Both the position numbers and the translations under genes were made by a program. This document shows, in pieces, positions 1-43,119 of a stretch of DNA of 43,119 nucleotides. The stretch is taken from contig JACDGR010000001.1 of assembly GCA_013821525.1 (NCBI GenBank), positions 1-43,119 of the forward strand. The letters are read 5' to 3'. Each line of letters begins with the position of its first letter. Within the stretch, counting starts at the first letter, position 1. This stretch comes from Actinomycetota bacterium (GTDB taxonomy: Bacteria; Actinomycetota; Thermoleophilia; Gaiellales; Gaiellaceae). Under the pieces are notes generated by a model. It saw only the letters and a list, made by a program, of their open reading frames with translations. It ran no database searches and was not told the origin of the DNA.

Positions 1-127
1 TTCCTCATGTCAGCGTCGCGTACTTGTAGGTGCCGTCCGGATAGCGCACGTAGAGGCGATGGTTCGTCAGGTCGACACCCGCGATCGTCGTCATGCCGAC
101 GGGGACTCCCGGCTCCTGCGTGCCGAT
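1..127. repeat. Terminal direct repeat, left copy (exact duplicate of 42993..43119)
   Basis: Bases 1..127 (ttcctcatgtcagcg...ctcctgcgtgccgat) recur base-for-base at 42993..43119. Read directly from the sequence. Confidence 0.97.
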
Positions 128-1303
128 GTCGGAGTCCGTGTACGCGCCGCTCGGCTTCGACGGGATCGGCTTGTACTGCGAGCGGATCGCGTAGTTGACG
201 GTGCCCGAGGACAGGTTCAGGATCGGCTTGATGTACGTCGGCGAGACGCTCGAGTAGCGGGGGTAGCTGATGAAGTCGAAGTTGTTGTTGAGGTTCGTGC
301 CGGTGAACTTCACCATGCCCGTTGCGAACGGGCGCGAGCCGGGTTGCGTGACCTCGATGCTGTCGAGCGTGACGTAGCGGTTGCCGTTACCGGAGAGCCC
401 GACGCCGTCGAAGTGGATCAGGCAGTCCGTCTCGGATGAGTTCTGGTTGTGCGTCCAGTTGCGGAGGTTGACGCTCTTGCACGCCTTGAACGTGAACATC
501 GAGAACGGCGTGCCCGCGTAGGCGGAGCCCTTCTGGTACGTCGAGAGGTCGAGATCCTGGAGGTAGACGCCGGTCACTCCCTCGAAGCGGAACCAATCGC
601 CGAGGGCGGTCTGGTTCTGGTCGGCCTTGCAGCCGAAGAAGTAGAGGTTCCCCATCGGCAACGCACCCGCCTGCCCGCTCGTCGCCCAGAACGCGCCATC
701 CTTGAAGCCCTCCCACGTGCAGTGGTAGAAGCGCAGGTCGTTCGTCGCGTCGGTGCTCGAGCCCATCGCCGGGAACGTCGCGCCGTCGGCGGACTGGACG
801 AGCATCGCGGGCTTGCTGATGTTCGAGCCGCCCGAGTTGTCCCAGCGACACTCTTCCCATGTCGAGTCCCAGACCTCGCACTGGATGTAGAGCGCGACGC
901 CACCCGCATTCGCGAACGTGACGTTCTCGAACTTCGCGGTGTGCACGTAGGCCATCTGCACCAGCGGCGACGTCCACGCCGCGTTATTGCCTTGGATCTG
1001 CATGTCGGACATCTGCGGTGACGCGATGTGCCCGCCGATGCCGCCCGGGCCGTTCACGCCACCGGCGGTACCGATCATGCTGAGCGCGGTGATGTCGGAC
1101 TGGCGAATCAGGATCGTCGTCTGCTTACCGGCACCCTGCAGCGTGACCTTCGACGGGATCTGGATCGTGCTCGTGACCAGGTACGTGCCGGTTGGGAGCA
1201 GCACGACGCCACCCGCGCCGCCGGTGTCGACGACGATCTTGTCGATCGCTGCCTGGATCGCGGTGCTCGTAAACGCGGTGACCGTCTCGACGCCGCCACT
1301 CAT
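5..1303 (-). CDS. Tailspike / polysaccharide depolymerase, right-handed beta-helix (pectate-lyase-3-like), paralog B
   Basis: 432-aa ORF. The N-terminus AIQAAIDKIVVDTGGAGGVVLLPTGTYLVTSTIQIPSKVTLQGAG is the typical entry motif of pectate-lyase-superfamily tailspikes, followed by Gly/Asn/Thr-rich beta-helix-like sequence. Paralogous to 1371..2639. The last 123 nt lie inside the terminal repeat. Confidence 0.8.
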   Translation of the reverse strand: MSGGVETVTAFTSTAIQAAIDKIVVDTGGAGGVVLLPTGTYLVTSTIQIPSKVTLQGAGKQTTILIRQSDITALSMIGTAGGVNGPGGIGGHIASPQMSDMQIQGNNAAWTSPLVQMAYVHTAKFENVTFANAGGVALYIQCEVWDSTWEECRWDNSGGSNISKPAMLVQSADGATFPAMGSSTDATNDLRFYHCTWEGFKDGAFWATSGQAGALPMGNLYFFGCKADQNQTALGDWFRFEGVTGVYLQDLDLSTYQKGSAYAGTPFSMFTFKACKSVNLRNWTHNQNSSETDCLIHFDGVGLSGNGNRYVTLDSIEVTQPGSRPFATGMVKFTGTNLNNNFDFISYPRYSSVSPTYIKPILNLSSGTVNYAIRSQYKPIPSKPSGAYTDSDIGTQEPGVPVGMTTIAGVDLTNHRLYVRYPDGTYKYATLT

Positions 1304-1370
1304 ACGGACGGCCCCTTCGTCGAGAAGCGGCGGACGGGGATCGGCGCGACGATGATCAGGAAGAAGTTCT

Positions 1371-2639
1371 TCACGAGACGGTGACCGACTTCCACGTCGA
1401 ACCGACGCGGACCCAGATCTTCGACGCGGTCGTGTCGACGACGATCGCGCCCGACGCGACGCCCTCGGGGAAGTCCGCGTCGACCGGCGTGCCCGCCTTT
1501 ACCATCGTGCAGAGGCCACCCTCGAAGTGCGTGAACATCGGCTGGTTCGACCAGCTCTTCGCAACGCTGTCCTGGACGAGTATCTCCATGAAGTCGCCGA
1601 GCACGCCAAGGAACGGACTGCCGGTCACGAACGGATCGCAGGTACCGGAGACGGCGTTGATACGGAGCGTGTTGCGCCCCGCGGTGTTCAGCACGTTGAC
1701 GCCCGACCCGCCCGCCGTGAAGTTGTTCATGAAGACACCGTTGACGGTGGCGTACGTGCAGTGGTACGTGGCGTCGCCGATCTGGATGCCGCACTCGCCA
1801 CTCACGTTGTTGCCATAGATCGTGCCGCCCGACCAGGCGCTCCCCGAGGTCAGCAGCAGGTTCGCCCTGAACGCACCCTCAGCGACGCAGTTCGAGTAGA
1901 ACGTCTGGTTCGCTGCGAACGGGTAGAAGCCGTAATGGACGCGACCCCAGACGTGGACGTTCGTAAACAACTCGCCCGCCGCGCCACCACCGCCGAGGTT
2001 GGAGCCCTTGAGGTAGACGCCGTACGCGGTCGTTCCACCGGAGGTGATCAAGGAGTCGAGCGTCTGGACGACCCCGTTGACGAAGATCGAGTCGTGCGGG
2101 CCAGACCAGTAGAGGCCGCAGCCGGATCGGAACTCGCGGATCTTGAAGTTCGACCAGTACGCCTCCATGTCGTTCCCGCCGACGCCCCACTCCGACCACG
2201 CGCCACCCGACGCGCCGTTCACGAACTCGACGTTGTTGACGCGGTAGCAGTAGCCGTAGACGCGGAACGTCCAACCGCTCGTGTTGCCGGCCTTGTTGCC
2301 GTCGAGGGTCAGGTCGCAGATCGTGAAGTGGCTGATGCCGTTCGTCGTGATCGTGCCGGTCAGGTCGGCAAAACCGACACTGGTCAGCAGATCAGCGTTC
2401 GTGCCCGACTTCAACTTGATCGTCGTCGTCGCGACGCCCGAGCCGCAAAGCGTGACCTTCGACCCGATCACGAGCGTCGAACAGAGGTACGTACCGGGTG
2501 GCAGCAGCACGATCCCGCCACTGATGGCGGCAGCGTCGAGCGCGGCCTGGATCGCGGCCGTGTCGTCCGTCACGCCGTCGCCGGTGCCCGTGTACCGAGC
2601 GACACCAGCGAGCGACGCGACCTCGATCGCTCCCGCCAT
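1371..2639 (-). CDS. Tailspike / polysaccharide depolymerase, right-handed beta-helix (pectate-lyase-3-like), paralog A
   Basis: Track ORF 1371..3059 trimmed to the internal ATG at 2639 (MAGAIEVASLAGVARYTGTGDGVTDDTAAIQAALDAAAISGGIVLLPPGTYL...). That ATG overlaps the TAA of the upstream gene (TAATG), and the 140 residues upstream are Arg-rich and look off-frame. 422 aa. Confidence 0.8.
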   Translation of the reverse strand: MAGAIEVASLAGVARYTGTGDGVTDDTAAIQAALDAAAISGGIVLLPPGTYLCSTLVIGSKVTLCGSGVATTTIKLKSGTNADLLTSVGFADLTGTITTNGISHFTICDLTLDGNKAGNTSGWTFRVYGYCYRVNNVEFVNGASGGAWSEWGVGGNDMEAYWSNFKIREFRSGCGLYWSGPHDSIFVNGVVQTLDSLITSGGTTAYGVYLKGSNLGGGGAAGELFTNVHVWGRVHYGFYPFAANQTFYSNCVAEGAFRANLLLTSGSAWSGGTIYGNNVSGECGIQIGDATYHCTYATVNGVFMNNFTAGGSGVNVLNTAGRNTLRINAVSGTCDPFVTGSPFLGVLGDFMEILVQDSVAKSWSNQPMFTHFEGGLCTMVKAGTPVDADFPEGVASGAIVVDTTASKIWVRVGSTWKSVTVS

Positions 2640-4390
2640 TAGACGAACATTCCCGGGAGGCAGGCGGTCGCCATCCTGATGTGACCCGTGTAAGACGGGT
2701 GTAGGCCGTCGATCGTGTACGGGCCGATAGTGGTGTCGGCCTTCCAGAGGCCCGAGTCGCGACTCGTCTCTACGGCGTCCGCCGCCTCGATCACGAGGTC
2801 GCAGAGGCCGCTGGCACCCGCACGGATCCACGCGTTTGCGGCTTTCCGTACCAGCCCCGCTCCGGCCGCGAGCGTCTCCGTCTGGTTGGCGACGGTCGTC
2901 CAGCCGTCCGAACTCGTCGTGCGTGGCGTGATCGTCGACATCGCGACCTTCAAGCCTCTCTGCTTCGCCCATCCGCAGATCGTGGCTGTGTCGGCCTGCC
3001 ACTGTGCGAGCGTGCGACCACCGTAGATGTCGTTTGTGCCGTACGCGTAGAGCAGCCACTTTCCGATACCGAACAGGCCCCGGCGCTGAACACCGTTCGT
3101 GTTCGCGGCGAACTGCTGAGCCGACTCACCACTCTTCGACATCGGCAGCACCGGGTGCGTCGGCTCGAGCGCGATCGTCGCGTACGACTCGAGCGTCCGA
3201 AAGTAGTTCCCCGTGCCAGACAGGATCGAATCTCCGAGCATGACGATAGACGACGGAGCGTTTGACGTGTAGTCAGCAGTAACGGCGGTCGGCACGGGGA
3301 TCACGACGGAACCACCAGAGTTCGTGTTCGCAAACGCGACTCCGCTCGCGTGGGCAATCGTGAGTGGTGCGGTGAGGTAGACCGTGTAGGGATTCGCGAC
3401 GCCCACGATCGTGCGAGCCGTTACCGTTTCAACGTTTCCAGCGGTGTCCAGCGTGAACGTCTGACCACGTAGGGGAGTCGCCGCGTTGACGACCTGCAGC
3501 GTGGTGTCACCGATGTTGGTGGCGGCAGCGAGCGTCGTAGATCCCGATACGGCTGCAACTCCGAACGTACCCGAGTAGATATCGAACGTCGAGAGGTTCG
3601 ACGATGCGGTCGCACCCTGGTCGCTCGAGATCTCGCGATTCGTCCAAACGCCCTGACCGACAACACTGCCAGCAGCGGTGTGGTTCGCGACGAGTACGGC
3701 GCGCAGCGTCGCCGTGTACGGGCTCGACGCTGTCGTCATCCTGATGATCTCTACAACCTCTGTGCCGGAACCGCCGATGCGCATTCGCAGCGGCGAGGGA
3801 CGGTCGACGGGGAGATCGGTTAGCGTGATCGACGAAGCGCCGAGCGTGACGTCGGCTGCTAGCGTGGTGTACCCGCTCGTTGGCACGAGGTTCGTCGAGT
3901 TGTTCGGCGCGAGGATCCGCGTGCGCGCGTAGTACGTCGCGCCTGCTGGTACGTCGGCAGCCACCGGGTCGCTGGTCAGCAGACCGTACCGGTCGAGTCG
4001 CCCGAACCGGTTGCCGCCGAACGTGACGGGATAGATCGTGCCCGACGGGTACTCCAGTGCCGCCTCTATAAGGACTTCGTTGTCGGGGAGAATGTCGGTG
4101 TTCGCGCCCGCCCCGTAGATGAACCGGACGCCGCTCATCGAACCGTACGCCGTGAGCGGCATCCGCCCGGCAAGGATGTTGTTGGGTGTCGCGATTCCCA
4201 GGGCGGAGCGTGCTGGCGCGGCGACTACTAGACGACCCTCGGTGACTCCGAGATCGCTCAGTACGGCCTGGCCGTTGACGAGAAGCTGGCCGCTGGTCGA
4301 CTGGAGAACCGTCTGGTTCGGCGTGTTTCCTAGGAAGATCGGCCCGCCAACGCCGACAGATCCAGAGAACTGTTCGTCCGCTTGTGCCAT
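2639..4390 (-). CDS. Tail fibre protein with C-terminal SGNH/GDSL esterase domain
   Basis: Start at the internal ATG 4390 (MAQADEQFSG...), which forms a TAATG overlap with the upstream stop. 583 aa. The C-terminal part carries SGNH blocks in order: MLGDSILSG (block I Ser), YGTNDIYGG (block III), IDGLHPSYTGH (block V, D-x-x-H). Confidence 0.8.
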   Translation of the reverse strand: MAQADEQFSGSVGVGGPIFLGNTPNQTVLQSTSGQLLVNGQAVLSDLGVTEGRLVVAAPARSALGIATPNNILAGRMPLTAYGSMSGVRFIYGAGANTDILPDNEVLIEAALEYPSGTIYPVTFGGNRFGRLDRYGLLTSDPVAADVPAGATYYARTRILAPNNSTNLVPTSGYTTLAADVTLGASSITLTDLPVDRPSPLRMRIGGSGTEVVEIIRMTTASSPYTATLRAVLVANHTAAGSVVGQGVWTNREISSDQGATASSNLSTFDIYSGTFGVAAVSGSTTLAAATNIGDTTLQVVNAATPLRGQTFTLDTAGNVETVTARTIVGVANPYTVYLTAPLTIAHASGVAFANTNSGGSVVIPVPTAVTADYTSNAPSSIVMLGDSILSGTGNYFRTLESYATIALEPTHPVLPMSKSGESAQQFAANTNGVQRRGLFGIGKWLLYAYGTNDIYGGRTLAQWQADTATICGWAKQRGLKVAMSTITPRTTSSDGWTTVANQTETLAAGAGLVRKAANAWIRAGASGLCDLVIEAADAVETSRDSGLWKADTTIGPYTIDGLHPSYTGHIRMATACLPGMFV

Positions 4391-5082
4391 TACCAGTTCC
4401 ACCTGACGTCGGTCGAGTTGTCGTTCGGGATCCACACTCCACGGCCTCGACGTACACGCTTCACGCTCCCACCAGCCCGGTTCTGACGAGCCATCGCCGC
4501 CATCGACCGGGTCTGCGACTCGGCTGCGAGGCCACTCGCGAGCGGCGACTTCGACAGGAGCGCAGCGCGGTACGCCGCCTGGTAGACGACTGCGGCGTGA
4601 TCTTCGGGGCGCAGCAGGGCGGGCGTGTCCGAGTCTGTCGCCATCAGCGCGGGGCGGTACTCGTACGCGATCTGCAACGTGTCGCCCAGCATCGGCGCCG
4701 GGTAGAGCAGCAGCTGCGAGAGACCGTTGAACGCGTACGCCCGCACCACACCCGAGATCGAGTTGCGACGCAACCAGTAGATCTGCTGTGGCGAGACTTC
4801 CTCGAGTGGTGTCGTCTGGTTCGCCGTCGTGCCGCCCCACGCGTAGATCAGCATCTGCACGCGCACGAAGTCCGTGAGGGAGAACGGGGTGGCGGTCAGG
4901 TCGTAATCACCCTGGCCGTCGACGAGAGTCGTGACGGTGCTCGTCTTGATCGGCGTGCCGGTGCGCTGCACGAGCTCGATGTACGCCTCGTTCAGGAACC
5001 GCTTGACACGGCCACGCTCCTCGAGGCTCGACTGGTCGGCGAGGTCGAGCGCTTCGTCCTGCAGTTCGAGGAACGTCGTCAC
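4390..5082 (-). CDS. Adaptor-like virion protein, paralog 1 (next to the fibre genes)
   Basis: GTG at 5082 overlaps the TGA of the upstream gene (GTGA). The longest-ORF start is 5145. Motifs are collinear with 39198..39995: GRVK..N.A, DY.L then TDF, P.P.....I.Y.R, D.D.P. The function is inferred from the paralog that sits next to the nozzle-like gene. Confidence 0.55.
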   Translation of the reverse strand: MTTFLELQDEALDLADQSSLEERGRVKRFLNEAYIELVQRTGTPIKTSTVTTLVDGQGDYDLTATPFSLTDFVRVQMLIYAWGGTTANQTTPLEEVSPQQIYWLRRNSISGVVRAYAFNGLSQLLLYPAPMLGDTLQIAYEYRPALMATDSDTPALLRPEDHAAVVYQAAYRAALLSKSPLASGLAAESQTRSMAAMARQNRAGGSVKRVRRGRGVWIPNDNSTDVRWNW

Positions 5083-5426
5083 AGGCCCGACACCAGCAGG
5101 TTGAACGCGGGGGTGGAAACTTCGATCTGGCAGAACGGACAGCAACCCTGCGAGATCAGCCGGCGCGCACCGTCAGCGATCGGCGAGGAGAATAGGTTCG
5201 GGCATTCCGCTTCCCAGACTTTGAGGTTCGCGATCGAACACCACGACGGGAACGGCGTCGCGCACGACGGGCACGCGAGACCCGCAGCCATCCTGGATGC
5301 GTAGTCGTGCTGCTCGGTGACGGTGCCGCCGATGTAGACGCCGAGGTCGCGCGATTCGACGCGGCCACGCTGGTAGCCGTACATCTCCTCGTAACTCATC
5401 GGCGGGTGCTCGCGCCAGTCACTCAT
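5079..5426 (-). CDS. Small Cys-rich (zinc-ribbon-like) protein
   Basis: ATG at 5426 overlaps the upstream TGA (ATGA). 115 aa (MSDWREHPPMSYEEMYGYQRG...) with paired cysteines CPSC and CCPFC. The Arg-rich residues upstream in the track ORF were rejected. Confidence 0.6.
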   Translation of the reverse strand: MSDWREHPPMSYEEMYGYQRGRVESRDLGVYIGGTVTEQHDYASRMAAGLACPSCATPFPSWCSIANLKVWEAECPNLFSSPIADGARRLISQGCCPFCQIEVSTPAFNLLVSGL

Positions 5427-7192
5427 GCTGCCACCGCCTGACGCACCGGCAACGGCCGGATCGGGTACGGATCCACACCGCACGTCGCGAGGTACACATT
5501 CCGCATCCGCACCGCGAGCCGCTCCGTCAACACGTAGCGGCGCGCGTTCGCGATCATCTCGTGCGTCGCCTGCGGATCCGCCAAAGCGAACTGCAAGTGG
5601 TCGCGAAACTGGAGTTGCGTCTTCGCGAGCAAACCAGTGTCGCCGCTTCGGATCGTCGCGTACGCCGGCTGCGCAGAAGCAATCGTCAACGCTCCCCCCA
5701 TCGTGTAGTCCAGCCACTTCAAATCACTCTTGCCGTCATTCATCCTGGAGGCGTGCAGCGGCGCGAGACCAACGTCGAGAATCGAGACCAGATCCCGGTA
5801 GTGCTGCAGCGAACGCGTATACGGGAAGTGCCGGTACGCGAAGTCGAAACCGGGATCCATGCCGATGCAGCACACCATCACGCCGGGCTGCTCGGACGCC
5901 CAACGCAACGCGGGCTCCACCAGGTACACGTCCGGCGTGTGCTGCGCAGCAGCCGCCCACCCAACCCGGATGATCCCATCGTCGATCCGCAGCGGTGCTT
6001 CCCAATCGGCCGGGTCGACCATGTTCGGGATCACGACGACGTTCGGGTTCACCTTCGCGTACTGGTACGCGAGTGGCGGCGTCGCACAGATGATCGAGTC
6101 CGCGTCCCGCACGACGCGTCGGTGCGCCGGCTGGTTCTCCACCCACGAATCAGCGATCGCGTGCGCGCCACACTTCCGCAACCACCCAACGAGCGACGGC
6201 GACAGGTAGTCGTCGTCGACGTCCACGATCACCCGCTTTCCCTGGTCGCGCAGCAGCGGCACGAGCAACCTCTCGGCTTTCACGCCGGGGTGCAGCATGA
6301 TCGTCGCGGGCGTCTTGTCGACGTTCCGCGAATCCAACACGTTGTGATGCACGGCACCCGGCAGGTACCGCGCCGGCAGGATCCCGCGCAGGTACGCCTG
6401 TGCTTCCGATGCGCTGACCTGGAACGTCGCGGCGAGCGGCACACGCCCCGCCGGATCCGCCTCGGTGTCGTCGGCGAACAGTTCGCTGTACACGCTCTCG
6501 CGGATCGCCCAACGGATCGGCCCATAGTTCCCACCATCCGCCTCGACAGCCGCCTCGATGCGGTTCGACAACGAATCGTGCCGCGCCCGGTACAGGTACA
6601 CCGCGCTCTTGACGGGGACGTAACGTGCACCCATCGCGAGCGCCTTGAAGTGCCACGCCCAATCCTCCAACAGCAGATCGGGCTGCGGTACCGCGCGCAG
6701 CGTCGACGTCTTCGCGAGGAAACACCCCGGCAGATGGTTGATGTCCTGCAAGTTCCAGAACGCGGGTGGTTCCGCTTCGAGAACGATCTCGTTCGCGAGG
6801 TCGTCCCCCGGCGCAATCACCTGATCGTCGAGACCAGCCGCGTCGAGCGCCGCCTTCACGCGAGGCCACTCGTCCGACTGGCGAGCCTCGCGTAGCCGGT
6901 TCTGGCTGTAGATGTCGTAGTCCGCCAGCGTCGGGTACGCAACGTCTGCGGTACCGATCGCCTCCGCGAGGTGACGCAGGCACGTCGGGGTCAACGCGTC
7001 GTCGGCACCCATGATGAAGACGTACTCCGTCTCGATCGCCTCGAACGCGTCGTTCAACTGCTGCGTCATCTCGGCCTTCGAGTCGTTCGGGCAGATGACG
7101 TACGGGATGCCCTCAGGGAGACTCGCGAGGGCGATCTCGAGCCAGTTCGCGTTCCGCTTATCCCACGGGATCACGACGGTCAGGTTCTTCAC
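5423..7192 (-). CDS. Two-domain glycosyltransferase (N-terminal GT-A/GT2-like, C-terminal GT-B/GT4-like)
   Basis: 589 aa. The N-terminus LTVVIPWDKRN...YVFIMGADDAL has GT2 topology with a DxD-type acidic motif. The C-terminal half (VIVDVDDDYL...ADSIICATPPLA...VVVIPNMVD...IRVGWAAAAQH...GLAPLH...KSDLKWLDYTMGGALTIAS) looks like a GT-B retaining-type transferase. GTG start overlaps the upstream TGA (GTGA). Confidence 0.75.
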   Translation of the reverse strand: MKNLTVVIPWDKRNANWLEIALASLPEGIPYVICPNDSKAEMTQQLNDAFEAIETEYVFIMGADDALTPTCLRHLAEAIGTADVAYPTLADYDIYSQNRLREARQSDEWPRVKAALDAAGLDDQVIAPGDDLANEIVLEAEPPAFWNLQDINHLPGCFLAKTSTLRAVPQPDLLLEDWAWHFKALAMGARYVPVKSAVYLYRARHDSLSNRIEAAVEADGGNYGPIRWAIRESVYSELFADDTEADPAGRVPLAATFQVSASEAQAYLRGILPARYLPGAVHHNVLDSRNVDKTPATIMLHPGVKAERLLVPLLRDQGKRVIVDVDDDYLSPSLVGWLRKCGAHAIADSWVENQPAHRRVVRDADSIICATPPLAYQYAKVNPNVVVIPNMVDPADWEAPLRIDDGIIRVGWAAAAQHTPDVYLVEPALRWASEQPGVMVCCIGMDPGFDFAYRHFPYTRSLQHYRDLVSILDVGLAPLHASRMNDGKSDLKWLDYTMGGALTIASAQPAYATIRSGDTGLLAKTQLQFRDHLQFALADPQATHEMIANARRYVLTERLAVRMRNVYLATCGVDPYPIRPLPVRQAVAA

Positions 7193-7893
7193 AGGATGCG
7201 TTCCAGCCCAGCCTGGTCGACGTCCGCCTCGAGCTTCGCCTCAGCCAACTCGAGCAGCGCCTTCAACACACCCTCACGGTTCTTCGTCGCCGCCTCGTAC
7301 GCGTACACGCCGACCGCGTCGAGACCAAGATCGCGCACCATCGCGGGGATCTTCAGCGAAGCGCCCTGACCGATCTTGTCGTACGACGGCCACGGCGACG
7401 GCAGCGACTCCGCGACGACTTCCATGTACTCGAGGCCGTTCAGCCCGTTCGTGTCGAGCACACGCTCGGCATACGCGCGACTCTCGACGTCCGCGAGCCA
7501 CGCGAGTTCGAAGATACCGAAGTGCACCGTCGGGTCGTACGCCGACGTCATCCCGATCAGGTTCTGCGTGCCACCCGGCCCCGGCTGGAACATGCCCTGC
7601 GGCGTCATCGACGGGAGCGCGCCCATGATCGAGTGCGACTCGTGCTTCGCGTCGTTCGCACGCCACGCTGCCTGCGGGAAGAAATGCCGCGTCGCGACCG
7701 CCCGATCGTACTCTGGCGTGAGGCTGTGCTGCATCAAGTTCTTGAACTCGACGACGATCGCGGGAGCCGTCTCAACCTCGCGGCTATACCCGTCGTCGCC
7801 ACGCAGCAACTCGCGACGCGCGTTACGGACGTTGAAGACGAAGTGATCGCTCTTCGACACGTACCGCTTCGACTGATTCGGGTGGATACTCAT
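7189..7893 (-). CDS. Hypothetical protein of the head module (234 aa)
   Basis: Internal ATG at 7893 (MSIHPNQSKRYVSKSDHFVF...) preceded by GAGAGG. Lies between the major capsid gene and the glycosyltransferase and is coupled to the latter. No motif recognised. Confidence 0.6.
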   Translation of the reverse strand: MSIHPNQSKRYVSKSDHFVFNVRNARRELLRGDDGYSREVETAPAIVVEFKNLMQHSLTPEYDRAVATRHFFPQAAWRANDAKHESHSIMGALPSMTPQGMFQPGPGGTQNLIGMTSAYDPTVHFGIFELAWLADVESRAYAERVLDTNGLNGLEYMEVVAESLPSPWPSYDKIGQGASLKIPAMVRDLGLDAVGVYAYEAATKNREGVLKALLELAEAKLEADVDQAGLERIL

Positions 7894-7987
7894 ATGGGGT
7901 TTGGCCTCTCGATCGTTGGTGAGATGTGCCGAGCCGACGCGCCCCAGGGTTGGGGTAGAGGAGGGACGCGCCGGCCCAGGTGCGGGT

Positions 7988-9166
7988 CTAGCTGTACGCG
8001 GTGACGCCAAGCAGCAGCGCGTGGCGCTTCTCGTTGTCGAACTCGATGCAACCCTCGGTGAGGTACTCGTTCTTCTTCGAGTCCTCGTCGTTGCCCTGAC
8101 GGCCGGGCAGGTACCGCGTGTCGCGCAGCGGGCGCCACTTCACGGCGTCCGTGTCGATCAGGAACGCCATGCCAGCGGGGCTCGAGACGTTGTTGCCGGA
8201 CGCCGTCTGCGCGTCCATCCAGTCACGCTTGACCACGATGTCGACACGCCCAGCGACCGAACCGCTGATGTACGAGTTGACGTTCGTGCCCCAGCTGCGC
8301 TGCTTCTCGTTGTCCGCCGGCGCGAGCTTCGCGAGCGGGAAGCTCGACAGTGCCGACGCGATCAGCGGCGAGCAGAACAGCACCTTGTTCGTGCCGCCAT
8401 ACCGGAACGCGCTGCGAAGGAACGTCTCGAACGTCTTCTGGTCGAGCGTCGACACCGACGTCGTCTTGTTCGTCGCGATGTAATCGATCGCGCCACCGGC
8501 GTACGCGACGGGCTGCGTGCCGGACGAGTCGTACGCGCGCTGACCGAAGAACGCCGTGTTCTCGAGCTGGCGGCGATGCTCGATGAACTTCTCCGCCTTC
8601 TCGTTCGTGTCGAGGTTCCCGCCGTACATCTCCGACGCGAGTGCCGTCTCCGTGAAGCCGAACGGGTCACGCTGGATCTGGCAGTAGTTCGACTGTGCGA
8701 TCTTCTTCGTCTGGATCAGCGTGCCGAGCGTCGCACCTTCGAGTGCGGCGTTGCCGATCTTGATCACGTCCGAGCCGGCCGCTGCGGTCGTGCCCTGCAG
8801 CGACAGTGCCCGGTTCACACCAGCGCTCACGCCGGTGATGCCGGTCACGACGACGTTCTCACCCGACGTCGAGAACCGCAGGACGTCACGCACGCGGAAC
8901 GGGTTCGACGTGAACGTCAGCGTCGACGTGCCACCGGTCGCCACTGCGGCGCTGACGGCGAGCGTGTCGATGATCGGCACGAGGTCGTCCTCGAGCCACT
9001 GCACGATCTGCGAGTGCGCCGGGCGACTCTTGATCTTCTGCAGGTAGTTCGTGAACTGCGAGACGTCATCCTGGAGGTTCTGGATAACGGGGTTCATGTC
9101 GACGACGCGCTGCGCCTGGGCGATGGTCGCGTCGGAGACGACACCCGTGAGGGTGGGGTTTGCCAT
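7988..9166 (-). CDS. Major capsid protein (HK97-fold type)
   Basis: 392 aa directly after the scaffold gene, with AGGAA 5-6 nt before the ATG. The sequence (…FTETALASEMYGGNLDTNEKAEKFIEHRRQLENTAFFGQ…VLFCSPLIASALS…AGMAFLIDTDAVKWRPLR…) resembles the HK97-fold capsid family found in SU10-like and other podoviruses. Recognition by eye only. Confidence 0.8.
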   Translation of the reverse strand: MANPTLTGVVSDATIAQAQRVVDMNPVIQNLQDDVSQFTNYLQKIKSRPAHSQIVQWLEDDLVPIIDTLAVSAAVATGGTSTLTFTSNPFRVRDVLRFSTSGENVVVTGITGVSAGVNRALSLQGTTAAAGSDVIKIGNAALEGATLGTLIQTKKIAQSNYCQIQRDPFGFTETALASEMYGGNLDTNEKAEKFIEHRRQLENTAFFGQRAYDSSGTQPVAYAGGAIDYIATNKTTSVSTLDQKTFETFLRSAFRYGGTNKVLFCSPLIASALSSFPLAKLAPADNEKQRSWGTNVNSYISGSVAGRVDIVVKRDWMDAQTASGNNVSSPAGMAFLIDTDAVKWRPLRDTRYLPGRQGNDEDSKKNEYLTEGCIEFDNEKRHALLLGVTAYS

Positions 9167-9302
9167 GGTGTTCCTGCTCTCTAGAAGGTGTTGTTGTGGT
9201 GCTCTTGCCTCTAGTGAGCGGCCCGCCTGATGGCCTCAGACAATGCGGGTTATCGCTCGTGCACCCGCCGTGTGGCGGGGTCGTGCGAACGTGCGTTGGT
9301 GG

Positions 9303-10211
9303 TTAGCTCATTCCCGGCTGTCCGGCGAGAACCTCATCGAGGAACGCCTGATCCTGCGCGCTCACACCACTCGAACCCGACGCCGTCGACCGTGTCTGCG
9401 TACGAGCCTTCGCACCAGCCGCCGGCTTCGCGGGTGCCTGCCCCGCGAGTGTCGCCGACTCCTGCGCCTCAAACTCCTCGAGACGAGCACGCGCGTACAA
9501 CGTCTTCACGTAGTCCGTCATCGCCTCGGGAGTCGCGAGACGCGGATCCCGATCATCGACCGGCCCCTGCGTGGTGTAGAGCTCCGCGATACGCGGCTGG
9601 TACTTCGCGAACTCCGGCAACTTCGACGCCTCTTTGAACGCGTCGACCGCCGTCTTGTGGTTCGTCTCCGCCTGGCGCGACTGCTGCTCCTGCTCCCACT
9701 GCGAACGCAACTGCTCGACCTGCTCACGCTCCGCCGTGACCGCGAGCTTCGCAGCGTACGAGTGTGCGTCCATCGGAGCGAACGTCGACCACAACTGGTA
9801 GATCTCGTTCTTGAGGTTCGGGTTCCACTTCGCGATCTCGTCGCTCATCGCCCACTCGAGCGTCTCCTGCGGGTTCGTGTACGTCGAGTTCGCGATCTGC
9901 TGGCGATCCGAATCGTCATACCCGACAGCGAACGACGCGAGCGGATCGTACGGCTCGGGCTGCTCGGCCTCGGGTTCGGGCTGCTGCTGGTACTGCGCGA
10001 GTTGCTGGCGTGCCTGTGTGTGCTCACGCTCGAGCTCCAGGTACGCCTTGATCGCGTCGTCGGTCGTCTTGAACTTCCCAGCGATCAACTCCTGCGGCGC
10101 TTCCGTCCCGACCGCACCATCGTCCGCGCCAGTCTCCTCGACGTCGGGCTCGGGGTCGGGTGGGTTGATCGCGTCGTTGATCGCCGCTTCGGTCTCGTCC
10201 AGGCTACTCAT
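9303..10211 (-). CDS. Scaffolding protein
   Basis: 302 aa, strongly acidic and Gln/Glu-rich with helical repeats. Located between the portal block and the major capsid gene. Confidence 0.65.
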   Translation of the reverse strand: MSSLDETEAAINDAINPPDPEPDVEETGADDGAVGTEAPQELIAGKFKTTDDAIKAYLELEREHTQARQQLAQYQQQPEPEAEQPEPYDPLASFAVGYDDSDRQQIANSTYTNPQETLEWAMSDEIAKWNPNLKNEIYQLWSTFAPMDAHSYAAKLAVTAEREQVEQLRSQWEQEQQSRQAETNHKTAVDAFKEASKLPEFAKYQPRIAELYTTQGPVDDRDPRLATPEAMTDYVKTLYARARLEEFEAQESATLAGQAPAKPAAGAKARTQTRSTASGSSGVSAQDQAFLDEVLAGQPGMS

Positions 10212-10447
10212 CGGCCTCTCCTGTGTGTCGACGCGCCCCTGGCAGCCCTCAAGCCTCGCAACTCACCAGTCAGCGTGATGTACTCCTCGAACGTCCTACC
10301 AGGCTTCTCCAACCCGGACAGGACAGCCTCTACCCGCGCGTCGACCAGACTCGAGAGCGCCGTGTAATCGGCGTTCTTCGCGAGACGATCGTGCAGTGCA
10401 GCGATCTCGTCCTGCTGCACGTTCTGCGCGGGGGCGTCAATGTTCAA
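10208..10447 (-). CDS. Hypothetical small protein (79 aa)
   Basis: ORF-track entry. TTG start overlaps the upstream TGA (TTGA), and the stop overlaps the scaffold ATG (ATGA). Confidence 0.5.
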   Translation of the reverse strand: MNIDAPAQNVQQDEIAALHDRLAKNADYTALSSLVDARVEAVLSGLEKPGRTFEEYITLTGELRGLRAARGASTHRRGR

Positions 10448-10938
10448 CCGACGCCCTTGACCTTCGGGTTCTTCTTCACCGCAGCGGCGAGCTCCGCGAG
10501 ATCCCGCTCGAGCGTCCCGGTGCGTTCCGGCCCGTTGATGATCGTCACCGGGTGCGGCTCACCATCCGCCGTCGTGTACTGGTAGACGCGGAAGTCACCC
10601 TCCTGCTCGTCCTTCCGGACGTACATATCGCCAGCGTCATCCACGACGTACAGCAGGTCGTGGCTGGCGAGCGTCGACGTCGTGCCGTCACGCGCACCAC
10701 CACGAAACGCGACGAGCGCGCTCCCTTTGCCGAGCTTCGCGGGTGTCTCTTTGCGCTCCTCGTGGGTGTGCTTCGCCTCCGCGTTCTCCTTCGGCGACAG
10801 TTTCGCCGGCTGCTTCGGGTCGAGCGGAGTCTTGCGTCGCGGTGCCGCCGCACTCGTCGTCTTCGCCGGGTCTGTCGGGTGGTTCGGCGCCGTCGCGTTC
10901 GCCTGCGCTGCGACGGTGCCTTTCGTCGTCTCGGTCAT
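10444..10938 (-). CDS. Hypothetical protein (164 aa), Lys/Pro/Thr-rich N-terminus
   Basis: ORF-track entry, ATGA-coupled to the upstream gene. Globular-looking C-terminal half (LLYVVDDAGDMYVRKDEQEGDFRVYQYTTADG...). Confidence 0.6.
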   Translation of the reverse strand: MTETTKGTVAAQANATAPNHPTDPAKTTSAAAPRRKTPLDPKQPAKLSPKENAEAKHTHEERKETPAKLGKGSALVAFRGGARDGTTSTLASHDLLYVVDDAGDMYVRKDEQEGDFRVYQYTTADGEPHPVTIINGPERTGTLERDLAELAAAVKKNPKVKGVG

Positions 10939-11237
10939 GCGGGTTCTCCGATCAGGAAACGGGTCTTGGACGGGTGGGGACGCGCCTCAGCGTCGATACC
11001 GAGGGCGGCCAGTCGAGCGGTCTCGGCACGCATCTCGCGGATCGAATCGTCCATCTCGCGGTGCAGCATCTGCAGGTGCGCAACGAGGCGCCACATCACG
11101 TCGCTGCCACCCTCGACGTGCAGCGGGTGACCACCGATCGTGTCGAGGTTCGAGTCGGCACGACGAATCAACCCGCACGTCGGGCACGACTCGCCAAACG
11201 CGAACGCACTCGTATCGCTGGGCTGCTGGAACGTCAC
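10935..11237 (-). CDS. Hypothetical protein (100 aa) with a CPTC pair
   Basis: ORF-track entry. GTG start overlaps the portal TGA (GTGA). Confidence 0.55.
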   Translation of the reverse strand: MTFQQPSDTSAFAFGESCPTCGLIRRADSNLDTIGGHPLHVEGGSDVMWRLVAHLQMLHREMDDSIREMRAETARLAALGIDAEARPHPSKTRFLIGEPA

Positions 11238-13045
11238 GCTGCCGGCCTCCCGAACGGGATAGAACTCGGCGCGCCAGCCCCCGAAGGGGTTGTTGGCACT
11301 GCGCCGAGCGGGACACCCTGACCAGGCTGAGTCGAGGCCAGTCCACCGCCCAGACCAGGGACACCCATCGGAGCCGGAGGCGGCGGCTCAACCAGCATCG
11401 CCTCCGGGTCAACATCATACGACTCGAAAAAATCCTCGAGGATCGCTTTCGCGTTCACGATCATCCCGAACTGCGGCAACGCCATCAGCCCAGCGATCGT
11501 CTGCAACATCAGGGACGCCTCTTGCCGGCGCTCCTGCCGGTTCAGCGACTCGTCCGCATCCTCAACCTCGTACGTACACCCGATGATGTCCTGGATCTGC
11601 AACGGCATCGGCTCACCATTCGGGCCGTACCCAGGCACGACATCAGGCGCGAGCTGCTCGTTCAACAACAGCTGGTGCTTCCCGATCTGGCGTTCCTGGT
11701 TCGCGAACTTCTGCTTCTTCATCAGGATCCGGCGTTGCGCCATCGACTGGATCGCCTTCACCGCCGTCGCCGTCTTCTGATCGATCGTGCTCGTCTCCGA
11801 CCCGGAAACGAACGGGTTCACGCCCGAGATCGTCTCCATGTCGCCCTTCAACACCTGCTCCTCATCGAGCGACGGTTTGAAGATCGAGGTGTTCGGCGAC
11901 CACGGCATCACCGCATCCGCAGGGTTGCCGTTCGTCAAGTTGACCGCGCCTGGCGCCCACGTCCACGCATCGGTGTCCTGCTCCGAATCACGCGCGAAGA
12001 ACGGGTTGTTGTTCACGAGCTCGACCTGATCGAGGCGCGCATTCTTGTTCCGCCAGAGCGCGACCTGGATGTCCGCGATCAACTCTGGCTCAGACTTGCC
12101 GTCGATGCGGAACAAGCGTGGTGTCGGCGCGACGAACGAGAACGGGATCTCCTTCCCGTTCAGCACGTACGGCGACAGCTGGTCGCGCATCACGATGGTC
12201 CGCGACGCGACGACCGTCAACTGGATTCCATCCCGGCGGTGCTGCCACCGCTCCCACACCTCGACAAGATCCTTCCGGTCGATATACCCCGGACGATCCG
12301 TCGTGCCGTTCCCACCGACGACGACGTCGTCGACGTTCTCGTAGAGGCCATCCGCCTGCATCGCCTTAAGGCTGGCTTTCGTCTCGTACGTGCGGTAGAA
12401 CAACGTCGTGATCGTGTCCGGGCTCGTTGCCGCCGGATCCCACATCACGTCCTTCATGTCGCACACCGTGATCGTCGGCCGATCAAAAACCTTCACGTCC
12501 TGCGCCTCCACGCTGCGCGCCGGCGTCGCCTGGCCGTAAACCGGCGTCAGAATGTTCTGCCGCACCTTCGCGAACTCGTACGCCCACGACGTCTTCACGC
12601 ACGACACACCCCGCTGCAGGGCTTGCAGATAGTTGCCCGCGATCTTCTCGTCGTAGTTATCCTCGCGCCGATCCTCGTTCAACTTGTTCTCGTACGCCTG
12701 CGCCTTGTCCTTCAACTCGGGCTTCCCACGCGGCGGCTTCACGCTCGCGATCGGCTTGTCGTCGAGCAGCATCGCGAGTTCAGCTTGGATCTTCTCGAAC
12801 ACGTACGGCGGGTGCAGCGACGATCGCCACTCACCAGCCTCATCCTGGCTGTTCGCTGCGAGGTGCCACGGCTCGAGCTTCCCGTCGTAGATGCGGTCAC
12901 ACTGGTCGTACCGCTCGCACCGCTCCCGATGCTTCTGCTCGGCCTTCGCGAGGTCACGCAGGAACTGGGGGAGCGCGTCCTGCATCGTCGACTCGCGGGT
13001 CGTGCTGGTCTGGCCGTGACCCAAGTCAGCGGCAGTCGTGCTCAC
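11234..13045 (-). CDS. Portal protein
   Basis: 603 aa, located two small genes downstream of TerL. Size, position and general sequence character (…QALQRGVSCVKTSWAYE…, acidic helical C-terminus) fit a portal. GTG start overlaps the upstream TGA. Confidence 0.8.
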   Translation of the reverse strand: MSTTAADLGHGQTSTTRESTMQDALPQFLRDLAKAEQKHRERCERYDQCDRIYDGKLEPWHLAANSQDEAGEWRSSLHPPYVFEKIQAELAMLLDDKPIASVKPPRGKPELKDKAQAYENKLNEDRREDNYDEKIAGNYLQALQRGVSCVKTSWAYEFAKVRQNILTPVYGQATPARSVEAQDVKVFDRPTITVCDMKDVMWDPAATSPDTITTLFYRTYETKASLKAMQADGLYENVDDVVVGGNGTTDRPGYIDRKDLVEVWERWQHRRDGIQLTVVASRTIVMRDQLSPYVLNGKEIPFSFVAPTPRLFRIDGKSEPELIADIQVALWRNKNARLDQVELVNNNPFFARDSEQDTDAWTWAPGAVNLTNGNPADAVMPWSPNTSIFKPSLDEEQVLKGDMETISGVNPFVSGSETSTIDQKTATAVKAIQSMAQRRILMKKQKFANQERQIGKHQLLLNEQLAPDVVPGYGPNGEPMPLQIQDIIGCTYEVEDADESLNRQERRQEASLMLQTIAGLMALPQFGMIVNAKAILEDFFESYDVDPEAMLVEPPPPAPMGVPGLGGGLASTQPGQGVPLGAVPTTPSGAGAPSSIPFGRPAA

Positions 13046-13350
13046 GCTCCGGGCATCCCCATCGTGTTCGGCGCGAGCGGCCCCGGACTCGTCTGCGCCT
13101 GCATCGCCGGATCATTCGGCTGACCGGCCAACAGTTGCCCGAGCATCTGCAGCGCCCCTGTCGCGGCCTGCTGCGCCTGCTCGTTCTGCTGCTGCAACCC
13201 AAACGCCGCAGCCGACAGCGCAGAAACCGGGTCACCCGCGCCAGCGCCACCCATCGGAGGCGCACCCATCGGAGGCGCACCCATGCCGGGCGGCGGCCCA
13301 CCCGGAGGCAACCCAGGCGGGCCCCCCATCATCGAAGGATCGACACTCAT
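13042..13350 (-). CDS. Gly/Pro/Met-rich low-complexity protein (102 aa)
   Basis: ATG at 13350 overlaps the upstream TGA (TGATG). MSVDPSMMGGPPGLPPGGPPPGMGAPPMGAPPMGGAGAG... is encoded partly by a 15-bp tandem repeat at 13248..13292. Confidence 0.55.
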   Translation of the reverse strand: MSVDPSMMGGPPGLPPGGPPPGMGAPPMGAPPMGGAGAGDPVSALSAAAFGLQQQNEQAQQAATGALQMLGQLLAGQPNDPAMQAQTSPGPLAPNTMGMPGA

Positions 13351-13535
13351 CAGTAGCCGACGACGAGAGTCTGAACATCCTTGATGTACGTCAGCGCCCA
13401 GTTCGCAGCGGTGATCGCACCCTGCAACTGGTTCGACTTCGCCGCGTTCGACGAGTTCGTCGCCTGCGGAGTCAGGTCCGCAATCACGGTCGTGATCGCG
13501 GAAAGAGCCGTGTTCGTATCGCCAGCAGTCGTCAT
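13350..13535 (-). CDS. Hypothetical small protein (61 aa)
   Basis: ORF-track entry. ATGA overlap with the TerL stop. Confidence 0.55.
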   Translation of the reverse strand: MTTAGDTNTALSAITTVIADLTPQATNSSNAAKSNQLQGAITAANWALTYIKDVQTLVVGY

Positions 13536-15211
13536 CGCTCGTCACTCCTAGGTCGTGGTGCGCGCCGCGTGATCGGATTCACGCGAGCGTGCTTCTTCGC
13601 CGGCAACCCGGCAGGACGGATCGGCCTCGTAGCCCGCAAGTTCCGGACATGCTGCGTGATCGCCATCGCCATCACCCTGTCGTCGTGCGCGCCGGTATCA
13701 GCCTCCGGGCGACCACGATCGTTCCACACAAACGTCCGCATCTCCCTGACGAGATCAGCGTCCCTGAACGCCCCAGGACGATCCCTAAGCGCTTCGGAGA
13801 GCGTCGCGAGCACCGTAGGCCTCGTCGTGCTCGACATCGGGTAGCCAAACGCTCCCGTCTCATCCAGGCTCGACGTCGAATCCTCGTCGAGGTGCGTGTA
13901 CAGGTTCGGGTACGCGTAGCGTTGGCGCAGCAGGATGATCGTTGCCGTGCCATACCCACCGTTCTTCTCAACGGCGAGATGCGCATCGTTGTAGAGGCGT
14001 CCGACCTGCGCGAGTTTGAGGGCGTACTCGTCTTCCGTCCACCCGACGCCGTGCAGGCTCGCGACGGTAACGCCGGTGTCGGTGTCGACGACGTACGCGC
14101 AGTACGCATCCGCCTTCGAACCGACAGGGCGTGCGTCGTGTTCGGCGAGGATCGTGGAGCCGGCGACGTCCGCACCGATCACGTACCGCCGACCAGGCTG
14201 CTTCGACTTCCAGATCCGCAGCGGCCCGTACGGGTTCTCAACGAACCGCAGCACACCACCACCCTTCACCGGCGCGCCGATGATCTCACCACGAAGCTTC
14301 GGCGCTTCGACGATCACCTGGTCGAGACCATGGAAGTACGGACGCCCAGACGACAGGAACGCTTCCTCAGGCGTCGCGGGGTATTCCTGGTGGAACATGT
14401 CGAGCGACCCGCCACACTCGTTCGCGATCGTGTGCCGACGCCACGCAAGTTGCGCGTCGGTGACGCCGATGCGCTCGAGCGCGACCTCGTCATCGTCGAG
14501 CTCGCCAAGCAGCTGGTGGTCGGCGAGTTGGTAGTCCTCGAACTCGTACCACGCGAAGAACAACGGCGTGTACTCGCTGCGTCCGTCGACGGCGCGCTGC
14601 CACTCCTCGTGGAACGTATCGCCTACACCATGGGCGGTCGACTCCAGGATGACGAACGTGCCGGGTTCGTTCGGGACGATCTGCCGGAGCGCGAGCAGCG
14701 TGGAGCGGGCGTCGGGCCAGAACGCAACCTCAGATGCGTGGATGGCTCGCGTGCCAGTTCCGCGACCAACTCCGCTGCGACCACCAGCGGTGAACGTGCG
14801 GAGGCTCGAGCCCGACGTGAACGCGATTCGCTTGCCACGGAGCCCCGTCTTCTTCTGCAGTTTGAGCGCCGGCGGCAGGTTGTCGTACATCTGCTCCGTC
14901 ATCCCATGCAGATACTCGGATGATTCGTCGAGGTGCGCACCGGTGATCGCAGAGAACCGCCTGGTGGTGAACGCGAAGTGCGCGAACGACGCCTGGATCA
15001 CCGTCGACACACCCATCCGTCGCGACTTCAGGATGATGATACGAACCGGCTGCTGAGCCCGCAGGCTTGAGACGATCTCTGCGCGGATGCGACGCTGCAC
15101 GCTGTTCGGCTCGAACACCACCATCTTCCCTGAGCGCCGATCCTCGATGCGCAGGAAACGCCGGTAGTTCTCGAATCGCAGCTTCTCCTGGAGCTCAGCG
15201 ATGGTCGCCAC
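13532..15211 (-). CDS. terL: Terminase large subunit
   Basis: 559 aa. Walker A-like LKSRRMGVST, Walker B/coupling IHASEVAFW. C-terminal RNaseH-like nuclease acidic residues (VIGADVAGS..., AYVVDTD, GAHDDRVMAMA). Confidence 0.9.
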   Translation of the reverse strand: MATIAELQEKLRFENYRRFLRIEDRRSGKMVVFEPNSVQRRIRAEIVSSLRAQQPVRIIILKSRRMGVSTVIQASFAHFAFTTRRFSAITGAHLDESSEYLHGMTEQMYDNLPPALKLQKKTGLRGKRIAFTSGSSLRTFTAGGRSGVGRGTGTRAIHASEVAFWPDARSTLLALRQIVPNEPGTFVILESTAHGVGDTFHEEWQRAVDGRSEYTPLFFAWYEFEDYQLADHQLLGELDDDEVALERIGVTDAQLAWRRHTIANECGGSLDMFHQEYPATPEEAFLSSGRPYFHGLDQVIVEAPKLRGEIIGAPVKGGGVLRFVENPYGPLRIWKSKQPGRRYVIGADVAGSTILAEHDARPVGSKADAYCAYVVDTDTGVTVASLHGVGWTEDEYALKLAQVGRLYNDAHLAVEKNGGYGTATIILLRQRYAYPNLYTHLDEDSTSSLDETGAFGYPMSSTTRPTVLATLSEALRDRPGAFRDADLVREMRTFVWNDRGRPEADTGAHDDRVMAMAITQHVRNLRATRPIRPAGLPAKKHARVNPITRRAPRPRSDER

Positions 15212-15296
15212 TAGATCGAGCCCCCATACGCCACGCTAAGCGCCTGCGACGACTCGACGAGTCCCCTAGTACCTACGAGTTTGCAGGCATTTCGCA

Positions 15297-15647
15297 TCAC
15301 GCGGCCTCGTCCGGCTCGCCAAGCAACAGACTATCGATCGCGATCGAACCACCATGCTCGACCTCCTTCGACTCGCGAAACTGACCCGCCCTCGTGCGCT
15401 CCAGCAACCACGCACCAGCACGCCAATCGTTCATCGCCGCACCACGCACCACGTTCACCAGGGATTCGGTGGCGACGTCCCTTGCCCGCGCCACGTCTGC
15501 TGCAAACTGCGCGTCGGACTCGATCCAGTCGTAGAACATGCGTTCGCTGATTCCGGCTGCGGCAGCTGCGTGGTGGTTGTAGTTGCCAAGCTCGATCGAC
15601 TTGAGGATCGCCGCCTGCACGGTTGGGGTTCGTTTTGTCTGGGCCAT
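15297..15647 (-). CDS. terS: Terminase small subunit candidate (HTH protein)
   Basis: Immediately upstream of terL. HTH-like GNYNHHAAAAAGISERMFYDWI. ATG 15647 (MAQTKR...) was chosen because the longest-ORF GTG at 15671 lies inside the 15662..15689 hairpin. Confidence 0.6.
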   Translation of the reverse strand: MAQTKRTPTVQAAILKSIELGNYNHHAAAAAGISERMFYDWIESDAQFAADVARARDVATESLVNVVRGAAMNDWRAGAWLLERTRAGQFRESKEVEHGGSIAIDSLLLGEPDEAA

Positions 15648-15661
15648 GAGTCCTAGAACGC

Positions 15662-15689
15662 CGAAAGCCACCTGGTGGGGTGGCTTTCG
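15662..15689 (-). terminator. Perfect 11-bp-stem hairpin (CGAAAGCCACC / GGTGGCTTTCG, 6-nt loop), terminator-like
   Basis: Read directly from the sequence. It lies after the stop of 15757..15987 and 14 nt before the terS ATG. The downstream U tract on the minus strand is weak (GCGUUCU). Confidence 0.55.
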
Positions 15690-15756
15690 TCTGGATCTGG
15701 GGATACCAGTCCGCTCGGTAGATTGGCACGTTTTTGGGGGGCTGTCAAGCGGGTTC

Positions 15757-15987
15757 CTAGCGAAACCTCAACTCGCCGCGTTCTTCTTTGTCGAGGAGTG
15801 CTTGGAGGGGGTCGGTGCCGGGTTGGGTTCCGCCGACGCCGCCGACGACGGGGATGCCGCGTAGGTGGTGTTTGCCGGCGGGGGTGGATGCGGAGACTTG
15901 CGCGGCGAGCTCGAGGTCGTCGGGTTCTTTGCCGCGGTTTTGGTTGCCGAGCATCTGGTGGGCGTAGTCGGAGAGGCTGGGGGTCAT
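15757..15987 (-). CDS. Hypothetical small protein (76 aa)
   Basis: Internal ATG 15987 (MTPSLSDYAHQMLGNQNRG...) overlaps the upstream TGA (ATGA). The rest of the track ORF is Arg/His/Pro-rich and looks off-frame. Confidence 0.55.
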   Translation of the reverse strand: MTPSLSDYAHQMLGNQNRGKEPDDLELAAQVSASTPAGKHHLRGIPVVGGVGGTQPGTDPLQALLDKEERGELRFR

Positions 15988-16568
15988 GCGGCCTTCTCTC
16001 CGAGTGTGTCGAGTAGGCGTTGGGCGAGGGTGTCCGCTGCCGGTGGCGCCGCCACTGGTTTCGCTTCGACGATGCCGATGCGTGAGATGCCGCGTTGGAT
16101 GCGTGCGAGCAATTCGGGTGGGCATCCGGTGCCGAGTGCGGGGTCGGATTCGACATCCCATGGCTTGTTGATCAGGATTCGCATGGCGCGTTCGATGTCG
16201 TCTTGCGCTACCCGGTTCGACCAGGTGGATGCGACCCAGACGCCGTAGGCGATCGCGTCGTCGTGTGTCCAGCCGCGCTCGTCGATGGGTGGGTATTTCG
16301 TGATGCGTGCTCGGTAGGCGTGTGCTGCGATCGTTGCGAGGTCGTTGAGCGTGTCGGCTGCGGGCTTCGTTCCTTTGCTGCGTTCTGCGTCCTTGAGGTG
16401 TGCGCCTTGCCGGATCATCGAGGTGAGGGCAGCAGGAGGGTTGTTTGCGTTCGTGGCTCGAGTTGCGACGCGCTCGAATCCTTTGGGGTTCTCGTCGTAG
16501 GCGATGAACATCTCGTTGCGTACGTTCGGGGAGAACTCGTAGTCCCGGATTAGTTCTTGAATCGACAT
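15984..16568 (-). CDS. Hypothetical protein (194 aa), first gene after the repeat-rich spacer
   Basis: ORF-track entry. GAAAGAG lies about 9 nt upstream of the ATG. No motif recognised. Confidence 0.65.
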   Translation of the reverse strand: MSIQELIRDYEFSPNVRNEMFIAYDENPKGFERVATRATNANNPPAALTSMIRQGAHLKDAERSKGTKPAADTLNDLATIAAHAYRARITKYPPIDERGWTHDDAIAYGVWVASTWSNRVAQDDIERAMRILINKPWDVESDPALGTGCPPELLARIQRGISRIGIVEAKPVAAPPAADTLAQRLLDTLGEKAA

Positions 16569-16634
16569 TTTGAAAAGCTCTTTCGATCGGGGGTCCCGGC
16601 TGGGTGGTTTCCGGTTAGGGATGTTTTGGGGCTG

Positions 16635-16690
16635 TCGATCGATCGATTTTTTGATATTTGGGGGAAGAGCTCTTGCTCTTAAAGCTCTTA
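16635..16690. promoter_or_regulatory. Low-GC spacer with short palindromes and GCTCTT repeats
   Basis: TCGATCGATCGA palindrome (16635..16646), T-rich tract ttttttgatattt, AAGAGCTCTT palindrome (16665..16674), and three GCTCTT copies at 16669, 16675 and 16684. Confidence 0.5.
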
Positions 16691-16705
16691 CTGGGTCGGG
16701 GCGGT

Positions 16706-16770
16706 GTTATACGACGCGTTACTAACGCGTCGTATAACGCGTTACGTAACGCGTTACTAAATGCGTTACG
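16706..16770. repeat. Array of five GTAACGCGTTAC-type sites (nested perfect palindromes), candidate iteron or operator bank
   Basis: The ACGCGT cores are at 16714, 16725, 16737 and 16749, with ATGCGT at 16761. Centre-to-centre spacing is 11, 12, 12 and 12 bp. The array includes a 33-bp perfect palindrome (GTTATACGACGCGTTA-C-TAACGCGTCGTATAAC, 16706..16738) and a 20-bp perfect palindrome (AACGCGTTACGTAACGCGTT, 16736..16755). Confidence 0.85.
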
Positions 16771-17122
16771 CATGGAACTTCCCTGCCTCATCGCGGTGCG
16801 TCTCGCGCCACCTCTTCTGCCGATCAGCGACGACCGCTCGATGCTTCGCGAGTTCGGCCTTCGTCGGGTTGCGCTTGTTGAAGTTGTGGATCACGTAGCC
16901 GCTGCCACCGTTGAGTTTCCAGAGGCCCTGCTCGAGGATCTCGTCGAGGATCGCCTTTTTGCCGCGCGTGTACTCCTTCGCGATCGGCGCCGGTAGGTGC
17001 CCGTCCGTTTCGTGCTTCGCGGCGTATCCCCATGAGCGGAGGACGGCTCGGTGCGCGGCGTCGCTGAGTACAACGAGTTTCGGGTCGTCTACGAACGAGT
17101 CGTCGATGCGTAGCCACGTCAC
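16766..17122 (-). CDS. Putative DNA-binding (winged-helix-like) protein, possible replication organiser
   Basis: 118 aa, MTWLRIDDSFVDDPKLVVLSDAAHRAVLRSWGYAAKHETDGHLP...GLWKLNGGSGYVIHNFNKRNP. This W.R.DD.F..DPK...L...A pattern is common in actinophage DNA-binding or replisome-organiser-like proteins (recollection, not searched). The stop codon lies inside the fifth repeat site. Confidence 0.45.
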   Translation of the reverse strand: MTWLRIDDSFVDDPKLVVLSDAAHRAVLRSWGYAAKHETDGHLPAPIAKEYTRGKKAILDEILEQGLWKLNGGSGYVIHNFNKRNPTKAELAKHRAVVADRQKRWRETHRDEAGKFHA

Positions 17123-17616
17123 GCGGCGACCGCCTGATGCAGCATCTGCCGGTAGGCGAGTGCCAGGCCGATCGAGTCGAGTTCGTGTTCGTCGTATTCG
17201 ATGACGATCCCGGAGAACGCGATGTCGGCGACGGCTTCATGCCCTGACGTCTTCGTTGGTCCCGCTCCGAGTGTTTTGCGCCATTCGGATGCGGTCATGC
17301 CGGTGACGCTCATGCGTCGCGGTACGATCGCGCAGAGGGCGCCGTAGATGGGTAGGAGTTTGTCGAGGCCCATGCCGGCGGGGCGTTCGATCGCGACGTT
17401 GGTGATCTCGTAGACGCCAGCATTCCGATTCACTTCCACGATGCAGTCGTGGAGTGCGTCGGCTGCGGCCCTCGTGCGCAACGCTGCCCCGTTCTGGTGC
17501 CCGTCGTGCTGTTCGACGGGGCGGTGGGCGAGCCAAATCTGCATTGGCGGATCGAAGGTGATCGCGGCGCAGTGGATGGCACGCGTGCTCGAGTCAACCC
17601 CCATGACCAAGCTCAC
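17119..17616 (-). CDS. ruvC: RuvC-like Holliday junction resolvase
   Basis: 165 aa. The acidic catalytic residues are in RuvC order: MGVDSST, VAIERPAG, EHELDSIGLA. Confidence 0.75.
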   Translation of the reverse strand: MSLVMGVDSSTRAIHCAAITFDPPMQIWLAHRPVEQHDGHQNGAALRTRAAADALHDCIVEVNRNAGVYEITNVAIERPAGMGLDKLLPIYGALCAIVPRRMSVTGMTASEWRKTLGAGPTKTSGHEAVADIAFSGIVIEYDEHELDSIGLALAYRQMLHQAVAA

Positions 17617-17888
17617 GTGTCCCCCTGTGTGAGGCCGAGCAGGTCGAGGATCGTGTCGACGCCACGGTCGAATGCTTCGCGTTGCACTGTCGTCCAGTCG
17701 TGGTTACCGGCGTCCTCCCACGGGTAGGCGATCCGCGCCCTGATCTCCGCGCGTGCCGCCAACGGATACCAGATGCCGGGTTCGAGGTCTTCGTTCGTGA
17801 CGTAATCGCGAAACGTGCTGAACGTCTTCGATCCCGCCGCGTACTGCGCACGCCATACCGGCACGCCGTGGCTGGTTGGCGGCGTCAC
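17613..17888 (-). CDS. Hypothetical protein (91 aa)
   Basis: Track ORF 17613..17918 trimmed to GTG 17888. That start is preceded by AAGAGGAGG at 5 nt and overlaps the TGA of the 44-aa ORF (GTGA). Confidence 0.6.
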   Translation of the reverse strand: MTPPTSHGVPVWRAQYAAGSKTFSTFRDYVTNEDLEPGIWYPLAARAEIRARIAYPWEDAGNHDWTTVQREAFDRGVDTILDLLGLTQGDT

Positions 17889-18019
17889 GATGCCTCCTCT
17901 TTTCGGACGAACTCCCATGCGGGGTCGTGCGGCTTGAGCAGGACGTACCAGTAGCCGTCACGCTTCGTGAAGCGGTAGCGGTAGAACCAGAGAGACCGCT
18001 TGCGCTTGCGCTCAACCAT
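17885..18019 (-). CDS. Unlisted small basic protein (44 aa)
   Basis: ATG 18019 to TGA 17885: MVERKRKRSLWFYRYRFTKRDGYWYVLLKPHDPAWEFVRKEEAS. It fills the gap between two listed genes and is below the 60-aa track cutoff. It overlaps the upstream gene by 8 nt and is GTGA-coupled downstream. Confidence 0.5.
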   Translation of the reverse strand: MVERKRKRSLWFYRYRFTKRDGYWYVLLKPHDPAWEFVRKEEAS

Positions 18020-18287
18020 CCGATGCCTCCCCGCTCGACGTGAGGACGTCCAGCGTGGCGATTAATGCGATGCACGCATTCGCATGCGGCCCGGGAGACA
18101 TGAGTTGCGGAATCTCCGAGCGCAGGTTTCGCGCCGCTTCGATCACCGCAGTCCGGGCCGCGTCGATGGCAGCCGGGTACGCGACGTGGGTGGGATCCAT
18201 GAACCCAGAGCGGACGAACAGTTCCTGCTTGCCCGTCCCCCAGATCTGCGCGAGTCGCACCCCGTGGGTTTGCGGGTTAGTGGGCAT
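18012..18287 (-). CDS. Hypothetical protein (91 aa)
   Basis: ATG 18287 (MPTNPQTHGV...) with GGAG 7 nt upstream. The longest-ORF start is 18311. Confidence 0.55.
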   Translation of the reverse strand: MPTNPQTHGVRLAQIWGTGKQELFVRSGFMDPTHVAYPAAIDAARTAVIEAARNLRSEIPQLMSPGPHANACIALIATLDVLTSSGEASDG

Positions 18288-18900
18288 CGGGTGCTCCGAT
18301 CGCGAGGGCATCTAAGAGGCCACATGTGCAGGTGCCGTCAATCGTTGGGTCGCGGATGTCGCAGTCGATGTTGTGGATCCACGGGTACTCCATGAACCGC
18401 TTGAGGTCGCGTTCGGCCTGCTCCGCGCGCTCCGTGGCCGCGCGACGGTCATCAATCAGCGCGAGGATCCTCCGCGTGCGCCGGGATACGACATCGAGCG
18501 CGGCGTCGGCGCGGGCCTTCTCGGCGTCACGCTCGATCCTGGCACGGTTCCGCATGCGCTGCCAATCGGCGGGCGTCGTGATGATGCCCTCGCGTTGCGC
18601 CACGGGCTTCGCGTCCACCTGGGGGGCGGCCTCGTCGTTATGGCATACATCTTCCGCAGCGTCTGCCGTGGAAGAAACTCGGCATACCTGGGCCTCGAGG
18701 GTGGCGAGGTTCCGCGTTCCGGGCTTGCGCTCTAGCGCGTCGAGCCGGCGGTTGTCGGCCTGCAGCATCTCCATGTGCTCGCGCTGCTCGTCACGCAGGG
18801 CGAGGAGTTCGCGGGCGAGGACGTACATCAGAACCTCGATCGGCCAGTCGCGACCGATCGCAGGATTCGTCGCAATCTGTTCCAGCGTCGGGTCGGTCAT
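18277..18900 (-). CDS. Hypothetical coiled-coil protein (207 aa) with C-terminal Cys cluster
   Basis: Internal ATG 18900 (MTDPTLEQIATNPAIG...) overlaps the methyltransferase TGA (ATGA). Long Arg/Glu/Ala helical regions. The C-terminus is IDCDIRDPTIDGTCTCG. Confidence 0.6.
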   Translation of the reverse strand: MTDPTLEQIATNPAIGRDWPIEVLMYVLARELLALRDEQREHMEMLQADNRRLDALERKPGTRNLATLEAQVCRVSSTADAAEDVCHNDEAAPQVDAKPVAQREGIITTPADWQRMRNRARIERDAEKARADAALDVVSRRTRRILALIDDRRAATERAEQAERDLKRFMEYPWIHNIDCDIRDPTIDGTCTCGLLDALAIGAPDAH

Positions 18901-19877
18901 CGGTGTGCCTCCAGGAGCGTGAGTTGCTGCAACCGCTTCGCCGCGATCGCGATGTACTCGCTGTTCAACTCGATGCCGACCGCGTGGCGTCCGAGACGAC
19001 GCGCAACAAGCGCCGTCGTGCCGCTGCCCATAAACGGGTCGAGGATCGTGTCGCCCTCGCGGCTGCCCGCCTTGACGCATTTTTCGACGAGTGCCTGCGG
19101 GAATGTTGCAAAGTGTGCGAAAGACGTGGGTTCCGTAGATATGGACCACACGGAACGAGCGTTACGGGCTGCCGGGACCTCACCGGTGAATCTCACGCCG
19201 CCGCGCACCGTGGACTCGTCGTGACCGTCCTTTCGACTGGTGGCCGTCACCCCGGCGAACAGCGAAGCCTCCCGGATCGCGTCCGAATCGTAAAAGTACC
19301 GCGCGCTCTTCGTCATCAAAAAGACATACGAGTGGGCCTTCGTTGGCCTGTCCGTCACGCTCTCGGGCATCGGGTTCGGCCGCGCCCAGATCGTGTCGCT
19401 CCTGAGATACCAGCCGTCCGCGCGCAGGGCGAAGGCGAGCATCCAGGGAGCGCCGACGAGGTCTTTGGGCTTGAGGCCTGCGAGGTTTCGTGGCGCTCGG
19501 TTGCGACCGTTTTCGATGTGCGCGGTCTGCGCGGGCCCGCTTGATATCCGAAATCTGCCGGCACCGTTACCGCCCTCGGCGCGTGGGATCGTGTTACCGG
19601 CTGGCGTGGCGTTGTACGTGTCGCCGCATTCGAGCCACATCACGCCGTCCGACCGGAGTACGCGGCGTGCTTCGCGGAACACGGCGACGAGGCGCGCACA
19701 CCACTCGTCGGGCGTGTCCTCGAGTCCTATCTGACCCTCGCAACCATAGTCCCGCAACCCCCAAAAAGGCGGGCTCGTGACGATGCACTGCACCGATTCG
19801 TCGGGCATCTCGCGCAGGCGCTCGAGGGCGTCGCCTTGGACGATGCGGACGTCGTGGTCGTTGATCATCGACGTCAT
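18897..19877 (-). CDS. Beta-class DNA amino-methyltransferase, SPPF type (predicted N4-cytosine; N6-adenine not excluded)
   Basis: Internal ATG 19877 (MTSMINDHDVRIVQGDAL...), TGATG overlap with the upstream stop. Motif IV IVTSPPFWGLRDY precedes motif I ILDPFMGSGTTALVA, which is the beta-class order. 326 aa. Confidence 0.8.
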   Translation of the reverse strand: MTSMINDHDVRIVQGDALERLREMPDESVQCIVTSPPFWGLRDYGCEGQIGLEDTPDEWCARLVAVFREARRVLRSDGVMWLECGDTYNATPAGNTIPRAEGGNGAGRFRISSGPAQTAHIENGRNRAPRNLAGLKPKDLVGAPWMLAFALRADGWYLRSDTIWARPNPMPESVTDRPTKAHSYVFLMTKSARYFYDSDAIREASLFAGVTATSRKDGHDESTVRGGVRFTGEVPAARNARSVWSISTEPTSFAHFATFPQALVEKCVKAGSREGDTILDPFMGSGTTALVARRLGRHAVGIELNSEYIAIAAKRLQQLTLLEAHR

Positions 19878-20362
19878 CAGCGCACCCCTGTGATGCTCGA
19901 GCACGACCATTCGCGCCAAGACCCATCGCGGCGCACGAGTTGTGCGGCGGCGAGCGAGTTCGCGACGGGGTCGAACACGTCGAAGCTGGCGAATGGTGTG
20001 CGGCGCCACGTCGAGCCGAGGAACTGGAAGACGCCGCTTGCGCCGCTGCCGGCTTCGGCGGTGACTTGCGCGCCCATGCCGGATTCGCAGCGGGCGATCG
20101 TGCGCATCTCGTGTTCGGGTACGCCGAACGCGGCGGCGGCGAGGCGGATGGCGTAGGTGGCGTCACGCTGGTAGCGCACCGCGAGCCGGTGGCGCAGCAC
20201 CTGTCGTTCGTGCTTCGCCCACGCGAGGTCGTGATGGCACTGCTTGACGCTCGCGCATTTCGACGCCGGCCACGCTTCCGTGACGCCCCACGCGGCGCTC
20301 GCCCAGAAGACGACGCACGCGGCGAACAACGCGAACCAGACGAGGGGGGTAGGGAGGGTCAC
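19877..20362 (-). CDS. Membrane-anchored lytic transglycosylase-like protein (SLT-type domain)
   Basis: N-terminal hydrophobic segment LVWFALFAACVVFWASAAWGV, then IARCESGMGAQVTAEAGSGASGVFQFLGSTW (the E-S ... G.FQ...TW signature). GTG 20362 overlaps a TGA at 20359 (GTGA). The longest-ORF start is 20404. Confidence 0.7.
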   Translation of the reverse strand: MTLPTPLVWFALFAACVVFWASAAWGVTEAWPASKCASVKQCHHDLAWAKHERQVLRHRLAVRYQRDATYAIRLAAAAFGVPEHEMRTIARCESGMGAQVTAEAGSGASGVFQFLGSTWRRTPFASFDVFDPVANSLAAAQLVRRDGSWREWSCSSITGVR

Positions 20363-21158
20363 GCTGCCATCTCCATCACGAGGCGTCCGATGTGTTCGGC
20401 GCATTGGGGGACGACGGCGTTACCGAGGGACTTGAGTCTGTCCACCCGCTCGGGAACCCCATGAGCCATTCGACCCACGTCGGGTTCAGGGGTCCAAGTC
20501 CAACCGCCTCGTTTAGCGTCGGGCCACCTGCTCCCGGTCGTGTCGCTCTCTTTGTGTCCGTCTGTCCGCGCTCCCCGTCGCCCGCTCGCGAGGCGTAGGC
20601 CAGCGCAGCGCCATCTTCCGCAGCCCGCCCTCGTTTGGCCGATCCTTCCCCTTCGATCCGCGGGACCCGTTCGCATCCCCCGCAAGCGGCGTCGGCAGCA
20701 ACGATCCAGACGCGATCGCGCTTGTGGGGTGCGCCAACGTCCCGGGCGCCGAACACTGTCCATTCCGCATCGAACCCGAGCGCGGCAAGGTCAGCGAGCA
20801 CGAGGTCGAGTCCTCGAGTAAGGAGCCCTGGGACGTTCTCAGCGATGACGTAGCGGGGTCGAAGTACGCGAATGCATCGGGCGAACTCGGGCCAGAGCCA
20901 TCGTTCGTCGGCTTGTGCGAGTCCTTTGCCGGCGAGGCTGACGGGCTGGCAGGGGAATCCCCCGGCGAGCACGTCGACGCGGGGGGTGTCGGCGTCGATG
21001 GTGCGGATGTCGCCGTACTGGGGGGTGTCGGGCCAGTGGCGGGCGAGGATGCCTCGGCACCACGGGTCGATTTCGCACTGCCACGAGACGCGCATCCCGG
21101 CTCGCTCGAGGCCAAGGTCGATGCCGCCGATGCCGGAGAAGAGGCTGCCGACATTCAC
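20359..21158 (-). CDS. dcm: DNA (cytosine-5) methyltransferase whose conserved motifs are split between reading frames (frameshifted or disrupted)
   Basis: The frame of track ORF 20376..21212 has motif I LFSGIGG, motif IV GGFPCQ, motif VI AENVPGLL and motif VIII APHKRDRVWIVA. Motif X (LGNAVVPQCAEHIGRLV) sits in the -1 frame that ends at 20359. GTG 21158 overlaps the upstream TGA. The 800-nt span equals 3n-1, consistent with a net -1 shift. Confidence 0.75.
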
Positions 21159-21385
21159 TTCTCCGCCCGGATCTTCGCGAGTTCGCGCTTGCCTTTCGGC
21201 GTTACGACCCACCGGACGTATGAGCCGCGTCGGACGGGTTCGCGGCCACTACCGGGCACACGACGAGCATCCGCCGTACTTCCGCTATCAGCGGTTTTCC
21301 GGGTTGGTTCCCCGTCGCAACCATGCGGTTCAACGGGGTGGGGGATTCCTTCATCGAATCCCCCGTTTGAGTCAGTGAGCGGCAT
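21155..21385 (-). CDS. Doubtful small ORF (76 aa); possibly only the 3' third is coding
   Basis: ATG 21385 has a good GGGAGGA box 8 nt upstream. However, hand-counted third-position GC is only about 50% over the first ~45 codons, and the ORF contains the 21340..21364 inverted repeat. The C-terminal SYVRWVVTPKGKRELAKIRAEK part looks more protein-like. Confidence 0.35.
   Translation of the reverse strand: MPLTDSNGGFDEGIPHPVEPHGCDGEPTRKTADSGSTADARRVPGSGREPVRRGSYVRWVVTPKGKRELAKIRAEK
21340..21364. promoter_or_regulatory. Perfect 9-7-9 inverted repeat GGGGGATTC-cttcatc-GAATCCCCC, candidate attP core
   Basis: Read directly from the sequence. It lies 84 bp upstream of the integrase start in a region of weak coding signal. 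The geometry matches tyrosine-recombinase core sites (inverted binding arms around a 6-8 bp overlap). Confidence 0.35.
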
Positions 21386-21447
21386 TAGGGTATCCTCCCT
21401 GGTCAAGAGTCACAACCAGACACACAACGGGCATTGCTGGGAGAGCC

Positions 21448-22458
21448 GTGAGTAGCGTTTTTATCGTCAAGCGTGAGCTTGAGATCACTGAGAAGCACCC
21501 CGAGCAACGCTTTCGATTCGTCGTCCGCTGGTCGGAGGGCCGCGCGTACAAGGCGAAGCACCTCGGCTCGTACCCGACTCGCAAACTCGCGGAGACCCGC
21601 CAGCGGGCGGTGCTCGAGCAACTCGCGCGTGGCGAAGTTCCGACCCTGCGGATCCTGCCCGCCACGCGCCACGCGACGACCACGACGCGGATCCTCTGCG
21701 AGCGTTGGTTCGAAACCCGCGTGGACGTGAAGGACACGACGCGGGCGAACTTCCGCAACTCGATCAAGAACATCGTCGAGCGCTGGGGTGACGACGACCC
21801 CCACACGATCAGCAGCGAGGACGTGCAGGCGTGGGTCGCGGATCAGACCGCCGCGAAGAAGAGTCCCGGCACGATCAAGAACCGCCTCGGCTGCCTCTCG
21901 CAGATCCTCGCGTACGGCAAGGTTGAACCGAACCCCGTGCGGGACGTGAAGCTGCCGAAAGGGAAGCGCCGCAAGAGCGCCCTGCCATCCAGGGCCGAGC
22001 TCGCCCGCATGTACGCCGTCCTCCCGGAGAAGAACCGGGGTGTCGTCGCGCTGATGGAGCACGGCGGGCTGCGCGTCTCGTCTGCTGTTGCCGTGACGTG
22101 GGGTGACTGGGATCGCCCACGCCGCCGCCTGCTGGTGAACGACAAGACGGCAGCCGGCGAACGTTGGATCACCCAGATCGACGGTCTGCCCGTGATGCCC
22201 GAACGCCCCGACGGGGTTGCGGATGATGCGCGCGTGCATCAGAACGTGACGGCGAAGAGCGTCCACGCGGCGATGGTGCAGGCGTGCAAGCAGGCGGGCA
22301 TCCGACGGGTGACGCCTCATAGCCTCCGCCATTTGCACGCTTCGCGGCTGATGCACGAGATGGCGATGAGTCCCGCCGAGGTCGCCGTCCGCATGGGGCA
22401 CGCGAGCCCGTCGACCACGATCGCGCTCTATACGCACCTCGTGCCGCCGGAAGGGTAG
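21448..22458 (+). CDS. int: Tyrosine integrase
   Basis: 336 aa. The C-terminal catalytic signature is in order: GGLRVSSAVAVTWGD (Arg), HSLRHLHASRL (H-x-x-R), GHASPSTTIALYTH (His and Tyr nucleophile). It is one of only two + strand genes. Confidence 0.9.
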   Translation: MSSVFIVKRELEITEKHPEQRFRFVVRWSEGRAYKAKHLGSYPTRKLAETRQRAVLEQLARGEVPTLRILPATRHATTTTRILCERWFETRVDVKDTTRANFRNSIKNIVERWGDDDPHTISSEDVQAWVADQTAAKKSPGTIKNRLGCLSQILAYGKVEPNPVRDVKLPKGKRRKSALPSRAELARMYAVLPEKNRGVVALMEHGGLRVSSAVAVTWGDWDRPRRRLLVNDKTAAGERWITQIDGLPVMPERPDGVADDARVHQNVTAKSVHAAMVQACKQAGIRRVTPHSLRHLHASRLMHEMAMSPAEVAVRMGHASPSTTIALYTHLVPPEG

Positions 22459-22460
22459 GG

Positions 22461-22664
22461 TCACGTGTTTCCCCGTCTGATCCGCTCGTCGAGCGCGCGC
22501 CGCTCGATGAAGATCCGCCGCACACCATCGATCTGACGGAGCTCGCCCGGCTGCGACGCGATCTTCCGCACGACGTTCTCCGCACGGCTGATCGGCCAGT
22601 TGAACAACTCCGCCACATCCGACGCGGCCAGCCAATCCGACGGCTGCGGCTTGCGGGTACTCAC
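22461..22664 (-). CDS. xis: Excisionase-like HTH DNA-binding protein
   Basis: 67 aa. WLAASDVAELFNWPISRAENVVRKI...RRIFIERRALDERI resembles excisionase/MerR-type HTH proteins. It converges on the int 3' end with a 2-nt gap. Confidence 0.55.
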   Translation of the reverse strand: MSTRKPQPSDWLAASDVAELFNWPISRAENVVRKIASQPGELRQIDGVRRIFIERRALDERIRRGNT

Positions 22665-22834
22665 GACTTCCTCCGCCGCAGGTTCGCGACGCGAATGATC
22701 TCGTCTGCGCGTCGCCGCGAGCAGATAGCGCAGATCATCTCCATGTTCGACATCGCGAGGATCGTCGTGCAGCGACGACCCGCATACCCAGCGCAGACAC
22801 GGCCGGACTCTTGGAGTTCACGGGGGCGGGTCAC
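22661..22834 (-). CDS. Small Cys-rich protein (57 aa)
   Basis: GTG 22834 overlaps the upstream TGA (GTGA). The sequence is ...GRVCAGYAGRRCTTILAMSNMEMICAICSRR, with four Cys in a zinc-ribbon-like spacing. Confidence 0.5.
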   Translation of the reverse strand: MTRPRELQESGRVCAGYAGRRCTTILAMSNMEMICAICSRRRADEIIRVANLRRRKS

Positions 22835-23064
22835 TCGTCCTCCACCTCGACGCACGCGACGAGCTGCTCGCGTGCCAGCCAGAGGGACGCCATCGCGTCG
22901 GCGTACATCTGCTCGCGTGGCGAGCGGATCGCGTCGAACGTCAGGCTCTTGAGCATCTCCTGGTACGCGAGCCGCGCCATCGTCAACGTCTGGTCGAGGG
23001 AGACGATCACGTCGAACGGGCTCGTGCCGTGATCGAGATGGCTGATGTTGTCGGGGTTGCTCAT
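22831..23064 (-). CDS. Hypothetical protein (77 aa)
   Basis: Internal ATG 23064 (MSNPDNISHLDHG...) overlaps the exonuclease TGA (ATGA). Confidence 0.55.
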   Translation of the reverse strand: MSNPDNISHLDHGTSPFDVIVSLDQTLTMARLAYQEMLKSLTFDAIRSPREQMYADAMASLWLAREQLVACVEVEDE

Positions 23065-23864
23065 GCCCACGCCGGACACGAGGACTTGTACGGGCAGCGC
23101 GGGCACGCCCACTGGTGGACGTACCCGTTTTGCGGCCACGGATCGTCGACGCCGAACATCAGGATCATGCTTTCCATGCTCGCGACGATCTGTCCCACCA
23201 TGCGCACCGTGCGGTCAGCCTTCGCTGTCGACCAGGACTCCTCGTACTGCTCACCATCGGACGGCGTGTAGACCGCAGGCACTTTGGTTCGCGTTGTGAC
23301 GTGGAGTCCCCACGGCTTCGACTTCGCGGCCGAGTAGATCCGCGTCTGCAGCCGCCAATCGGGATGGACCGACTTGTTCGCGGCGCCCTTGCGGTCGATG
23401 CCGAACGCCTCGAACTCGACGTCGGTGTAGCCCAGGATCGGAACCGGGAGCGAGTCCCGCTCGATCAGGATCTTCTCCTCGACAGCGATCGGATCGGGCA
23501 TCGACTGTGCCACGGGGTAGTAGGCGCGGATCGTTGGGATGCCGGTGTCGATCAGGCTCGAGGTCGTTTCACCCTCGAGGTCGTACTCGTCCGCTTCCGC
23601 CTTGGCGAGCAGGTGATCGCGGAACGAGTCCTCACAGTCGGAGAGGCTGATGCCGGGACCGCCACCGAGCCGAGCGACGTAGAAGTCCTCAAACGCCTTG
23701 GAGTCCGCCGTGCCGAGCAGGGCTTTGTGCCCTGCTCGGTCGGGCTTCTTGCAGACGTAACGCTGTCGGAAGTTCTCCGGACACCTCAGGAACCTGTTGA
23801 GACTCGACGGCGAGACGTGTTTGATGCCTGCCTCGATGAGCGCGTTGGTGGCGACGGCGCTCAC
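23061..23864 (-). CDS. Cas4/RecB-family PD-(D/E)XK exonuclease with Fe-S cysteine set
   Basis: 267 aa. An N-terminal Cys (LRCPENF) plus C-terminal C-x2-C-x5-C (WACPRCPYKSSCPAW) gives the Cas4/AddB-type four-Cys arrangement. The central ILGYTDVEFE...DRKG resembles nuclease motifs II/III. Adjacent to RecT. Confidence 0.7.
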   Translation of the reverse strand: MSAVATNALIEAGIKHVSPSSLNRFLRCPENFRQRYVCKKPDRAGHKALLGTADSKAFEDFYVARLGGGPGISLSDCEDSFRDHLLAKAEADEYDLEGETTSSLIDTGIPTIRAYYPVAQSMPDPIAVEEKILIERDSLPVPILGYTDVEFEAFGIDRKGAANKSVHPDWRLQTRIYSAAKSKPWGLHVTTRTKVPAVYTPSDGEQYEESWSTAKADRTVRMVGQIVASMESMILMFGVDDPWPQNGYVHQWACPRCPYKSSCPAWA

Positions 23865-24895
23865 GATCCGCTCCCGTACTGCCCGGCTGCTGCGAGTCGC
23901 TCCTGCGTGTTCGTCAGGTCGGCGTTGTCGTTGTCGAGGAACTCCTGAAACGACTCCGCGCCATCGCCCATCGGCACTTCGCCTTCCGCCTCACCCTCAG
24001 CGGGCAGCGGCGTAACGGCCTCGACGAGTGCTGCGAGCAGCTTGTCGCGCGACGTCGCCGCATCGCCGAACCGGTCGAGGATGCCGCGCACGGTGCGCTT
24101 GATCCCGAGGCGATCACACGCGTCGTAAACGGCGTCGCGCTGCCGCTCGTTCAGGCCCTTGATGGTTGCGCTCGCCTGCTGGAACGGAGTAAGGTCGGCT
24201 CCGACCGCAGCCGCATCGCCTTCCAGGCTGCCTGCCTGGTTGGGCTCGACCGACGCATGCTCGTCGGGGGCCACGGCCGGAACCGGATCGACATCGATGA
24301 CCTGTTCGTGCTGGGGGGCGGTCGTCGATGCCGGGGTCTGCTCGCGCTTCCGACGCGGGGCAGGGGTGGGGGTGGGCTCGTCGTCTTCGATCTCACCCTC
24401 GACGAAGACCCGACCGTTGGAGCGCGTCACGCTCGGCGCGTACCACGCGACAGCGTTCGACATTGCCCGCGCGTAGAGCATGTTGCGCTGGAACTTCTTC
24501 CAGACGTCCTTACCGGCGAGCCCCGCCTTCGTGGCATCGTCCATCGAGAAGGTCGACTCGCCACGCTCGATGCCATGCTTGAAGACGGTGACGGTGCAGG
24601 ACGTCGGCTCGGTCGAGTTCGGCGCCCACGTCACGGTGTAGTCGAAGTCCGGATGGTCGTCGAGCAGGCCCGCGAGGATGCCAGCGCCGACGACGGGCTT
24701 GCCCTGGATGATCGCGATGCCGCTCATCGAGACGAACGGCTGCAGCCCCATCTCGGCGCCAGCGCTGATCTTCACGAACGCCTGGAGAGCTTCCTTGGCG
24801 TCGGCGAAGTAACCGCTGTTCGCGAAGTTGGTGGCGATCCGCTGGATGCGGTCGATCTCGCCGTCTTCGGGTACGTAGCGTTCAATGGCGCTCAC
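23861..24895 (-). CDS. recT: RecT-like single-strand annealing protein with long acidic C-terminal tail
   Basis: GTG 24895 overlaps the upstream TGA (GTGA). ...ALQAFVKISAGAEMGLQPFVSMSGIAIIQGKPVVGAGILAGLL... is RecT-family-like. 344 aa. Confidence 0.65.
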   Translation of the reverse strand: MSAIERYVPEDGEIDRIQRIATNFANSGYFADAKEALQAFVKISAGAEMGLQPFVSMSGIAIIQGKPVVGAGILAGLLDDHPDFDYTVTWAPNSTEPTSCTVTVFKHGIERGESTFSMDDATKAGLAGKDVWKKFQRNMLYARAMSNAVAWYAPSVTRSNGRVFVEGEIEDDEPTPTPAPRRKREQTPASTTAPQHEQVIDVDPVPAVAPDEHASVEPNQAGSLEGDAAAVGADLTPFQQASATIKGLNERQRDAVYDACDRLGIKRTVRGILDRFGDAATSRDKLLAALVEAVTPLPAEGEAEGEVPMGDGAESFQEFLDNDNADLTNTQERLAAAGQYGSGS

Positions 24896-25170
24896 GATGC
24901 GATCTCCTGGGGGAAGTCGATGATGTTTCCGTCCTGATCGATCCAGAGCCCGCACTCGCGCAGGTCTTCCTGCGCGTCGGCAAGCTGGCCTGACGCGAAG
25001 ATCACGCGGCAGTCGAGGCCTTCTTCGCCGGTTGCGCGGCGCAAGGTGAGCCAGCGCCAGACGCGGTACGCCTCTTGTGCGGCGAGCACGTAGTGCGTCT
25101 CGGTTAGCACGCTGGGGATCGTCGGCGGTTCGAGGTTGCGCTCGGGAACGGCGTACGGCCTGGCGTTCAT
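24892..25170 (-). CDS. Hypothetical protein (92 aa)
   Basis: Internal ATG 25170 (MNARPYAVPERNLEPP...) overlaps the upstream TGA (ATGA). Confidence 0.55.
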   Translation of the reverse strand: MNARPYAVPERNLEPPTIPSVLTETHYVLAAQEAYRVWRWLTLRRATGEEGLDCRVIFASGQLADAQEDLRECGLWIDQDGNIIDFPQEIAS

Positions 25171-25373
25171 AGTCCGACTGCTCGCAAGAGTCGGTCTGCG
25201 TAGACGCAGAACGTGTCGAGTCCATGGTCGGCGAGAGCGCCGAGGACGATGCACGAGAACGCGAGCAGTGCGAGTTCGAGGCGGTCGCGCTTCCACGCGC
25301 GGTCGCGGTAGTGGCGGATGCGTCGCAGGTTCGCGGTCGCCTGCCCGTACGCGGCGTGCTGTTCGGGGGTCAC
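25167..25373 (-). CDS. Small protein with one predicted TM helix (68 aa)
   Basis: GTG 25373 overlaps the upstream TGA (GTGA). VTPEQHAAYGQATANLRRIRHYRDRAWKRDRLELALLAFSCIVLGALADHG... The N-terminal part of track ORF 25167..25589 was rejected. Confidence 0.55.
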   Translation of the reverse strand: MTPEQHAAYGQATANLRRIRHYRDRAWKRDRLELALLAFSCIVLGALADHGLDTFCVYADRLLRAVGL

Positions 25374-25513
25374 TTCGCACCCCGGTATCGAGTGCAGTCG
25401 CAGAGGCCGCAGTCGGAGCCGTGGCGGTTGTGGTCGTGCAGGTCGCGGTCGTGCCCGCAGACGCAGTGCATCGTCGCCTTCGGGAACAGGCGGCGCAGGA
25501 GCGGCGTGATCAC
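25370..25513 (-). CDS. Unlisted Cys/His-rich mini-protein (47 aa, zinc-finger-like)
   Basis: VITPLLRRLFPKATMHCVCGHDRDLHDHNRHGSDCGLCDCTRYRGAK. Codon third positions are almost all G/C. GTGA-coupled at both ends. Below the track cutoff. Confidence 0.6.
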   Translation of the reverse strand: MITPLLRRLFPKATMHCVCGHDRDLHDHNRHGSDCGLCDCTRYRGAK

Positions 25514-25611
25514 GACTGCGTTCCCCGTAGGGAATCGCGAAGCTCGAGCAGCTTTGTGAGTTGGCCTTTCGCGTGGAGCGCCGTTCCAACGGTCTCTCGT
25601 AGTACGGGCAT
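25510..25611 (-). CDS. Unlisted mini-ORF (33 aa)
   Basis: ATG 25611 with AGGAG 9 nt upstream: MPVLRETVGTALHAKGQLTKLLELRDSLRGTQS. The stop overlaps the next GTG (GTGA). Confidence 0.4.
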   Translation of the reverse strand: MPVLRETVGTALHAKGQLTKLLELRDSLRGTQS

Positions 25612-25631
25612 GCGATGATGCTCCTGGTTCT

Positions 25632-25668
25632 GAACGCCGGGTCGCCTGTGGAAAGAGGCCCGGCGTTC
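25632..25668 (-). terminator. 10-bp-stem hairpin (GAACGCCGGG ... CCCGGCGTTC, 17-nt loop) between the cro-like gene and the early operon
   Basis: Read directly from the sequence. It starts 8 nt after the cro-like stop. There is no clear U tract. Confidence 0.35.
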
Positions 25669-25675
25669 TGCGTTC

Positions 25676-25849
25676 TCAGCCGCTGTCTGCGGCCGAGCGT
25701 GCGGGGACGTTGAGCGTCCCGCGTTGGATCAGCCGGTAGATCGCCTGCGTAGAGACGTCCTGGCTGATCGCGACCTCACGGATCGACTTGCCGTCGTCCA
25801 GCATCTGCTGGGCGGCTGCGAGGTCTGCCTTGCTTCCCGTGAATCCCAT
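25676..25849 (-). CDS. Cro-like small HTH regulator (57 aa), probably leaderless
   Basis: Below the track cutoff. MGFTGSKADLAAAQQMLDDGKSIREVAISQDVSTQAIYRLIQRGTLNVPARSAADSG, with a Hin/resolvase-type HTH. Divergent from the CI-like gene. The ATG lies 7 nt after a candidate -10, with no Shine-Dalgarno box. Confidence 0.6.
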   Translation of the reverse strand: MGFTGSKADLAAAQQMLDDGKSIREVAISQDVSTQAIYRLIQRGTLNVPARSAADSG

Positions 25850-25855
25850 ACGCGG

Positions 25856-25884
25856 ATCATGCTACAGAATCCTTGCGTTGTCAA
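25856..25884 (-). promoter_or_regulatory. Candidate early leftward promoter: -35 TTGACA, 17-nt spacer, -10 CATGAT
   Basis: The minus strand reads gggTTGACAacgcaaggattctgtagCATGATccgcgtATG. The -35 box overlaps operator-like site 25877..25885. Confidence 0.45.
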
Positions 25885-25915
25885 CCCCGCTACTCTGAGG
25901 CTCGTGGTTGGCAAC
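25877..25915. promoter_or_regulatory. Two GTTGNCAAC palindromes (25877..25885 and 25907..25915), candidate operators
   Basis: GTTGTCAAC and GTTGGCAAC have centres exactly 30 bp apart, inside the 137-bp divergent intergenic region. Confidence 0.45.
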
Positions 25916-25986
25916 ACCAGCGGGGTGTGCTGGTCCCGGCGGAAGCGCGACGAATCGCGCCCGCTAGGGCATGCTCGGGTGAACCC

Positions 25987-26376
25987 ATGAGCGAAACCCC
26001 CAAGTACCTCGAACTACTGCAGCGTCACCGTGCGAAGGACGCGCGCACGTGGCCAGAAATCGCCGTCGCGGCTGGCGTCAAGGCGCGAACCTCGGAGCCC
26101 TGGATCAAGGGCAACGTCGCCGAGCCGCCACTCGTCGGCATCGTTCGCCTCGCTGTCGAGCTCGGCGTCACCCCGCGCGACCTATTCGACGCGGTGATGG
26201 GGGACGAAGCAGCAGGCCGGATCGGTCTACTCGACGAGATCCTCGAGCGCGTCGAGAAGCTCGAGGCTACGCTGAACGGTGCTGCTCTACGGCAGTTGCT
26301 TTCGGATGCGGAGCGAGCGACAGCGGCGATCGGTGACCGTCGAGATCGCGAAGCTGGCTCTGAGCCCGCTGGATGA
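25987..26376 (+). CDS. CI-like repressor (XRE-type HTH)
   Basis: ATG 25987 (MSETPKYLELLQRHRAKDARTWPEIAVAAGVKARTSEPWIKGNVAEPPLVGIVRLAVELGVTPRDLF...), 129 aa. + strand, divergent from the cro-like gene. Confidence 0.65.
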   Translation: MSETPKYLELLQRHRAKDARTWPEIAVAAGVKARTSEPWIKGNVAEPPLVGIVRLAVELGVTPRDLFDAVMGDEAAGRIGLLDEILERVEKLEATLNGAALRQLLSDAERATAAIGDRRDREAGSEPAG

Positions 26377-26599
26377 CGCTCAGTAGAAGCGCGCGTAGTT
26401 CGTCGTCGGACATCTTCCCACTGGCTCCCGTCTTGGCTTGTATCTCTAACAACCCAGCCAGAGGGCATTTCTGACGGGTATTGGAAGCTGAAAAGCTCGC
26501 ACTTTCCGTGTTTCCGACTAGCGTCCGGTGGTATCACGTCGCATGGCTACCTTCGAGCATGCGCCCGTCCCGATCCGGCCGGGCATCACGTTCCACGTC

Positions 26600-27328
26600 C
26601 TACCGAGACGCCAGATCCTTCACGACGCACGCGTCCGCGTTGTGGCCGAACAACCAGTCCATCGTCTTGTACGGCAACCAAACGAGACGGTCTCCTCGCA
26701 CCCACCCGTTGCCCCACGTGTTCGAGAGGCCGAACGCCTGCCGTTCGTCGCTGCAACCCCAGATCCCGATCTCGTGACCGCCGGCTGACGAGCCCGCCCG
26801 GTCGACGTCCTGGAGCCAGTATTCGCCGGGGTGCTTCTCGACGGGCTGGAACCACGCCGATAGCCAGTCGATGCCGATCAGCACCGGCTGCGGCTTCGGC
26901 GCGGCGAATACGCTGCGGATCTCATCGACGGTCTGCGCCCACGTGTTCGACTCGATGCCGTGTTTCTTGTCCGGCCCCGTCTTCGTGTTCTTGCCCTTGA
27001 TGCGCCGCCAGTGGCCCTTGGAGCGGAGCACGTCGCAGGCGGCTCGTGCGTTCGTGCCGTCAACGCCGGGCATCCCGTCGACCTCTTTCGCCCGCGCGTA
27101 GAGCCATTCGGCGTCGAACGCGAACTGGTTGAAGTGGTTCATCACCTTCGACGTCGCGTACGCCACGCAGTGCGGGGTGTTGCCCTGGTCGTACTGGTCG
27201 AGCGTTGGTCGCTTGATCTGTACCTCTACGTGATCCGGTGGTGGGCCGGCGGAGAACGCGTGCAGCTGAAGGTGCCACGAATCATCAGGCGCGACTCGCC
27301 CGAGCAGGTGCGCTCCGTACTCGCTCAT
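26600..27328 (-). CDS. Papain-like cysteine peptidase (family C1 signature)
   Basis: Internal ATG 27328 (MSEYGAHLLG...) overlaps the upstream TGA (ATGA). QGNTPHCVAYATS has Gln six residues before the Cys, as in papain Q19/C25. AGGHEIGIWG provides the His, and LSNTWGNGWVRGD matches the N-S-W-G type Asn/Trp box. 242 aa. Confidence 0.75.
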   Translation of the reverse strand: MSEYGAHLLGRVAPDDSWHLQLHAFSAGPPPDHVEVQIKRPTLDQYDQGNTPHCVAYATSKVMNHFNQFAFDAEWLYARAKEVDGMPGVDGTNARAACDVLRSKGHWRRIKGKNTKTGPDKKHGIESNTWAQTVDEIRSVFAAPKPQPVLIGIDWLSAWFQPVEKHPGEYWLQDVDRAGSSAGGHEIGIWGCSDERQAFGLSNTWGNGWVRGDRLVWLPYKTMDWLFGHNADACVVKDLASR

Positions 27329-27702
27329 GCTGCGTCCGGCGGGTCGATCGGTGTGTCGATCATGTCTGCGACCTCGCGGAAGAACGACGCCGGCACGGTG
27401 CACGTGTTCGACCGCTGTCCGGGCGTGTCGACGCTGATCGTGAACGTCTCCGGGTCGGTGCCGACGCTACGTACGTGGGCGGTGTTCTTCCGCTTGTCGA
27501 TGAACCAATGCACGTTGCTGGGCATGCGGGTGCTCCTCGTGTCTGGGGATAGCGTGCGGGGTGTCGGATAGTCGTCGTTGAGATAGTCGCGCGCGACTGG
27601 CCCGGGTCGGACGATCGGGAATCCGGATGGGCTCAGGTCGGTCATGCGTTTGCCGTCGAAGCGGCCTTCGTTGAAGTCGCTCGGGTCGTACGGTTCACGC
27701 AT
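27325..27702 (-). CDS. Hypothetical protein (125 aa)
   Basis: ORF-track entry. 8-nt overlap with the upstream gene and ATGA coupling downstream. Confidence 0.6.
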   Translation of the reverse strand: MREPYDPSDFNEGRFDGKRMTDLSPSGFPIVRPGPVARDYLNDDYPTPRTLSPDTRSTRMPSNVHWFIDKRKNTAHVRSVGTDPETFTISVDTPGQRSNTCTVPASFFREVADMIDTPIDPPDAA

Positions 27703-27937
27703 CGCTCCCCCGGATCTCGTCGAGCACTTCGCGGACGTCGGCGTCTTCGTGCTGGTGGACTTCCACCCGTGCTGCTTGCCACGCGCTCCAGTGGGCGGAG
27801 ACGAGCGCCCAGAGGGAGAGCGCGGAGACGTAGATGACGCTTTTGACCCATCCGGTGGCGAGCGAGACGGGGATCATGAAGACCCAGAACAGGGTTAGCC
27901 AGCCGTTGAGGCGGCGCATCAGGATGGGCGAACCCAC
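27695..27937 (-). CDS. Two-TM membrane protein (80 aa), holin/antiholin-like
   Basis: Hydrophobic segments WLTLFWVFMIPVSLATGW and VIYVSALSLWALVSAHW, with an acidic C-terminal tail. Located 20 nt downstream of the endolysin gene. Confidence 0.6.
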   Translation of the reverse strand: MGSPILMRRLNGWLTLFWVFMIPVSLATGWVKSVIYVSALSLWALVSAHWSAWQAARVEVHQHEDADVREVLDEIRGSDA

Positions 27938-27957
27938 CGCGCCGCGCAGACGGTCGA

Positions 27958-28707
27958 TCAGGAGACGTCCCGCCGGCAGCCGTAGATCGGCCGGTAGTGG
28001 AGTTCGCGGTTCTGCGGGCCGGGCTCGCCACCGAACGAGAGCACCGATACGCGCGGATGCCCGATGTAGATGCCGACGTGCGAGTTCGAGCCGTAGTGGA
28101 CGCGATCTCCGGTGACGGCCAACAGTGACGAGACCGCCCTACCCTTGTCGATCATGGTGTACGTCGTCGGCCATGGGCTCAGGTCGGGGTCGGGTAGTCC
28201 CACTTCTCGGGTGGCCAGGTGGATGAGTGCGGCGACGGTCGAAGAGCAGTCTCCGTAGACGTTCCGCTGGGTGGAGGGATCGCCGCCACGGTTGAGCAGA
28301 TCCATGCGACGGGGCCCCTGGGTGTAGACCCAGTCGTTTCGGTTGCCGGCGATCGCGAGCGCCCACTGCACGAGCAGCGCGTGGTAGGCATGAACCTTCC
28401 TCTCATGCTCGAGTTCGACGAGGCGCTTGCGGCCGGCGGGGGTGTACCACTGGGCGAGCGCGTTGTGGACGTGCGGCCCGAAGGTGTTCGTGACGGGGAT
28501 CGAGTGGAGCTGCTGGAAGTGCCCGACCTGGAGCGATGTCGGGTGCAGCCAGTCGCCGGTAGGCCCGTAGAGTCGTAGTTTGTGGTCGTCTGGGTGGAGG
28601 CGGTGGCGTTTGATCGACCATGCCTGTAGGGCGCCTTGGATGGCGACGACGGCGGGGCCGTGGGCGCCTTCCTTGAGGGGGCCGGGGTACGGGGCGGCGT
28701 CAGCCAT
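27958..28707 (-). CDS. Endolysin candidate: N-terminal peptidoglycan-binding repeat plus C-terminal NlpC/P60-like cysteine peptidase
   Basis: 249 aa. GPLKEGAHGPAVVAIQGALQAW matches the PG_binding_1 style. YGDCSSTVAALIH...SNSHVGIYIGH gives the Cys...His order of NlpC/P60. Confidence 0.7.
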   Translation of the reverse strand: MADAAPYPGPLKEGAHGPAVVAIQGALQAWSIKRHRLHPDDHKLRLYGPTGDWLHPTSLQVGHFQQLHSIPVTNTFGPHVHNALAQWYTPAGRKRLVELEHERKVHAYHALLVQWALAIAGNRNDWVYTQGPRRMDLLNRGGDPSTQRNVYGDCSSTVAALIHLATREVGLPDPDLSPWPTTYTMIDKGRAVSSLLAVTGDRVHYGSNSHVGIYIGHPRVSVLSFGGEPGPQNRELHYRPIYGCRRDVS

Positions 28708-28990
28708 CGGCAGGGGGGGTGCGTGAGACGTTCGCGTCGTTTCCGTCGACGGCGGGGTAGGTGGTCTTGTCGGCGAGGGTGGGGACGGGCAGCGGGTCGA
28801 TGAACTGTCGCCAGATGAAGGAGCCGAGCGCGATGCCGCCAGAGACGGCTGCGGAGCGGGCGAGGCTCCAGTCGACGGGGTTGGTGCCGTTCGCGACGCC
28901 GATCAGGCCAGCGACTGGGTAGACGATGATGAAGGCGGTGATGAAGGATCGAGCGGCTCGGATGAGCGCGCTTTTGAGCGTTGCGGACAT
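28700..28990 (-). CDS. Holin candidate (two TM, r1t-holin-like N-terminus)
   Basis: 96 aa. LKSALIRAARSFITAFIIVYPVAGLIGV and AAVSGGIALGSFIWRQFI are hydrophobic helices. Immediately upstream of the endolysin, with an 8-nt overlap. Confidence 0.55.
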   Translation of the reverse strand: MSATLKSALIRAARSFITAFIIVYPVAGLIGVANGTNPVDWSLARSAAVSGGIALGSFIWRQFIDPLPVPTLADKTTYPAVDGNDANVSRTPPADG

Positions 28991-29044
28991 GGGTGTTTCT
29001 CCCTCGGCTGGGTCGTGTCGTGGTGCCGATGCCGTCGGCGGCGG

Positions 29045-29698
29045 TTAGCTGAACGTGTGGTTCGCGAGCAGGACGATGATCGAGATCACGATCGTCGCGA
29101 CCGTGAAGAGGATCCCGAACGTCGCGCGGGTACCGGCGGCGTTTCCGGTAGCGATGTCGATGCGTCCCGTCAGGACGTTGACTTGTTTCTGTAACGCGCC
29201 AAACGACGTTTCGTAGACCTCACGTGGCACGAACGTCGCGGCCTGGTCGGCCAGCTGCTCGCGGAACGCATTCACTGCATCGAAGCGCTTCTCATTGCTC
29301 TTTTCGAGTTTCTCCGCCGACTCGCGAGCCGCCACGAGTTGCGCCTGGATCAGATCCCGTACGCTGGTGTCCTGCGCGGCAGAGAGTTCCTTCGCGGACG
29401 ACATCGCCGCGTGGATCTGCTTGACCTGCTCCGCGATGTGCTGAAATAGTTGGTCGTGAACGTTCTTGATCGTCGCCTCGAGCGAGCGCCGCAACACCTC
29501 GGCAGCCTTCGACCGCTCAGCGTCCGCAACAGTCGCGGCGCGCTCCTTCTCATGGAAGACCGTGTCGACATGCTGGCGCTGCGCGAGCAACAACGAATGG
29601 AGCTGCTCAAGCTCGACCTCGAAGACGCGGCGCCGCTCGAGGAAGAGCGCGTCCACGTACCCGCGAAGCGAGACCTGGTCATCGTCAGCGACCGGCAC
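29045..29698 (-). CDS. Coiled-coil protein with a single C-terminal TM anchor (217 aa)
   Basis: GTG 29698 preceded by GGGAGG. About 185 aa of heptad-like Glu/Gln/Ala/Arg-rich helix, then GILFTVATIVISIIVLLANHTFS at the extreme C-terminus. Confidence 0.65.
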   Translation of the reverse strand: MPVADDDQVSLRGYVDALFLERRRVFEVELEQLHSLLLAQRQHVDTVFHEKERAATVADAERSKAAEVLRRSLEATIKNVHDQLFQHIAEQVKQIHAAMSSAKELSAAQDTSVRDLIQAQLVAARESAEKLEKSNEKRFDAVNAFREQLADQAATFVPREVYETSFGALQKQVNVLTGRIDIATGNAAGTRATFGILFTVATIVISIIVLLANHTFS

Positions 29699-29737
29699 AT
29701 GCCCTCCCTGCCCCCACCGGGCGTTTCGTGGTGGACG

Positions 29738-29812
29738 TCACCCGCGCAAGAGCAGCACGACGACGACGATGATGATCAGGATCAGCAGGACCGCGCCGCC
29801 GCCGATGTACAT
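29738..29812 (-). CDS. Unlisted micro-ORF, 24-aa hydrophobic peptide
   Basis: MYIGGGAVLLILIIIVVVVLLLRG. The ATG overlaps the upstream TGA (TGATG). It is the C-terminal part of track ORF 29738..29998, whose remainder is Arg/Ser-rich and looks off-frame. Confidence 0.45.
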   Translation of the reverse strand: MYIGGGAVLLILIIIVVVVLLLRG

Positions 29813-29898
29813 CAGCGACCCCAGCGCCCGAGAGCCCACAGGATCAGGATCGCGACGAGTAGCGCGGTGTTGAGCCAGAGATGAGCCTGGATATTCAT
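29812..29898 (-). CDS. Unlisted micro-ORF, 28-aa single-TM peptide
   Basis: MNIQAHLWLNTALLVAILILWALGRWGR. The ATG 29898 overlaps the hydrolase TGA (ATGA) and is preceded by TAGGAGG at 6 nt. Confidence 0.5.
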   Translation of the reverse strand: MNIQAHLWLNTALLVAILILWALGRWGR

Positions 29899-30986
29899 GC
29901 GAACCTCCTAGCACCCGCGAGGATGCTCTGGTAGTGCCCCGCGAGGGGGCTGATCTTGACGACGTCGCCAGTGTGCGGCGCCTGGATGAACTGACCATTG
30001 CCGATGTACATCCCGATGTGCCCGATGCGCCCGCCCTCGGAGAACGCGAGTGCGTCTCCCGGCTGCAGTTGCGACGGGTCGACGGCGCGCCCAGCCTTGA
30101 ACTGGTCTGCTGCGACGCGGGGGATCTTCACGCCGAGCTTGCCCCAGACGTACTGCAGGAGACCGGAGCAGTCGAAGCCACTCTTCGGGTCGGCGGCGCC
30201 GAAGACGTACTTGGTGCCGAGGTAGTGCTTCGCGAGCTCTACGGCCTTCTGGCCTTCGGCGGTCAGGCCCTTCGGCGGGGCGCCTTTGAGTGGCACGGTG
30301 ACGTGTGTCCGAGGCAGCGTCGGCTGCGTCGGCGTCACGGGTTGCGTCTGCTGAGTCGCCATGCTGCTAGCGGTCAGGCTCGAGAAGTCCGGCGCCTGTG
30401 GTGCGAGGGTGCGCTGACCGCTGATCTTGCCGAGCGCGTCGAGTGCACGCTGGTTGCCTTGCTGGCGGAGGTTGTACGACTGCTGGTAGGCGGCGAGGTT
30501 CGGGAGTCCCTGCGTGGTGGGCTGCGGAGCACCTGCGACGGGGGCGCTCGCCTGCGGGGTGGCTGGAAGCGGCTGCCCCGCCGGCGCCACCTGCCCCGGT
30601 AGCCCCGCGTAGCGTGTCCGGTAGTAGCCGAGCGCGGCACGCTCCTCGGCGGGTTTGTCGGCGGGGCGCTCGTAGCGGTAGACGATCTCGTGGATCTGCT
30701 GTTCGGGCGTGAGGCCAGAGAGGTTGAGTCGCGCGAGCGCCTTCGCGGTGTAGTCGGCGCTGACGTTCGGGTTGAGGAAGCGTCGCGGGTTCGGGTCACC
30801 CGTGATCGTCCCACCCGCGTTGTTGTTCTGGAACAAGCCGAATGCGTGGCCGCCGTCGCCGATCGCGGCCGGGTTCAGGCCCGACTCGTGCTGTGCGATC
30901 GCGGCGAGCGGACGCCAGTCGAGCCCGTTCGCGGCAGCAGCCCGCTTGATCGCGGCGAGCGGATCGGGGATTGCGGGATTCGCCAT
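29895..30986 (-). CDS. Bifunctional cell-wall hydrolase: N-terminal lytic transglycosylase (SLT) plus C-terminal NlpC/P60 peptidase
   Basis: 363 aa. AIAQHESGLNPAAIGDGGHAFGLFQ is the SLT signature. FDCSGLLQYVWGKLG...RIGHIGMYIGNGQFIQAPHTGDVV is NlpC/P60. The two domains are joined by a Pro/Gln/Ala-rich linker. Confidence 0.85.
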   Translation of the reverse strand: MANPAIPDPLAAIKRAAAANGLDWRPLAAIAQHESGLNPAAIGDGGHAFGLFQNNNAGGTITGDPNPRRFLNPNVSADYTAKALARLNLSGLTPEQQIHEIVYRYERPADKPAEERAALGYYRTRYAGLPGQVAPAGQPLPATPQASAPVAGAPQPTTQGLPNLAAYQQSYNLRQQGNQRALDALGKISGQRTLAPQAPDFSSLTASSMATQQTQPVTPTQPTLPRTHVTVPLKGAPPKGLTAEGQKAVELAKHYLGTKYVFGAADPKSGFDCSGLLQYVWGKLGVKIPRVAADQFKAGRAVDPSQLQPGDALAFSEGGRIGHIGMYIGNGQFIQAPHTGDVVKISPLAGHYQSILAGARRFA

Positions 30987-31150
30987 CAGGGAGTACCCTC
31001 GCGGGTAGTGGAGAACTGGTTAGCCCAACTGCTCGCCGTAGCGTTCTGCATAGCGCTGTTCGCCGTCGTCCACTTCACGCTCGGCGGCGCGTGGGATGCA
31101 ATCGCGATCATCGCGTGCATCTGCGGATTCGTGTTCTTCACCGGGGTCAT
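30986..31150 (-). CDS. Unlisted small ORF (54 aa), coupled at both ends
   Basis: ATG 31150 overlaps the TGA of the 1218-aa gene (ATGA). Its TGA overlaps the hydrolase ATG (TGATG). The sequence is polar and low-complexity (MTPVKNTNPQMHAMIAIASHAPPSVKW...). See the rejected + strand alternative. Confidence 0.4.
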   Translation of the reverse strand: MTPVKNTNPQMHAMIAIASHAPPSVKWTTANSAMQNATASSWANQFSTTREGTP

Positions 31151-34100
31151 GGAAGCTCCGTCGCGTCTGATCCGCCAGATAGCAGGGCGGCGAGAGCCTT
31201 AGGGTTCTTCTCGAAGTACGCCTTGCGCTTGGCGGCCTCCGCGCCGATCGCGCTGTACTTCTTCACGATCGCCGCGGACTTCTCGGGCGTAGTCGCCTTC
31301 GCTTTCATCTCGTCCTTGAATGCCTTACGCAGCTGCGCGGCGAAGGACTTGAAGCCCTTGTACTGGTCTGCCGTCTCATTCCGCAGCGTGATGCGGACGG
31401 GACTGATCTGGTTGAGGATCGGAAGCCACGCAGGCTGATGAGGCTGAACGCCACCGAGCGGCACCTTCTTCGCGGGTCGCTTCTGCTCTGCGAGGAACGG
31501 GATCGACGTGTCCGCCTTGCCGGTGATGCCACCCGATAGCGCGCCGATCGGCGGCACGAATCCGGACGCTTGCGCGCCGATGAAGCGTGCGCGATCCTCG
31601 AGGCTCGCGATCGGCTTGCCCGCTCCGTTTCGGAGCGCCTGGCCGGTCTCGAGGTTCTTCCCCGTGAGCGCCCCGTACCCGATCCCTGCGAACGGCGAGA
31701 GCTGGTTGATTGCTCCGGCTATGTCGACACCACCCGTGGGGGTCGGCTCGAGCATTGTGCCGGGTGAGGCGAACGAGTTGGCGCGCGACGTCGTAAGGCC
31801 CCAGGCGGCGGTCGGCGATCCTCCGAGCGGGATCGACTCCTGCAGGTACTGCGGCAGCGCGCCACGCTGGCTCGAGCCCTGCTGTCCGATGTTGCCAAGA
31901 TCGTAGAGGGCGAGGTCGCGTCCGGTGTACTTGAGCGGAAGCGTCTTGAGCATCAGCGCGAAGACGAACCGCGTCCAGCGATGGAACGGGATCGTCGCGT
32001 CGAGCGCAGGGTTCGACCGCATCGACCCGTAGTCGCCCATCAGGTCGTTGACCTTCTGTACGGCGCGCTCCGCGGCGGCTCGAGTCTCTGGCGTGTCGCC
32101 GTCCGCCATCTTCTGTAGCCACTCGTGGACGGCGTCGTCTGCGGGCTTGAACTTCGCGAGGAAGCCCTTGCCGGCAAGGGTCTTAGCTTCTCCGACGGCG
32201 GCCTTGGCGTACATCGCTTCGCGACCCTTGTTGTCGACGGCGATCGAGAGGTCGCGGATCGTCTTGATGTAGTTGCCGAGCGTCGCCTGTTTGATCGCCT
32301 GCAGCGGCTTGCCTTCGTCGAGCAGGCTGCGCGCGGTTTGCTGTGCGCCGTGGCCGAACTCGCGTGCGATGAAGCCCGCGTCCTGCACGCCTGGTGCGAG
32401 CGGCACGCTGCCGCGTAGCGCGCGAGTCCACGAAGTGAGGCCGGCGCCGCCGATGCCGGCCTGCGCGACGTTCGAGACGAGGTTCGTGAGCGGGTAGGTG
32501 GGGCGCGTCATCAGCACGCCGGTCTTGAACGCGCGGGTGGCGCTTTGGAGCTTTGCGGCGCCAGAGCCTGGTCGGACACGCGCAACGTTCTTCGTGATCT
32601 GGTCGTAGACGGGCCTCGGGACGAGCACGAAGTTGCCATCCGCCGGGACGCGCAGCATCTCGTTCGGGTCGCTAGTCCAGCCCTCGTCGAGGTTCTTGAG
32701 CGTCGAGAGGGCGTCCGCTTCGGCGTTCGTGAAGTCCGCTGCATCTACGGACGCGTCCGCGTTCTTTGGCTTCGTGCGCAGGTTATCGGTGTTGCGCAGC
32801 ACGTAGTTCTCGCGTACCGCATCCGGTAGTGCCTCTCCGTTGGCGACGGGCCTCGAGAGTCCGTTCTTCGGGTTGACCACGTGCTCGACGAACGCCTTTG
32901 CGTCCTGCGCGGTATGCACCTCGAGCAGCTGCCGGTTGAACGCCTCGGGCGTCTGCGTGAAGTTTCCCGACCGGAGCTGGTCGCCGTACGAGCGTGCTTT
33001 GCCGATGCCGGTGATCGGCAGGTTCGCGTTCGCGCGCACGGGCTGGCCGGGCGTGTTGAACTCGCTCTTGACCTTCGGCTTTACCATCGGGACGCGGAAC
33101 GGTTCCGCCGGCTGCTCGGACGCGAACTGCTTGACGAGCTCGTTGTGCTGCCGGTTGAGTTCGGCGACACGCGCGACCGCAGCATCCCGCGTGGCGGGGT
33201 CGGGGCTCGAGCGCGCATCGTCCATGCTCCGCAGTTGACGCTCGACGTCGAGGATGCTCGTCGCCGTCGCGTCTCCCTGCTGGGCGCGCACATGGACAAG
33301 CGGCTGGTAGTCGCGCCGTAGCGCCGCCTCGGGCGAGAGCTTGCCATCGTCCACGAGCTCGCCGGTGCGTCGCTGTGCGACGTCGCGGGCTGCGGTGAGG
33401 AACCGCTCTTCCTTTGGCGTGAGCGGCTGGTCGAACTTCTTCGCCTGAGCGCCTGCGAGTTTGGCCTGCGCCTGCTGCGTGGGCTTCTCCCCGACCGCCC
33501 TGTAGAAGCCTTCGCGCTCGGTAGCGGTGAGCCCCTGAGCTTCGTTCTGCAGCAGCGACGCCTGACGCCGGCGGCTGATGCCTTTCTTCGCGTCGGCGTA
33601 CTCCGAGAACTGCTTGCGGTCGTTCAGCCCGCGCTCGCGCACGATCGTCGAGTGGGCGCCCTGTACGCGGTTCTTCAACGCCTCGCTCTGGAGCGCCTCG
33701 GGCCCGCGTGCGAGCAGCGCGTCAGACGTCTTCTGCGCGAGCCGGACAGTGAGGTTCTGGTCGAGCGTGCCGCGGTTGATCGGCGAGAGCGGGTAGTTCG
33801 ACAGCGTCACGTCGCGCGCCGTCTCGGGCAACTTCGCGACCTTGCCCGCGATACCGCCGACACCCTTCGCTGCGCCGATCGCCATCAGTGCAGCCTGGAA
33901 CGGGTGCTGCTGGACGAACGCTCCGGGGTGTTCGGCCATCTGCAACTGGCTCTTGCCGATGGCCGCGAGTTCGCTGGTGTCCCCCTTTCCGCCGATCCCC
34001 GTGGGGAGTGCTGCGCGCGTCGCGTGCCCGAGCGCAAACCCTCCCTCGGCTGCGTAGACGGGTGTGTAGAGGGCGTCCTTCGGCAGGTTCTTGATCACGT

Positions 34101-34803
34101 CCCAGTACGAGCCGCCCTTGTGGTCTGCGAGAGCAGCCGTCAAGAGTTGCGTCGTCGTCGGGTGCGCGGGGAAGCTGTTCCCTCGTGCGAGTGCGGCTGC
34201 GGCGAGACTCGCTCCGACGCCGGGCAGCGAGAGCGTCTTGTCTCGCGCGAACCCGGCGATCACCTGCTGCTTAGCCTTCGGGTCGAGGCCGAGACTGCTG
34301 ATCGCGCGGAGCGCCGCAGGTGCGACGCTACCGAGCGGGATGCCGGATCCAACGAGACTGAGCGCACGCTGCCCGACCGCGGCGAGGTTCGGCGCGGTCT
34401 GCGCGAACGTGACCGGCCCGGATGCGGCGTGCCCCCGGCCGACGGGCTGTTCGTGCTGCGCGATCGGCTTACGGGTGTCGGCGGCCTTGACGTACTCCTG
34501 GACGATCTTGACGGCTTCCTTGCGGATGGGGCCGGGCGTGTGCGGGTCGGTGGCGTTACTCTTGGCGAGCAGCGCCTGCTGTGCCGGCGTCGCAACGGTC
34601 GCCTGCGTCGGGTCGCCGAGGTACGTGTTGACGGCGAACGGCTTCGCGATCCGCGACGACTGGCGGTTCAATGGGGAGCGCTCACCAGCGACGGCCTTGA
34701 AGAACCCCTTCTGGCCGGGCACCGTCCTCGTCTGCGTGCGGGCAGCGTGCAGCGCCTGATCGAGAATGTCGCCGCCGCCGCTGGAGTACGGGTTGACGCT
34801 CAC
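31147..34803 (-). CDS. Large internal virion / ejection protein candidate (1218 aa)
   Basis: The longest ORF in the window. It sits after two smaller Gln/Ala-rich proteins and before the SLT-NlpC/P60 hydrolase, comparable in position and size to T7 gp16-class core proteins. No catalytic motif recognised. Confidence 0.55.
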   Translation of the reverse strand: MSVNPYSSGGGDILDQALHAARTQTRTVPGQKGFFKAVAGERSPLNRQSSRIAKPFAVNTYLGDPTQATVATPAQQALLAKSNATDPHTPGPIRKEAVKIVQEYVKAADTRKPIAQHEQPVGRGHAASGPVTFAQTAPNLAAVGQRALSLVGSGIPLGSVAPAALRAISSLGLDPKAKQQVIAGFARDKTLSLPGVGASLAAAALARGNSFPAHPTTTQLLTAALADHKGGSYWDVIKNLPKDALYTPVYAAEGGFALGHATRAALPTGIGGKGDTSELAAIGKSQLQMAEHPGAFVQQHPFQAALMAIGAAKGVGGIAGKVAKLPETARDVTLSNYPLSPINRGTLDQNLTVRLAQKTSDALLARGPEALQSEALKNRVQGAHSTIVRERGLNDRKQFSEYADAKKGISRRRQASLLQNEAQGLTATEREGFYRAVGEKPTQQAQAKLAGAQAKKFDQPLTPKEERFLTAARDVAQRRTGELVDDGKLSPEAALRRDYQPLVHVRAQQGDATATSILDVERQLRSMDDARSSPDPATRDAAVARVAELNRQHNELVKQFASEQPAEPFRVPMVKPKVKSEFNTPGQPVRANANLPITGIGKARSYGDQLRSGNFTQTPEAFNRQLLEVHTAQDAKAFVEHVVNPKNGLSRPVANGEALPDAVRENYVLRNTDNLRTKPKNADASVDAADFTNAEADALSTLKNLDEGWTSDPNEMLRVPADGNFVLVPRPVYDQITKNVARVRPGSGAAKLQSATRAFKTGVLMTRPTYPLTNLVSNVAQAGIGGAGLTSWTRALRGSVPLAPGVQDAGFIAREFGHGAQQTARSLLDEGKPLQAIKQATLGNYIKTIRDLSIAVDNKGREAMYAKAAVGEAKTLAGKGFLAKFKPADDAVHEWLQKMADGDTPETRAAAERAVQKVNDLMGDYGSMRSNPALDATIPFHRWTRFVFALMLKTLPLKYTGRDLALYDLGNIGQQGSSQRGALPQYLQESIPLGGSPTAAWGLTTSRANSFASPGTMLEPTPTGGVDIAGAINQLSPFAGIGYGALTGKNLETGQALRNGAGKPIASLEDRARFIGAQASGFVPPIGALSGGITGKADTSIPFLAEQKRPAKKVPLGGVQPHQPAWLPILNQISPVRITLRNETADQYKGFKSFAAQLRKAFKDEMKAKATTPEKSAAIVKKYSAIGAEAAKRKAYFEKNPKALAALLSGGSDATELP

Positions 34804-36075
34804 CTAGTAGCCCGTGTGATCCTGAACCGTGGATCCCTCGGGGACGCCGAGGATCCGGAGCTTGCGCTTGCCCATCGGGCCGCTGGCGTTGAACCGATTC
34901 CACACGTTCGCAGGTACGGTCTTGACGACGCGCTTAGGCTTCTGCTTCGTGGTCGACGGCAGCCCCGTGATCGGGTCCGTGCCCGTCTTGTCCGGCTGCG
35001 GGATCATCACGGTGACCTTGTAGGACTTGTAGGCGTTCCCCGTCTTGGGGTCTGTCGTCTTCGCTGCCGCGGTGGTCTTCGCGGCCGTTACCTTGGCGGC
35101 TGCTGCGGTCTTCGCTGCGGTGACGCGTGCAGCGGCGTTGTCCGCCGCGATCTGCGCCTTCGTGCGATTCGTGCTCGAGGTCGTCGCGATCCTGGTGCGG
35201 TTCGTGCTGGTAGTGGTCGCGAGCCGCGTCGCGTTCGTGTCGGAGGTGCGCGCCGTCTGCCCCGACTGGTTGATCTGCGCCAGCAACTGCGCGGCAGCCT
35301 GCGACGACGCCTGCGACGCAGCCTTGTTGCCAAGCTGCGCCTGCAACTGCGCGTCCGACTCGAGCTGCTGCCACGTCGCGAGCTTCGTCTGCACGTTCGC
35401 GGCAGTCACCTTCTGGTTCGCGTCCGTCATCTGCGACTCGCGCGCCGACACCGGCGCGACACCGGAGAGCAGCGACGCGAGCGTCTTCTGCTTGTTCGCA
35501 GCGTTCGTCTGGATGCCGGTGAGCCCCGCGTCGTACGCTTTCTGCGCATTCTGCGCACCCGAACTCGCAGCGGCAGCCTGCAGCGCGCCGTAGTAGTTGC
35601 CGGTACCGGCACCCTGCGACGCGAGGACAGCCTGCGCGCCCGACGCGCCGATCACGCCGGGGCTCGCCGGCGCACCCGCAATGTTCGGAGCGCTCGCAGC
35701 CGTCGCAGCGTTCTGCGTGGCGAGGGTCGCGCCCATCTGGTTCGTCTGGCCGACGCTCGCCTGCTGGATGCCCGCAAGTTGGTCGCGCAGCGACGCGGCG
35801 ACACCCTGCGCTTGTGTGGCGCGGTTCGTAGCCTGCGCGTTGATCTGGTCGTTCGACAGGTACCCCATGCCTGCGAGCTTCTGCGCGTTCGCAGCGTCCT
35901 CGTTGTACCCCGACTGTGCGAGGGTGTGGATCTGCCCGGACGCGTACGGCGTCTGCAACATGAACTGGTCGTACGGGGACGCTTCGTGCCTCGGAGCCTT
36001 GATCGTCGGCTTCTTCAGCTTCACGCCACCAGCGACAGCGCCGCCGAGCCCGAGCGACTTCGGTGTGAGTGCCAT
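34804..36075 (-). CDS. Gln/Ala/Thr-rich internal virion protein candidate (423 aa)
   Basis: ORF-track entry. Low-complexity helical sequence with AAKT-type repeats. TAATG overlap with the upstream gene. Confidence 0.55.
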   Translation of the reverse strand: MALTPKSLGLGGAVAGGVKLKKPTIKAPRHEASPYDQFMLQTPYASGQIHTLAQSGYNEDAANAQKLAGMGYLSNDQINAQATNRATQAQGVAASLRDQLAGIQQASVGQTNQMGATLATQNAATAASAPNIAGAPASPGVIGASGAQAVLASQGAGTGNYYGALQAAAASSGAQNAQKAYDAGLTGIQTNAANKQKTLASLLSGVAPVSARESQMTDANQKVTAANVQTKLATWQQLESDAQLQAQLGNKAASQASSQAAAQLLAQINQSGQTARTSDTNATRLATTTSTNRTRIATTSSTNRTKAQIAADNAAARVTAAKTAAAAKVTAAKTTAAAKTTDPKTGNAYKSYKVTVMIPQPDKTGTDPITGLPSTTKQKPKRVVKTVPANVWNRFNASGPMGKRKLRILGVPEGSTVQDHTGY

Positions 36076-36713
36076 TAGAGGTGCCCCTGCAGTCCGGTCG
36101 AGAGCTTCGGGAGTTTCGGTTTCTTGATCGTCGGTGCGCCTGGCTGGTTCTGCGGCCCGTAGACGACCGGCGTGGCGCCCTGCGGGCCGTAGCTGAACGT
36201 GGACGTCGGGCCGGGTGCGGCAACCGGTGCAGCGGCCGGCGCCAGAGCGGCAGCCACAGGCGCCGCAACGGGGATCGCCGGGTCGTTCAGCGCGTTCTGC
36301 GCGAGCGTGCCGTACGCCCCCGTGATCGCGTTCGTGTTCTGCTGGTCGATACCGCCGATCGCCGCGCCGAGCGCCTGACTCGCGTTGTAGTTCCGCTGAC
36401 CCGAGTTCTGCAGTTCGTGCGCCTGCATCGCTGCGTGACCACCGCTGAACAGCGCGCCGTGCGCGTTCGCATTGTTCGTGATGCCGTACTGGTTGCCACT
36501 CAACTGCTGGCGAAGCTGCGCCTGCACGCTGTACGGGTTCTGGTCGGCAGCAGCAACGTCACCCGGTGCGATGCCGTAGCGAGCCGCTTCCTCGGGAGAG
36601 AGCGCCGACGACGACCCGTAGTTCAAGATCAAGTCTTTCAGCGACTTCGAGAGGCCACCGTGCGTCGCGAGGTACGCCGGGTCGAGCTGCGCTTGCGACC
36701 AGTAGTCAGCCAT
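36075..36713 (-). CDS. Internal virion protein candidate (212 aa)
   Basis: Internal ATG 36713 (MADYWSQAQLDPAYLATHGG...) overlaps the upstream TAA (TAATG). The Arg-rich N-terminal extension of the track ORF was rejected. Confidence 0.55.
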   Translation of the reverse strand: MADYWSQAQLDPAYLATHGGLSKSLKDLILNYGSSSALSPEEAARYGIAPGDVAAADQNPYSVQAQLRQQLSGNQYGITNNANAHGALFSGGHAAMQAHELQNSGQRNYNASQALGAAIGGIDQQNTNAITGAYGTLAQNALNDPAIPVAAPVAAALAPAAAPVAAPGPTSTFSYGPQGATPVVYGPQNQPGAPTIKKPKLPKLSTGLQGHL

Positions 36714-37297
36714 TACTGCACCCTCAGTGGTGTGATTTTCAGCCAGCGCTTCTCGAACGAGACAGCGCCTCCGCCGACGCTCTTGTACTTCGCGACGATC
36801 GGCGTTCCAGACGCGAGGCCCGTATGGACGCGCATCGCGGAGGCGGACACGAGCTGCGCGCCAGCGGCGAACTGCGTGATAAGGATGCGATCGGCGTCGA
36901 CGGCTGCGGTGACGCCGATGTCGAAGCTCATCCACGGCGCGCTCGTCGTTGTCGTCGTCAGCCCGGCGCCGAACTCGATCGCGTAGTCCCCGGCGAGCGG
37001 CACGGTGATCGACGGGCCGGCGGTCGTGAGCGCGGCGTACGTCGCGCTCGCCGTGGACTCGCTAGCGTCGACGTACTGCACGAGCGGCGTTGCACCGCTC
37101 GGGTACCAGTAGCCGTCGGTGAACAACTCGAACGACCAGTTGATCGCGTTGATCGCTGCGGTCTGCGCGGCGCTCAGCTGGTAACGGATCGACGTGCCGA
37201 CCGACTGGTTGCCGGGCAGCTGGTTGACGATCTGCGTCTGCCGCTGGTAGCGCCGGTCGATGCCGTTTTCGCCTGCGACGAACGGGTTCTGGTTCAC
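36713..37297 (-). CDS. Hypothetical virion protein (194 aa)
   Basis: ORF-track entry. GTG start overlaps the TGA of the nozzle-like gene (GTGA). The sequence looks beta-rich. Confidence 0.6.
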   Translation of the reverse strand: MNQNPFVAGENGIDRRYQRQTQIVNQLPGNQSVGTSIRYQLSAAQTAAINAINWSFELFTDGYWYPSGATPLVQYVDASESTASATYAALTTAGPSITVPLAGDYAIEFGAGLTTTTTSAPWMSFDIGVTAAVDADRILITQFAAGAQLVSASAMRVHTGLASGTPIVAKYKSVGGGAVSFEKRWLKITPLRVQ

Positions 37298-39198
37298 GAA
37301 GCGTACCCTTCGGTGCCCTGATGGTTACCGAGGTCGAGGCCGAGCAACTCGAAGGTGTCCTGCACGGCGTTGCCGGTGATGCGCACCTCGAGCGAAGGGC
37401 CGTCCGGCAGGAGGTTCCCCACGGGGTAGACGTGGGTGGTCGCGGCGCTGCCGGTGTCGGGGAGCGCGGCGGTGACGGTGACGTACGCGGCGTCGTTGGT
37501 GTTCAGCTTCGTGTCGGCCCTGAGCGTCGCGGTCGGCGAGCCGGTGCCGCGCGAGTCGTACGTGATGCCAACGTCGGCGGCGAGCTTGTTCGTCGCGAGC
37601 GCGCCCGTCGGCTGGCTGGACGACTGGAAGTCGAACAGCACGGCGGTGCCATCACCGTCGTTCTTGTTCGCGCTTGTTGGCAGCCAGATCGGATCCATCT
37701 GGATCAGCTGACCTTTCGTCATCGTCGGTGCGGTCGTGGTGGTGTCCCACCAGCGCACCGACCAGAGCTTCGTCGGGTCGACAGGATCAGGCGCGGAGTC
37801 GAAGATCTGTGTCGTCGGCCCGGTCGTGCGTGTCGTCGCGAGGTTGTCGAGGTCGAACATGAGCCCGCCCTGGATGCCGCTGAGCGAGAGGTAGTAGTGG
37901 TTCTTGTTGACGGCGTACGCCGAGCCGTAGATCGTCGCTCCGCCCCTGAGGAGATCCTGGAAGTACCGCTGGTTGCGTCCGTTCAGGAGCGGGCTAAGCT
38001 TCGAACCGCTGTACTCGTAAATGTTGTCGTACCCCGCCCAGATCAGACCACCACGCGCGTACTGGATGCTCTTCGAGGAGACGCAGCCGACGTTCGCTGA
38101 AATCTGGTCGACCGAGTAGTTGAGCGCGTTGTTGGCGACGGTGTTCGTCGTCAGCTGCCCGGTGAGCCGAAAGGTGCTCGTCGGCCCGAAGATGATCAGC
38201 TGGCCGTCACCGACAGTCGCGAGGCCCGTCATGCCGCCAAGGCTGGGGATGTCCTGGTAGTTGTAGTACGGGGTGGCGGTGTCGCCGAGGAACGCGCCGC
38301 GGTAGAGGAAGTTGTCGCCGTCGTAGACGAACGTGCCGGCGAGGCTGATCTGCGGTGTCGCTTCCGTCGGCAGCAGCGTCCAGCGCAACCGGTTCGGTTC
38401 GGGGTTGAAGCCGTTCGCGATCGACGCGGACGGGGCGACGGACGTGTAGCCGAAGACGAGGCGGTTCTGGAAGCTGACTCCGTAACGAGCGCCAACGTTG
38501 TTGCCCCCCCAATAGTCGGGGAGGAACAGCGAGACGACGTTTCCTGACGCGCCTGCGATGGCGTACCGGGGTGTCGGTTCGACGCGAACCGCGCTCGAGC
38601 TGGTGACCTCGACGATGCGACCGACGTAGACGTTGGTGGCGTTCGCGACCTGAATGATCGACCCGAGGTGACCAGCGACGAAACTCGTGGGTGCGACGGC
38701 GGTCACGCGGTTGTTGTTCGCTGCGACGGTCGCTGCGGTCACGACGAACGCCGCGCCTGTGCCGCCACCGATGAAGGCAGGCCCGTTACCGGCACCGGTC
38801 GCCTGTGCGGCCGGCTGGATCGGTAGGACGCCGTAGTTGCCGTGCTGGAATGGCTTCGCGACGATGCCTGCTGCGGACCCGTAGGTGCCCATGCTGGTCG
38901 CGGCGCCGGTCGTCTTGTCGAGCACGTAGACGTTGCCGGCGGTTTTGCCGCTCGAGCCGAACAGGCCGGTGACGGCGTCGAGTCCGTTTGAGCGGAAGCC
39001 GAGGAGGTTCTCGACGGTGGCGGTGCGGTTCGACGCGGACGGCGACGTCGTCCCGCCACGCTTGCGGATCTTCCCCGCGTAGTCGCAGAGCATGTCTGCC
39101 GCGTCGTAACAGAACCCGTCCGGCAACTCGTACGGCGCGATGTCGCGCGCCATGCCGAGATCGAAACGACCCCGACGGCTGCGTCCAGCGTCCGCCAC
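37294..39198 (-). CDS. Nozzle / tail tubular protein B-like (beta-propeller-like) protein (634 aa)
   Basis: Large beta-rich protein immediately after the adaptor-like gene, in the gp11-gp12 order of podoviruses. It has repeated aromatic/Gly strand motifs (…LVFGYTS…, …LIIFGPTSTFRLTG…, …LIWAGYDNIYEYSG…, …HYYLSLSG…). Call based on position and sequence character only. Confidence 0.5.
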   Translation of the reverse strand: MADAGRSRRGRFDLGMARDIAPYELPDGFCYDAADMLCDYAGKIRKRGGTTSPSASNRTATVENLLGFRSNGLDAVTGLFGSSGKTAGNVYVLDKTTGAATSMGTYGSAAGIVAKPFQHGNYGVLPIQPAAQATGAGNGPAFIGGGTGAAFVVTAATVAANNNRVTAVAPTSFVAGHLGSIIQVANATNVYVGRIVEVTSSSAVRVEPTPRYAIAGASGNVVSLFLPDYWGGNNVGARYGVSFQNRLVFGYTSVAPSASIANGFNPEPNRLRWTLLPTEATPQISLAGTFVYDGDNFLYRGAFLGDTATPYYNYQDIPSLGGMTGLATVGDGQLIIFGPTSTFRLTGQLTTNTVANNALNYSVDQISANVGCVSSKSIQYARGGLIWAGYDNIYEYSGSKLSPLLNGRNQRYFQDLLRGGATIYGSAYAVNKNHYYLSLSGIQGGLMFDLDNLATTRTTGPTTQIFDSAPDPVDPTKLWSVRWWDTTTTAPTMTKGQLIQMDPIWLPTSANKNDGDGTAVLFDFQSSSQPTGALATNKLAADVGITYDSRGTGSPTATLRADTKLNTNDAAYVTVTAALPDTGSAATTHVYPVGNLLPDGPSLEVRITGNAVQDTFELLGLDLGNHQGTEGYAS

Positions 39199-39995
39199 TA
39201 GCCGCGATCCATCCCGTACTGCGATACCGCAGGCGAGATCCCCGGCGTCCCCGGCGGGAGTTGTGGTGGCACGATCGGCCGCTCGCCCGGCGGGTAGTCG
39301 AGGCCACGCGCAACCGAGTCTTGCGTGATCGCGCGCGCGACGATCTCCGACGCGAGCGCCATGTTCGCCTGCGCCTGCGACATCGCCTGCGAGTTGGAGC
39401 TCGAGCCGGAAAGCATCAGGCCGCGACCTACGGCGTTTAGGATGACGGCTTGCTGCCAGCGGATCGGCACGATCGGCACGTCGGTGTCGGCGGTCATCTG
39501 CACGCTGTCGGCGCTACGGAAATACCCGATCTTGAAGCTGCCGATGAAGTTCGGTACCGGCCACACGGAGAGCGCCTGGTTGCCGCCGGGCAGGATCGTC
39601 GCGGGCGTCGTCTGCGCGGTGCCGCCACGAACGGTGTAGAAGCGCGGGATACCCGCGACCGGGCCGGTGATCGCAGTGATCTCGTCGAAGTCCTGCTGGT
39701 TCAGAAAGCGGAGCTTGATGAACGTCGTGCCGGCGTTCGCCTGGTTGTGCGCGACGTCGATCATCTGCCAGAAGTCCGTCACGATCGGAGACGTGCCGAC
39801 GAGAACGTAGTCCGCCGAACCGTTCGCGCTCGCGACCGTGGTGCGGCTTTCGAGGAACGACCAGAGGTGCTCGTTCAGGAACCAGTTCTGCGCCTGGTTC
39901 GTCCAGAGCTTCACGCGACCCGCAGACTGCGCGGTCGTGGAGAAGGGGCCGGCCGCGGCCACCTCGCTGTAAAGATCAATGAACGTGTTCGCCAT
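39198..39995 (-). CDS. Head-tail adaptor-like protein, paralog 2 (nozzle-proximal)
   Basis: 265 aa. Collinear motifs with 4390..5082. The stop overlaps the GTG of the nozzle-like gene (TAGTG). Confidence 0.5.
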   Translation of the reverse strand: MANTFIDLYSEVAAAGPFSTTAQSAGRVKLWTNQAQNWFLNEHLWSFLESRTTVASANGSADYVLVGTSPIVTDFWQMIDVAHNQANAGTTFIKLRFLNQQDFDEITAITGPVAGIPRFYTVRGGTAQTTPATILPGGNQALSVWPVPNFIGSFKIGYFRSADSVQMTADTDVPIVPIRWQQAVILNAVGRGLMLSGSSSNSQAMSQAQANMALASEIVARAITQDSVARGLDYPPGERPIVPPQLPPGTPGISPAVSQYGMDRG

Positions 39996-40004
39996 GGGTT
40001 CCCC

Positions 40005-40361
40005 TTAGGGCTGTGAGTTCGTCCAGATGCCGCGCGCGGCGTAGAAGTTGGCACCACTGGCGGTGGTGCAGAGGACGGTGAACGCGAAGCTGCGTGGTGA
40101 GAGCGCGAGCGACTCCGCTGCGAGCACGTAGAACTGCGCGACGGCCATGCCGTCACCCGCGCCGCTGTCAGTGATCTGGCCGACGCCAGAGACGAGCGTC
40201 GACGTGACGGTCTTCTGCAGGACGTACGTCAGCGTGTCCGACTGGTTGTTGCGGATCGTCAGCGTGGCGGTCACGAGCGGGTCGGTGGCGCCATCCTGCA
40301 TGTCCGCCTCGTACAGGTAGTCGACGCCCTGGATCGTCTGGATGCGATCGTCACCGATCAT
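40005..40361 (-). CDS. Hypothetical virion protein (118 aa)
   Basis: ORF-track entry. AGGAGG lies 7 nt upstream of the ATG, and there is an ATGA overlap with the 40-aa ORF. Confidence 0.6.
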   Translation of the reverse strand: MIGDDRIQTIQGVDYLYEADMQDGATDPLVTATLTIRNNQSDTLTYVLQKTVTSTLVSGVGQITDSGAGDGMAVAQFYVLAAESLALSPRSFAFTVLCTTASGANFYAARGIWTNSQP

Positions 40362-40480
40362 TCGCTGCCTCCTGTCTTTGGCTGCGACTGGCCGCCGGAC
40401 GTGCGCAACCGGTAGATCGGGATAGGCCCGGTGGGGACGGGGGGCGCGGCGACGCCTTGGAACAGCAGGAGCAGCGTCAC
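40358..40480 (-). CDS. Unlisted 40-aa ORF (hydrophobic N-terminus, Pro-rich)
   Basis: GTG 40480 overlaps the upstream TGA (GTGA), and the stop overlaps the next ATG (ATGA). VTLLLLFQGVAAPPVPTGPIPIYRLRTSGGQSQPKTGGSE. Confidence 0.35.
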   Translation of the reverse strand: MTLLLLFQGVAAPPVPTGPIPIYRLRTSGGQSQPKTGGSE

Positions 40481-41193
40481 GCGCCGACTCCGAGCAGCAT
40501 CGAGTTGTGCGCGGCAGCGGCGCCAGAGCCGTTGCTGCCCTTGTAGAGCACCTGCACGATCCGGCACGTCATGGAGCCCGTCCACGTCGGCGTCGGAGTG
40601 AGGGCGGTATTCGACGCTGTGAGCGCCGTCAGGTGGCAGAACTCCAGGGTGAGCGTTCCGCCAGCGGACGCGTCAGACTTCTCCGTCCAGCCGGCCGGCG
40701 GGGTCGACCCGGTGCTCCCGTTCTTCCCGAGGGCGTAGAGGCCGAAGTCCGGGTTGAACGTCGGCGTGATGCTGCCAGCGGCGAGCGTCGTGACCGCTGC
40801 CCCCGCCGAGTTTGCCGAGCTCGCACCGTCCGTCACGATCGGCGTCGGCACACTGACGGAGTCGACCTTGATCACGCTGATGGCCTGGCCGATGGTCGCC
40901 GCTGTCGTCGTCGCGGTGATTATCCCCGTCGTGGCGGTCAACTGCGTGGTGATCGCAGAACTCGCGATCGCGACGCCGATCGCCTCGTTGACTCCGACGG
41001 TCTGCTGGTCAACGACCCATGTGTTGCTCGCGTTGTCGGTGAAGGACACCGTTTCCGTGCCGGCGAGCGTGAGCCACGCGAACGCGCAGTACGCCGTCTC
41101 GCCGACCGAGATGGTGGTGTTGACGGTCTGGGATTTCGTGGACGCGCTCGCAGCGTTCTGCGAGTTCCCGCACGCGGTGACGGTGAGCGCCAT
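40477..41193 (-). CDS. Hypothetical Thr/Ala/Ser-rich virion protein (238 aa)
   Basis: ORF-track entry. TAATG overlap with the upstream gene. Beta-rich, fibre-like or Ig-like composition. Confidence 0.6.
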   Translation of the reverse strand: MALTVTACGNSQNAASASTKSQTVNTTISVGETAYCAFAWLTLAGTETVSFTDNASNTWVVDQQTVGVNEAIGVAIASSAITTQLTATTGIITATTTAATIGQAISVIKVDSVSVPTPIVTDGASSANSAGAAVTTLAAGSITPTFNPDFGLYALGKNGSTGSTPPAGWTEKSDASAGGTLTLEFCHLTALTASNTALTPTPTWTGSMTCRIVQVLYKGSNGSGAAAAHNSMLLGVGA

Positions 41194-42914
41194 TACGCGT
41201 ACCCGAGGTTGACGAGGATCTCCGACGCTGCGACGGCACCCGTGTCCGAGTCGGCGGCGCCGGTCGTGATCGCGTACGCGATGCCGGTGCCGAAGACGAG
41301 TCCGAGGTCGGCAGCGTTGATCGTGAAGCCACCACCAGCTGGGATCATCATGCGCCAGACGGGCGTGTCGGTGCCGACGGTCGGCGCTGATGCCTTGTTG
41401 TAGAGCTTGAAGTACCGCGCTGCGGCGTTCGCGTTCGAGACCGCCATCAGGTACACCTGCCCGGCGCTCGCCTTCACGCTCGTGCCGTTCGTCGACGCGG
41501 CACTGACGAGGCTGTGCGTCGTCATGCCACCAGTCGTCGCCGTCTTGTTGGAGACGTTCAGTGGCGTCGTGAGGTTGACCTGGTCGGTCGCGAGGGTAAC
41601 GCGCTGCACGCCCGCGCTGAGGACGCCAGAGTTTACGGCGACTGCGGTGCCGCCAACTTGTACCTGGTTGACGCTCTGGTTGGCCGCAAGCGCGACGAGG
41701 TTCGTCGTGCCGGGCGTCGTCTGGTCAATGCCGACCTTGCCGATCACGTTCGTGCCCGCCGCGAGCGCGCCACCGATCGCAACGTTCAACGGCGTCGTCA
41801 GGTTCGGCTGATCCGTTGCGAGCACGATGCGTTGCGTGCCGGCACTCTTGTTACCCGAGTTGACGTCAGTCGCAGTACCGCCGATGCGAGACAGATTGAC
41901 CGTCTGATCCGCGACGAGCGCGCCGATGATGTTCGAGCCGACCGGCAGCGGCAGCGTGATCCCGATAGGGCCAGTCGCGGCGGACGCGCGCAGCGTGATC
42001 GTTGTAGAGCCGGACGTGTAGGAGGAGACGCGTACGCGGAACCCGGAGAACCCCGCGACGTTGACGGTGTACCGGCCGGCAACGCCGTACTGCGATCCAG
42101 CGCCCCAGTTCGCGCCGGTGCCCGTGACGGTCGCGTCGTACCCACGGAAAACGCTGAACCAGTTCGTACCGTCGATCGTGGCCTCGGCAACCACCGTCAT
42201 GCCGGCGATGCTGCCGTTGATGTCGACATCGCACGTCGACATGCCGTTCAGCGTCGTGATCGCAACGTTGCCCGTCGCGGCGAGGGTGCCCGACGCGTTC
42301 AGGTCGGTCGTGCCGGCCGCGCTGAACGACCCCGAAACGTTCAGCGGTGTCCCCGACGCGGAGCCCTGCACGGTGTAGACATCCGCGCTCGGGGTACCCG
42401 CGATGCCGAACGCGGCCTGCTTGACTGCCGTCGCGACACCCGCGATCGTGCCGAGGTTCGCGGTGACGGTACCGCTGATGCCGAGCGTGCCTGCGAGCAG
42501 GTTCGCGATGCGTCGCAACTGCGCGATCACGCTACCCGTCGTCGACGCTGCGGCATCGGACGTCGTGCCGAGCGCAGACGCGGACTGAGCAGCACTCGAG
42601 TTACCCGTGCTGACCGTCGAGTCCTGCGCGAGCGTGACCGACCCGACGGCAACCGCCGAAGCGCGGAGCTGCGTGTCCGTCAGGCCCGTCGAGCCGAGCG
42701 TCCCGCTGACGGGGACGGGTGTCGCGCGGAGTTGCGTGTCCGTCAGGGGACCCGAGACGGGCATCGGGTTCGCGCTCGAGAGGTCGGTCGCGGAGCCGTC
42801 CGCTCCGACGCTGATCTTCACGCGCTGATGCTTGACCCCCGCGATGTCGTCCGCGGCGATCGTCGGGGTTGCATCCCCTGTGCCAGTGGTCGGGATTACG
42901 ACGTTGTCTGCCAT
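41193..42914 (-). CDS. Repeat-containing fibre-like / decoration-like virion protein (573 aa)
   Basis: Internal ATG 42914 (MADNVVIPTTGTGDATP...). Two LTDTQLRA motifs near the N-terminus, and two ~44-aa repeats (…VNLSRIGGTATDVNSGNKSAGTQRIVLATDQPNLTTPLNV / …VNQVQVGGTAVAVNSGVLSAGVQRVTLATDQVNLTTPLNV). It follows tailspike gene 5..1303 across the circular junction. Confidence 0.6.
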   Translation of the reverse strand: MADNVVIPTTGTGDATPTIAADDIAGVKHQRVKISVGADGSATDLSSANPMPVSGPLTDTQLRATPVPVSGTLGSTGLTDTQLRASAVAVGSVTLAQDSTVSTGNSSAAQSASALGTTSDAAASTTGSVIAQLRRIANLLAGTLGISGTVTANLGTIAGVATAVKQAAFGIAGTPSADVYTVQGSASGTPLNVSGSFSAAGTTDLNASGTLAATGNVAITTLNGMSTCDVDINGSIAGMTVVAEATIDGTNWFSVFRGYDATVTGTGANWGAGSQYGVAGRYTVNVAGFSGFRVRVSSYTSGSTTITLRASAATGPIGITLPLPVGSNIIGALVADQTVNLSRIGGTATDVNSGNKSAGTQRIVLATDQPNLTTPLNVAIGGALAAGTNVIGKVGIDQTTPGTTNLVALAANQSVNQVQVGGTAVAVNSGVLSAGVQRVTLATDQVNLTTPLNVSNKTATTGGMTTHSLVSAASTNGTSVKASAGQVYLMAVSNANAAARYFKLYNKASAPTVGTDTPVWRMMIPAGGGFTINAADLGLVFGTGIAYAITTGAADSDTGAVAASEILVNLGYA

Positions 42915-42992
42915 CAGCCGACCGGTCCTTTCGTGACGACCTTCATAACGGGGATCGCATTCGACGAAACCTGGCCGCTGGTGAAGAACCAC

Positions 42993-43119
42993 TTCCTCAT
43001 GTCAGCGTCGCGTACTTGTAGGTGCCGTCCGGATAGCGCACGTAGAGGCGATGGTTCGTCAGGTCGACACCCGCGATCGTCGTCATGCCGACGGGGACTC
43101 CCGGCTCCTGCGTGCCGAT
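42993..43119. repeat. Terminal direct repeat, right copy (exact duplicate of 1..127)
   Basis: Identical to bases 1..127. Confidence 0.97.

Follow-up and report, generated by a model that had tools for sequence, protein, structure and literature searches.

A glycosyltransferase cassette of variable composition in the head module of a podovirus-like phage family and its possible role in virion glycosylation

Why does a phage carry a two-domain glycosyltransferase gene between its major capsid gene and its head-tail adaptor gene, and what would the enzyme glycosylate? The question is raised by a window of 43,119 nucleotides (the whole stretch of DNA that was analysed), the circular 43-kb genome of a tailed, podovirus-like phage, with every gene on one strand. 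The phage family to which it belongs is uncultured and podovirus-like, with genomes of roughly 40 kb and hosts of 50-69% G+C. About 60 related metagenomic phage loci were compared with it.

Gene arrangement and expression

The preliminary description of this DNA had placed three open reading frames here, encoding proteins of 234 (X), 589 (transferase) and 115 (ZN) amino acids with overlapping starts and stops, between the capsid and adaptor genes. All three were recovered on the minus strand, and the Pfam profiles matched by the flanking proteins confirm the placement (Table 1). The capsid protein also matches PHROG 1328 (major head protein; 3.5e-32). The GTG of the transferase overlaps the TGA of X as GTGA, the ATG of ZN overlaps the transferase stop as ATGA, and the adaptor start overlaps the ZN stop, again as GTGA. 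Given its recurrence in dozens of independent metagenomic contigs, the gene arrangement is not due to chance.

Table 1. Features of the head module and adjacent tail genes, in window coordinates.
Feature	Position	Strand	Length	Remarks
MCP (major capsid protein)	7988..9166	-	392 aa	Pfam SU10_MCP, 1e-42; upstream boundary of module
Stem-loop	7931..7977	-		GC-rich; 15-bp stem; just past capsid stop codon
X	7189..7893	-	234 aa	ATG start
Transferase	5423..7192	-	589 aa	GTG start; stop codon 5423-5425
GT-A (GT2-like) domain of transferase	6458..7192	-		~residues 1-245
GT-B domain of transferase	5426..6457	-		~residues 246-589; conserved core of cassette
ZN	5079..5426	-	115 aa	Four-Cys protein; directly upstream of adaptor gene
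Head-tail adaptor	4390..5082	-	230 aa	Pfam SU10_adaptor, 2.6e-20; downstream boundary of module
GDSL esterase domain ORF	2639..4840			True start probably near 4390
Pectate-lyase-like beta-helix domain ORF	1371..3059			
Pectate-lyase-like beta-helix domain ORF	5..1303			

It had further been claimed that the three genes are made together with virion proteins. The overlaps and the lack of a promoter-like site between positions 4000 and 10500 favor joint expression, yet the hairpin suggests levels below that of the capsid. The 106-nt intergenic stretch with the stem-loop has an MFE of -40.2 kcal/mol (z = -2.72), and a 10-17-bp hairpin occurs at the same position in ten of eleven relatives, the eleventh (L012) having an 8-bp stem. 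This position is kept although the sequences are unrelated. The stem-loop has no U-tract and was not flagged by a consensus terminator scan; it probably lowers downstream expression, either as a terminator that leaks or as a hairpin that stabilises the mRNA. Since a strong, conserved hairpin separates the capsid gene from X, the three genes are probably made below the capsid level. The transferase gene would belong to the late structural transcript, with expression probably reduced past the hairpin 3' of the capsid gene, and the stop/start overlaps would couple its translation to that of the adjacent genes.

No membrane segment is present in X, the transferase or ZN (maximum 19-residue hydropathy of at most 1.05), and the ORFs scanned (not every small ORF) contain neither an integrase nor a lysogeny module. 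Together with the coupling to late structural genes, this agrees with the earlier view that the block is not a lysogenic-conversion locus. A Gtr-type or prophage wall-polymer transferase was rejected as a candidate, given there are no membrane parts and no lysogeny locus, and the gene is embedded in late structural genes.

A probable two-domain transferase and its neighbors

The 589-aa protein had been described as a fusion of a GT2-like GT-A domain and a GT-B domain, a description that profile searches, AlphaFold and Foldseek, and invariant DD and ED motifs support, with each half matching glycosyltransferase families. Taken alone, the protein scores 21.4 bits against Glycos_transf_2 (PF00535, cut-off 23.3 bits) and 23.2 bits against Glyco_trans_1_2 (PF13524, cut-off 25 bits), i.e., just under both Pfam cut-offs. 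Each of these two families is matched by 12 of 13 family members (best matches of 1e-7 and 3.7e-9, respectively), and Glyco_transf_4 (PF13439) by eight of the 13. With hhalign, the profile of the N-terminal domain aligned to one of GT2 domains with a probability of 95%, an E-value of 3.6e-8 and 186 aligned columns. In this alignment, D64-D65 (GADDAL) and E176-D177 (EDW), which do not vary among 13 sequences, the most distant at 38% identity, align with the matching motifs of the GT2 profile.

The AlphaFold model presents a pLDDT of 83.8 and a pTM of 0.82, and its GT-A part has an alternating beta/alpha pattern. When the whole model was submitted to Foldseek, the best 50 matches were all GT-B structures aligned to the larger domain, with no GT-A match among them. 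These are GT4-type enzymes, matched by the GT-B domain with E-values of 5e-10 to 1e-7 and a probability of 1.00: PglA, TreT, BshA, HepE, GlgM and PimB' rank at the top, and TarM is also among the matches. The domain further matches PHROG 7162 (glycosyltransferase; 1.5e-23). PglA, BshA, PimB' and TreT share its two-Rossmann-domain fold (TM to target of 0.54-0.68), but identity to GT4-type enzymes is 10-15%, the best Pfam family is Glyco_trans_1_2 rather than Glycos_transf_1, and the EX7E motif of GT4 appears not to be kept. Its Glu positions fall on the invariant K488 and the near-invariant Y496 when the register is extended manually, the PglA alignment starting past the motif. Hence, the domain is labelled GT-B without assignment to GT4. 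The 13-sequence alignment gives it the invariant motifs DVDDDY and KSDLKW; DVDDDY and the cleft-region residues R409, H418, K488 and D490 are invariant across members at 35-80% identity. The protein is a soluble, probably bifunctional glycosyltransferase.

X belongs to a family of 23 proteins with near-invariant PWPxYD and AYE motifs, and is always the first gene after this capsid type, with or without the transferase. Modeled alone, as the preliminary description had proposed, it reached a pLDDT of 77. It presented no match in the PDB, either by fold or by sequence, none in Pfam, PHROG or NCBIfam, and a sole match in BFVD, to an uncharacterised phage protein. X is a conserved, phage-specific protein, probably one that associates with the capsid or takes part in assembly, and could be the acceptor of a glycan. 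ZN has 16 representative relatives among 1.84 billion proteins and four invariant cysteines, C52, C55, C96 and C99 (CxxC...CPxC); against the PDB it yielded chance zinc-finger matches only, and its sequence suggests a probable zinc ribbon. Both had been presented as partners of the transferase. Although the start/stop overlaps with the transferase gene stand, neither protein is specific to it: X directly abuts ZN in 17 transferase-less loci, and the X motif is kept in 230-aa-type sequences as found in such loci. X and ZN would have head-module roles of their own, independent of the transferase.

The sugar-enzyme slot and its relatives

The order portal, MCP, X, sugar enzymes, transferase, ZN and adaptor is shared by about 35 loci found via the transferase, whose G+C ranges from 50 to 69%. 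The 17 loci in which X is followed directly by ZN and the adaptor come from an MCP-seeded sample blind to the transferase, and nine of them group together in a rough MCP tree, as a clade that lies within the transferase-bearing ones. The junction of X and ZN is a variable sugar-enzyme slot. It may hold the fusion alone, or accompanied by a 66-aa ORF, by an epimerase, or by an epimerase and a hexapeptide transferase; without the fusion, it holds GT-B alone, GT-B with a separate GT-A, or GT-B with a methyltransferase, a cytidylyltransferase and a 225-aa ORF.

In deeper relatives the GT-B stands alone, in one case beside a separate, unrelated GT-A, and by these comparisons the GT-A/GT-B fusion is lineage-specific. 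The GT-B domain aligns with the stand-alone GT-B of locus L014 at 32% identity (E-value of 1e-44). The GT-B core looks ancestral and lost at least once. Given GT-B is basal to the X-bearing clade in the MCP tree, inheritance was mostly vertical, with no recent insertion; the divergence of the transferase, X and ZN parallels that of the portal and adaptor. The cassette is dispensable, as a whole clade lacks it and retains X and ZN, so a permissive insertion site rather than a function may explain why it is linked to head genes.

Outside the family, a tblastn search of 50,697 phage records yielded only weak C-terminal matches, in two Streptomyces phages and one Arthrobacter phage. There was no mycobacteriophage match among these records, and homology to mycobacteriophage transferases was consequently rejected. 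PHROG 7162 also includes a GT-B domain from the Streptomyces phages Zuko and KimJongPhill, and the Zuko transferase adjoins a UDP-glucose dehydrogenase just upstream of the terminase and head genes. However, the match covers about 25-27% of the query at 30% identity, GT-A, X and ZN are missing, and both are 82-kb siphoviruses in which the function is putative.

The nearest cellular GT-B relatives are multi-transferase proteins with KSDLKW and VDVDDDY motifs, composed of two GT-B domains and a GT2 domain. At 16 Chromobacteriaceae/Burkholderiales loci, flagellin genes lie in the fetched flank, mostly just downstream of the transferase gene. At the sole annotated locus (L035), the transferase is directly upstream of flagellin and FliD, beside an epimerase and a radical-SAM enzyme, a context typical of protein O-glycosylation islands. 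Flagellin glycosylation islands resemble the phage slot in placing variable sugar-enzyme sets beside the gene for an abundant self-assembling surface protein. The flagellin-linked proteins nevertheless differ in size (1100-2300 aa), are 25-30% identical to the phage domain, lack X and ZN at their loci, and have a putative glycosylation role; the association comes from one bacterial clade. A literature search on flagellin-adjacent giant transferases found no paper.

What the cassette may glycosylate

The best reading is a late, cytoplasmic glycosylation of a virion protein, which we hold with about even confidence, since there are no membrane segments, no partner genes for lysogeny or DNA hypermodification were found in the ORFs scanned, and extra sugar-nucleotide enzymes occur in the slot. 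Gene structure, folds and motifs, synteny, and the gain/loss pattern were observed directly. The transferase would act in the cytoplasm while particles assemble. Drawing on nucleotide-sugar donors, its putative catalytic activity would attach a short glycan to a virion protein, each domain adding a sugar so that the glycan has two or more. The obvious candidate acceptors would be X and the capsid protein. Relatives with an epimerase/dehydratase, hexapeptide transferase, methyltransferase or cytidylyltransferase in the slot may produce different glycans, and the module would therefore act as a glycosylation island diversifying the particle surface.

Chlorovirus PBCV-1 offers a comparison: its soluble multidomain transferases A064R and A111/114R build the capsid glycan in the cytoplasm, independently of host machinery. 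Virus-encoded soluble multidomain transferases for a capsid-protein glycan are what is proposed here, although PBCV-1 is a eukaryotic giant virus with other domain families, and its genes are scattered rather than beside the capsid gene. Among phages, glycans on mycobacteriophage capsid and tail-tube subunits are described as added by phage transferases (PMC11256854, PMC12619734, citing Freeman et al. 2023). For cluster F1 mycobacteriophages, Che8 among them, the literature describes non-essential transferases, sometimes accompanied by a methyltransferase, which are shown or supposed to decorate capsid proteins in the cytoplasm and to form a glycan coat (PMC11256854, PMC12619734, PMC13313380). 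A phage-encoded transferase is a shared feature, and a cytoplasmic decoration of the capsid would be another. The mycobacteriophage genes, however, are placed near the right end of siphovirus genomes (PMC11256854), whereas the present slot lies in a head module, between two conserved genes of a podovirus-like genome, and holds a single GT-A/GT-B fusion without sequence homology to them. Their glycans are on the C-termini of capsid and tail-tube subunits; here, the SU10_MCP profile spans residues 18-389 of 392, and the capsid protein has no such extension. This speaks against virion glycosylation, as do the lack of homology to mycobacteriophage transferases, the seeming loss of EX7E, the lack of GT-A folds among the best 50 Foldseek matches, the origin of the flagellin link in one bacterial clade with relatives at only 25-30% identity, and the dispensability of the cassette.

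That dispensability, with a moron-like location at a gene junction, would also fit late modification of a host envelope glycan or lipid-linked precursor (a cell-wall polysaccharide, teichoic-acid-like polymer or glycolipid), the head-module place being incidental. Such an activity could hide receptors, sparing progeny from loss on debris, or keep other phages out. The best structural matches (PglA, PimB', BshA, TarM, GlgM) act on lipid-linked or small-molecule acceptors, and the tail proteins have polysaccharide-active domains (a GDSL esterase and two pectate-lyase-like beta-helices), hence host surface glycans matter to the phage. In addition, the slot of one relative has a cytidylyltransferase-like gene, from a family that includes the enzyme making CDP-glycerol for teichoic acid. 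We nonetheless consider envelope modification unlikely: no flippase or polymerase gene was found, nor a membrane segment; the cassette has no promoter or terminator of its own, and its two-sided coupling implies late expression, with little time for polymer export; the scanned ORFs revealed neither an integrase nor a lysogeny module; and the cassette is inherited with head genes across a G+C of 50-69%, while a host-specific function would be expected to swap more.

Glycosylation of phage DNA (e.g., of hydroxymethylated cytosine) against restriction, as in T4 or 5mC-dioxygenase-linked systems, is very improbable. The genome does encode a C5-cytosine methyltransferase (20376..21212; Pfam DNA_methylase, 2.5e-40) and an N6/N4 methyltransferase (18897..20009), and the phage transferases known to modify DNA include enzymes of either fold, GT-A or GT-B, the GT-A ones bearing DDD and EDY/F motifs (bioRxiv 10.1101/2023.12.21.572611). 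Yet these methyltransferases are about 13 kb from the transferase, and the genes of such pathways usually lie together; at roughly 50 loci the transferase accompanies capsid genes and never DNA-metabolism genes; the ORFs scanned (not every small one) include no TET/JBP-like dioxygenase or thymidylate-synthase-like hydroxymethylase; and T4 beta-glucosyltransferase is not among the best 50 Foldseek matches. It is harder still to believe that one or both domains are catalytically dead and serve a structural or chaperone role in head assembly with X and ZN. Scores under the Pfam gathering thresholds for both domains, the seeming absence of EX7E, and the tight coupling to structural genes would suit such a role, but the nucleotide-sugar and metal motifs D64-D65 and E176-D177 are invariant at 35-80% identity, as are many polar residues in the GT-B cleft region (DVDDDY, R409, H418, K488, D490), the sugar-nucleotide-modifying enzymes sharing the slot make sense only with an active transferase, and one clade assembles without it.

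Virion glycosylation could also be proposed more broadly: an ancestral, mostly vertical, variable glycan-synthesis island between two head genes would decorate the capsid surface family-wide, X or the capsid protein serving as acceptor. Virion glycosylation would then be an old, widespread phage trait with a genomic slot dedicated to it, rather than a peculiarity of some mycobacteriophages, and the island would be a counterpart of flagellin islands. This extension is tentative, and we would sooner doubt it than adopt it. Experimental evidence for glycans on phage particles is known for only a few actinobacteriophages, where the glycans alter antibody recognition. If the cassette does coat the virion, glycosylated particles would also occur in a different morphotype and in a broad lineage that is common in the environment. 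The search signature would then be a capsid gene, a hairpin, X, variable sugar enzymes, a zinc-ribbon gene and an adaptor, and the natural series of GT-B only, fusion, extra sugar-modifying enzymes and a clean-loss clade would offer a comparison of the benefit of a glycan coat. The link to giant flagellin-adjacent transferases, in turn, points to an unstudied bacterial family of probable protein glycosyltransferases.

Gene layout and the fused transferase

The coordinates and overlaps of the three ORFs in the preliminary description were exactly reproduced on the minus strand, like all coding in the region, and Pfam and PHROG matches agree with its flanks, i.e., the capsid gene on one side and adaptor and fibre genes on the other. 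Stop/start overlaps join X (the 234-aa ORF product), the transferase, ZN (the 115-aa four-Cys ORF product) and the adaptor gene. ORFs downstream of the adaptor match PHROG tail-spike and tail-fibre families. The starts listed for the GDSL and both pectate-lyase-like ORFs run into neighbouring ORFs, which places the actual starts further downstream. The domains of these three proteins suggest that the phage may deacylate and cleave host surface polysaccharide.

Coordinates of the features found in the window
Feature	Position	Strand	Remarks
Pectate-lyase-like beta-helix ORFs	5-1303, 1371-3059	-	downstream of adaptor
GDSL esterase-domain ORF	2639-4840	-	downstream of adaptor
SU10-type head-tail adaptor	4390-5082	-	Pfam 2.6e-20; start in GTGA overlap
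ZN	5079-5426	-	115 aa; ATG start, within ATGA shared with transferase stop
Transferase	5423-7192	-	589 aa; GTG start, within GTGA shared with X stop
X	7189-7893	-	234 aa; ATG start
Stem-loop	7931-7977	-	15-bp GC-rich stem, no U-tract; between capsid stop and X start
SU10-type major capsid protein	7988-9166	-	Pfam 1e-42; upstream flank
SU10-type portal	11234-13045
Large terminase	13532-15211
N6/N4 DNA methyltransferase	18897-20009	-
C5-cytosine DNA methyltransferase	20376-21212	-
PD-(D/E)XK nuclease	23061-23864	-
RecT-like annealing protein	23861-25225	-
SLT + NlpC/P60 peptidoglycan hydrolase	29895-30986	-	adjoins 1218-aa ORF
1218-aa ORF	31147-34803	-	no Pfam or PHROG match
Second SU10-adaptor-like gene	39198-39995	-	Pfam 1.5e-8

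All predicted genes of the window are on the minus strand. Its ends (1-127 and 42993-43119) share about 125 nt, at least 100 nt of them exact, and its last 25 nt reappear near position 103; from these shared ends, the window is taken as a circular assembly of an entire genome, about 43 kb long and opened within the tail-gene region. Neither a DNA polymerase nor an integrase was detected among the ORFs scanned, and no host markers, including a WhiB-like gene, were found. The 1218-aa ORF may encode an internal or ejection protein. Positions 16001-17000 separate the terminase genes from the early region; G+C is lower there (0.595, compared with about 0.65), GC skew is positive and AT skew strongly negative. 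This stretch may be a regulatory or origin region. The two SU10-adaptor-like genes are paralogous, and this duplication is also seen in the related loci L001 and L003.

Taken alone, the transferase of the window narrowly misses the Pfam cut-offs for both Glycos_transf_2 (residues 36-94) and Glyco_trans_1_2 (429-557). A large-database search yielded 15 full-length or partial relatives with 35-80% identity, and twelve of thirteen aligned members match each of these two families (best E 1e-7 and 3.7e-9, respectively), while eight of thirteen match Glyco_transf_4, the N-terminal half of GT-B enzymes. In profile-profile comparison, the N-terminal 245 residues match a bona fide GT2-domain profile with 95% probability (E 3.6e-8, 186 columns), and the invariant GADD (D64-D65) and EDW (E176-D177) align to the corresponding GT2 motifs. 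An AlphaFold model built on the family alignment (pLDDT 83.8, pTM 0.82) finds its best PDB fold matches in GT-B enzymes of the GT4 type, i.e., PglA, TreT, BshA, HepE, GlgM, PimB' and TarM (E 5e-10 to 1e-7). As the best 50 fold matches listed are to GT-B enzymes throughout, a GT-A fold is assigned from the profiles and the pattern of secondary structure. The transferase profile matches PDB sequences marginally (PglA, E 0.008).

By our own reading of the alignments, K488 and Y496 appear to stand in place of the GT4 EX7E signature; the C-terminal half is therefore named GT-B, without a GT4 assignment. It has invariant motifs of its own, DVDDDY (324-329) and KSDLKW (488-493). The family profile matches, the GT2 profile-profile result and the GT-B fold of the model bear out the GT-A/GT-B fusion of the preliminary description, and the profile searches of both halves proposed there gave a GT2-like N-terminal half with invariant DD and ED motifs and a GT-B C-terminal half.

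No sigma-70-like promoter was found in 4000-10500, where terminator-like matches are at chance level only. The 106-nt capsid-X intergenic stretch, which contains the stem-loop, reaches -40.2 kcal/mol (z -2.72). A hairpin with a 10-17-bp stem occurs at the same place in ten of the eleven relatives checked (L001, L005, L009, L010, L012, L013, L015, L064, L068, L079 and L090; L012 has only an 8-bp stem), and the sequences differ. Probably, the hairpin acts as a leaky terminator or stabilises the RNA, and thereby fixes how much capsid protein is made relative to the downstream proteins. We infer transcription of the cassette together with the late genes, at a level below that of the capsid, which would suit enzymes and minor components and mildly disfavours X being present in numbers equal to the capsid protein.

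A variable sugar slot between X and ZN

About 35 loci (G+C 50 to 69%) were retrieved through the transferase from NCBI and JGI assemblies and IMG/VR, and all have the gene order portal, capsid, X, transferase, ZN, adaptor. In most IMG/VR contigs, as in the window, the slot, i.e., the X|ZN junction, holds the fusion alone; elsewhere it holds the fusion with a 66-aa ORF in L001, an NAD-dependent epimerase/dehydratase followed by the fusion in L005-L008, L064 and L067, and an epimerase with a hexapeptide-repeat transferase in L003. A stand-alone GT-B occupies it in L013 and also in L014, which has an unrelated separate GT-A further on, whereas in L090 genes for a methyltransferase and a cytidylyltransferase-like protein, as well as a 225-aa ORF, come after a GT-B. 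No relationship was detectable between the L014 GT-A and the GT-A domain of the window, so the two GT-A acquisitions look independent.

Two further loci carry about 1.5-3 kb of extra sequence after X (or GT-B), ahead of the next gene that could be recognised (L162, 7134-9300, which includes capsid-gene-like fragments, and L128, 8780-11850); these may be further slot variants. The database protein P0013 (479 aa) shares 65% identity with the transferase over 44% of the latter; since its annotation names thymidylate-kinase and NAD-dependent dehydrogenase domains, it may be a chimeric gene call.

Because a transferase-seeded sample favours transferase carriers, the survey was redone from the capsid protein, counting loci with X and enough downstream sequence. 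The fusion was found in about 21 loci and GT-B only in six. In 15 loci, X is followed at once by ZN and the adaptor, and L136 and L145 have X with neither transferase nor ZN, giving 17 without a transferase. X is missing from more distant capsid relatives.

In a rough neighbour-joining capsid tree, built without support values, the GT-B-only genomes are basal in the X-bearing clade, and the fusion marks one large subclade, to which the window belongs. Inside this fusion subclade, nine of the genomes without a transferase group together as one clade; a tenth, L134, lies outside it. The most parsimonious account starts with a GT-B already lying between X and ZN, to which GT-A was later fused once, and includes one clean loss or more. 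When the window is compared with L001 or L010, transferase, X and ZN have diverged to an extent within the range of portal and adaptor, and such similar divergence of cassette and head genes fits vertical descent. The DNA of 5000-9200 has no match among 50,697 phage records. The nearest capsid-protein matches, only 26% identical, are in Roseobacter phage CRP-810, Caulobacter phage Kuura and EBPR podovirus 3, whose annotations were uninformative.

The presence of all three genes in every locus retrieved through the transferase had led us to regard it as a core gene with X and ZN as partners; this view was dropped, since that sample was biased and the capsid-seeded survey gave a transferase-less clade. 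The partnership claimed in the preliminary description likewise fails, as both proteins also occur in transferase-less loci of the capsid-seeded sample. X directly followed by ZN in these relatives indicates head-module genes with functions of their own rather than dedicated partners. Hence, a dispensable, diversifying sugar cassette has a stable slot at the X|ZN junction.

Searches with X gave no hit in Pfam, PHROG or NCBIfam, nor at protein level among the 50,697 phage records. A profile search yielded 23 relatives, in which the motifs PWPxYD and AYE are nearly invariant and an N-terminal MRFVSxS is conserved. The AlphaFold model of X (pLDDT 77) has an N-terminal beta-sheet and a helical C-terminal half with a long terminal helix; it has neither a fold nor a sequence match in the PDB, and its sole match in the viral structure library BFVD is an uncharacterised phage protein. 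A decoration protein and an enzyme were both considered, and the evidence favours neither over the other.

Among 1.84 billion proteins, 16 representative relatives of ZN were found, and ZN is present in L012 (E 1.8e-4 with a profile built without the L012 sequence). Its four invariant cysteines (CxxC...CPxC) suggest a zinc ribbon; PDB matches are chance zinc-finger matches only. The 1478-aa database protein P0042, from outside the window, contains seven stretches resembling ZN residues 37-81.

Candidate targets of the transferase

Known targets of phage glycosyltransferases are of three kinds: DNA, the host envelope and the virion. We put the chance that the transferase glycosylates a virion protein late in infection at about even; on the whole, the interpretation in the preliminary description finds support in part. 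A soluble enzyme, late timing, location, accessory sugar-nucleotide enzymes and dispensability would all fit virion glycosylation, which is accessory in mycobacteriophages too, according to two reports (PMC11256854, PMC12619734). However, the capsid protein lacks a C-terminal extension, which counts against this reading, no acceptor was identified in the analysis of the window and its relatives, and the linkage to head genes could instead be explained by a permissive insertion site.

Modification of a host glycan is unlikely. Host-envelope conversion enzymes are typically membrane-associated and expressed from prophages, whereas X, the transferase and ZN have no membrane-spanning segment, no integrase turned up among the ORFs scanned, and expression appears tied to that of the late genes; the same observations agree with the earlier statement that this is not a lysogenic-conversion locus. 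The two encoded DNA methyltransferases would speak for glycosylation of phage DNA. That reading requires a hydroxymethylated base, yet no TET-like dioxygenase or thymidylate-synthase homologue was found in the ORFs scanned; moreover, DNA-modification pathways are normally clustered, and the transferase is instead linked to capsid genes in every relative. We thus regard it as highly improbable, and a non-catalytic role of the transferase as the least probable reading.

A lead towards virion glycosylation comes from cellular GT-B relatives, found via the common motifs KSDLKW and VDVDDDY. These proteins have 1100-2300 aa, each comprising two GT-B domains and one GT2 domain, and neither X nor ZN is present in their loci. 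In 16 loci (L024-L027, L029, L030, L032, L033, L035-L038, L044, L053, L056 and L058) of Chromobacterium, Aquitalea, Paludibacterium, Vogesella and one Burkholderiales genome, the flanking sequence retrieved contains one or two flagellin genes, mostly directly after the transferase gene. In L035 (7560-11459 with 11606-12484 and 14093-15454), the single annotated locus, the giant transferase gene is directly upstream of flagellin and FliD, next to an epimerase and a B12/radical-SAM enzyme. Flagellin O-glycosylation typically has such a setting; there, an abundant surface protein that assembles itself is modified by a soluble enzyme. The loci look like an undescribed flagellin glycosylation island, and a search for literature on Chromobacterium flagellin glycosylation found nothing. 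For the phage, this analogy comes from one bacterial clade at 25-30% identity and is a lead, not proof.

Relation to known systems

One of the closest functional analogues is virion glycosylation in mycobacteriophages, which differs in genomic position, enzymes and morphotype, and whose transferases have no homology to that of the window among the 50,697 phage records. The multidomain capsid-glycosylating transferases of chloroviruses and flagellin glycosylation islands are the others. GT-B matches in cultured phages are only weak and partial (Streptomyces phages Zuko and KimJongPhill, Arthrobacter phage Atuin); in Zuko, the gene lies beside one for a UDP-glucose dehydrogenase and shortly precedes that of the terminase. 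No paper was found on a transferase placed in the head module between X and ZN.

A glycosyltransferase slot is not surprising in principle. The key claim is a putative glycan on the particle; what the loci define is a recognisable, widespread and naturally variable sugar slot in the head module of an uncultured phage lineage, accompanied by two conserved proteins without a known fold.

Follow-up and report, generated by a model that had tools for sequence, protein, structure and literature searches.

Iteron-type theta origins are well known from phage lambda (ori and its initiator O) and from the RepA_N plasmids. Lambda lacks a helicase and a polymerase of its own and uses the host enzymes, and many RepA_N plasmids carry their iterons inside the rep gene itself. 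The iterons of lambda ori lie in the middle of gene O and are flanked by an AT-rich tract (PMC7466680), and in RepA_N initiators an N-terminal winged helix binds semi-palindromic iterons, with a C-terminal domain that is variable and host-specific (PMC7145576). For phages of the high-GC Actinobacteria, hardly any origin has been characterised. We found one experimental study, which concerns the extrachromosomal prophages of the mycobacteriophages Miko, Rachaly and Jeeves, in which RepA is both required and enough for autonomous replication and the origin is presumed to lie within or beside repA, with no repeats identified (PMC7157519). As the RepA of this mBio study belongs to a different and longer family (320-350 aa, related to pMSC262-type plasmid Rep), we set the study aside as evidence on the protein family described below.

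The locus that we compare with these systems lies in a stretch of 43,119 nucleotides, the whole of which was analysed and is here called the window. As its first 127 nt are repeated at 42993-43119, the window is a circular assembly, with a genome of 42,992 bp, a GC content of 65.5% and nearly all genes on the minus strand; the source element is a high-GC temperate phage. An initial annotation had proposed a replication origin in the spacer between two small genes (with a multi-operator promoter as the alternative) and had seen no recognisable replication genes in this genome. The genes around the spacer are, in transcription order:

23861-25225: RecT-like gene
23061-23864: exonuclease gene
21448-22458, plus strand: tyrosine integrase gene
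between the integrase and the 165-aa gene in transcription order: genes for a C5 DNA methylase and an N4/N6 DNA methylase
just before the 118-aa gene: gene for a 165-aa protein with a weak RuvC-like PHROG match (E 0.022)
16766..17122, minus strand: gene for a 118-aa winged-helix protein that matches the N-terminal domain of a RepA-like replication initiator and is without the C-terminal domain
16569-16765: the spacer, 197 bp long as the initial annotation had it
15984..16568, minus strand: gene for a helical protein of 194 aa, which belongs to a rare family and is proposed to partner the winged-helix protein
15757..15987, minus strand: 76-aa open reading frame (ORF), which starts with an ATG that overlaps (as ATGA) the stop of the 194-aa gene
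15297-15671: TerS, ~0.9 kb past the array region
13532-15211: TerL, after TerS and followed by the portal gene

Residues 1-112 of the 118-aa protein match about positions 1-116 of two profiles of ~300 positions (295), phrog_2447 (E 1.6e-24) and phrog_3926 (E 7.3e-17), both labelled replication initiation protein, and tblastn finds homologues with 30-39% identity in 259 actinophage records, many of them annotated as RepA-like replication initiator, others as replication initiation protein. The view that this genome has no recognisable replication genes therefore has to be given up, as the 118-aa neighbour corresponds to an initiator N-domain, and because this domain adjoins the array, the origin reading is strengthened. 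The early region and the flanking genes examined yielded no other replication gene, and specifically neither a helicase nor a primase nor a polymerase, and blastn of 13500-19000 against known phages gave no match. The 165-aa product encoded upstream was considered as a counterpart of the RusA of relatives and rejected (BLASTP E 0.99).

An AlphaFold model of the 118-aa protein, built on an 85-sequence alignment (pLDDT 94), has a winged helix and a long basic helix (residues 88-109). Foldseek gave no significant match of this model to PDB structures; at the top of the ranking stood the N-domains of RepA initiators from staphylococcal plasmids, 4pt7, 4pql and 4pta (E 0.1, TM 0.40), among many generic winged-helix matches. 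In Pfam, no family was found for the protein at E up to 1, including PF04492 (Phage_rep_O) and PF06970 (RepA_N). The label of replication initiator that the phrog_2447/phrog_3926 family bears derives from annotation and from a remote resemblance to plasmid RepA; our literature search found no paper on this RepA-like initiator family, and we know of no member that has been assayed. The protein is a domain-only short form, as opposed to the full-length two-domain form (230-320 aa), and as it is without any C-terminal domain it could also be a plain DNA-binding regulator that has been co-opted.

From the last codons of the 118-aa gene to the start of the 194-aa gene, the elements follow one another along the direction of transcription as a dyad array, a putative C-tract remnant, a small dyad and an A/T-rich tract:

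16706..16770: array of five 11-12-bp dyads of the GTAACG-CGTTAC type, the proposed initiator-binding iterons
16691..16706, minus strand: CACCGCCCCGACCCAG box, the conserved block CCCGACCC in the spacer alignment
16665..16689: AAGAGCTCTT palindrome with two more GCTCTT copies, which reads AAGAGC-N-GCTCTTCC on the gene strand; a small dyad or hairpin that is conserved
16635..16661: A/T-rich tract TTTTTTGATATTT (16647-16659) preceded by TCGATCGATCGA, the proposed DNA-unwinding element
16569..16634, minus strand: remainder of the spacer, with a conserved CTAACCGGA box (16610-16618) and the ribosome-binding region before the ATG (16566-16568)

The elements that the initial annotation had described are all present in the sequence. 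ACGCGT cores start at 16714, 16725, 16737 and 16749, with ATGCGT at 16761, and the three GCTCTT copies start at 16669, 16675 and 16684, with AAGAGCTCTT at 16665-16674, TTTTTTGATATTT at 16647-16659 and TCGATCGATCGA at 16635-16646. The 33-bp palindrome at 16706-16738 is real (16+1+16, that is, two arms that are 100% complementary around one central base), as is the perfect 20-bp palindrome at 16736-16755, and the fifth site spans the stop codon of 16766-17122, a TAA that reads TTA on the plus strand at 16766-16768. The spacing of about one site per helical turn also stands (11, 12, 12 and 12 bp), but phasing in the strict sense of one helical face does not, given that at 10.5 bp per turn each 12-bp step adds ~50 degrees. 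The 12-bp period arises because the units of the array are contiguous 12-bp dyads, of which GTAACGCGTTAC at 16746-16757 is a perfect site; contiguous dyads of 11-12 bp are a family trait, and the sites are not strictly on one helical face.

The array also stands out against the rest of the genome. Of the 26 ACGCGT of the whole window, 4 fall within 41 bp here, and the array holds five of the eight window matches to TAACGCGTTA with up to two mismatches (both exact ones included). Half-sites of the GTNACG/CGTNAC type reach 8 per 70 nt in the array against a maximum of 4 elsewhere in the genome, a density attained in 0 of 200 second-order Markov simulations; the cluster of sites is beyond chance and unique in the 42,992-bp genome. 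Because the 33-bp perfect palindrome is absent from the closest relative (L001), the conserved feature is the set of repeated half-sites and not a long hairpin.

Beyond the array, the CACCGCCCCGACCCAG box looks like what is left of the (CCCGAC)n C-tract repeat found after the array across the family. In an alignment of seven spacers the longest near-invariant block is GCTCTTCC, the pairing of which with AAGAGC is held in six sequences (once through a change on both sides), and CCGG is invariant and the surroundings of the start codon are conserved in all seven. The low-GC tract is indeed the easily melted one: the sole 60-nt segments of the genome with less than 45% GC lie at 16531-16690, and the least stable duplexes of the whole genome, taken over 20, 50 and 100 nt, start at 16641, 16642 and 16637. 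An A/T tract, AAATTTAAAAAATCG, has been kept in relatives, unlike the GATC repeats. We also considered a programmed frameshift or a hidden long form that would be read through the array (a 58-aa alternative-frame ORF at 16615-16791) and rejected it, as no frame is preserved: the conserved blocks shift by 1-2 nt between relatives, and the stop codons are absent from this ORF because the gene strand is T-poor.

Within the spacer, the half that lies downstream (GCTCTTCC, the A/T tract and the CTAACCGGA box) is better conserved than the array, as might be expected of a promoter or a leader, and this bears on the alternative that the initial annotation had offered. On that account the 118-aa protein, a DNA-binding domain alone, would be a regulator that no longer has a replication role, and the array would be its operator bank, which would turn on, shut off or end the transcription that runs into the 194-aa gene, the terminase genes and the structural genes; the spacer does lie between the early DNA-metabolism genes and the block that leads to TerS and TerL. 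However, a scan of 15600-17700 limited to canonical promoters returned 0 sigma-70-like sites on either strand, no minus-strand terminator-like site was found in the same interval, and a perfect TTGACA in another short gap, immediately ahead of TerS, is the better candidate for a promoter. The spacer has no Rfam match, and the consensus fold of the spacers is weak (-4.2 kcal/mol) and leaves the array unpaired. In addition, most arrays of relatives are found inside long initiator genes that have DNA-metabolism genes around them, far from any late operon. We therefore consider a purely transcriptional function improbable, and a terminator or a structured RNA is disfavoured by the same results (no terminator-like site, no Rfam match and a weak fold). 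The origin and transcriptional roles of the spacer are nevertheless compatible, and because the spacer is near the boundary between early and packaging genes, it may have a transcriptional role as a secondary one.

The close relatives are also short forms (111-117 aa), and every close locus retrieved has a common module, that is, a winged-helix gene, an array that starts in its last codons and a spacer, after which a ~190-aa protein is usually encoded. Arrays homologous to that of the window are found at this position in L001, L002, L008, L013, L016 and L017. Among these relatives the half-sites are kept as G[T/A]NACG and the details drift, giving the following versions of the dyad:

window and L001: GTAACGCGTTAC
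L008: GTAACGGCGTTAC
L002 and L013: GTCACGCCGTGAC
L017: GAAACGCCGTTTC
L016: CGTACG type

On the 3' side of the array the spacers share CCCGACCC, the AAGAGC/GCTCTTCC dyad, the A/T tract AAATTTAAAAAATCG, CTAACCGGA and the ribosome-binding region. The short form and its array have been retained, with the multi-copy dyads intact, in at least five diverged lineages (32-70% protein identity). Strict co-variation of protein and site was considered as a further line of evidence and proved uninformative, the variable site positions probably not being read; the winged-helix domains of L001 and L002 are near-identical over their first ~88 residues, and the sites differ.

For the more distant relatives, viral contigs (IMG/VR) yielded 80 loci with 26-39% identity, which we collapsed to 29 clusters at ~60% identity, and we took from each ~5-kb locus the 100-nt stretch richest in 6-mers that recur at least three times on either strand. 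In 23 of the 29 clusters the centre of this densest stretch falls between -10 and +200 nt from where the winged-helix match ends (binomial P ~9e-26). Most of these genes encode proteins of 230-320 aa, which makes the array intragenic and places it where the N-terminal domain of the long forms meets the C-terminal one, a relative position that lambda ori also has within gene O (PMC7466680). Many of the distant arrays are visibly of the same dyad type, with a unit of 11-12 bp, as in these examples:

L037: AGTCACGCCGTG, repeated
L093: GTCACGCGTGA, five copies
L094: GTAACGCGTTAC

Across the 29 clusters, G[TA]NACG half-sites number 98 in that interval against 28.8 expected, an excess that is individually significant in 13 clusters, the others using different words. 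Runs of the (CCCGAC)n type follow the array in 20 of the 29 non-redundant relatives and persist in non-coding position in L046, L084 and L094. After the long forms come genes for resolvases and methyltransferases rather than genes for packaging, and the array therefore travels with the initiator domain and not with the terminase or a late operon.

This distribution also argues against a packaging signal or terminus (pac, cos or a terminal-repeat junction), in which the repeats would be sites for the terminase small subunit. TerS is encoded ~0.9 kb downstream of the region with transcription in one direction and TerL next, and some metagenomic contigs break inside the array (L008 ends there and L015 begins there). 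Breaks of contigs at short repeats are, however, a common assembly effect, and the window and the L011/L012 genome both assemble as circles with different start points, so that no fixed end is seen. Given further that the arrays track the initiator domain rather than the terminase, and lie, in the long-form loci, inside genes that have resolvase and methylase genes on their flanks, packaging is the reading to which we give the least credence.

The long forms raise the question of whether the array has any present function at all. The sequence equivalent to it encodes the inter-domain linker in these proteins (SRRESRRD, DPTRPDPT), and the window retains just a short CCCCGACCC remnant of the C-tract repeat; the array and the C-tract box could thus be the leftover linker-coding middle of a full-length initiator that was truncated, with the sites passed on through descent alone. 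We regard such decay as very improbable. The short form and the array have been kept together in the diverged lineages mentioned above, the C-tract runs persist in non-coding position (as in L046, L084 and L094), and two perfect 10-bp TAACGCGTTA sites along with two perfect palindromes are not expected under unconstrained decay.

On the other side of the spacer, the 194-aa protein gave no match in Pfam, PHROG, PDB sequences, phage tblastn or Foldseek, and a profile of its family (ten members) retrieved 27 representatives only among 1.84 billion proteins. The N-terminal ~65 residues of the family recur at the C terminus of the longer proteins P0035, P0036 and P0039, the N-halves of which match PHROGs labelled "replication initiation O-like" (P0039 with phrog_391 at E 2.9e-17, P0035 with phrog_345 at E 7.6e-7 and, more weakly, P0036 with phrog_391 at E 3.7e-4). 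Over the whole library the three fusion matches have E-values of only 3e-5 to 9e-4, and hhalign supports the shared domain for P0036 and P0039 (95.7% probability, E 1e-8); the O-like N-halves of all three belong to a different winged-helix family from the 118-aa protein. In L102, a member of the 194-aa family is translationally coupled (ATGA) to a weakly O-like protein of 158 aa, the gene for which contains five TGACGCCGGTGTCA dyads and a AAGAGCTCT palindrome. In L101, the gene of a distant member comes after a TTCACG/CGTGAA array, with four C-tracts, GCTCTT and an A/T-rich stretch in between, a layout like that of the window. The 194-aa family thus recurrently partners origin-binding domains, being fused to them, coupled to them or separated from them by an origin-like spacer. 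On these grounds we propose that the 194-aa protein may act in the recruitment of a helicase or its loader. The 76-aa ORF probably belongs to the same unit as the 194-aa gene, and genes for proteins of 76-80 aa occupy its position in L001 and L002.

How the two genes came to stand on either side of the spacer is a separate matter. By BLASTP, neither the 194-aa protein nor the proteins encoded downstream in other short forms are similar to any long-form C-terminal domain, and the C-half of Dropshot gp42 has no match to the 194-aa protein; simple gene fission of a long form was rejected for this lack of similarity. The term "split initiator" would therefore apply in a functional sense, through the domain fusions to O-like initiators, and not as a demonstrated fission event. 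Sonali gp50, which starts in a similar manner (MTDIQEL against MSIQEL), was considered as a homologue of the 194-aa protein and rejected (hhalign probability 0.1%). The C-terminal domains of the long forms themselves fall into at least 14 unrelated BLAST groups.

Taken together, we suggest that the whole spacer is an iteron-type theta origin, with a DNA-binding half-initiator on one side and a partner encoded by its own gene on the other, a reading to which we assign a probability of roughly 70%. This is the reading that the initial annotation had preferred, and it draws its support from sequence and comparative evidence: the sites and their uniqueness, the low duplex stability, the homology of the 118-aa protein to initiator N-domains, the placement of repeat arrays across the family and the fusion of the 194-aa N-domain to other initiators. 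In such an origin the 118-aa protein would bind the five contiguous GTAACG-CGTTAC dyads, probably as dimers, to form a nucleoprotein array, and the distortion of the DNA by this array could open the A/T-rich tract at 16641-16661, ~45-60 bp away along the direction of transcription. Host replication proteins, which would be needed because the phage is without helicase, primase and polymerase, may then be recruited, probably through the 194-aa protein. What we infer from these data is that the protein binds the sites, that the A/T tract unwinds, that the 194-aa protein acts as a partner and that the spacer has origin activity at all. The cumulative GC skew has its minimum at 15526, ~1.2 kb from the array; since the genes share one strand, this turn is weak evidence on the origin.

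A more elaborate version would reach beyond this lineage. In the lineage itself, the initiator would be in two pieces that flank the origin, where single-gene relatives and lambda O have it within the gene; across the family, the tracts of three or more C, such as (CCCGAC)n, which are G-quadruplex-capable on the other strand and persist also in non-coding position, could form a second, hitherto undescribed origin element for strand opening or factor binding in high-GC phages; and the dyad array would double as the site at which C-terminal modules are exchanged, as the 14 or more unrelated C-terminal groups might suggest. We put this combination forward tentatively and think it rather unlikely that all of its parts hold jointly.

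The result is a concrete candidate origin of ~200 bp together with two small genes, and an apparent rule across a widespread initiator family, that is, an array of binding sites directly after the winged-helix domain, inside the gene or just past it. The literature seems to have no description of the two-gene arrangement, of the family-wide rule of array position or of the C-tract repeat that goes with it. If the reading is true, origins could be annotated in hundreds of sequenced actinophages, compact replicons would become available for Actinobacteria vectors, the rare orphan 194-aa family would gain a functional lead, and the locus would show how an initiator gene can split at an internal origin.

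Set against the described systems, the spacer recalls lambda ori in that repeats with internal dyad symmetry are followed by an A/T-rich tract along the direction of transcription. The repeats of lambda ori are longer and spaced apart, whereas the sites of the window are contiguous 11-12-bp units, and the proposed origin is non-coding, between two genes, rather than intragenic. The window is also without a recognisable P-like helicase loader, and its 118-aa protein is without a Phage_rep_O match. With the RepA_N systems (pSK41, pTZ2162 and Vibrio PLE RepA) the resemblance lies in the RepA N-domains that headed the structural ranking, a similarity that is not significant, and in the many unrelated C-terminal domains of the long forms, which parallel the variable, host-specific C-domains of RepA_N initiators. 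The iteron of the window differs from theirs in being without a central poly-A tract, and the hosts are those of high-GC Actinobacteria-type phages, not of Firmicutes plasmids. A further likeness is to the RepA-like initiators of actinophages (for example, gp42 of the Microbacterium phages Dropshot and Appa), the N-domain of which is homologous at the 30-39% identity given above; in Dropshot, genes for a helicase loader and a DnaB-like helicase come after that of the 270-aa homologue. In L041, the same kind of dyad array and a C-tract repeat come after an initiator domain of the actinophage type. These initiators have 230-320 aa, with a C-terminal domain present and the array in coding sequence, whereas the protein of the window stops at the array and has the unrelated 194-aa protein encoded after it. 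Another such short form is gp49 of Arthrobacter phage Sonali, a protein of 129 aa that is followed by a 189-bp gap with GCATTGC repeats.

The initiator genes of the related loci join one conserved winged-helix domain to C-terminal domains that BLAST sorts into at least 14 groups unrelated to one another (among the distant loci L021–L100 together with L009), which suggests that modules have been exchanged at or near the repeat array lying within these genes. Following the dyad array (3′ of it), 20 of the 29 non-redundant relatives carry runs that comprise at least four C3+ tracts, scored from −30 to +300 nt relative to the end of the winged-helix match in L021–L100 (for example, L037, L093, L094, L046 and L084), and such runs are scarce in the remaining parts of these loci. 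The repeat types include (CCCGAC)n, (CCCATA)n and (CCCCGT)n. Within the long genes, the runs encode Pro-rich linkers; L046, L084 and L094 are short forms, in which the runs are located past the stop codon and, on this basis, look like elements that act at the DNA level. The opposite strand reads (G3N3)n and could form G-quadruplexes. In the window, the C-tract is reduced to CCCCGACCC alone (16691–16706).

Further into the spacer of the candidate origin, an AAGAGC/GCTCTT dyad is recurrent 5′ of the 194-aa-family genes, including the one in L102, where the adjacent winged-helix protein is of another family. It was located at the following positions:

window 16665–16689, AAGAGC/GCTCTT dyad
L102 839–869, AAGAGC/GCTCTT dyad
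L101 approximately 120–135, AAGAGC/GCTCTT dyad
L001 6620–6639, AAGAGC/GCTCTT dyad

Either the 194-aa protein itself or a host factor could bind this dyad. Adjoining the A/T tract, TCGATCGATCGA (window 16635–16646) comprises two overlapping GATC sites, the conservation of which was looked for in the relatives and not found; the phage itself encodes an N4/N6 methylase (18897–20009) and a C5 methylase (20376–21212). Genome-wide, ACGCGT occurs 26 times compared with 37.6 expected from shuffled sequences, a mild depletion that is not significant.

In the related locus L016, an inserted additional 110-aa ORF (1030–1362), which reads like a helix-turn-helix, excisionase-like protein, separates the 197-aa gene from the origin-like spacer; the spacer is therefore tied to the winged-helix gene and not to the 194-aa-family gene. 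Directly 5′ of the winged-helix gene, relatives encode a RusA-family resolvase (L001 5751–6179; L008 2503–2946), and the window has in its place an unrelated 165-aa protein (17119–17616, −), whose RuvC-like match is weak (E = 0.022). The resolvase at this fixed position seems to have undergone non-orthologous replacement. Between the 194-aa gene and the terminase small subunit gene (TerS), two features were delineated:

15757–15987 (−), 76-aa ORF absent from the gene list (MTPSLSDYAHQ...GELRFR)
15650–15756 (−), true non-coding gap 5′ of TerS

The ATG start of the 76-aa ORF overlaps the stop codon of the 194-aa gene (ATGA); the ORF had no match in PHROG, and a 76–80-aa gene occupies the equivalent position in relatives. 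The gap contains a perfect −35-like TTGACA (15743–15748) with a poor −10, and a 10-bp perfect stem, GAAAGCCACC/GGTGGCTTTC (about 15665–15691), that overlaps the listed GTG start of TerS; translation of TerS may in fact begin at the ATG at 15647. The gap may hold a late promoter, a terminator or a packaging signal.

Positions 1–127 of the window exactly repeat 42993–43119, a circular-assembly signature, and the true genome is therefore 42,992 bp. Two assemblies of one relative (L011/L012) are both 46,326 bp and differ in start point. Several metagenomic contigs have boundaries in or just past the dyad array (L008, end 3336; L015, start 1; L005, end 5369), most likely reflecting assembly breakage at short repeats; a physical DNA end at the array would produce the same appearance.

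A further short form is gp49 of Arthrobacter phage Sonali (129 aa; L010), which is followed by this gap:

L010 3890–4079, 189-bp gap 3′ of gp49

The gap comprises, in order, two copies of GCATTGC and an inverted GCAATGC, a low-complexity (CAGA)n/(CATA)n stretch and a terminal AAAAAGTAATCAATCAATCG, the last of which is similar to AAAAAATCGATCGATCGA of the window.

What the first reader, a model, noticed from the sequence alone, without database searches (positions are those of the whole stretch)
20359..21158. Cytosine-5 methyltransferase whose conserved motifs are distributed over two, possibly three, reading frames
- **Main frame.** The frame that starts the gene carries motifs I, IV, VI and VIII (LFSGIGG, GGFPCQ, AENVPGLL, APHKRDRVWIVA). 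It ends at 20376 in a Ser/Pro-rich tail (…GWTDSSPSVTPSSPNAPNTSDAS).
- **The -1 frame.** The canonical C-terminus of phage Dcm enzymes (…EPDVGRMAHGVPERVDRLKSLGNAVVPQCAEHIGRLV) is encoded in the -1 frame, which ends at 20359. Its TGA overlaps the GTG of the next gene (GTGA), the standard coupling in this genome. The main-frame stop has no such coupling.
- **The third frame.** Between about 20590 and 20710 the third frame reads SLLPTPLAGDANGSRGS...RWPTPR. This resembles the LLPTP/WPTP target-recognition repeats of this enzyme family.
- **Length.** The 21158..20359 span is 800 nt (3n-1), as a net -1 shift would require.

Possible explanations are a decaying pseudogene, assembly indels, or recoding. 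A caveat applies: in GC-rich DNA all three frames stay open, and the PTP-type matches could be chance.
Basis: partly seen in the sequence, partly recalled or inferred. Interest (0 to 1): 0.6.

Follow-up and report, generated by a model that had tools for sequence, protein, structure and literature searches.

The report
Two-frame phage cytosine methylase, frameshifted copy
This phage DNA cytosine methyltransferase belongs to a large family that is normally written in two overlapping reading frames, and in this copy a two-base insertion has knocked both frames out of register, which is why its motifs appear in three frames; it is most likely a recently broken gene, not recoding.

Summary
On the minus strand, motifs I-VIII lie in frame A (21158..20712). 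A proximal LLPTP/WPTP recognition segment lies in frame B (20701..20591). The distal recognition segment plus motif IX is back in frame A (20588..20442). Motif X lies in frame C (20427..20404).

Two of the three frames are normal for the family. In 55 distinct related loci, including an intact paralog in the same genome, motifs I-VIII and X share one frame (alpha). The recognition domain and motif IX sit in the +1 frame (beta). Wobble-position diversity, GC3 and stop-codon depletion all show selection switching 0/+1/0. This is the layout proven for M.EcoHK31I, a two-polypeptide enzyme with beta nested in another frame of alpha. This scan has already noted it in at least 137 other genomes, including other frameshifted copies.

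The third frame comes from one lesion. At 20590..20580, 11 nt stand where the PTP-x-A-x-D repeat needs 9. PHROG profiles for alpha (phrog_363) and beta (phrog_1008) are each split across two frames there.

Both chains are truncated or chimeric, so the enzyme is probably inactive. All motifs are intact and both read-through frames are open, so the break is recent or an assembly error. No slippery site supports recoding.

The parts
20712..21158 (-). Frame A: alpha chain, start GTG 21158 (overlaps the TGA of the upstream 83-aa ORF, GTGA), motifs I, IV, VI and VIII of a C5 cytosine methyltransferase
   Evidence: Pfam PF00145 E 2.5e-40, profile 2-162. phrog_363 positions 54-239, E 4.7e-69. tblastn of Che9d gp80 and MoxS-R1 gp29 starts at 21158. 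Motif coordinates.
20591..21154 (-). Frame B (+1): beta chain up to the break. ATG 21154 lies 4 nt after the alpha GTG and directly after the upstream stop (GTGAATG). The proximal recognition repeats LLPTP...RWPTP lie at 20701-20591.
   Evidence: phrog_1008 positions 27-182, E 1.2e-19. Beta-frame proteins of relatives align here in frame B as far as 20591. GC3 is highest in frame B (0.81) over 20700-20591.
20580..20590 (-). The lesion: 11 nt (cgcgagcgggc) between WPTP and DGERG, where the family repeat P-T-P-x-A-x-D needs 9. Most simply a 2-nt insertion, possibly a CG duplication at 20590-20587. Net shift -1.
   Evidence: Skipping 20590-20589 gives WPTPRAGDGERG, which matches WPTPTASDATGG / WPTPVAKDGARGG in relatives. 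The frame B to frame A switch of beta homologues and the frame A to frame C switch of alpha homologues both map here.
20376..20588 (-). Frame A after the break: the displaced beta chain. It holds the distal recognition segment (RAGDGERG...TLNEAV), motif IX VEWLMGFPSGW (20474-20442) and the usual beta tail SVTPSSPNAPNTSDAS, with TGA at 20376.
   Evidence: phrog_1008 positions 239-283, E 2.1e-8. Beta proteins of relatives match at 52-57% identity, E 1e-24 to 1e-26. The tail is the +1 shadow of motif X, as in more than 1000 database beta-frame proteins.
20359..20589 (-). Frame C after the break: the displaced alpha chain. It holds the linker, then RMAHGVPERVDRL and motif X LGNAVVPQ (20427-20404) and the C-terminal helix. 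TGA 20359-20361 overlaps the GTG of the next gene.
   Evidence: phrog_363 positions 221-315, E 1.1e-10, and phrog_32758, E 1.2e-14. tblastn of intact homologues E about 1e-15. GC3 is highest in frame C (0.80) over 20436-20362.
20513..20590 (-). Frame B after the break: non-coding third frame (RERATGSADRRTQRERHDREQVARR), ending at TAA 20513
   Evidence: No homologue matches it. The third frame carries stops at the chance rate in relatives (135 observed, 137 expected).

Best explanation
The gene belongs to a large phage and prophage family of C5 cytosine methyltransferases written in two overlapping frames.

- The alpha frame encodes motifs I-VIII, a non-conserved linker, and motif X.
- The +1 (beta) frame is often open from near the alpha start. 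It encodes the PTP-repeat target-recognition region and motif IX.
- By analogy with M.EcoHK31I, the two products are separate chains that assemble into one enzyme. This step is inferred, not shown here.

In this copy, 2 extra nucleotides (net -1) at 20590..20580, inside the second PTP repeat, shift everything downstream by one frame.

- The alpha chain (frame A) now runs into the distal half of beta and stops at beta's stop without motif X.
- The beta chain (frame B) loses its distal recognition half and motif IX, and stops at 20513.
- Motif X is stranded in frame C.

The enzyme is therefore most likely inactive. All catalytic motifs are intact, and both chains would be open end to end if the 2 nt were skipped. 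So the lesion is recent, or less likely an assembly error.
For: Family layout:
- The regex census found VIII in frame 0, IX in +1 and X in frame 0, with X 15-17 codons after IX, in 66 loci (55 distinct). These include isolate genomes and genes annotated as 'intact'.
- In 35 short-form genes, nucleotide diversity peaks at alpha codon position 3 over nt 0-450, at alpha position 1 (the beta wobble position) over nt 450-630, and at position 3 again from nt 630.
- Pooled GC by alpha codon position is 0.76/0.52/0.76 (I-VIII), 0.81/0.64/0.63 (TRD-IX) and 0.79/0.45/0.80 (X).
- The alpha frame over the beta-coded stretch has 0 stops against 65.9 expected. The third frame has 135 against 137. The beta frame over I-VIII has 49 against 131.
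- The low-GC Acinetobacter phage ABMM1 has both frames open for about 300 codons.
- The beta frame has at least 1219 database homologues and its own PHROG family, phrog_1008.
- M.EcoHK31I precedent: beta lies in another frame within alpha, and both chains are needed (PMC2836561; PMC3404938).

The lesion:
- The intact paralog G000:C513 (77% nt identity) has alpha as one 317-aa ORF and beta as one 306-aa ORF. The IX/X offset is identical in both copies.
- In the window, phrog_363 is split between frames A and C, and phrog_1008 between frames B and A, at the same place.
- Beta homologues switch from frame B to frame A at 20591/20585.
- Skipping 2 nt restores the canonical PTPxAxD spacing.

Assembly quality:
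- The long ORFs of the contig are intact, up to 1218 aa.
Against: - No reads are available, so an assembly or consensus indel in this 545-contig draft cannot be excluded.
- No relative closer than the 77% paralog was found to date the lesion.
- The two-chain mechanism is inferred from M.EcoHK31I and from selection signatures. No protein evidence exists for this family here.
- Sequence homology of M.EcoHK31I to this family was not tested.
- GC3 over the distal TRD of the window itself is uninformative: A 0.68, B 0.69, C 0.65.
- C5 methyltransferase fragments can complement each other, so residual activity of the pieces is not strictly excluded.
Confidence: 0.78

Rival explanations
1. Assembly or consensus error. 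The real phage has 9 nt at 20590..20580 and an intact two-frame gene. The 2 extra bases are an artefact of a draft or metagenome assembly.
For: The genome is a 545-contig draft. All motifs are intact and both read-through frames are fully open, as expected if nothing is really broken.
Against: Other long ORFs on the contig are uninterrupted: 1218, 813, 733, 634 and 599 aa. A 2-nt insertion outside a homopolymer is an unusual assembly error. Independent natural frameshifted copies exist in isolate genomes and cultured phages: L017, and Llama and relatives.
Confidence: 0.17
2. Programmed recoding. Ribosomes shift frames (A to B, B to A, A to C) to make one canonical chain carrying motifs I-X.
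For: Conserved motifs lie in an order that, if joined, would give a canonical C5 methyltransferase. The frame C stop is coupled to the next gene.
Against: - No X_XXY_YYZ heptamer lies between IX and X in any of 55 relatives, and I saw none in the window by eye.
- In relatives, the alpha frame is kept stop-free through the beta-coded region (0 stops against 65.9 expected), and the beta frame is stop-depleted upstream. A frameshifting model does not need either.
- The B to A change at 20590 is absent from the paralog and from every canonical relative.
- M.EcoHK31I works as two separately expressed chains.
Confidence: 0.02
3. The three pieces are a functional multi-chain enzyme. The pieces would be frame A (I-VIII + distal TRD + IX), a frame C product with motif X, and a frame B product with the proximal TRD.
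For: C5 methyltransferases tolerate splitting: M.AquI, M.EcoHK31I, and fragment complementation of M.HhaI, M.BspRI and M.SssI. Amycolatopsis deserti (L017) shows the same frame pattern.
Against: - The pattern is what any net -1 indel in the TRD produces. L017 is broken at a different place.
- Only the window and L017, among all loci examined, put IX in the frame of I-VIII; none of the 55 canonical ones does.
- The frame C ORF starts in non-coding third-frame sequence with no conserved start.
- The first PTP repeat would be separated from the second.
Confidence: 0.03

Closest known systems
M.EcoHK31I (E. coli HK31, YGGCCR; Lee, Kam and Shaw 1995, as described in PMC2836561 and PMC3404938)
   Same: Both are C5 methyltransferases made of two chains from one stretch of DNA. 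Alpha carries motifs I-VIII and X. Beta carries motif IX and is encoded in another reading frame inside the alpha gene. The family of the window gene has exactly this motif-to-frame assignment.
   Different: - In this family the beta frame also carries the conserved PTP-repeat recognition region. The alpha 'variable region' is non-conserved filler. For M.EcoHK31I the literature places the TRD in alpha.
- Beta here is often nearly as long as alpha, with a median of about 215 codons.
- The window copy is additionally frameshifted, so neither chain is whole.
- Sequence homology to M.EcoHK31I itself was not tested.
M.AquI (CYCGRG), a two-subunit C5 methyltransferase
   Same: The split falls in the variable region, and two chains assemble. 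Mycobacteriophages Pioneer and 40AC in this family have this form: alpha stops after VIII, and the +1 ORF carries TRD, IX and X.
   Different: In the window and most relatives, motif X stays in the alpha frame and only TRD + IX are in the second frame. The ORFs are nested, not consecutive.
Frameshifted copies of the same two-frame family noted earlier by this scan (e1-5899535, e1-138390), and phage Llama gp74/gp75
   Same: A single indel in a dual-coded methyltransferase gene disrupts both overlapping chains at once.
   Different: The positions and types of lesion differ: one extra base, a G10 run, and for Llama a shift at about residue 122 of alpha. Here it is 2 nt inside the second PTP repeat.

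Membership tests
C5 cytosine DNA methyltransferase (Pfam PF00145) | Motifs I (FxGxG), IV (PCQ with the catalytic Cys), VI (ENV) and VIII (RxR) in one chain | tested here: met
   LFSGIGG, GGFPCQ, ENVPGL and APHKRDR are all in frame A. PF00145 E 2.5e-40.
C5 cytosine DNA methyltransferase (Pfam PF00145) | Motifs IX and X present and joined to the catalytic domain, in the same chain or in an assembling partner | tested here: inconclusive
   IX (VEWLMGFPSGW, frame A) and X (LGNAVVPQ, frame C) are both present and intact. However, X is not connected to any chain that has a family-type start.
M.EcoHK31I-type two-frame alpha/beta methyltransferase | Motif IX encoded in a different frame from motif X, nested in the alpha gene | tested here: met
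   IX is +1 relative to X in the window, in the paralog and in 55 distinct relatives, with the same 15-17 codon spacing.
M.EcoHK31I-type two-frame alpha/beta methyltransferase | One uninterrupted alpha ORF carrying motifs I-VIII and X | tested here: not met
   Met in the paralog (317-aa ORF, phrog_363 51-315 in one stretch). In the window, phrog_363 is split between frame A (54-239) and frame C (221-315).
M.EcoHK31I-type two-frame alpha/beta methyltransferase | One uninterrupted beta ORF under its own purifying selection | tested here: not met
   Selection on the beta frame is shown in relatives. In the window, phrog_1008 is split between frame B (27-182) and frame A (239-283).
M.EcoHK31I-type two-frame alpha/beta methyltransferase | Both polypeptides made and both required for methylation | not testable with these tools
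   Known only for M.EcoHK31I (PMC2836561). It needs expression and methylation assays.
M.EcoHK31I-type two-frame alpha/beta methyltransferase | Sequence homology to M.EcoHK31I alpha and beta | not tested
   No M.EcoHK31I sequence was on hand, and the 1995 paper (PMC306636) is not held.
Programmed -1 ribosomal frameshift site | Slippery X_XXY_YYZ heptamer at the frame junction, conserved among relatives | tested here: not met
   0 of 55 relatives have one between IX and X. I saw none in the window's IX-X interval by eye.
M.AquI-type consecutive two-subunit methyltransferase | The second ORF carries both motifs IX and X | tested here: not met
   In the window, IX and X are in different frames. 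The form exists in Pioneer, 40AC, L067 and L131.

The most novel reading that the evidence does not exclude
The three-frame state may not be dead. The frame A product (catalytic domain fused to the distal recognition half and motif IX), a small frame C product carrying motif X, and the frame B product carrying the proximal repeat could assemble into an active enzyme. Its specificity might be altered. A single indel in a dual-coded gene would then be a one-step route to re-partitioning a methyltransferase among chains.
Probability: 0.04. Interest if true: 0.6.

Novelty: new member of a known kind. Interest (0 to 1): 0.3.

Why it matters
For this window it matters little. The odd three-frame picture reduces to a known layout plus one ordinary indel, and the phage probably lacks a working Dcm from this gene. 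A related intact copy sits elsewhere in the same genome.

The case has two uses:
- It shows that a dual-coded gene is a double target. One indel disables both chains and creates a confusing three-frame signature that annotation pipelines will call as a truncated methylase plus hypothetical ORFs.
- It adds independent evidence that the two-frame alpha/beta design is the rule in a very large phage methyltransferase family. In print the design is known for the single enzyme M.EcoHK31I. Here, wobble-phase switching, GC3 and stop depletion across 55 loci all support it. The scan has already flagged this repeatedly on other DNA, so it is not new to the scan.

Tried and rejected
- **Classical single-frame Dcm with two or three decay frameshifts.** Rejected. 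Intact relatives and the same-genome paralog share the IX/X frame offset.
- **Off-frame matches as chance or as a mere 'shadow' of alpha conservation.** Rejected on three grounds: the wobble-phase switch, GC3, and beta-synonymous variation that changes the alpha residue (CTN Leu against D/H/Y/N).
- **Recoding.** No slippery heptamers were found.
- **Structure of the beta chain alone, with a 79-sequence alignment.** Mean pLDDT was 60.5 and pTM 0.25. This was too poor for a fold search, so none was run.
- **Profile search of beta against PDB sequences.** Nothing significant; best E 0.13, spurious.
- **Search for near-identical copies to see the un-inserted allele.** No exact match to the flanks in metagenome or IMG/VR contigs. 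Nothing closer than 69% was found in 200 genomes of the same family.
- **The look-up of encoding contigs.** The DNA behind the database beta proteins was reached through the search for related loci instead.
- **Literature searches for a published family-wide description.** Only the M.EcoHK31I and M.AquI papers were found. The 1995 paper itself is not held.

Full report
**What is in the sequence**

The gene lies on the minus strand of a 43-kb contig. The contig is a complete contig (C304) of a 3.63-Mb, 545-contig draft genome. It is a temperate SU10-like podophage or prophage. It carries an SU10 major capsid protein and adaptor, pectate-lyase-type tailspikes, an integrase at 21448..22458, and an SLT/NlpC-P60 lysin.

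- Frame A starts at GTG 21158. This start overlaps the TGA of the upstream 83-aa ORF. Frame A carries motifs I, IV, VI and VIII and ends at 20376.
- Frame C ends at 20359, coupled by GTGA to the next gene. It carries RMAHGVPERVDRL...LGNAVVPQ.
- Frame B starts at ATG 21154, 4 nt after the alpha GTG. It carries LLPTP...RWPTP and stops at 20513.

This is a textbook motif IX, on the very nucleotides that read RMAHGVPERVDRL in frame C.

**Frameshift-aware comparison**

Intact phage homologues were Che9d gp80, MoxS-R1 gp29 and a Manatee Spring phage. They align to frame A for about 160 residues and to frame C for the last 50 or so (E about 1e-15). So the N- and C-termini really are out of frame here.

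**The same-genome paralog changes the baseline**

Contig C513 of the same genome carries a 77%-identical copy. It is one uninterrupted 317-aa ORF from motif I to motif X. Yet its +1 frame is open for 306 codons and reads LPTPTAS, WPTPKARDAKGG, WPTPTATDAHGG, TLNDAV and LNPRWVEWLMGFPVGW. Over the same stretch the annotated frame is Arg/Gly/Pro-rich filler.

A nucleotide alignment shows that the window and the paralog are collinear from motif IX to the stop. The offset between IX and X is therefore not an error of the window.

**The two-frame layout is a family rule**

tblastn with the paralog's +1 ORF hits 250 phage records, always +1 relative to the catalytic domain. Examples:
- The Acinetobacter phage ABMM1 locus (about 50% GC over the gene) keeps both frames open for about 300 codons.
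- Streptomyces phage Darolandstone gp38 has its PTP repeats in +1.
- Mycobacteriophages Pioneer and 40AC have an alpha that stops after VIII and a +1 ORF with TRD, IX and X. These are annotated as two 'DNA methylase' genes.

I fetched 160 loci by the alpha N-terminus.
- **Census.** 66 loci (55 distinct) show VIII in frame 0, IX in +1 and X in frame 0, with X 15-17 codons after IX. They include isolate genomes of Prauserella, Micromonospora, Lentzea and Longispora.
- **Diversity by codon position.** In 35 short-form genes, per-column diversity is greatest at alpha codon position 3 over nt 0-450. It is greatest at alpha position 1, which is the beta wobble position, over nt 450-630. It returns to position 3 from nt 630.
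- **GC by codon position.** Pooled GC switches in the same way: 0.76/0.52/0.76, then 0.81/0.64/0.63, then 0.79/0.45/0.80.
- **Stop codons under synonymous-codon permutation**. The alpha frame across the beta-coded stretch has 0 stops against 65.9 expected. The third frame has 135 against 137. The beta frame across motifs I-VIII has 49 against 131.
- **Beta-synonymous variation.** Within motif IX the Leu codon varies CTG/CTC/CTT/CTA, which changes the alpha residue among D, H, Y and N.
- **Database presence.** The beta frame has at least 1219 homologues in the protein database. All of these that I read (10 fetched) end ...EWLMGFPxGWTDxxxSATPSS, and the tail is the +1 shadow of LGNAVVPQ. It also has its own PHROG family, phrog_1008. 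Alpha is phrog_363.

**Mechanism**

The motif-to-frame assignment is that of M.EcoHK31I. There, alpha (I-VIII, X) and beta (IX) are separate chains, and beta is encoded in another frame wholly inside alpha. Both are needed, and they work when expressed from separate plasmids (PMC2836561; PMC3404938).

Two observations argue for two chains and against double ribosomal frameshifting:
- The alpha frame is kept open through the beta-coded region, and the beta frame is stop-depleted far upstream.
- No X_XXY_YYZ heptamer lies between IX and X in any of 55 loci.

The two-chain step is still inferred for this family, not shown.

**What is abnormal in the window**

Family members have IX in +1 and X in frame 0 relative to VIII. 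The window has IX in frame 0 and X in -1. So one net -1 change lies between VIII and IX.
- Beta-frame proteins of relatives align to frame B down to 20591 and to frame A from about 20585.
- phrog_1008 is split between frame B (profile 27-182) and frame A (239-283). phrog_363 is split between frame A (54-239) and frame C (221-315).
- Between WPTP (ending at 20591) and DGERG there are 11 nt (cgcgagcgggc, 20590-20580), where the repeat P-T-P-x-A-x-D needs 9.
- Skipping 20590-20589 gives WPTPRAGDGERG. This matches WPTPTASDATGG and WPTPVAKDGARGG in relatives.

One 2-nt insertion therefore explains everything:
- Alpha runs into distal beta and stops without motif X.
- Beta loses its distal half and motif IX.
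- Motif X is stranded in frame C.

**Real or artefact, old or recent**

All motifs are intact and both read-through chains would be open end to end. The event is therefore recent or artefactual. The contig's long ORFs, up to 1218 aa, are uninterrupted, which argues against a generally indel-prone assembly.

No closer relative than the paralog was found, so the allele state cannot be compared.

Independent natural breaks of the same family exist:
- Amycolatopsis deserti (L017) has the same three-frame pattern from an indel elsewhere in the TRD.
- An IMG/VR contig (L161) has a frameshifting repeat duplication.
- Llama-type cluster F phages are shifted at about residue 122, where Che9d is intact.

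**Relation to earlier notes of the scan**

I reached the M.EcoHK31I reading first. I then found that the scan holds 140 notes in at least 137 genomes on this two-frame layout. Two are on frameshifted copies, e1-5899535 and e1-138390. My tests on independent loci agree with them.

**Verdict**

The gene is a broken member of a known kind and is of modest interest in itself.

Noticed in passing
L017 (Amycolatopsis deserti CGMCC 4.7677, NZ_BNAU01000001.1), locus positions about 2500-3400: An independent copy with the same three-frame signature: I-VIII and IX in frame 0, the first WPTP repeat in +1, and motif X in +2. It is broken at a different point in the recognition region.
   Followed up: partly
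L182 and proteins P0045, P0097, P0105, P0111: In this subfamily, motif I (LFSGIGG) is in frame with the beta chain (TRD + IX), joined through a conserved GIVGLNALLKKxRT segment. Motifs IV-VIII and X lie in the other frame behind their own ATG. The AdoMet-binding motif and the catalytic Cys would then be on different chains. The feature is conserved across 5 diverged sequences, so it is not a one-off error.
   Followed up: partly
L031 and L155 (Blastococcus mobilis DSM 44272 and an IMG/VR contig): Motifs IX and X are fused into one frame (EWLMGFPPG-VDRRRALGNAVVPQ), +1 relative to I-VIII, while the alpha frame runs on for 399 codons. This is another natural re-partitioning of the same gene.
   Followed up: no
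L001 (Mycobacterium phage Llama gp74/gp75), with Ochi17, Seabastian, OfUltron, Jinglebell and Modragons: Cluster F phages carry a frameshift at about residue 122 of alpha relative to Che9d gp80. The result is annotated as two 'DNA methylase' genes. All downstream frames are shifted together.
   Followed up: partly
About 30 of the 55 related loci, alpha codon 42 after motif I: A beta-frame ATG is created by the alpha sequence H-D-D using the rare GAT codon (cAC GAT GAC read as ACG ATG AC). It may be a conserved internal start for beta. In the window and the paralog, beta instead starts 4-5 nt from the alpha start (GTGAATG, GTGATATG).
   Followed up: partly
G000 contig C513 (L006 1-3427): A second phage-like module in the same genome has the same order: a divergent integrase, an SLT-like gene, the two-frame Dcm (intact), then an MT-A70-type DPPW methyltransferase. 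The window has an SPPF N6_N4 methyltransferase in that position. A short withheld N run interrupts the MT-A70 gene.
   Followed up: no
window 18897-20404: Downstream of the Dcm gene lie a membrane-anchored SLT/transglycosylase-like gene (GTG 20362, coupled by GTGA) and an N6_N4_Mtase gene (PF01555, E 1.9e-48, TSPPF motif). All are start/stop-coupled in one leftward operon facing the integrase.
   Followed up: partly
L161 (IMG/VR 3300025282_003990): A tandem duplication of the repeat PTPTSRDWKDT(R/Q)GMS puts the two copies in different frames. This is another frameshifted family member.
   Followed up: no

Follow-up and report, generated by a model that had tools for sequence, protein, structure and literature searches.

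What is encoded between the cell wall lysin gene that ends a block of large ejection-type genes and the putative lysis genes that follow it, where two reading frames of fewer than 30 codons stand in what would otherwise be a 196-nt gap? The question is raised by the genome of an uncultured phage, which makes up the whole of a 43,119-bp contig (hereafter the window; 65% GC) from a metagenome-assembled genome of 545 contigs. SU10-type major capsid, portal and adaptor proteins identify the window as a phage, and nearly all of its coding-like long ORFs lie on the minus strand. Its capsid protein shares only ~26% identity with the best matches among isolated phages, and blastn and tblastn searches of 50,697 phage records with the micro-ORF region and the neighbouring 217-aa protein returned no DNA or protein match, indicating that this phage is far from any isolated one. 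The minus-strand gene order is a 1218-aa gene, a 54-aa ORF, an SLT-NlpC/P60 lysin, the two micro-ORFs (ORF1 and ORF2) and the 217-aa gene, followed by genes for proteins of 96, 249, 80 and 125 aa and then a papain-like peptidase. A first-pass annotation had reported two coupled micro-ORFs of 28 and 24 aa upstream of genes for a tail-anchored coiled-coil protein and a holin; reading the minus strand reproduces their coordinates, strand and sizes, and the gene order is as described, with the putative holin best termed holin-like. The features of the region are:

29895..30986, minus strand: lysin with SLT and NlpC/P60 domains, 363 aa, probably virion-associated (Pfam NLPC_P60 1e-23, SLT 6e-8)
29904..29909, minus strand: AGGAGG Shine-Dalgarno box within the last codons of the lysin, 5 nt before the ORF1 ATG
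29812..29898, minus strand: ORF1, 28 aa plus TGA, hydrophobic helix with a basic C-terminal tail; its ATG overlaps the lysin TGA as ATGA
29738..29812, minus strand: ORF2, 24 aa plus TGA; one base is common to its ATG and the ORF1 TGA (TGATG)
29699..29737, minus strand: 39-nt spacer with GGGAGGG (29702-29708), on sequence reading the ribosome-binding site of the 217-aa gene
29045..29698, minus strand: tail-anchored coiled-coil protein, 217 aa, GTG start (homologues P0002-P0016)
28700..28990, minus strand: multi-helix holin-like protein, 96 aa (translation read; no family match)
27958..28707, minus strand: probable endolysin, 249 aa (weak CwlO DL-endopeptidase match)
27695..27937, minus strand: two-helix membrane protein, 80 aa (from its translation; found in the protein collection)
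26600..27403, minus strand: papain-like (C1) peptidase, last gene of the cassette (phrog_16701 peptidase, 3.5e-17)

The intrinsic signals of both micro-ORFs resemble those of genes. The start/stop overlaps and the TAGGAGG preceding ORF1 that the first-pass annotation had noted are all present, and GGGG lies 6 nt 5' of the ORF2 ATG. GC content at codon positions 1/2/3 is 0.64/0.43/0.79 in ORF1 and 0.67/0.25/1.00 in ORF2, and in the remaining five frames of the two stretches the GC pattern is not coding-like. A sliding plot of GC at the third position (GC3) moves from the lysin frame to the ORF1 frame and then to the ORF2 frame, switching at the predicted junctions; together with the overlaps and the AGGAGG before ORF1, this supports the view that both are real, translationally coupled genes. 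The peptides had also been described as essentially single transmembrane helices, and their 17-residue Kyte-Doolittle maxima agree with that description. Against a comparison set of 176 ORFs of 20-45 aa from the six frames of the window, ORF1 (2.31) ranks at the top, with the next best at 1.84, and ORF2 (3.72) lies well beyond ORF1, so that the two most hydrophobic short ORFs in 43 kb stand next to each other. ORF2 opens with a Gly-rich head, continues as an Ile/Leu/Val helix and closes with Arg-Gly, and only five residues follow the helix in ORF1 and two in ORF2. From the 1218-aa gene to the 125-aa gene, ORF1 and ORF2 included, neighbouring genes either overlap or are no more than 54 nt apart; leaving out the two micro-ORFs would open a 196-nt gap in this tightly packed late operon. 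The 54-aa ORF (30986-31150) is likewise coupled on both sides, sharing ATGA with the 1218-aa gene and overlapping the start of the lysin gene, has a GC3 of 0.81 and is predicted by gene callers. The opposite strand of this interval encodes two hydrophobic helices with equal GC3, however, and its coding strand is thus not settled.

A longer Arg/Ser-rich frame was said to contain ORF2, and it does exist as an 86-aa ORF (29738-29998) that includes ORF2 in frame. Its upstream part overlaps ORF1 and the lysin gene and is not coding-like; with a GC3 of 0.44 in that part, a frameshift fusion of the lysin to the ORF2 frame was rejected. The DNA of ORF2 is a low-complexity run of ATC/GTC/CTG triplets, and slippage could also produce such a stretch. 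An RNA element at the micro-ORFs was rejected as well, as the region folds no better than its shuffles (z +1.1) and an Rfam search of it found no family, and so was a terminator between the two modules, since a scan from the lysin gene to the 217-aa gene detected no terminator-like site. Searches for homologues of the peptides were negative: a 40-aa read-through query gave no candidate among predicted proteins, a 30-aa HMMER query had no match among 1.84 billion representatives, and the exact sequences of both peptides are absent from a collection of 15 billion proteins. Gene callers skip ORFs this short, so the missing predicted-protein homologues say little either way. Overall, the coding evidence that can be read from the DNA is good, and we estimate at about three chances in four that ORF1 and ORF2 are both real genes.

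The gene immediately upstream is informative about both the setting and the translation of ORF1. PHROG matches of the 363-aa lysin are to tail proteins, minor tail proteins or tail proteins with lysin activity, and its relatives (P0018-P0040) are full-length with 42-63% identity, many of them on contigs of ~42 kb. Because the gene follows that of the 1218-aa protein and matches tail proteins with lysin activity, we read it as virion-type, probably encoding an ejected virion enzyme rather than an endolysin. The first-pass annotation had placed the micro-ORFs at the head of the lysis cassette. They do lie directly upstream of the lysis genes, but the SLT-NlpC/P60 gene before them is probably not part of the head of that cassette, which locates ORF1 and ORF2 at the border between an ejection block and a lysis block. 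In the closest relative phage, represented by a 42,694-bp contig (P0035), the cell-wall-cutting domain of this lysin has been swapped, the protein there being SLT plus Peptidase_M23 instead of SLT plus NlpC/P60.

The AGGAGG box consists of two AGG arginine codons of the lysin, a codon that accounts for 5.8% of the arginine codons of the phage. Of the five AGGAGG occurrences on the coding strand, four are positioned 4-6 nt before a start codon. For comparison, we collected 80 metagenome loci (L010-L089) with a generic NlpC/P60 pattern, which match the C-terminal domain only and are mostly cellular. Many of the cellular genes end in Gly-Ala-Arg-Arg (GARR) with arginine mostly encoded by CGN, and AGGAGG is absent from the last 24 nt of every cellular gene in the set. 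The single phage relative of the lysin gene compared at the DNA level (L001) has 55% identity over the NlpC/P60 domain only, its N-terminal domain being different, yet it retains AGGAGG (L001 4332-4337), and its next gene starts in a GTGA overlap. That gene is a 177-aa ORF in place of the micro-ORFs. Conservation of the box in front of different genes suggests that it is kept for the downstream gene, whichever that may be. In both phages the box is embedded in a conserved Ala-Arg-Arg-Phe end of the lysin (window 29904-29909). In this pair of phages, the lysin C-terminus and the downstream translation signal are thus under joint constraint.

On the other side of the micro-ORFs, the 217-aa protein belongs to a family with an N-terminal coiled coil, a conserved central motif (Glu-Lys-Arg-Phe-Asp...Asn-x-Phe-Arg) and a C-terminal helix. 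Pfam at E <= 0.001 assigns the 217-aa protein to no family, its one match there (Tlp, E 0.003) being weak and below cut-off. PHROG gives it no family either, and a single weak PHROG match came from one of 11 members of its family. An alignment-based scan of IMG/VR recovered 119 relatives with GC contents of 33-73%, and 80 of these were fetched as loci (L094-L173). A sample of 400 cellular genomes from the host's class contained no member. Taken together, these sequences indicate that the family is a widespread, unannotated phage family sitting in lysis cassettes. A likely prophage fragment in a genome of the same host family, judged from its ORFs (L008, G334:C5, 83-1843), carries an endolysin-like gene, two membrane proteins and a 178-aa coiled-coil member, without a micro-ORF. 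In the window, the 249-aa protein encoded downstream matches CwlO DL-endopeptidase weakly over residues 149-217 (E 0.017) and has no match in Pfam. The closest homologue of the 217-aa protein (P0002, 79% identity) is encoded on a 42,694-bp contig, and close relatives of this kind were compared as protein records. Searches for their DNA in IMG/VR, with the 217-aa protein, the lysin, the capsid protein and P0018 and with a two-sequence alignment and two back-translated SLT motifs, retrieved only the distant L001 and L002. GTDB genome contigs gave no match to P0002 or to a motif pattern, and a survey of the whole genus (142 genomes) and of 400 genomes sampled from each of the order, family and class yielded two distant, uninformative matches (G334 and G199).

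Comparable micro-ORFs are present beside the coiled-coil gene in other phages. Three independent phages among the 80 loci (L105, L131 and L151/L152) have a single-helix ORF of 23-30 aa packed against that gene. In L131 (68% GC), the micro-ORF encodes a helix of 24 aa, overlaps a PG_binding_1 lysin-like gene at its start (GTGA) and stops 3 nt short of the coiled-coil gene; the last codons of the micro-ORF form the ribosome-binding site of the coiled-coil gene. In L105 (64% GC), a helix ORF of 23 aa begins 10 nt downstream of the coiled-coil gene, and its stop codon is joined by a TGATG overlap to the gene of a papain-like (C1) peptidase (L105:3424-4065), which is homologous to the 26600..27403 peptidase of the window (BLASTP E 2e-8). 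The compact L105 cassette as a whole (1793-4065) encodes, in sequence, a two-helix protein of 74 aa, a protein of 303 aa that lacks a Pfam match, the coiled-coil protein, the micro-ORF peptide and the peptidase; the coiled-coil gene and the peptidase are common to it and the window, which suggests a recurring module. In L151/L152 (56% GC), the interval between the coiled-coil gene and the gene that comes after it holds a 30-aa ORF, with 15 nt between it and the former and 12 nt between it and the latter. The C-terminal 22 residues of the L152 peptide resemble ORF2, sharing a Tyr, Ile/Val, Gly-Gly-Gly-Ala head and a Leu-Leu-Leu-Arg end. Their alignment scores 66, a value reached by none of 5000 composition-preserving shuffles, although the resulting p-value is generous since shuffling also destroys the generic head-helix-tail order. 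As a yardstick, L152 scores 29.6 bits (in a smaller database) against 26.6 bits for the best unrelated match in a 3.6-Mb host genome. Beyond this pair the peptides are alike in composition only, and all five have the same build: the N-terminus carries no charge, a single helix follows, and one or two basic residues close the peptide.

By a strict definition applied to 72 non-redundant loci, three of the ~15 micro helix ORFs outside the coiled-coil gene fall within the flanking 2.5% of sequence, and only ~4% of family loci have a micro-ORF beside the gene. A looser scan for small helix ORFs upstream of the coiled-coil gene found no excess over controls (11 loci versus 11 in the antisense control), and a general rule of such ORFs preceding the gene was rejected. 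The association is recurrent, not a rule. The micro-ORF shares its reading frame with the coiled-coil gene in three of the four phages, with one stop and 1-13 codons in between (window, 29738-29812 versus 29698; L131, 2824 versus 2902; L152, 3444 versus 3460), an outcome with a chance expectation of ~11%.

Known lysis proteins offer the closest functional comparison. Timely lysis by mycobacteriophages depends on holin-like proteins with one helix in an N-out/C-in orientation (PMC13056207), Gordonia phages commonly encode such proteins (PMC9671378), and LysF1b of cluster F1 mycobacteriophages is required for efficient, well-timed lysis (PMC13056207, PMC9671378). Those described are 79-145 aa long with a charged cytoplasmic domain of 52-115 aa (PMC9671378). 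ORF1 and ORF2 resemble LysF1b and the Gordonia one-TM group in having a single helix with a predicted N-out/C-in topology; in that group the helix is N-terminal and the gene lies in the lysis cassette beside lysins and multi-helix holin-like proteins. They differ in being only 28 and 24 aa long, with two to five residues after the helix, and in having no sequence similarity to these proteins. With respect to features expected of holins, each peptide has at least one transmembrane helix, and both genes lie upstream of coiled-coil, holin-like and (by a weak match) endolysin-like genes but are coupled to a virion-type lysin; a charged, hydrophilic cytoplasmic C-terminal domain is lacking in both. 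Spanin features are also lacking, as neither peptide contains Cys, and hence a lipobox, or an extracytoplasmic domain. It is plausible that ORF1 and ORF2 are a new, very small variant of the holin-like membrane proteins of lysis cassettes.

Other classes of small hydrophobic peptides are similar in one respect or another. The type I toxins TisB, Ibs, ShoB and Fst are membrane-depolarising peptides of 19-35 aa that consist essentially of one hydrophobic helix, and loss of membrane potential is a known holin trigger. ORF1 and ORF2 are likewise hydrophobic and under 60 aa, and the Ile/Leu/Val run of ORF2 is similar in style. Type I toxins are controlled by antisense RNA, however, and are not found in translationally coupled operons, whereas ORF1 and ORF2 are part of one and have no demonstrated homology to them. 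Simple scans for an antisense promoter or RNA found a sole plus-strand promoter-like site (29421-29450), which is inside the 217-aa gene, and no Rfam family. ORF2 also has the Gly-Gly motif, hydrophobic helix and basic end of the NCBIfam model NF041738 (GG_III-CTERM). The scores of ORF2 (21.0 bits) and the L152 peptide (16.1 bits) are both under the 22-bit cut-off; in the genome search, the score was 18.3 bits and sub-threshold matches occurred in 9 of 14 control genomes. True membership of ORF2 was therefore rejected, and its match is largely compositional. Moreover, the model describes the C-terminal region of larger proteins, unlike the ORF2 and L152 peptides, which stand alone. Finally, KdpF, AcrZ, MgrB, MgtS and CydX are single-helix proteins of under 50 aa, missed by annotation, that bind larger membrane proteins. 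ORF1 and ORF2 are like them in size and in having one helix, without homology; these five are cellular and chromosomally encoded.

Our preferred reading, to which we assign a probability of roughly 55%, is that ORF1 and ORF2 are real, separately translated single-pass membrane peptides that are accessory to the lysis cassette. Both would be transcribed late, on the long minus-strand mRNA. Ribosomes would load at the AGGAGG in the last codons of the lysin to translate ORF1, and ORF2 would follow by termination-reinitiation at the TGATG overlap. The peptides would then insert into the cytoplasmic membrane in the N-out/C-in orientation, a topology predicted by the positive-inside rule from the uncharged N-terminus and the one or two basic end residues. 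Most likely, their helices would pack against membrane-spanning segments of the 217-aa protein, or of the 96-aa or 80-aa holin-like proteins, and such packing would tune the timing of the membrane breach. We infer the translation, topology, partners and lysis role alike, the last of these from the position upstream of lysis genes and from the analogous micro-ORFs in the lysis cassettes of three other phages, and a lysis role seems to us the most economical reading. As helix-only peptides lack one of the defining features of holins, ORF1 and ORF2 are treated here as accessory helices rather than holins. A bolder and in our judgement doubtful proposal sees in bare-helix peptides of 23-30 aa a class of lysis component that has gone unrecognised, whose N-out/C-in helix would lie antiparallel to the N-in/C-out anchor of the coiled-coil protein and jointly build or gate the lesion, with ORF2 and the L152 peptide as the first sequence family.

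The peptides could be real and serve another purpose, by aiding the virion lysin or ejection complex at the membrane, by acting on host membrane proteins or by mediating superinfection exclusion. Such a role would fit the coupling of ORF1 to the stop codon of a virion-type lysin, which closes a block of large ejection-type genes, and the separation of ORF2 from the lysis genes by a 39-nt spacer with its own ribosome-binding site. We nevertheless hold it to be unlikely, given that the micro-ORFs of L105, L131 and L152 adjoin coiled-coil, PG-binding lysin-like or C1 peptidase genes, not ejection genes, and that in L001 it is a 177-aa ORF rather than micro-ORFs that comes after the lysin. It is also quite unlikely that the region is a non-functional spacer in which ORFs arose by chance or triplet slippage, serving at most as a ribosome relay with inert products. 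Short ORFs are common in DNA of 65% GC, the low complexity of the ORF2 DNA is in keeping with such an origin, and no homologue was found for either peptide, but a relay has no need of a pair of strongly hydrophobic products. The GC3 and GC2 patterns are moreover those of coding membrane segments, the two most hydrophobic short ORFs of the window are adjacent, and snugly fitting equivalents recur in three unrelated phages.

Two further possibilities would change the gene models themselves. ORF1 and ORF2 could be a single two-helix holin-like hairpin of ~52 aa, split by an assembly indel close to the TGATG junction or joined in vivo by programmed frameshifting, in line with the fragmented state of the 545-contig source genome and with the frequency of two-helix holins of 70-90 aa in actinobacteriophages (PMC13056207, PMC9671378). 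A hairpin would put basic residues in an external loop, contrary to the positive-inside rule, whereas separate peptides keep the charge at each C-terminus. No slippery site was seen at the junction on sequence reading, L105 uses a TGATG overlap at a real junction, and one-helix ORFs of 23-30 aa stand alone in L105, L131 and L152, all of which makes a split hairpin very unlikely. More improbable still, ORF2 could be an N-terminal extension of the 217-aa protein produced by TGA read-through, giving a protein with a membrane helix at both ends. The frames do agree, with one TGA and 13 codons between ORF2 and the 217-aa gene and a similar in-frame placement in L131 and L152, but three of four would be in frame by chance ~11% of the time. 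The 217-aa gene comes with a GGGAGGG site and a GTG start of its own, and in each of the 11 family members aligned the conserved N-terminal motif is preceded by 10-25 residues, without an N-terminal helix.

Accessory membrane peptides of the lysis cassette thus remain our preferred reading of ORF1 and ORF2, which, given similar micro-ORFs in a comparable position in three unrelated phages, are probably genuine components of the lysis machinery that have escaped notice. Actinobacterial phages encode a number of small membrane proteins in their lysis cassettes, and genetic work is only beginning to separate their roles. Genes as short as 24-28 codons are below the usual length limit of gene callers, and if such peptides are true lysis parts they would be missing from every annotation. 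Should they turn out not to matter, the locus would still usefully illustrate how persuasive the intrinsic coding signals of high-GC DNA can be. If, on the other hand, helix-only peptides tune or trigger lysis, they would add a minimal component to the holin model and would provide a handle on the function of a coiled-coil family encoded on more than 100 viral contigs.
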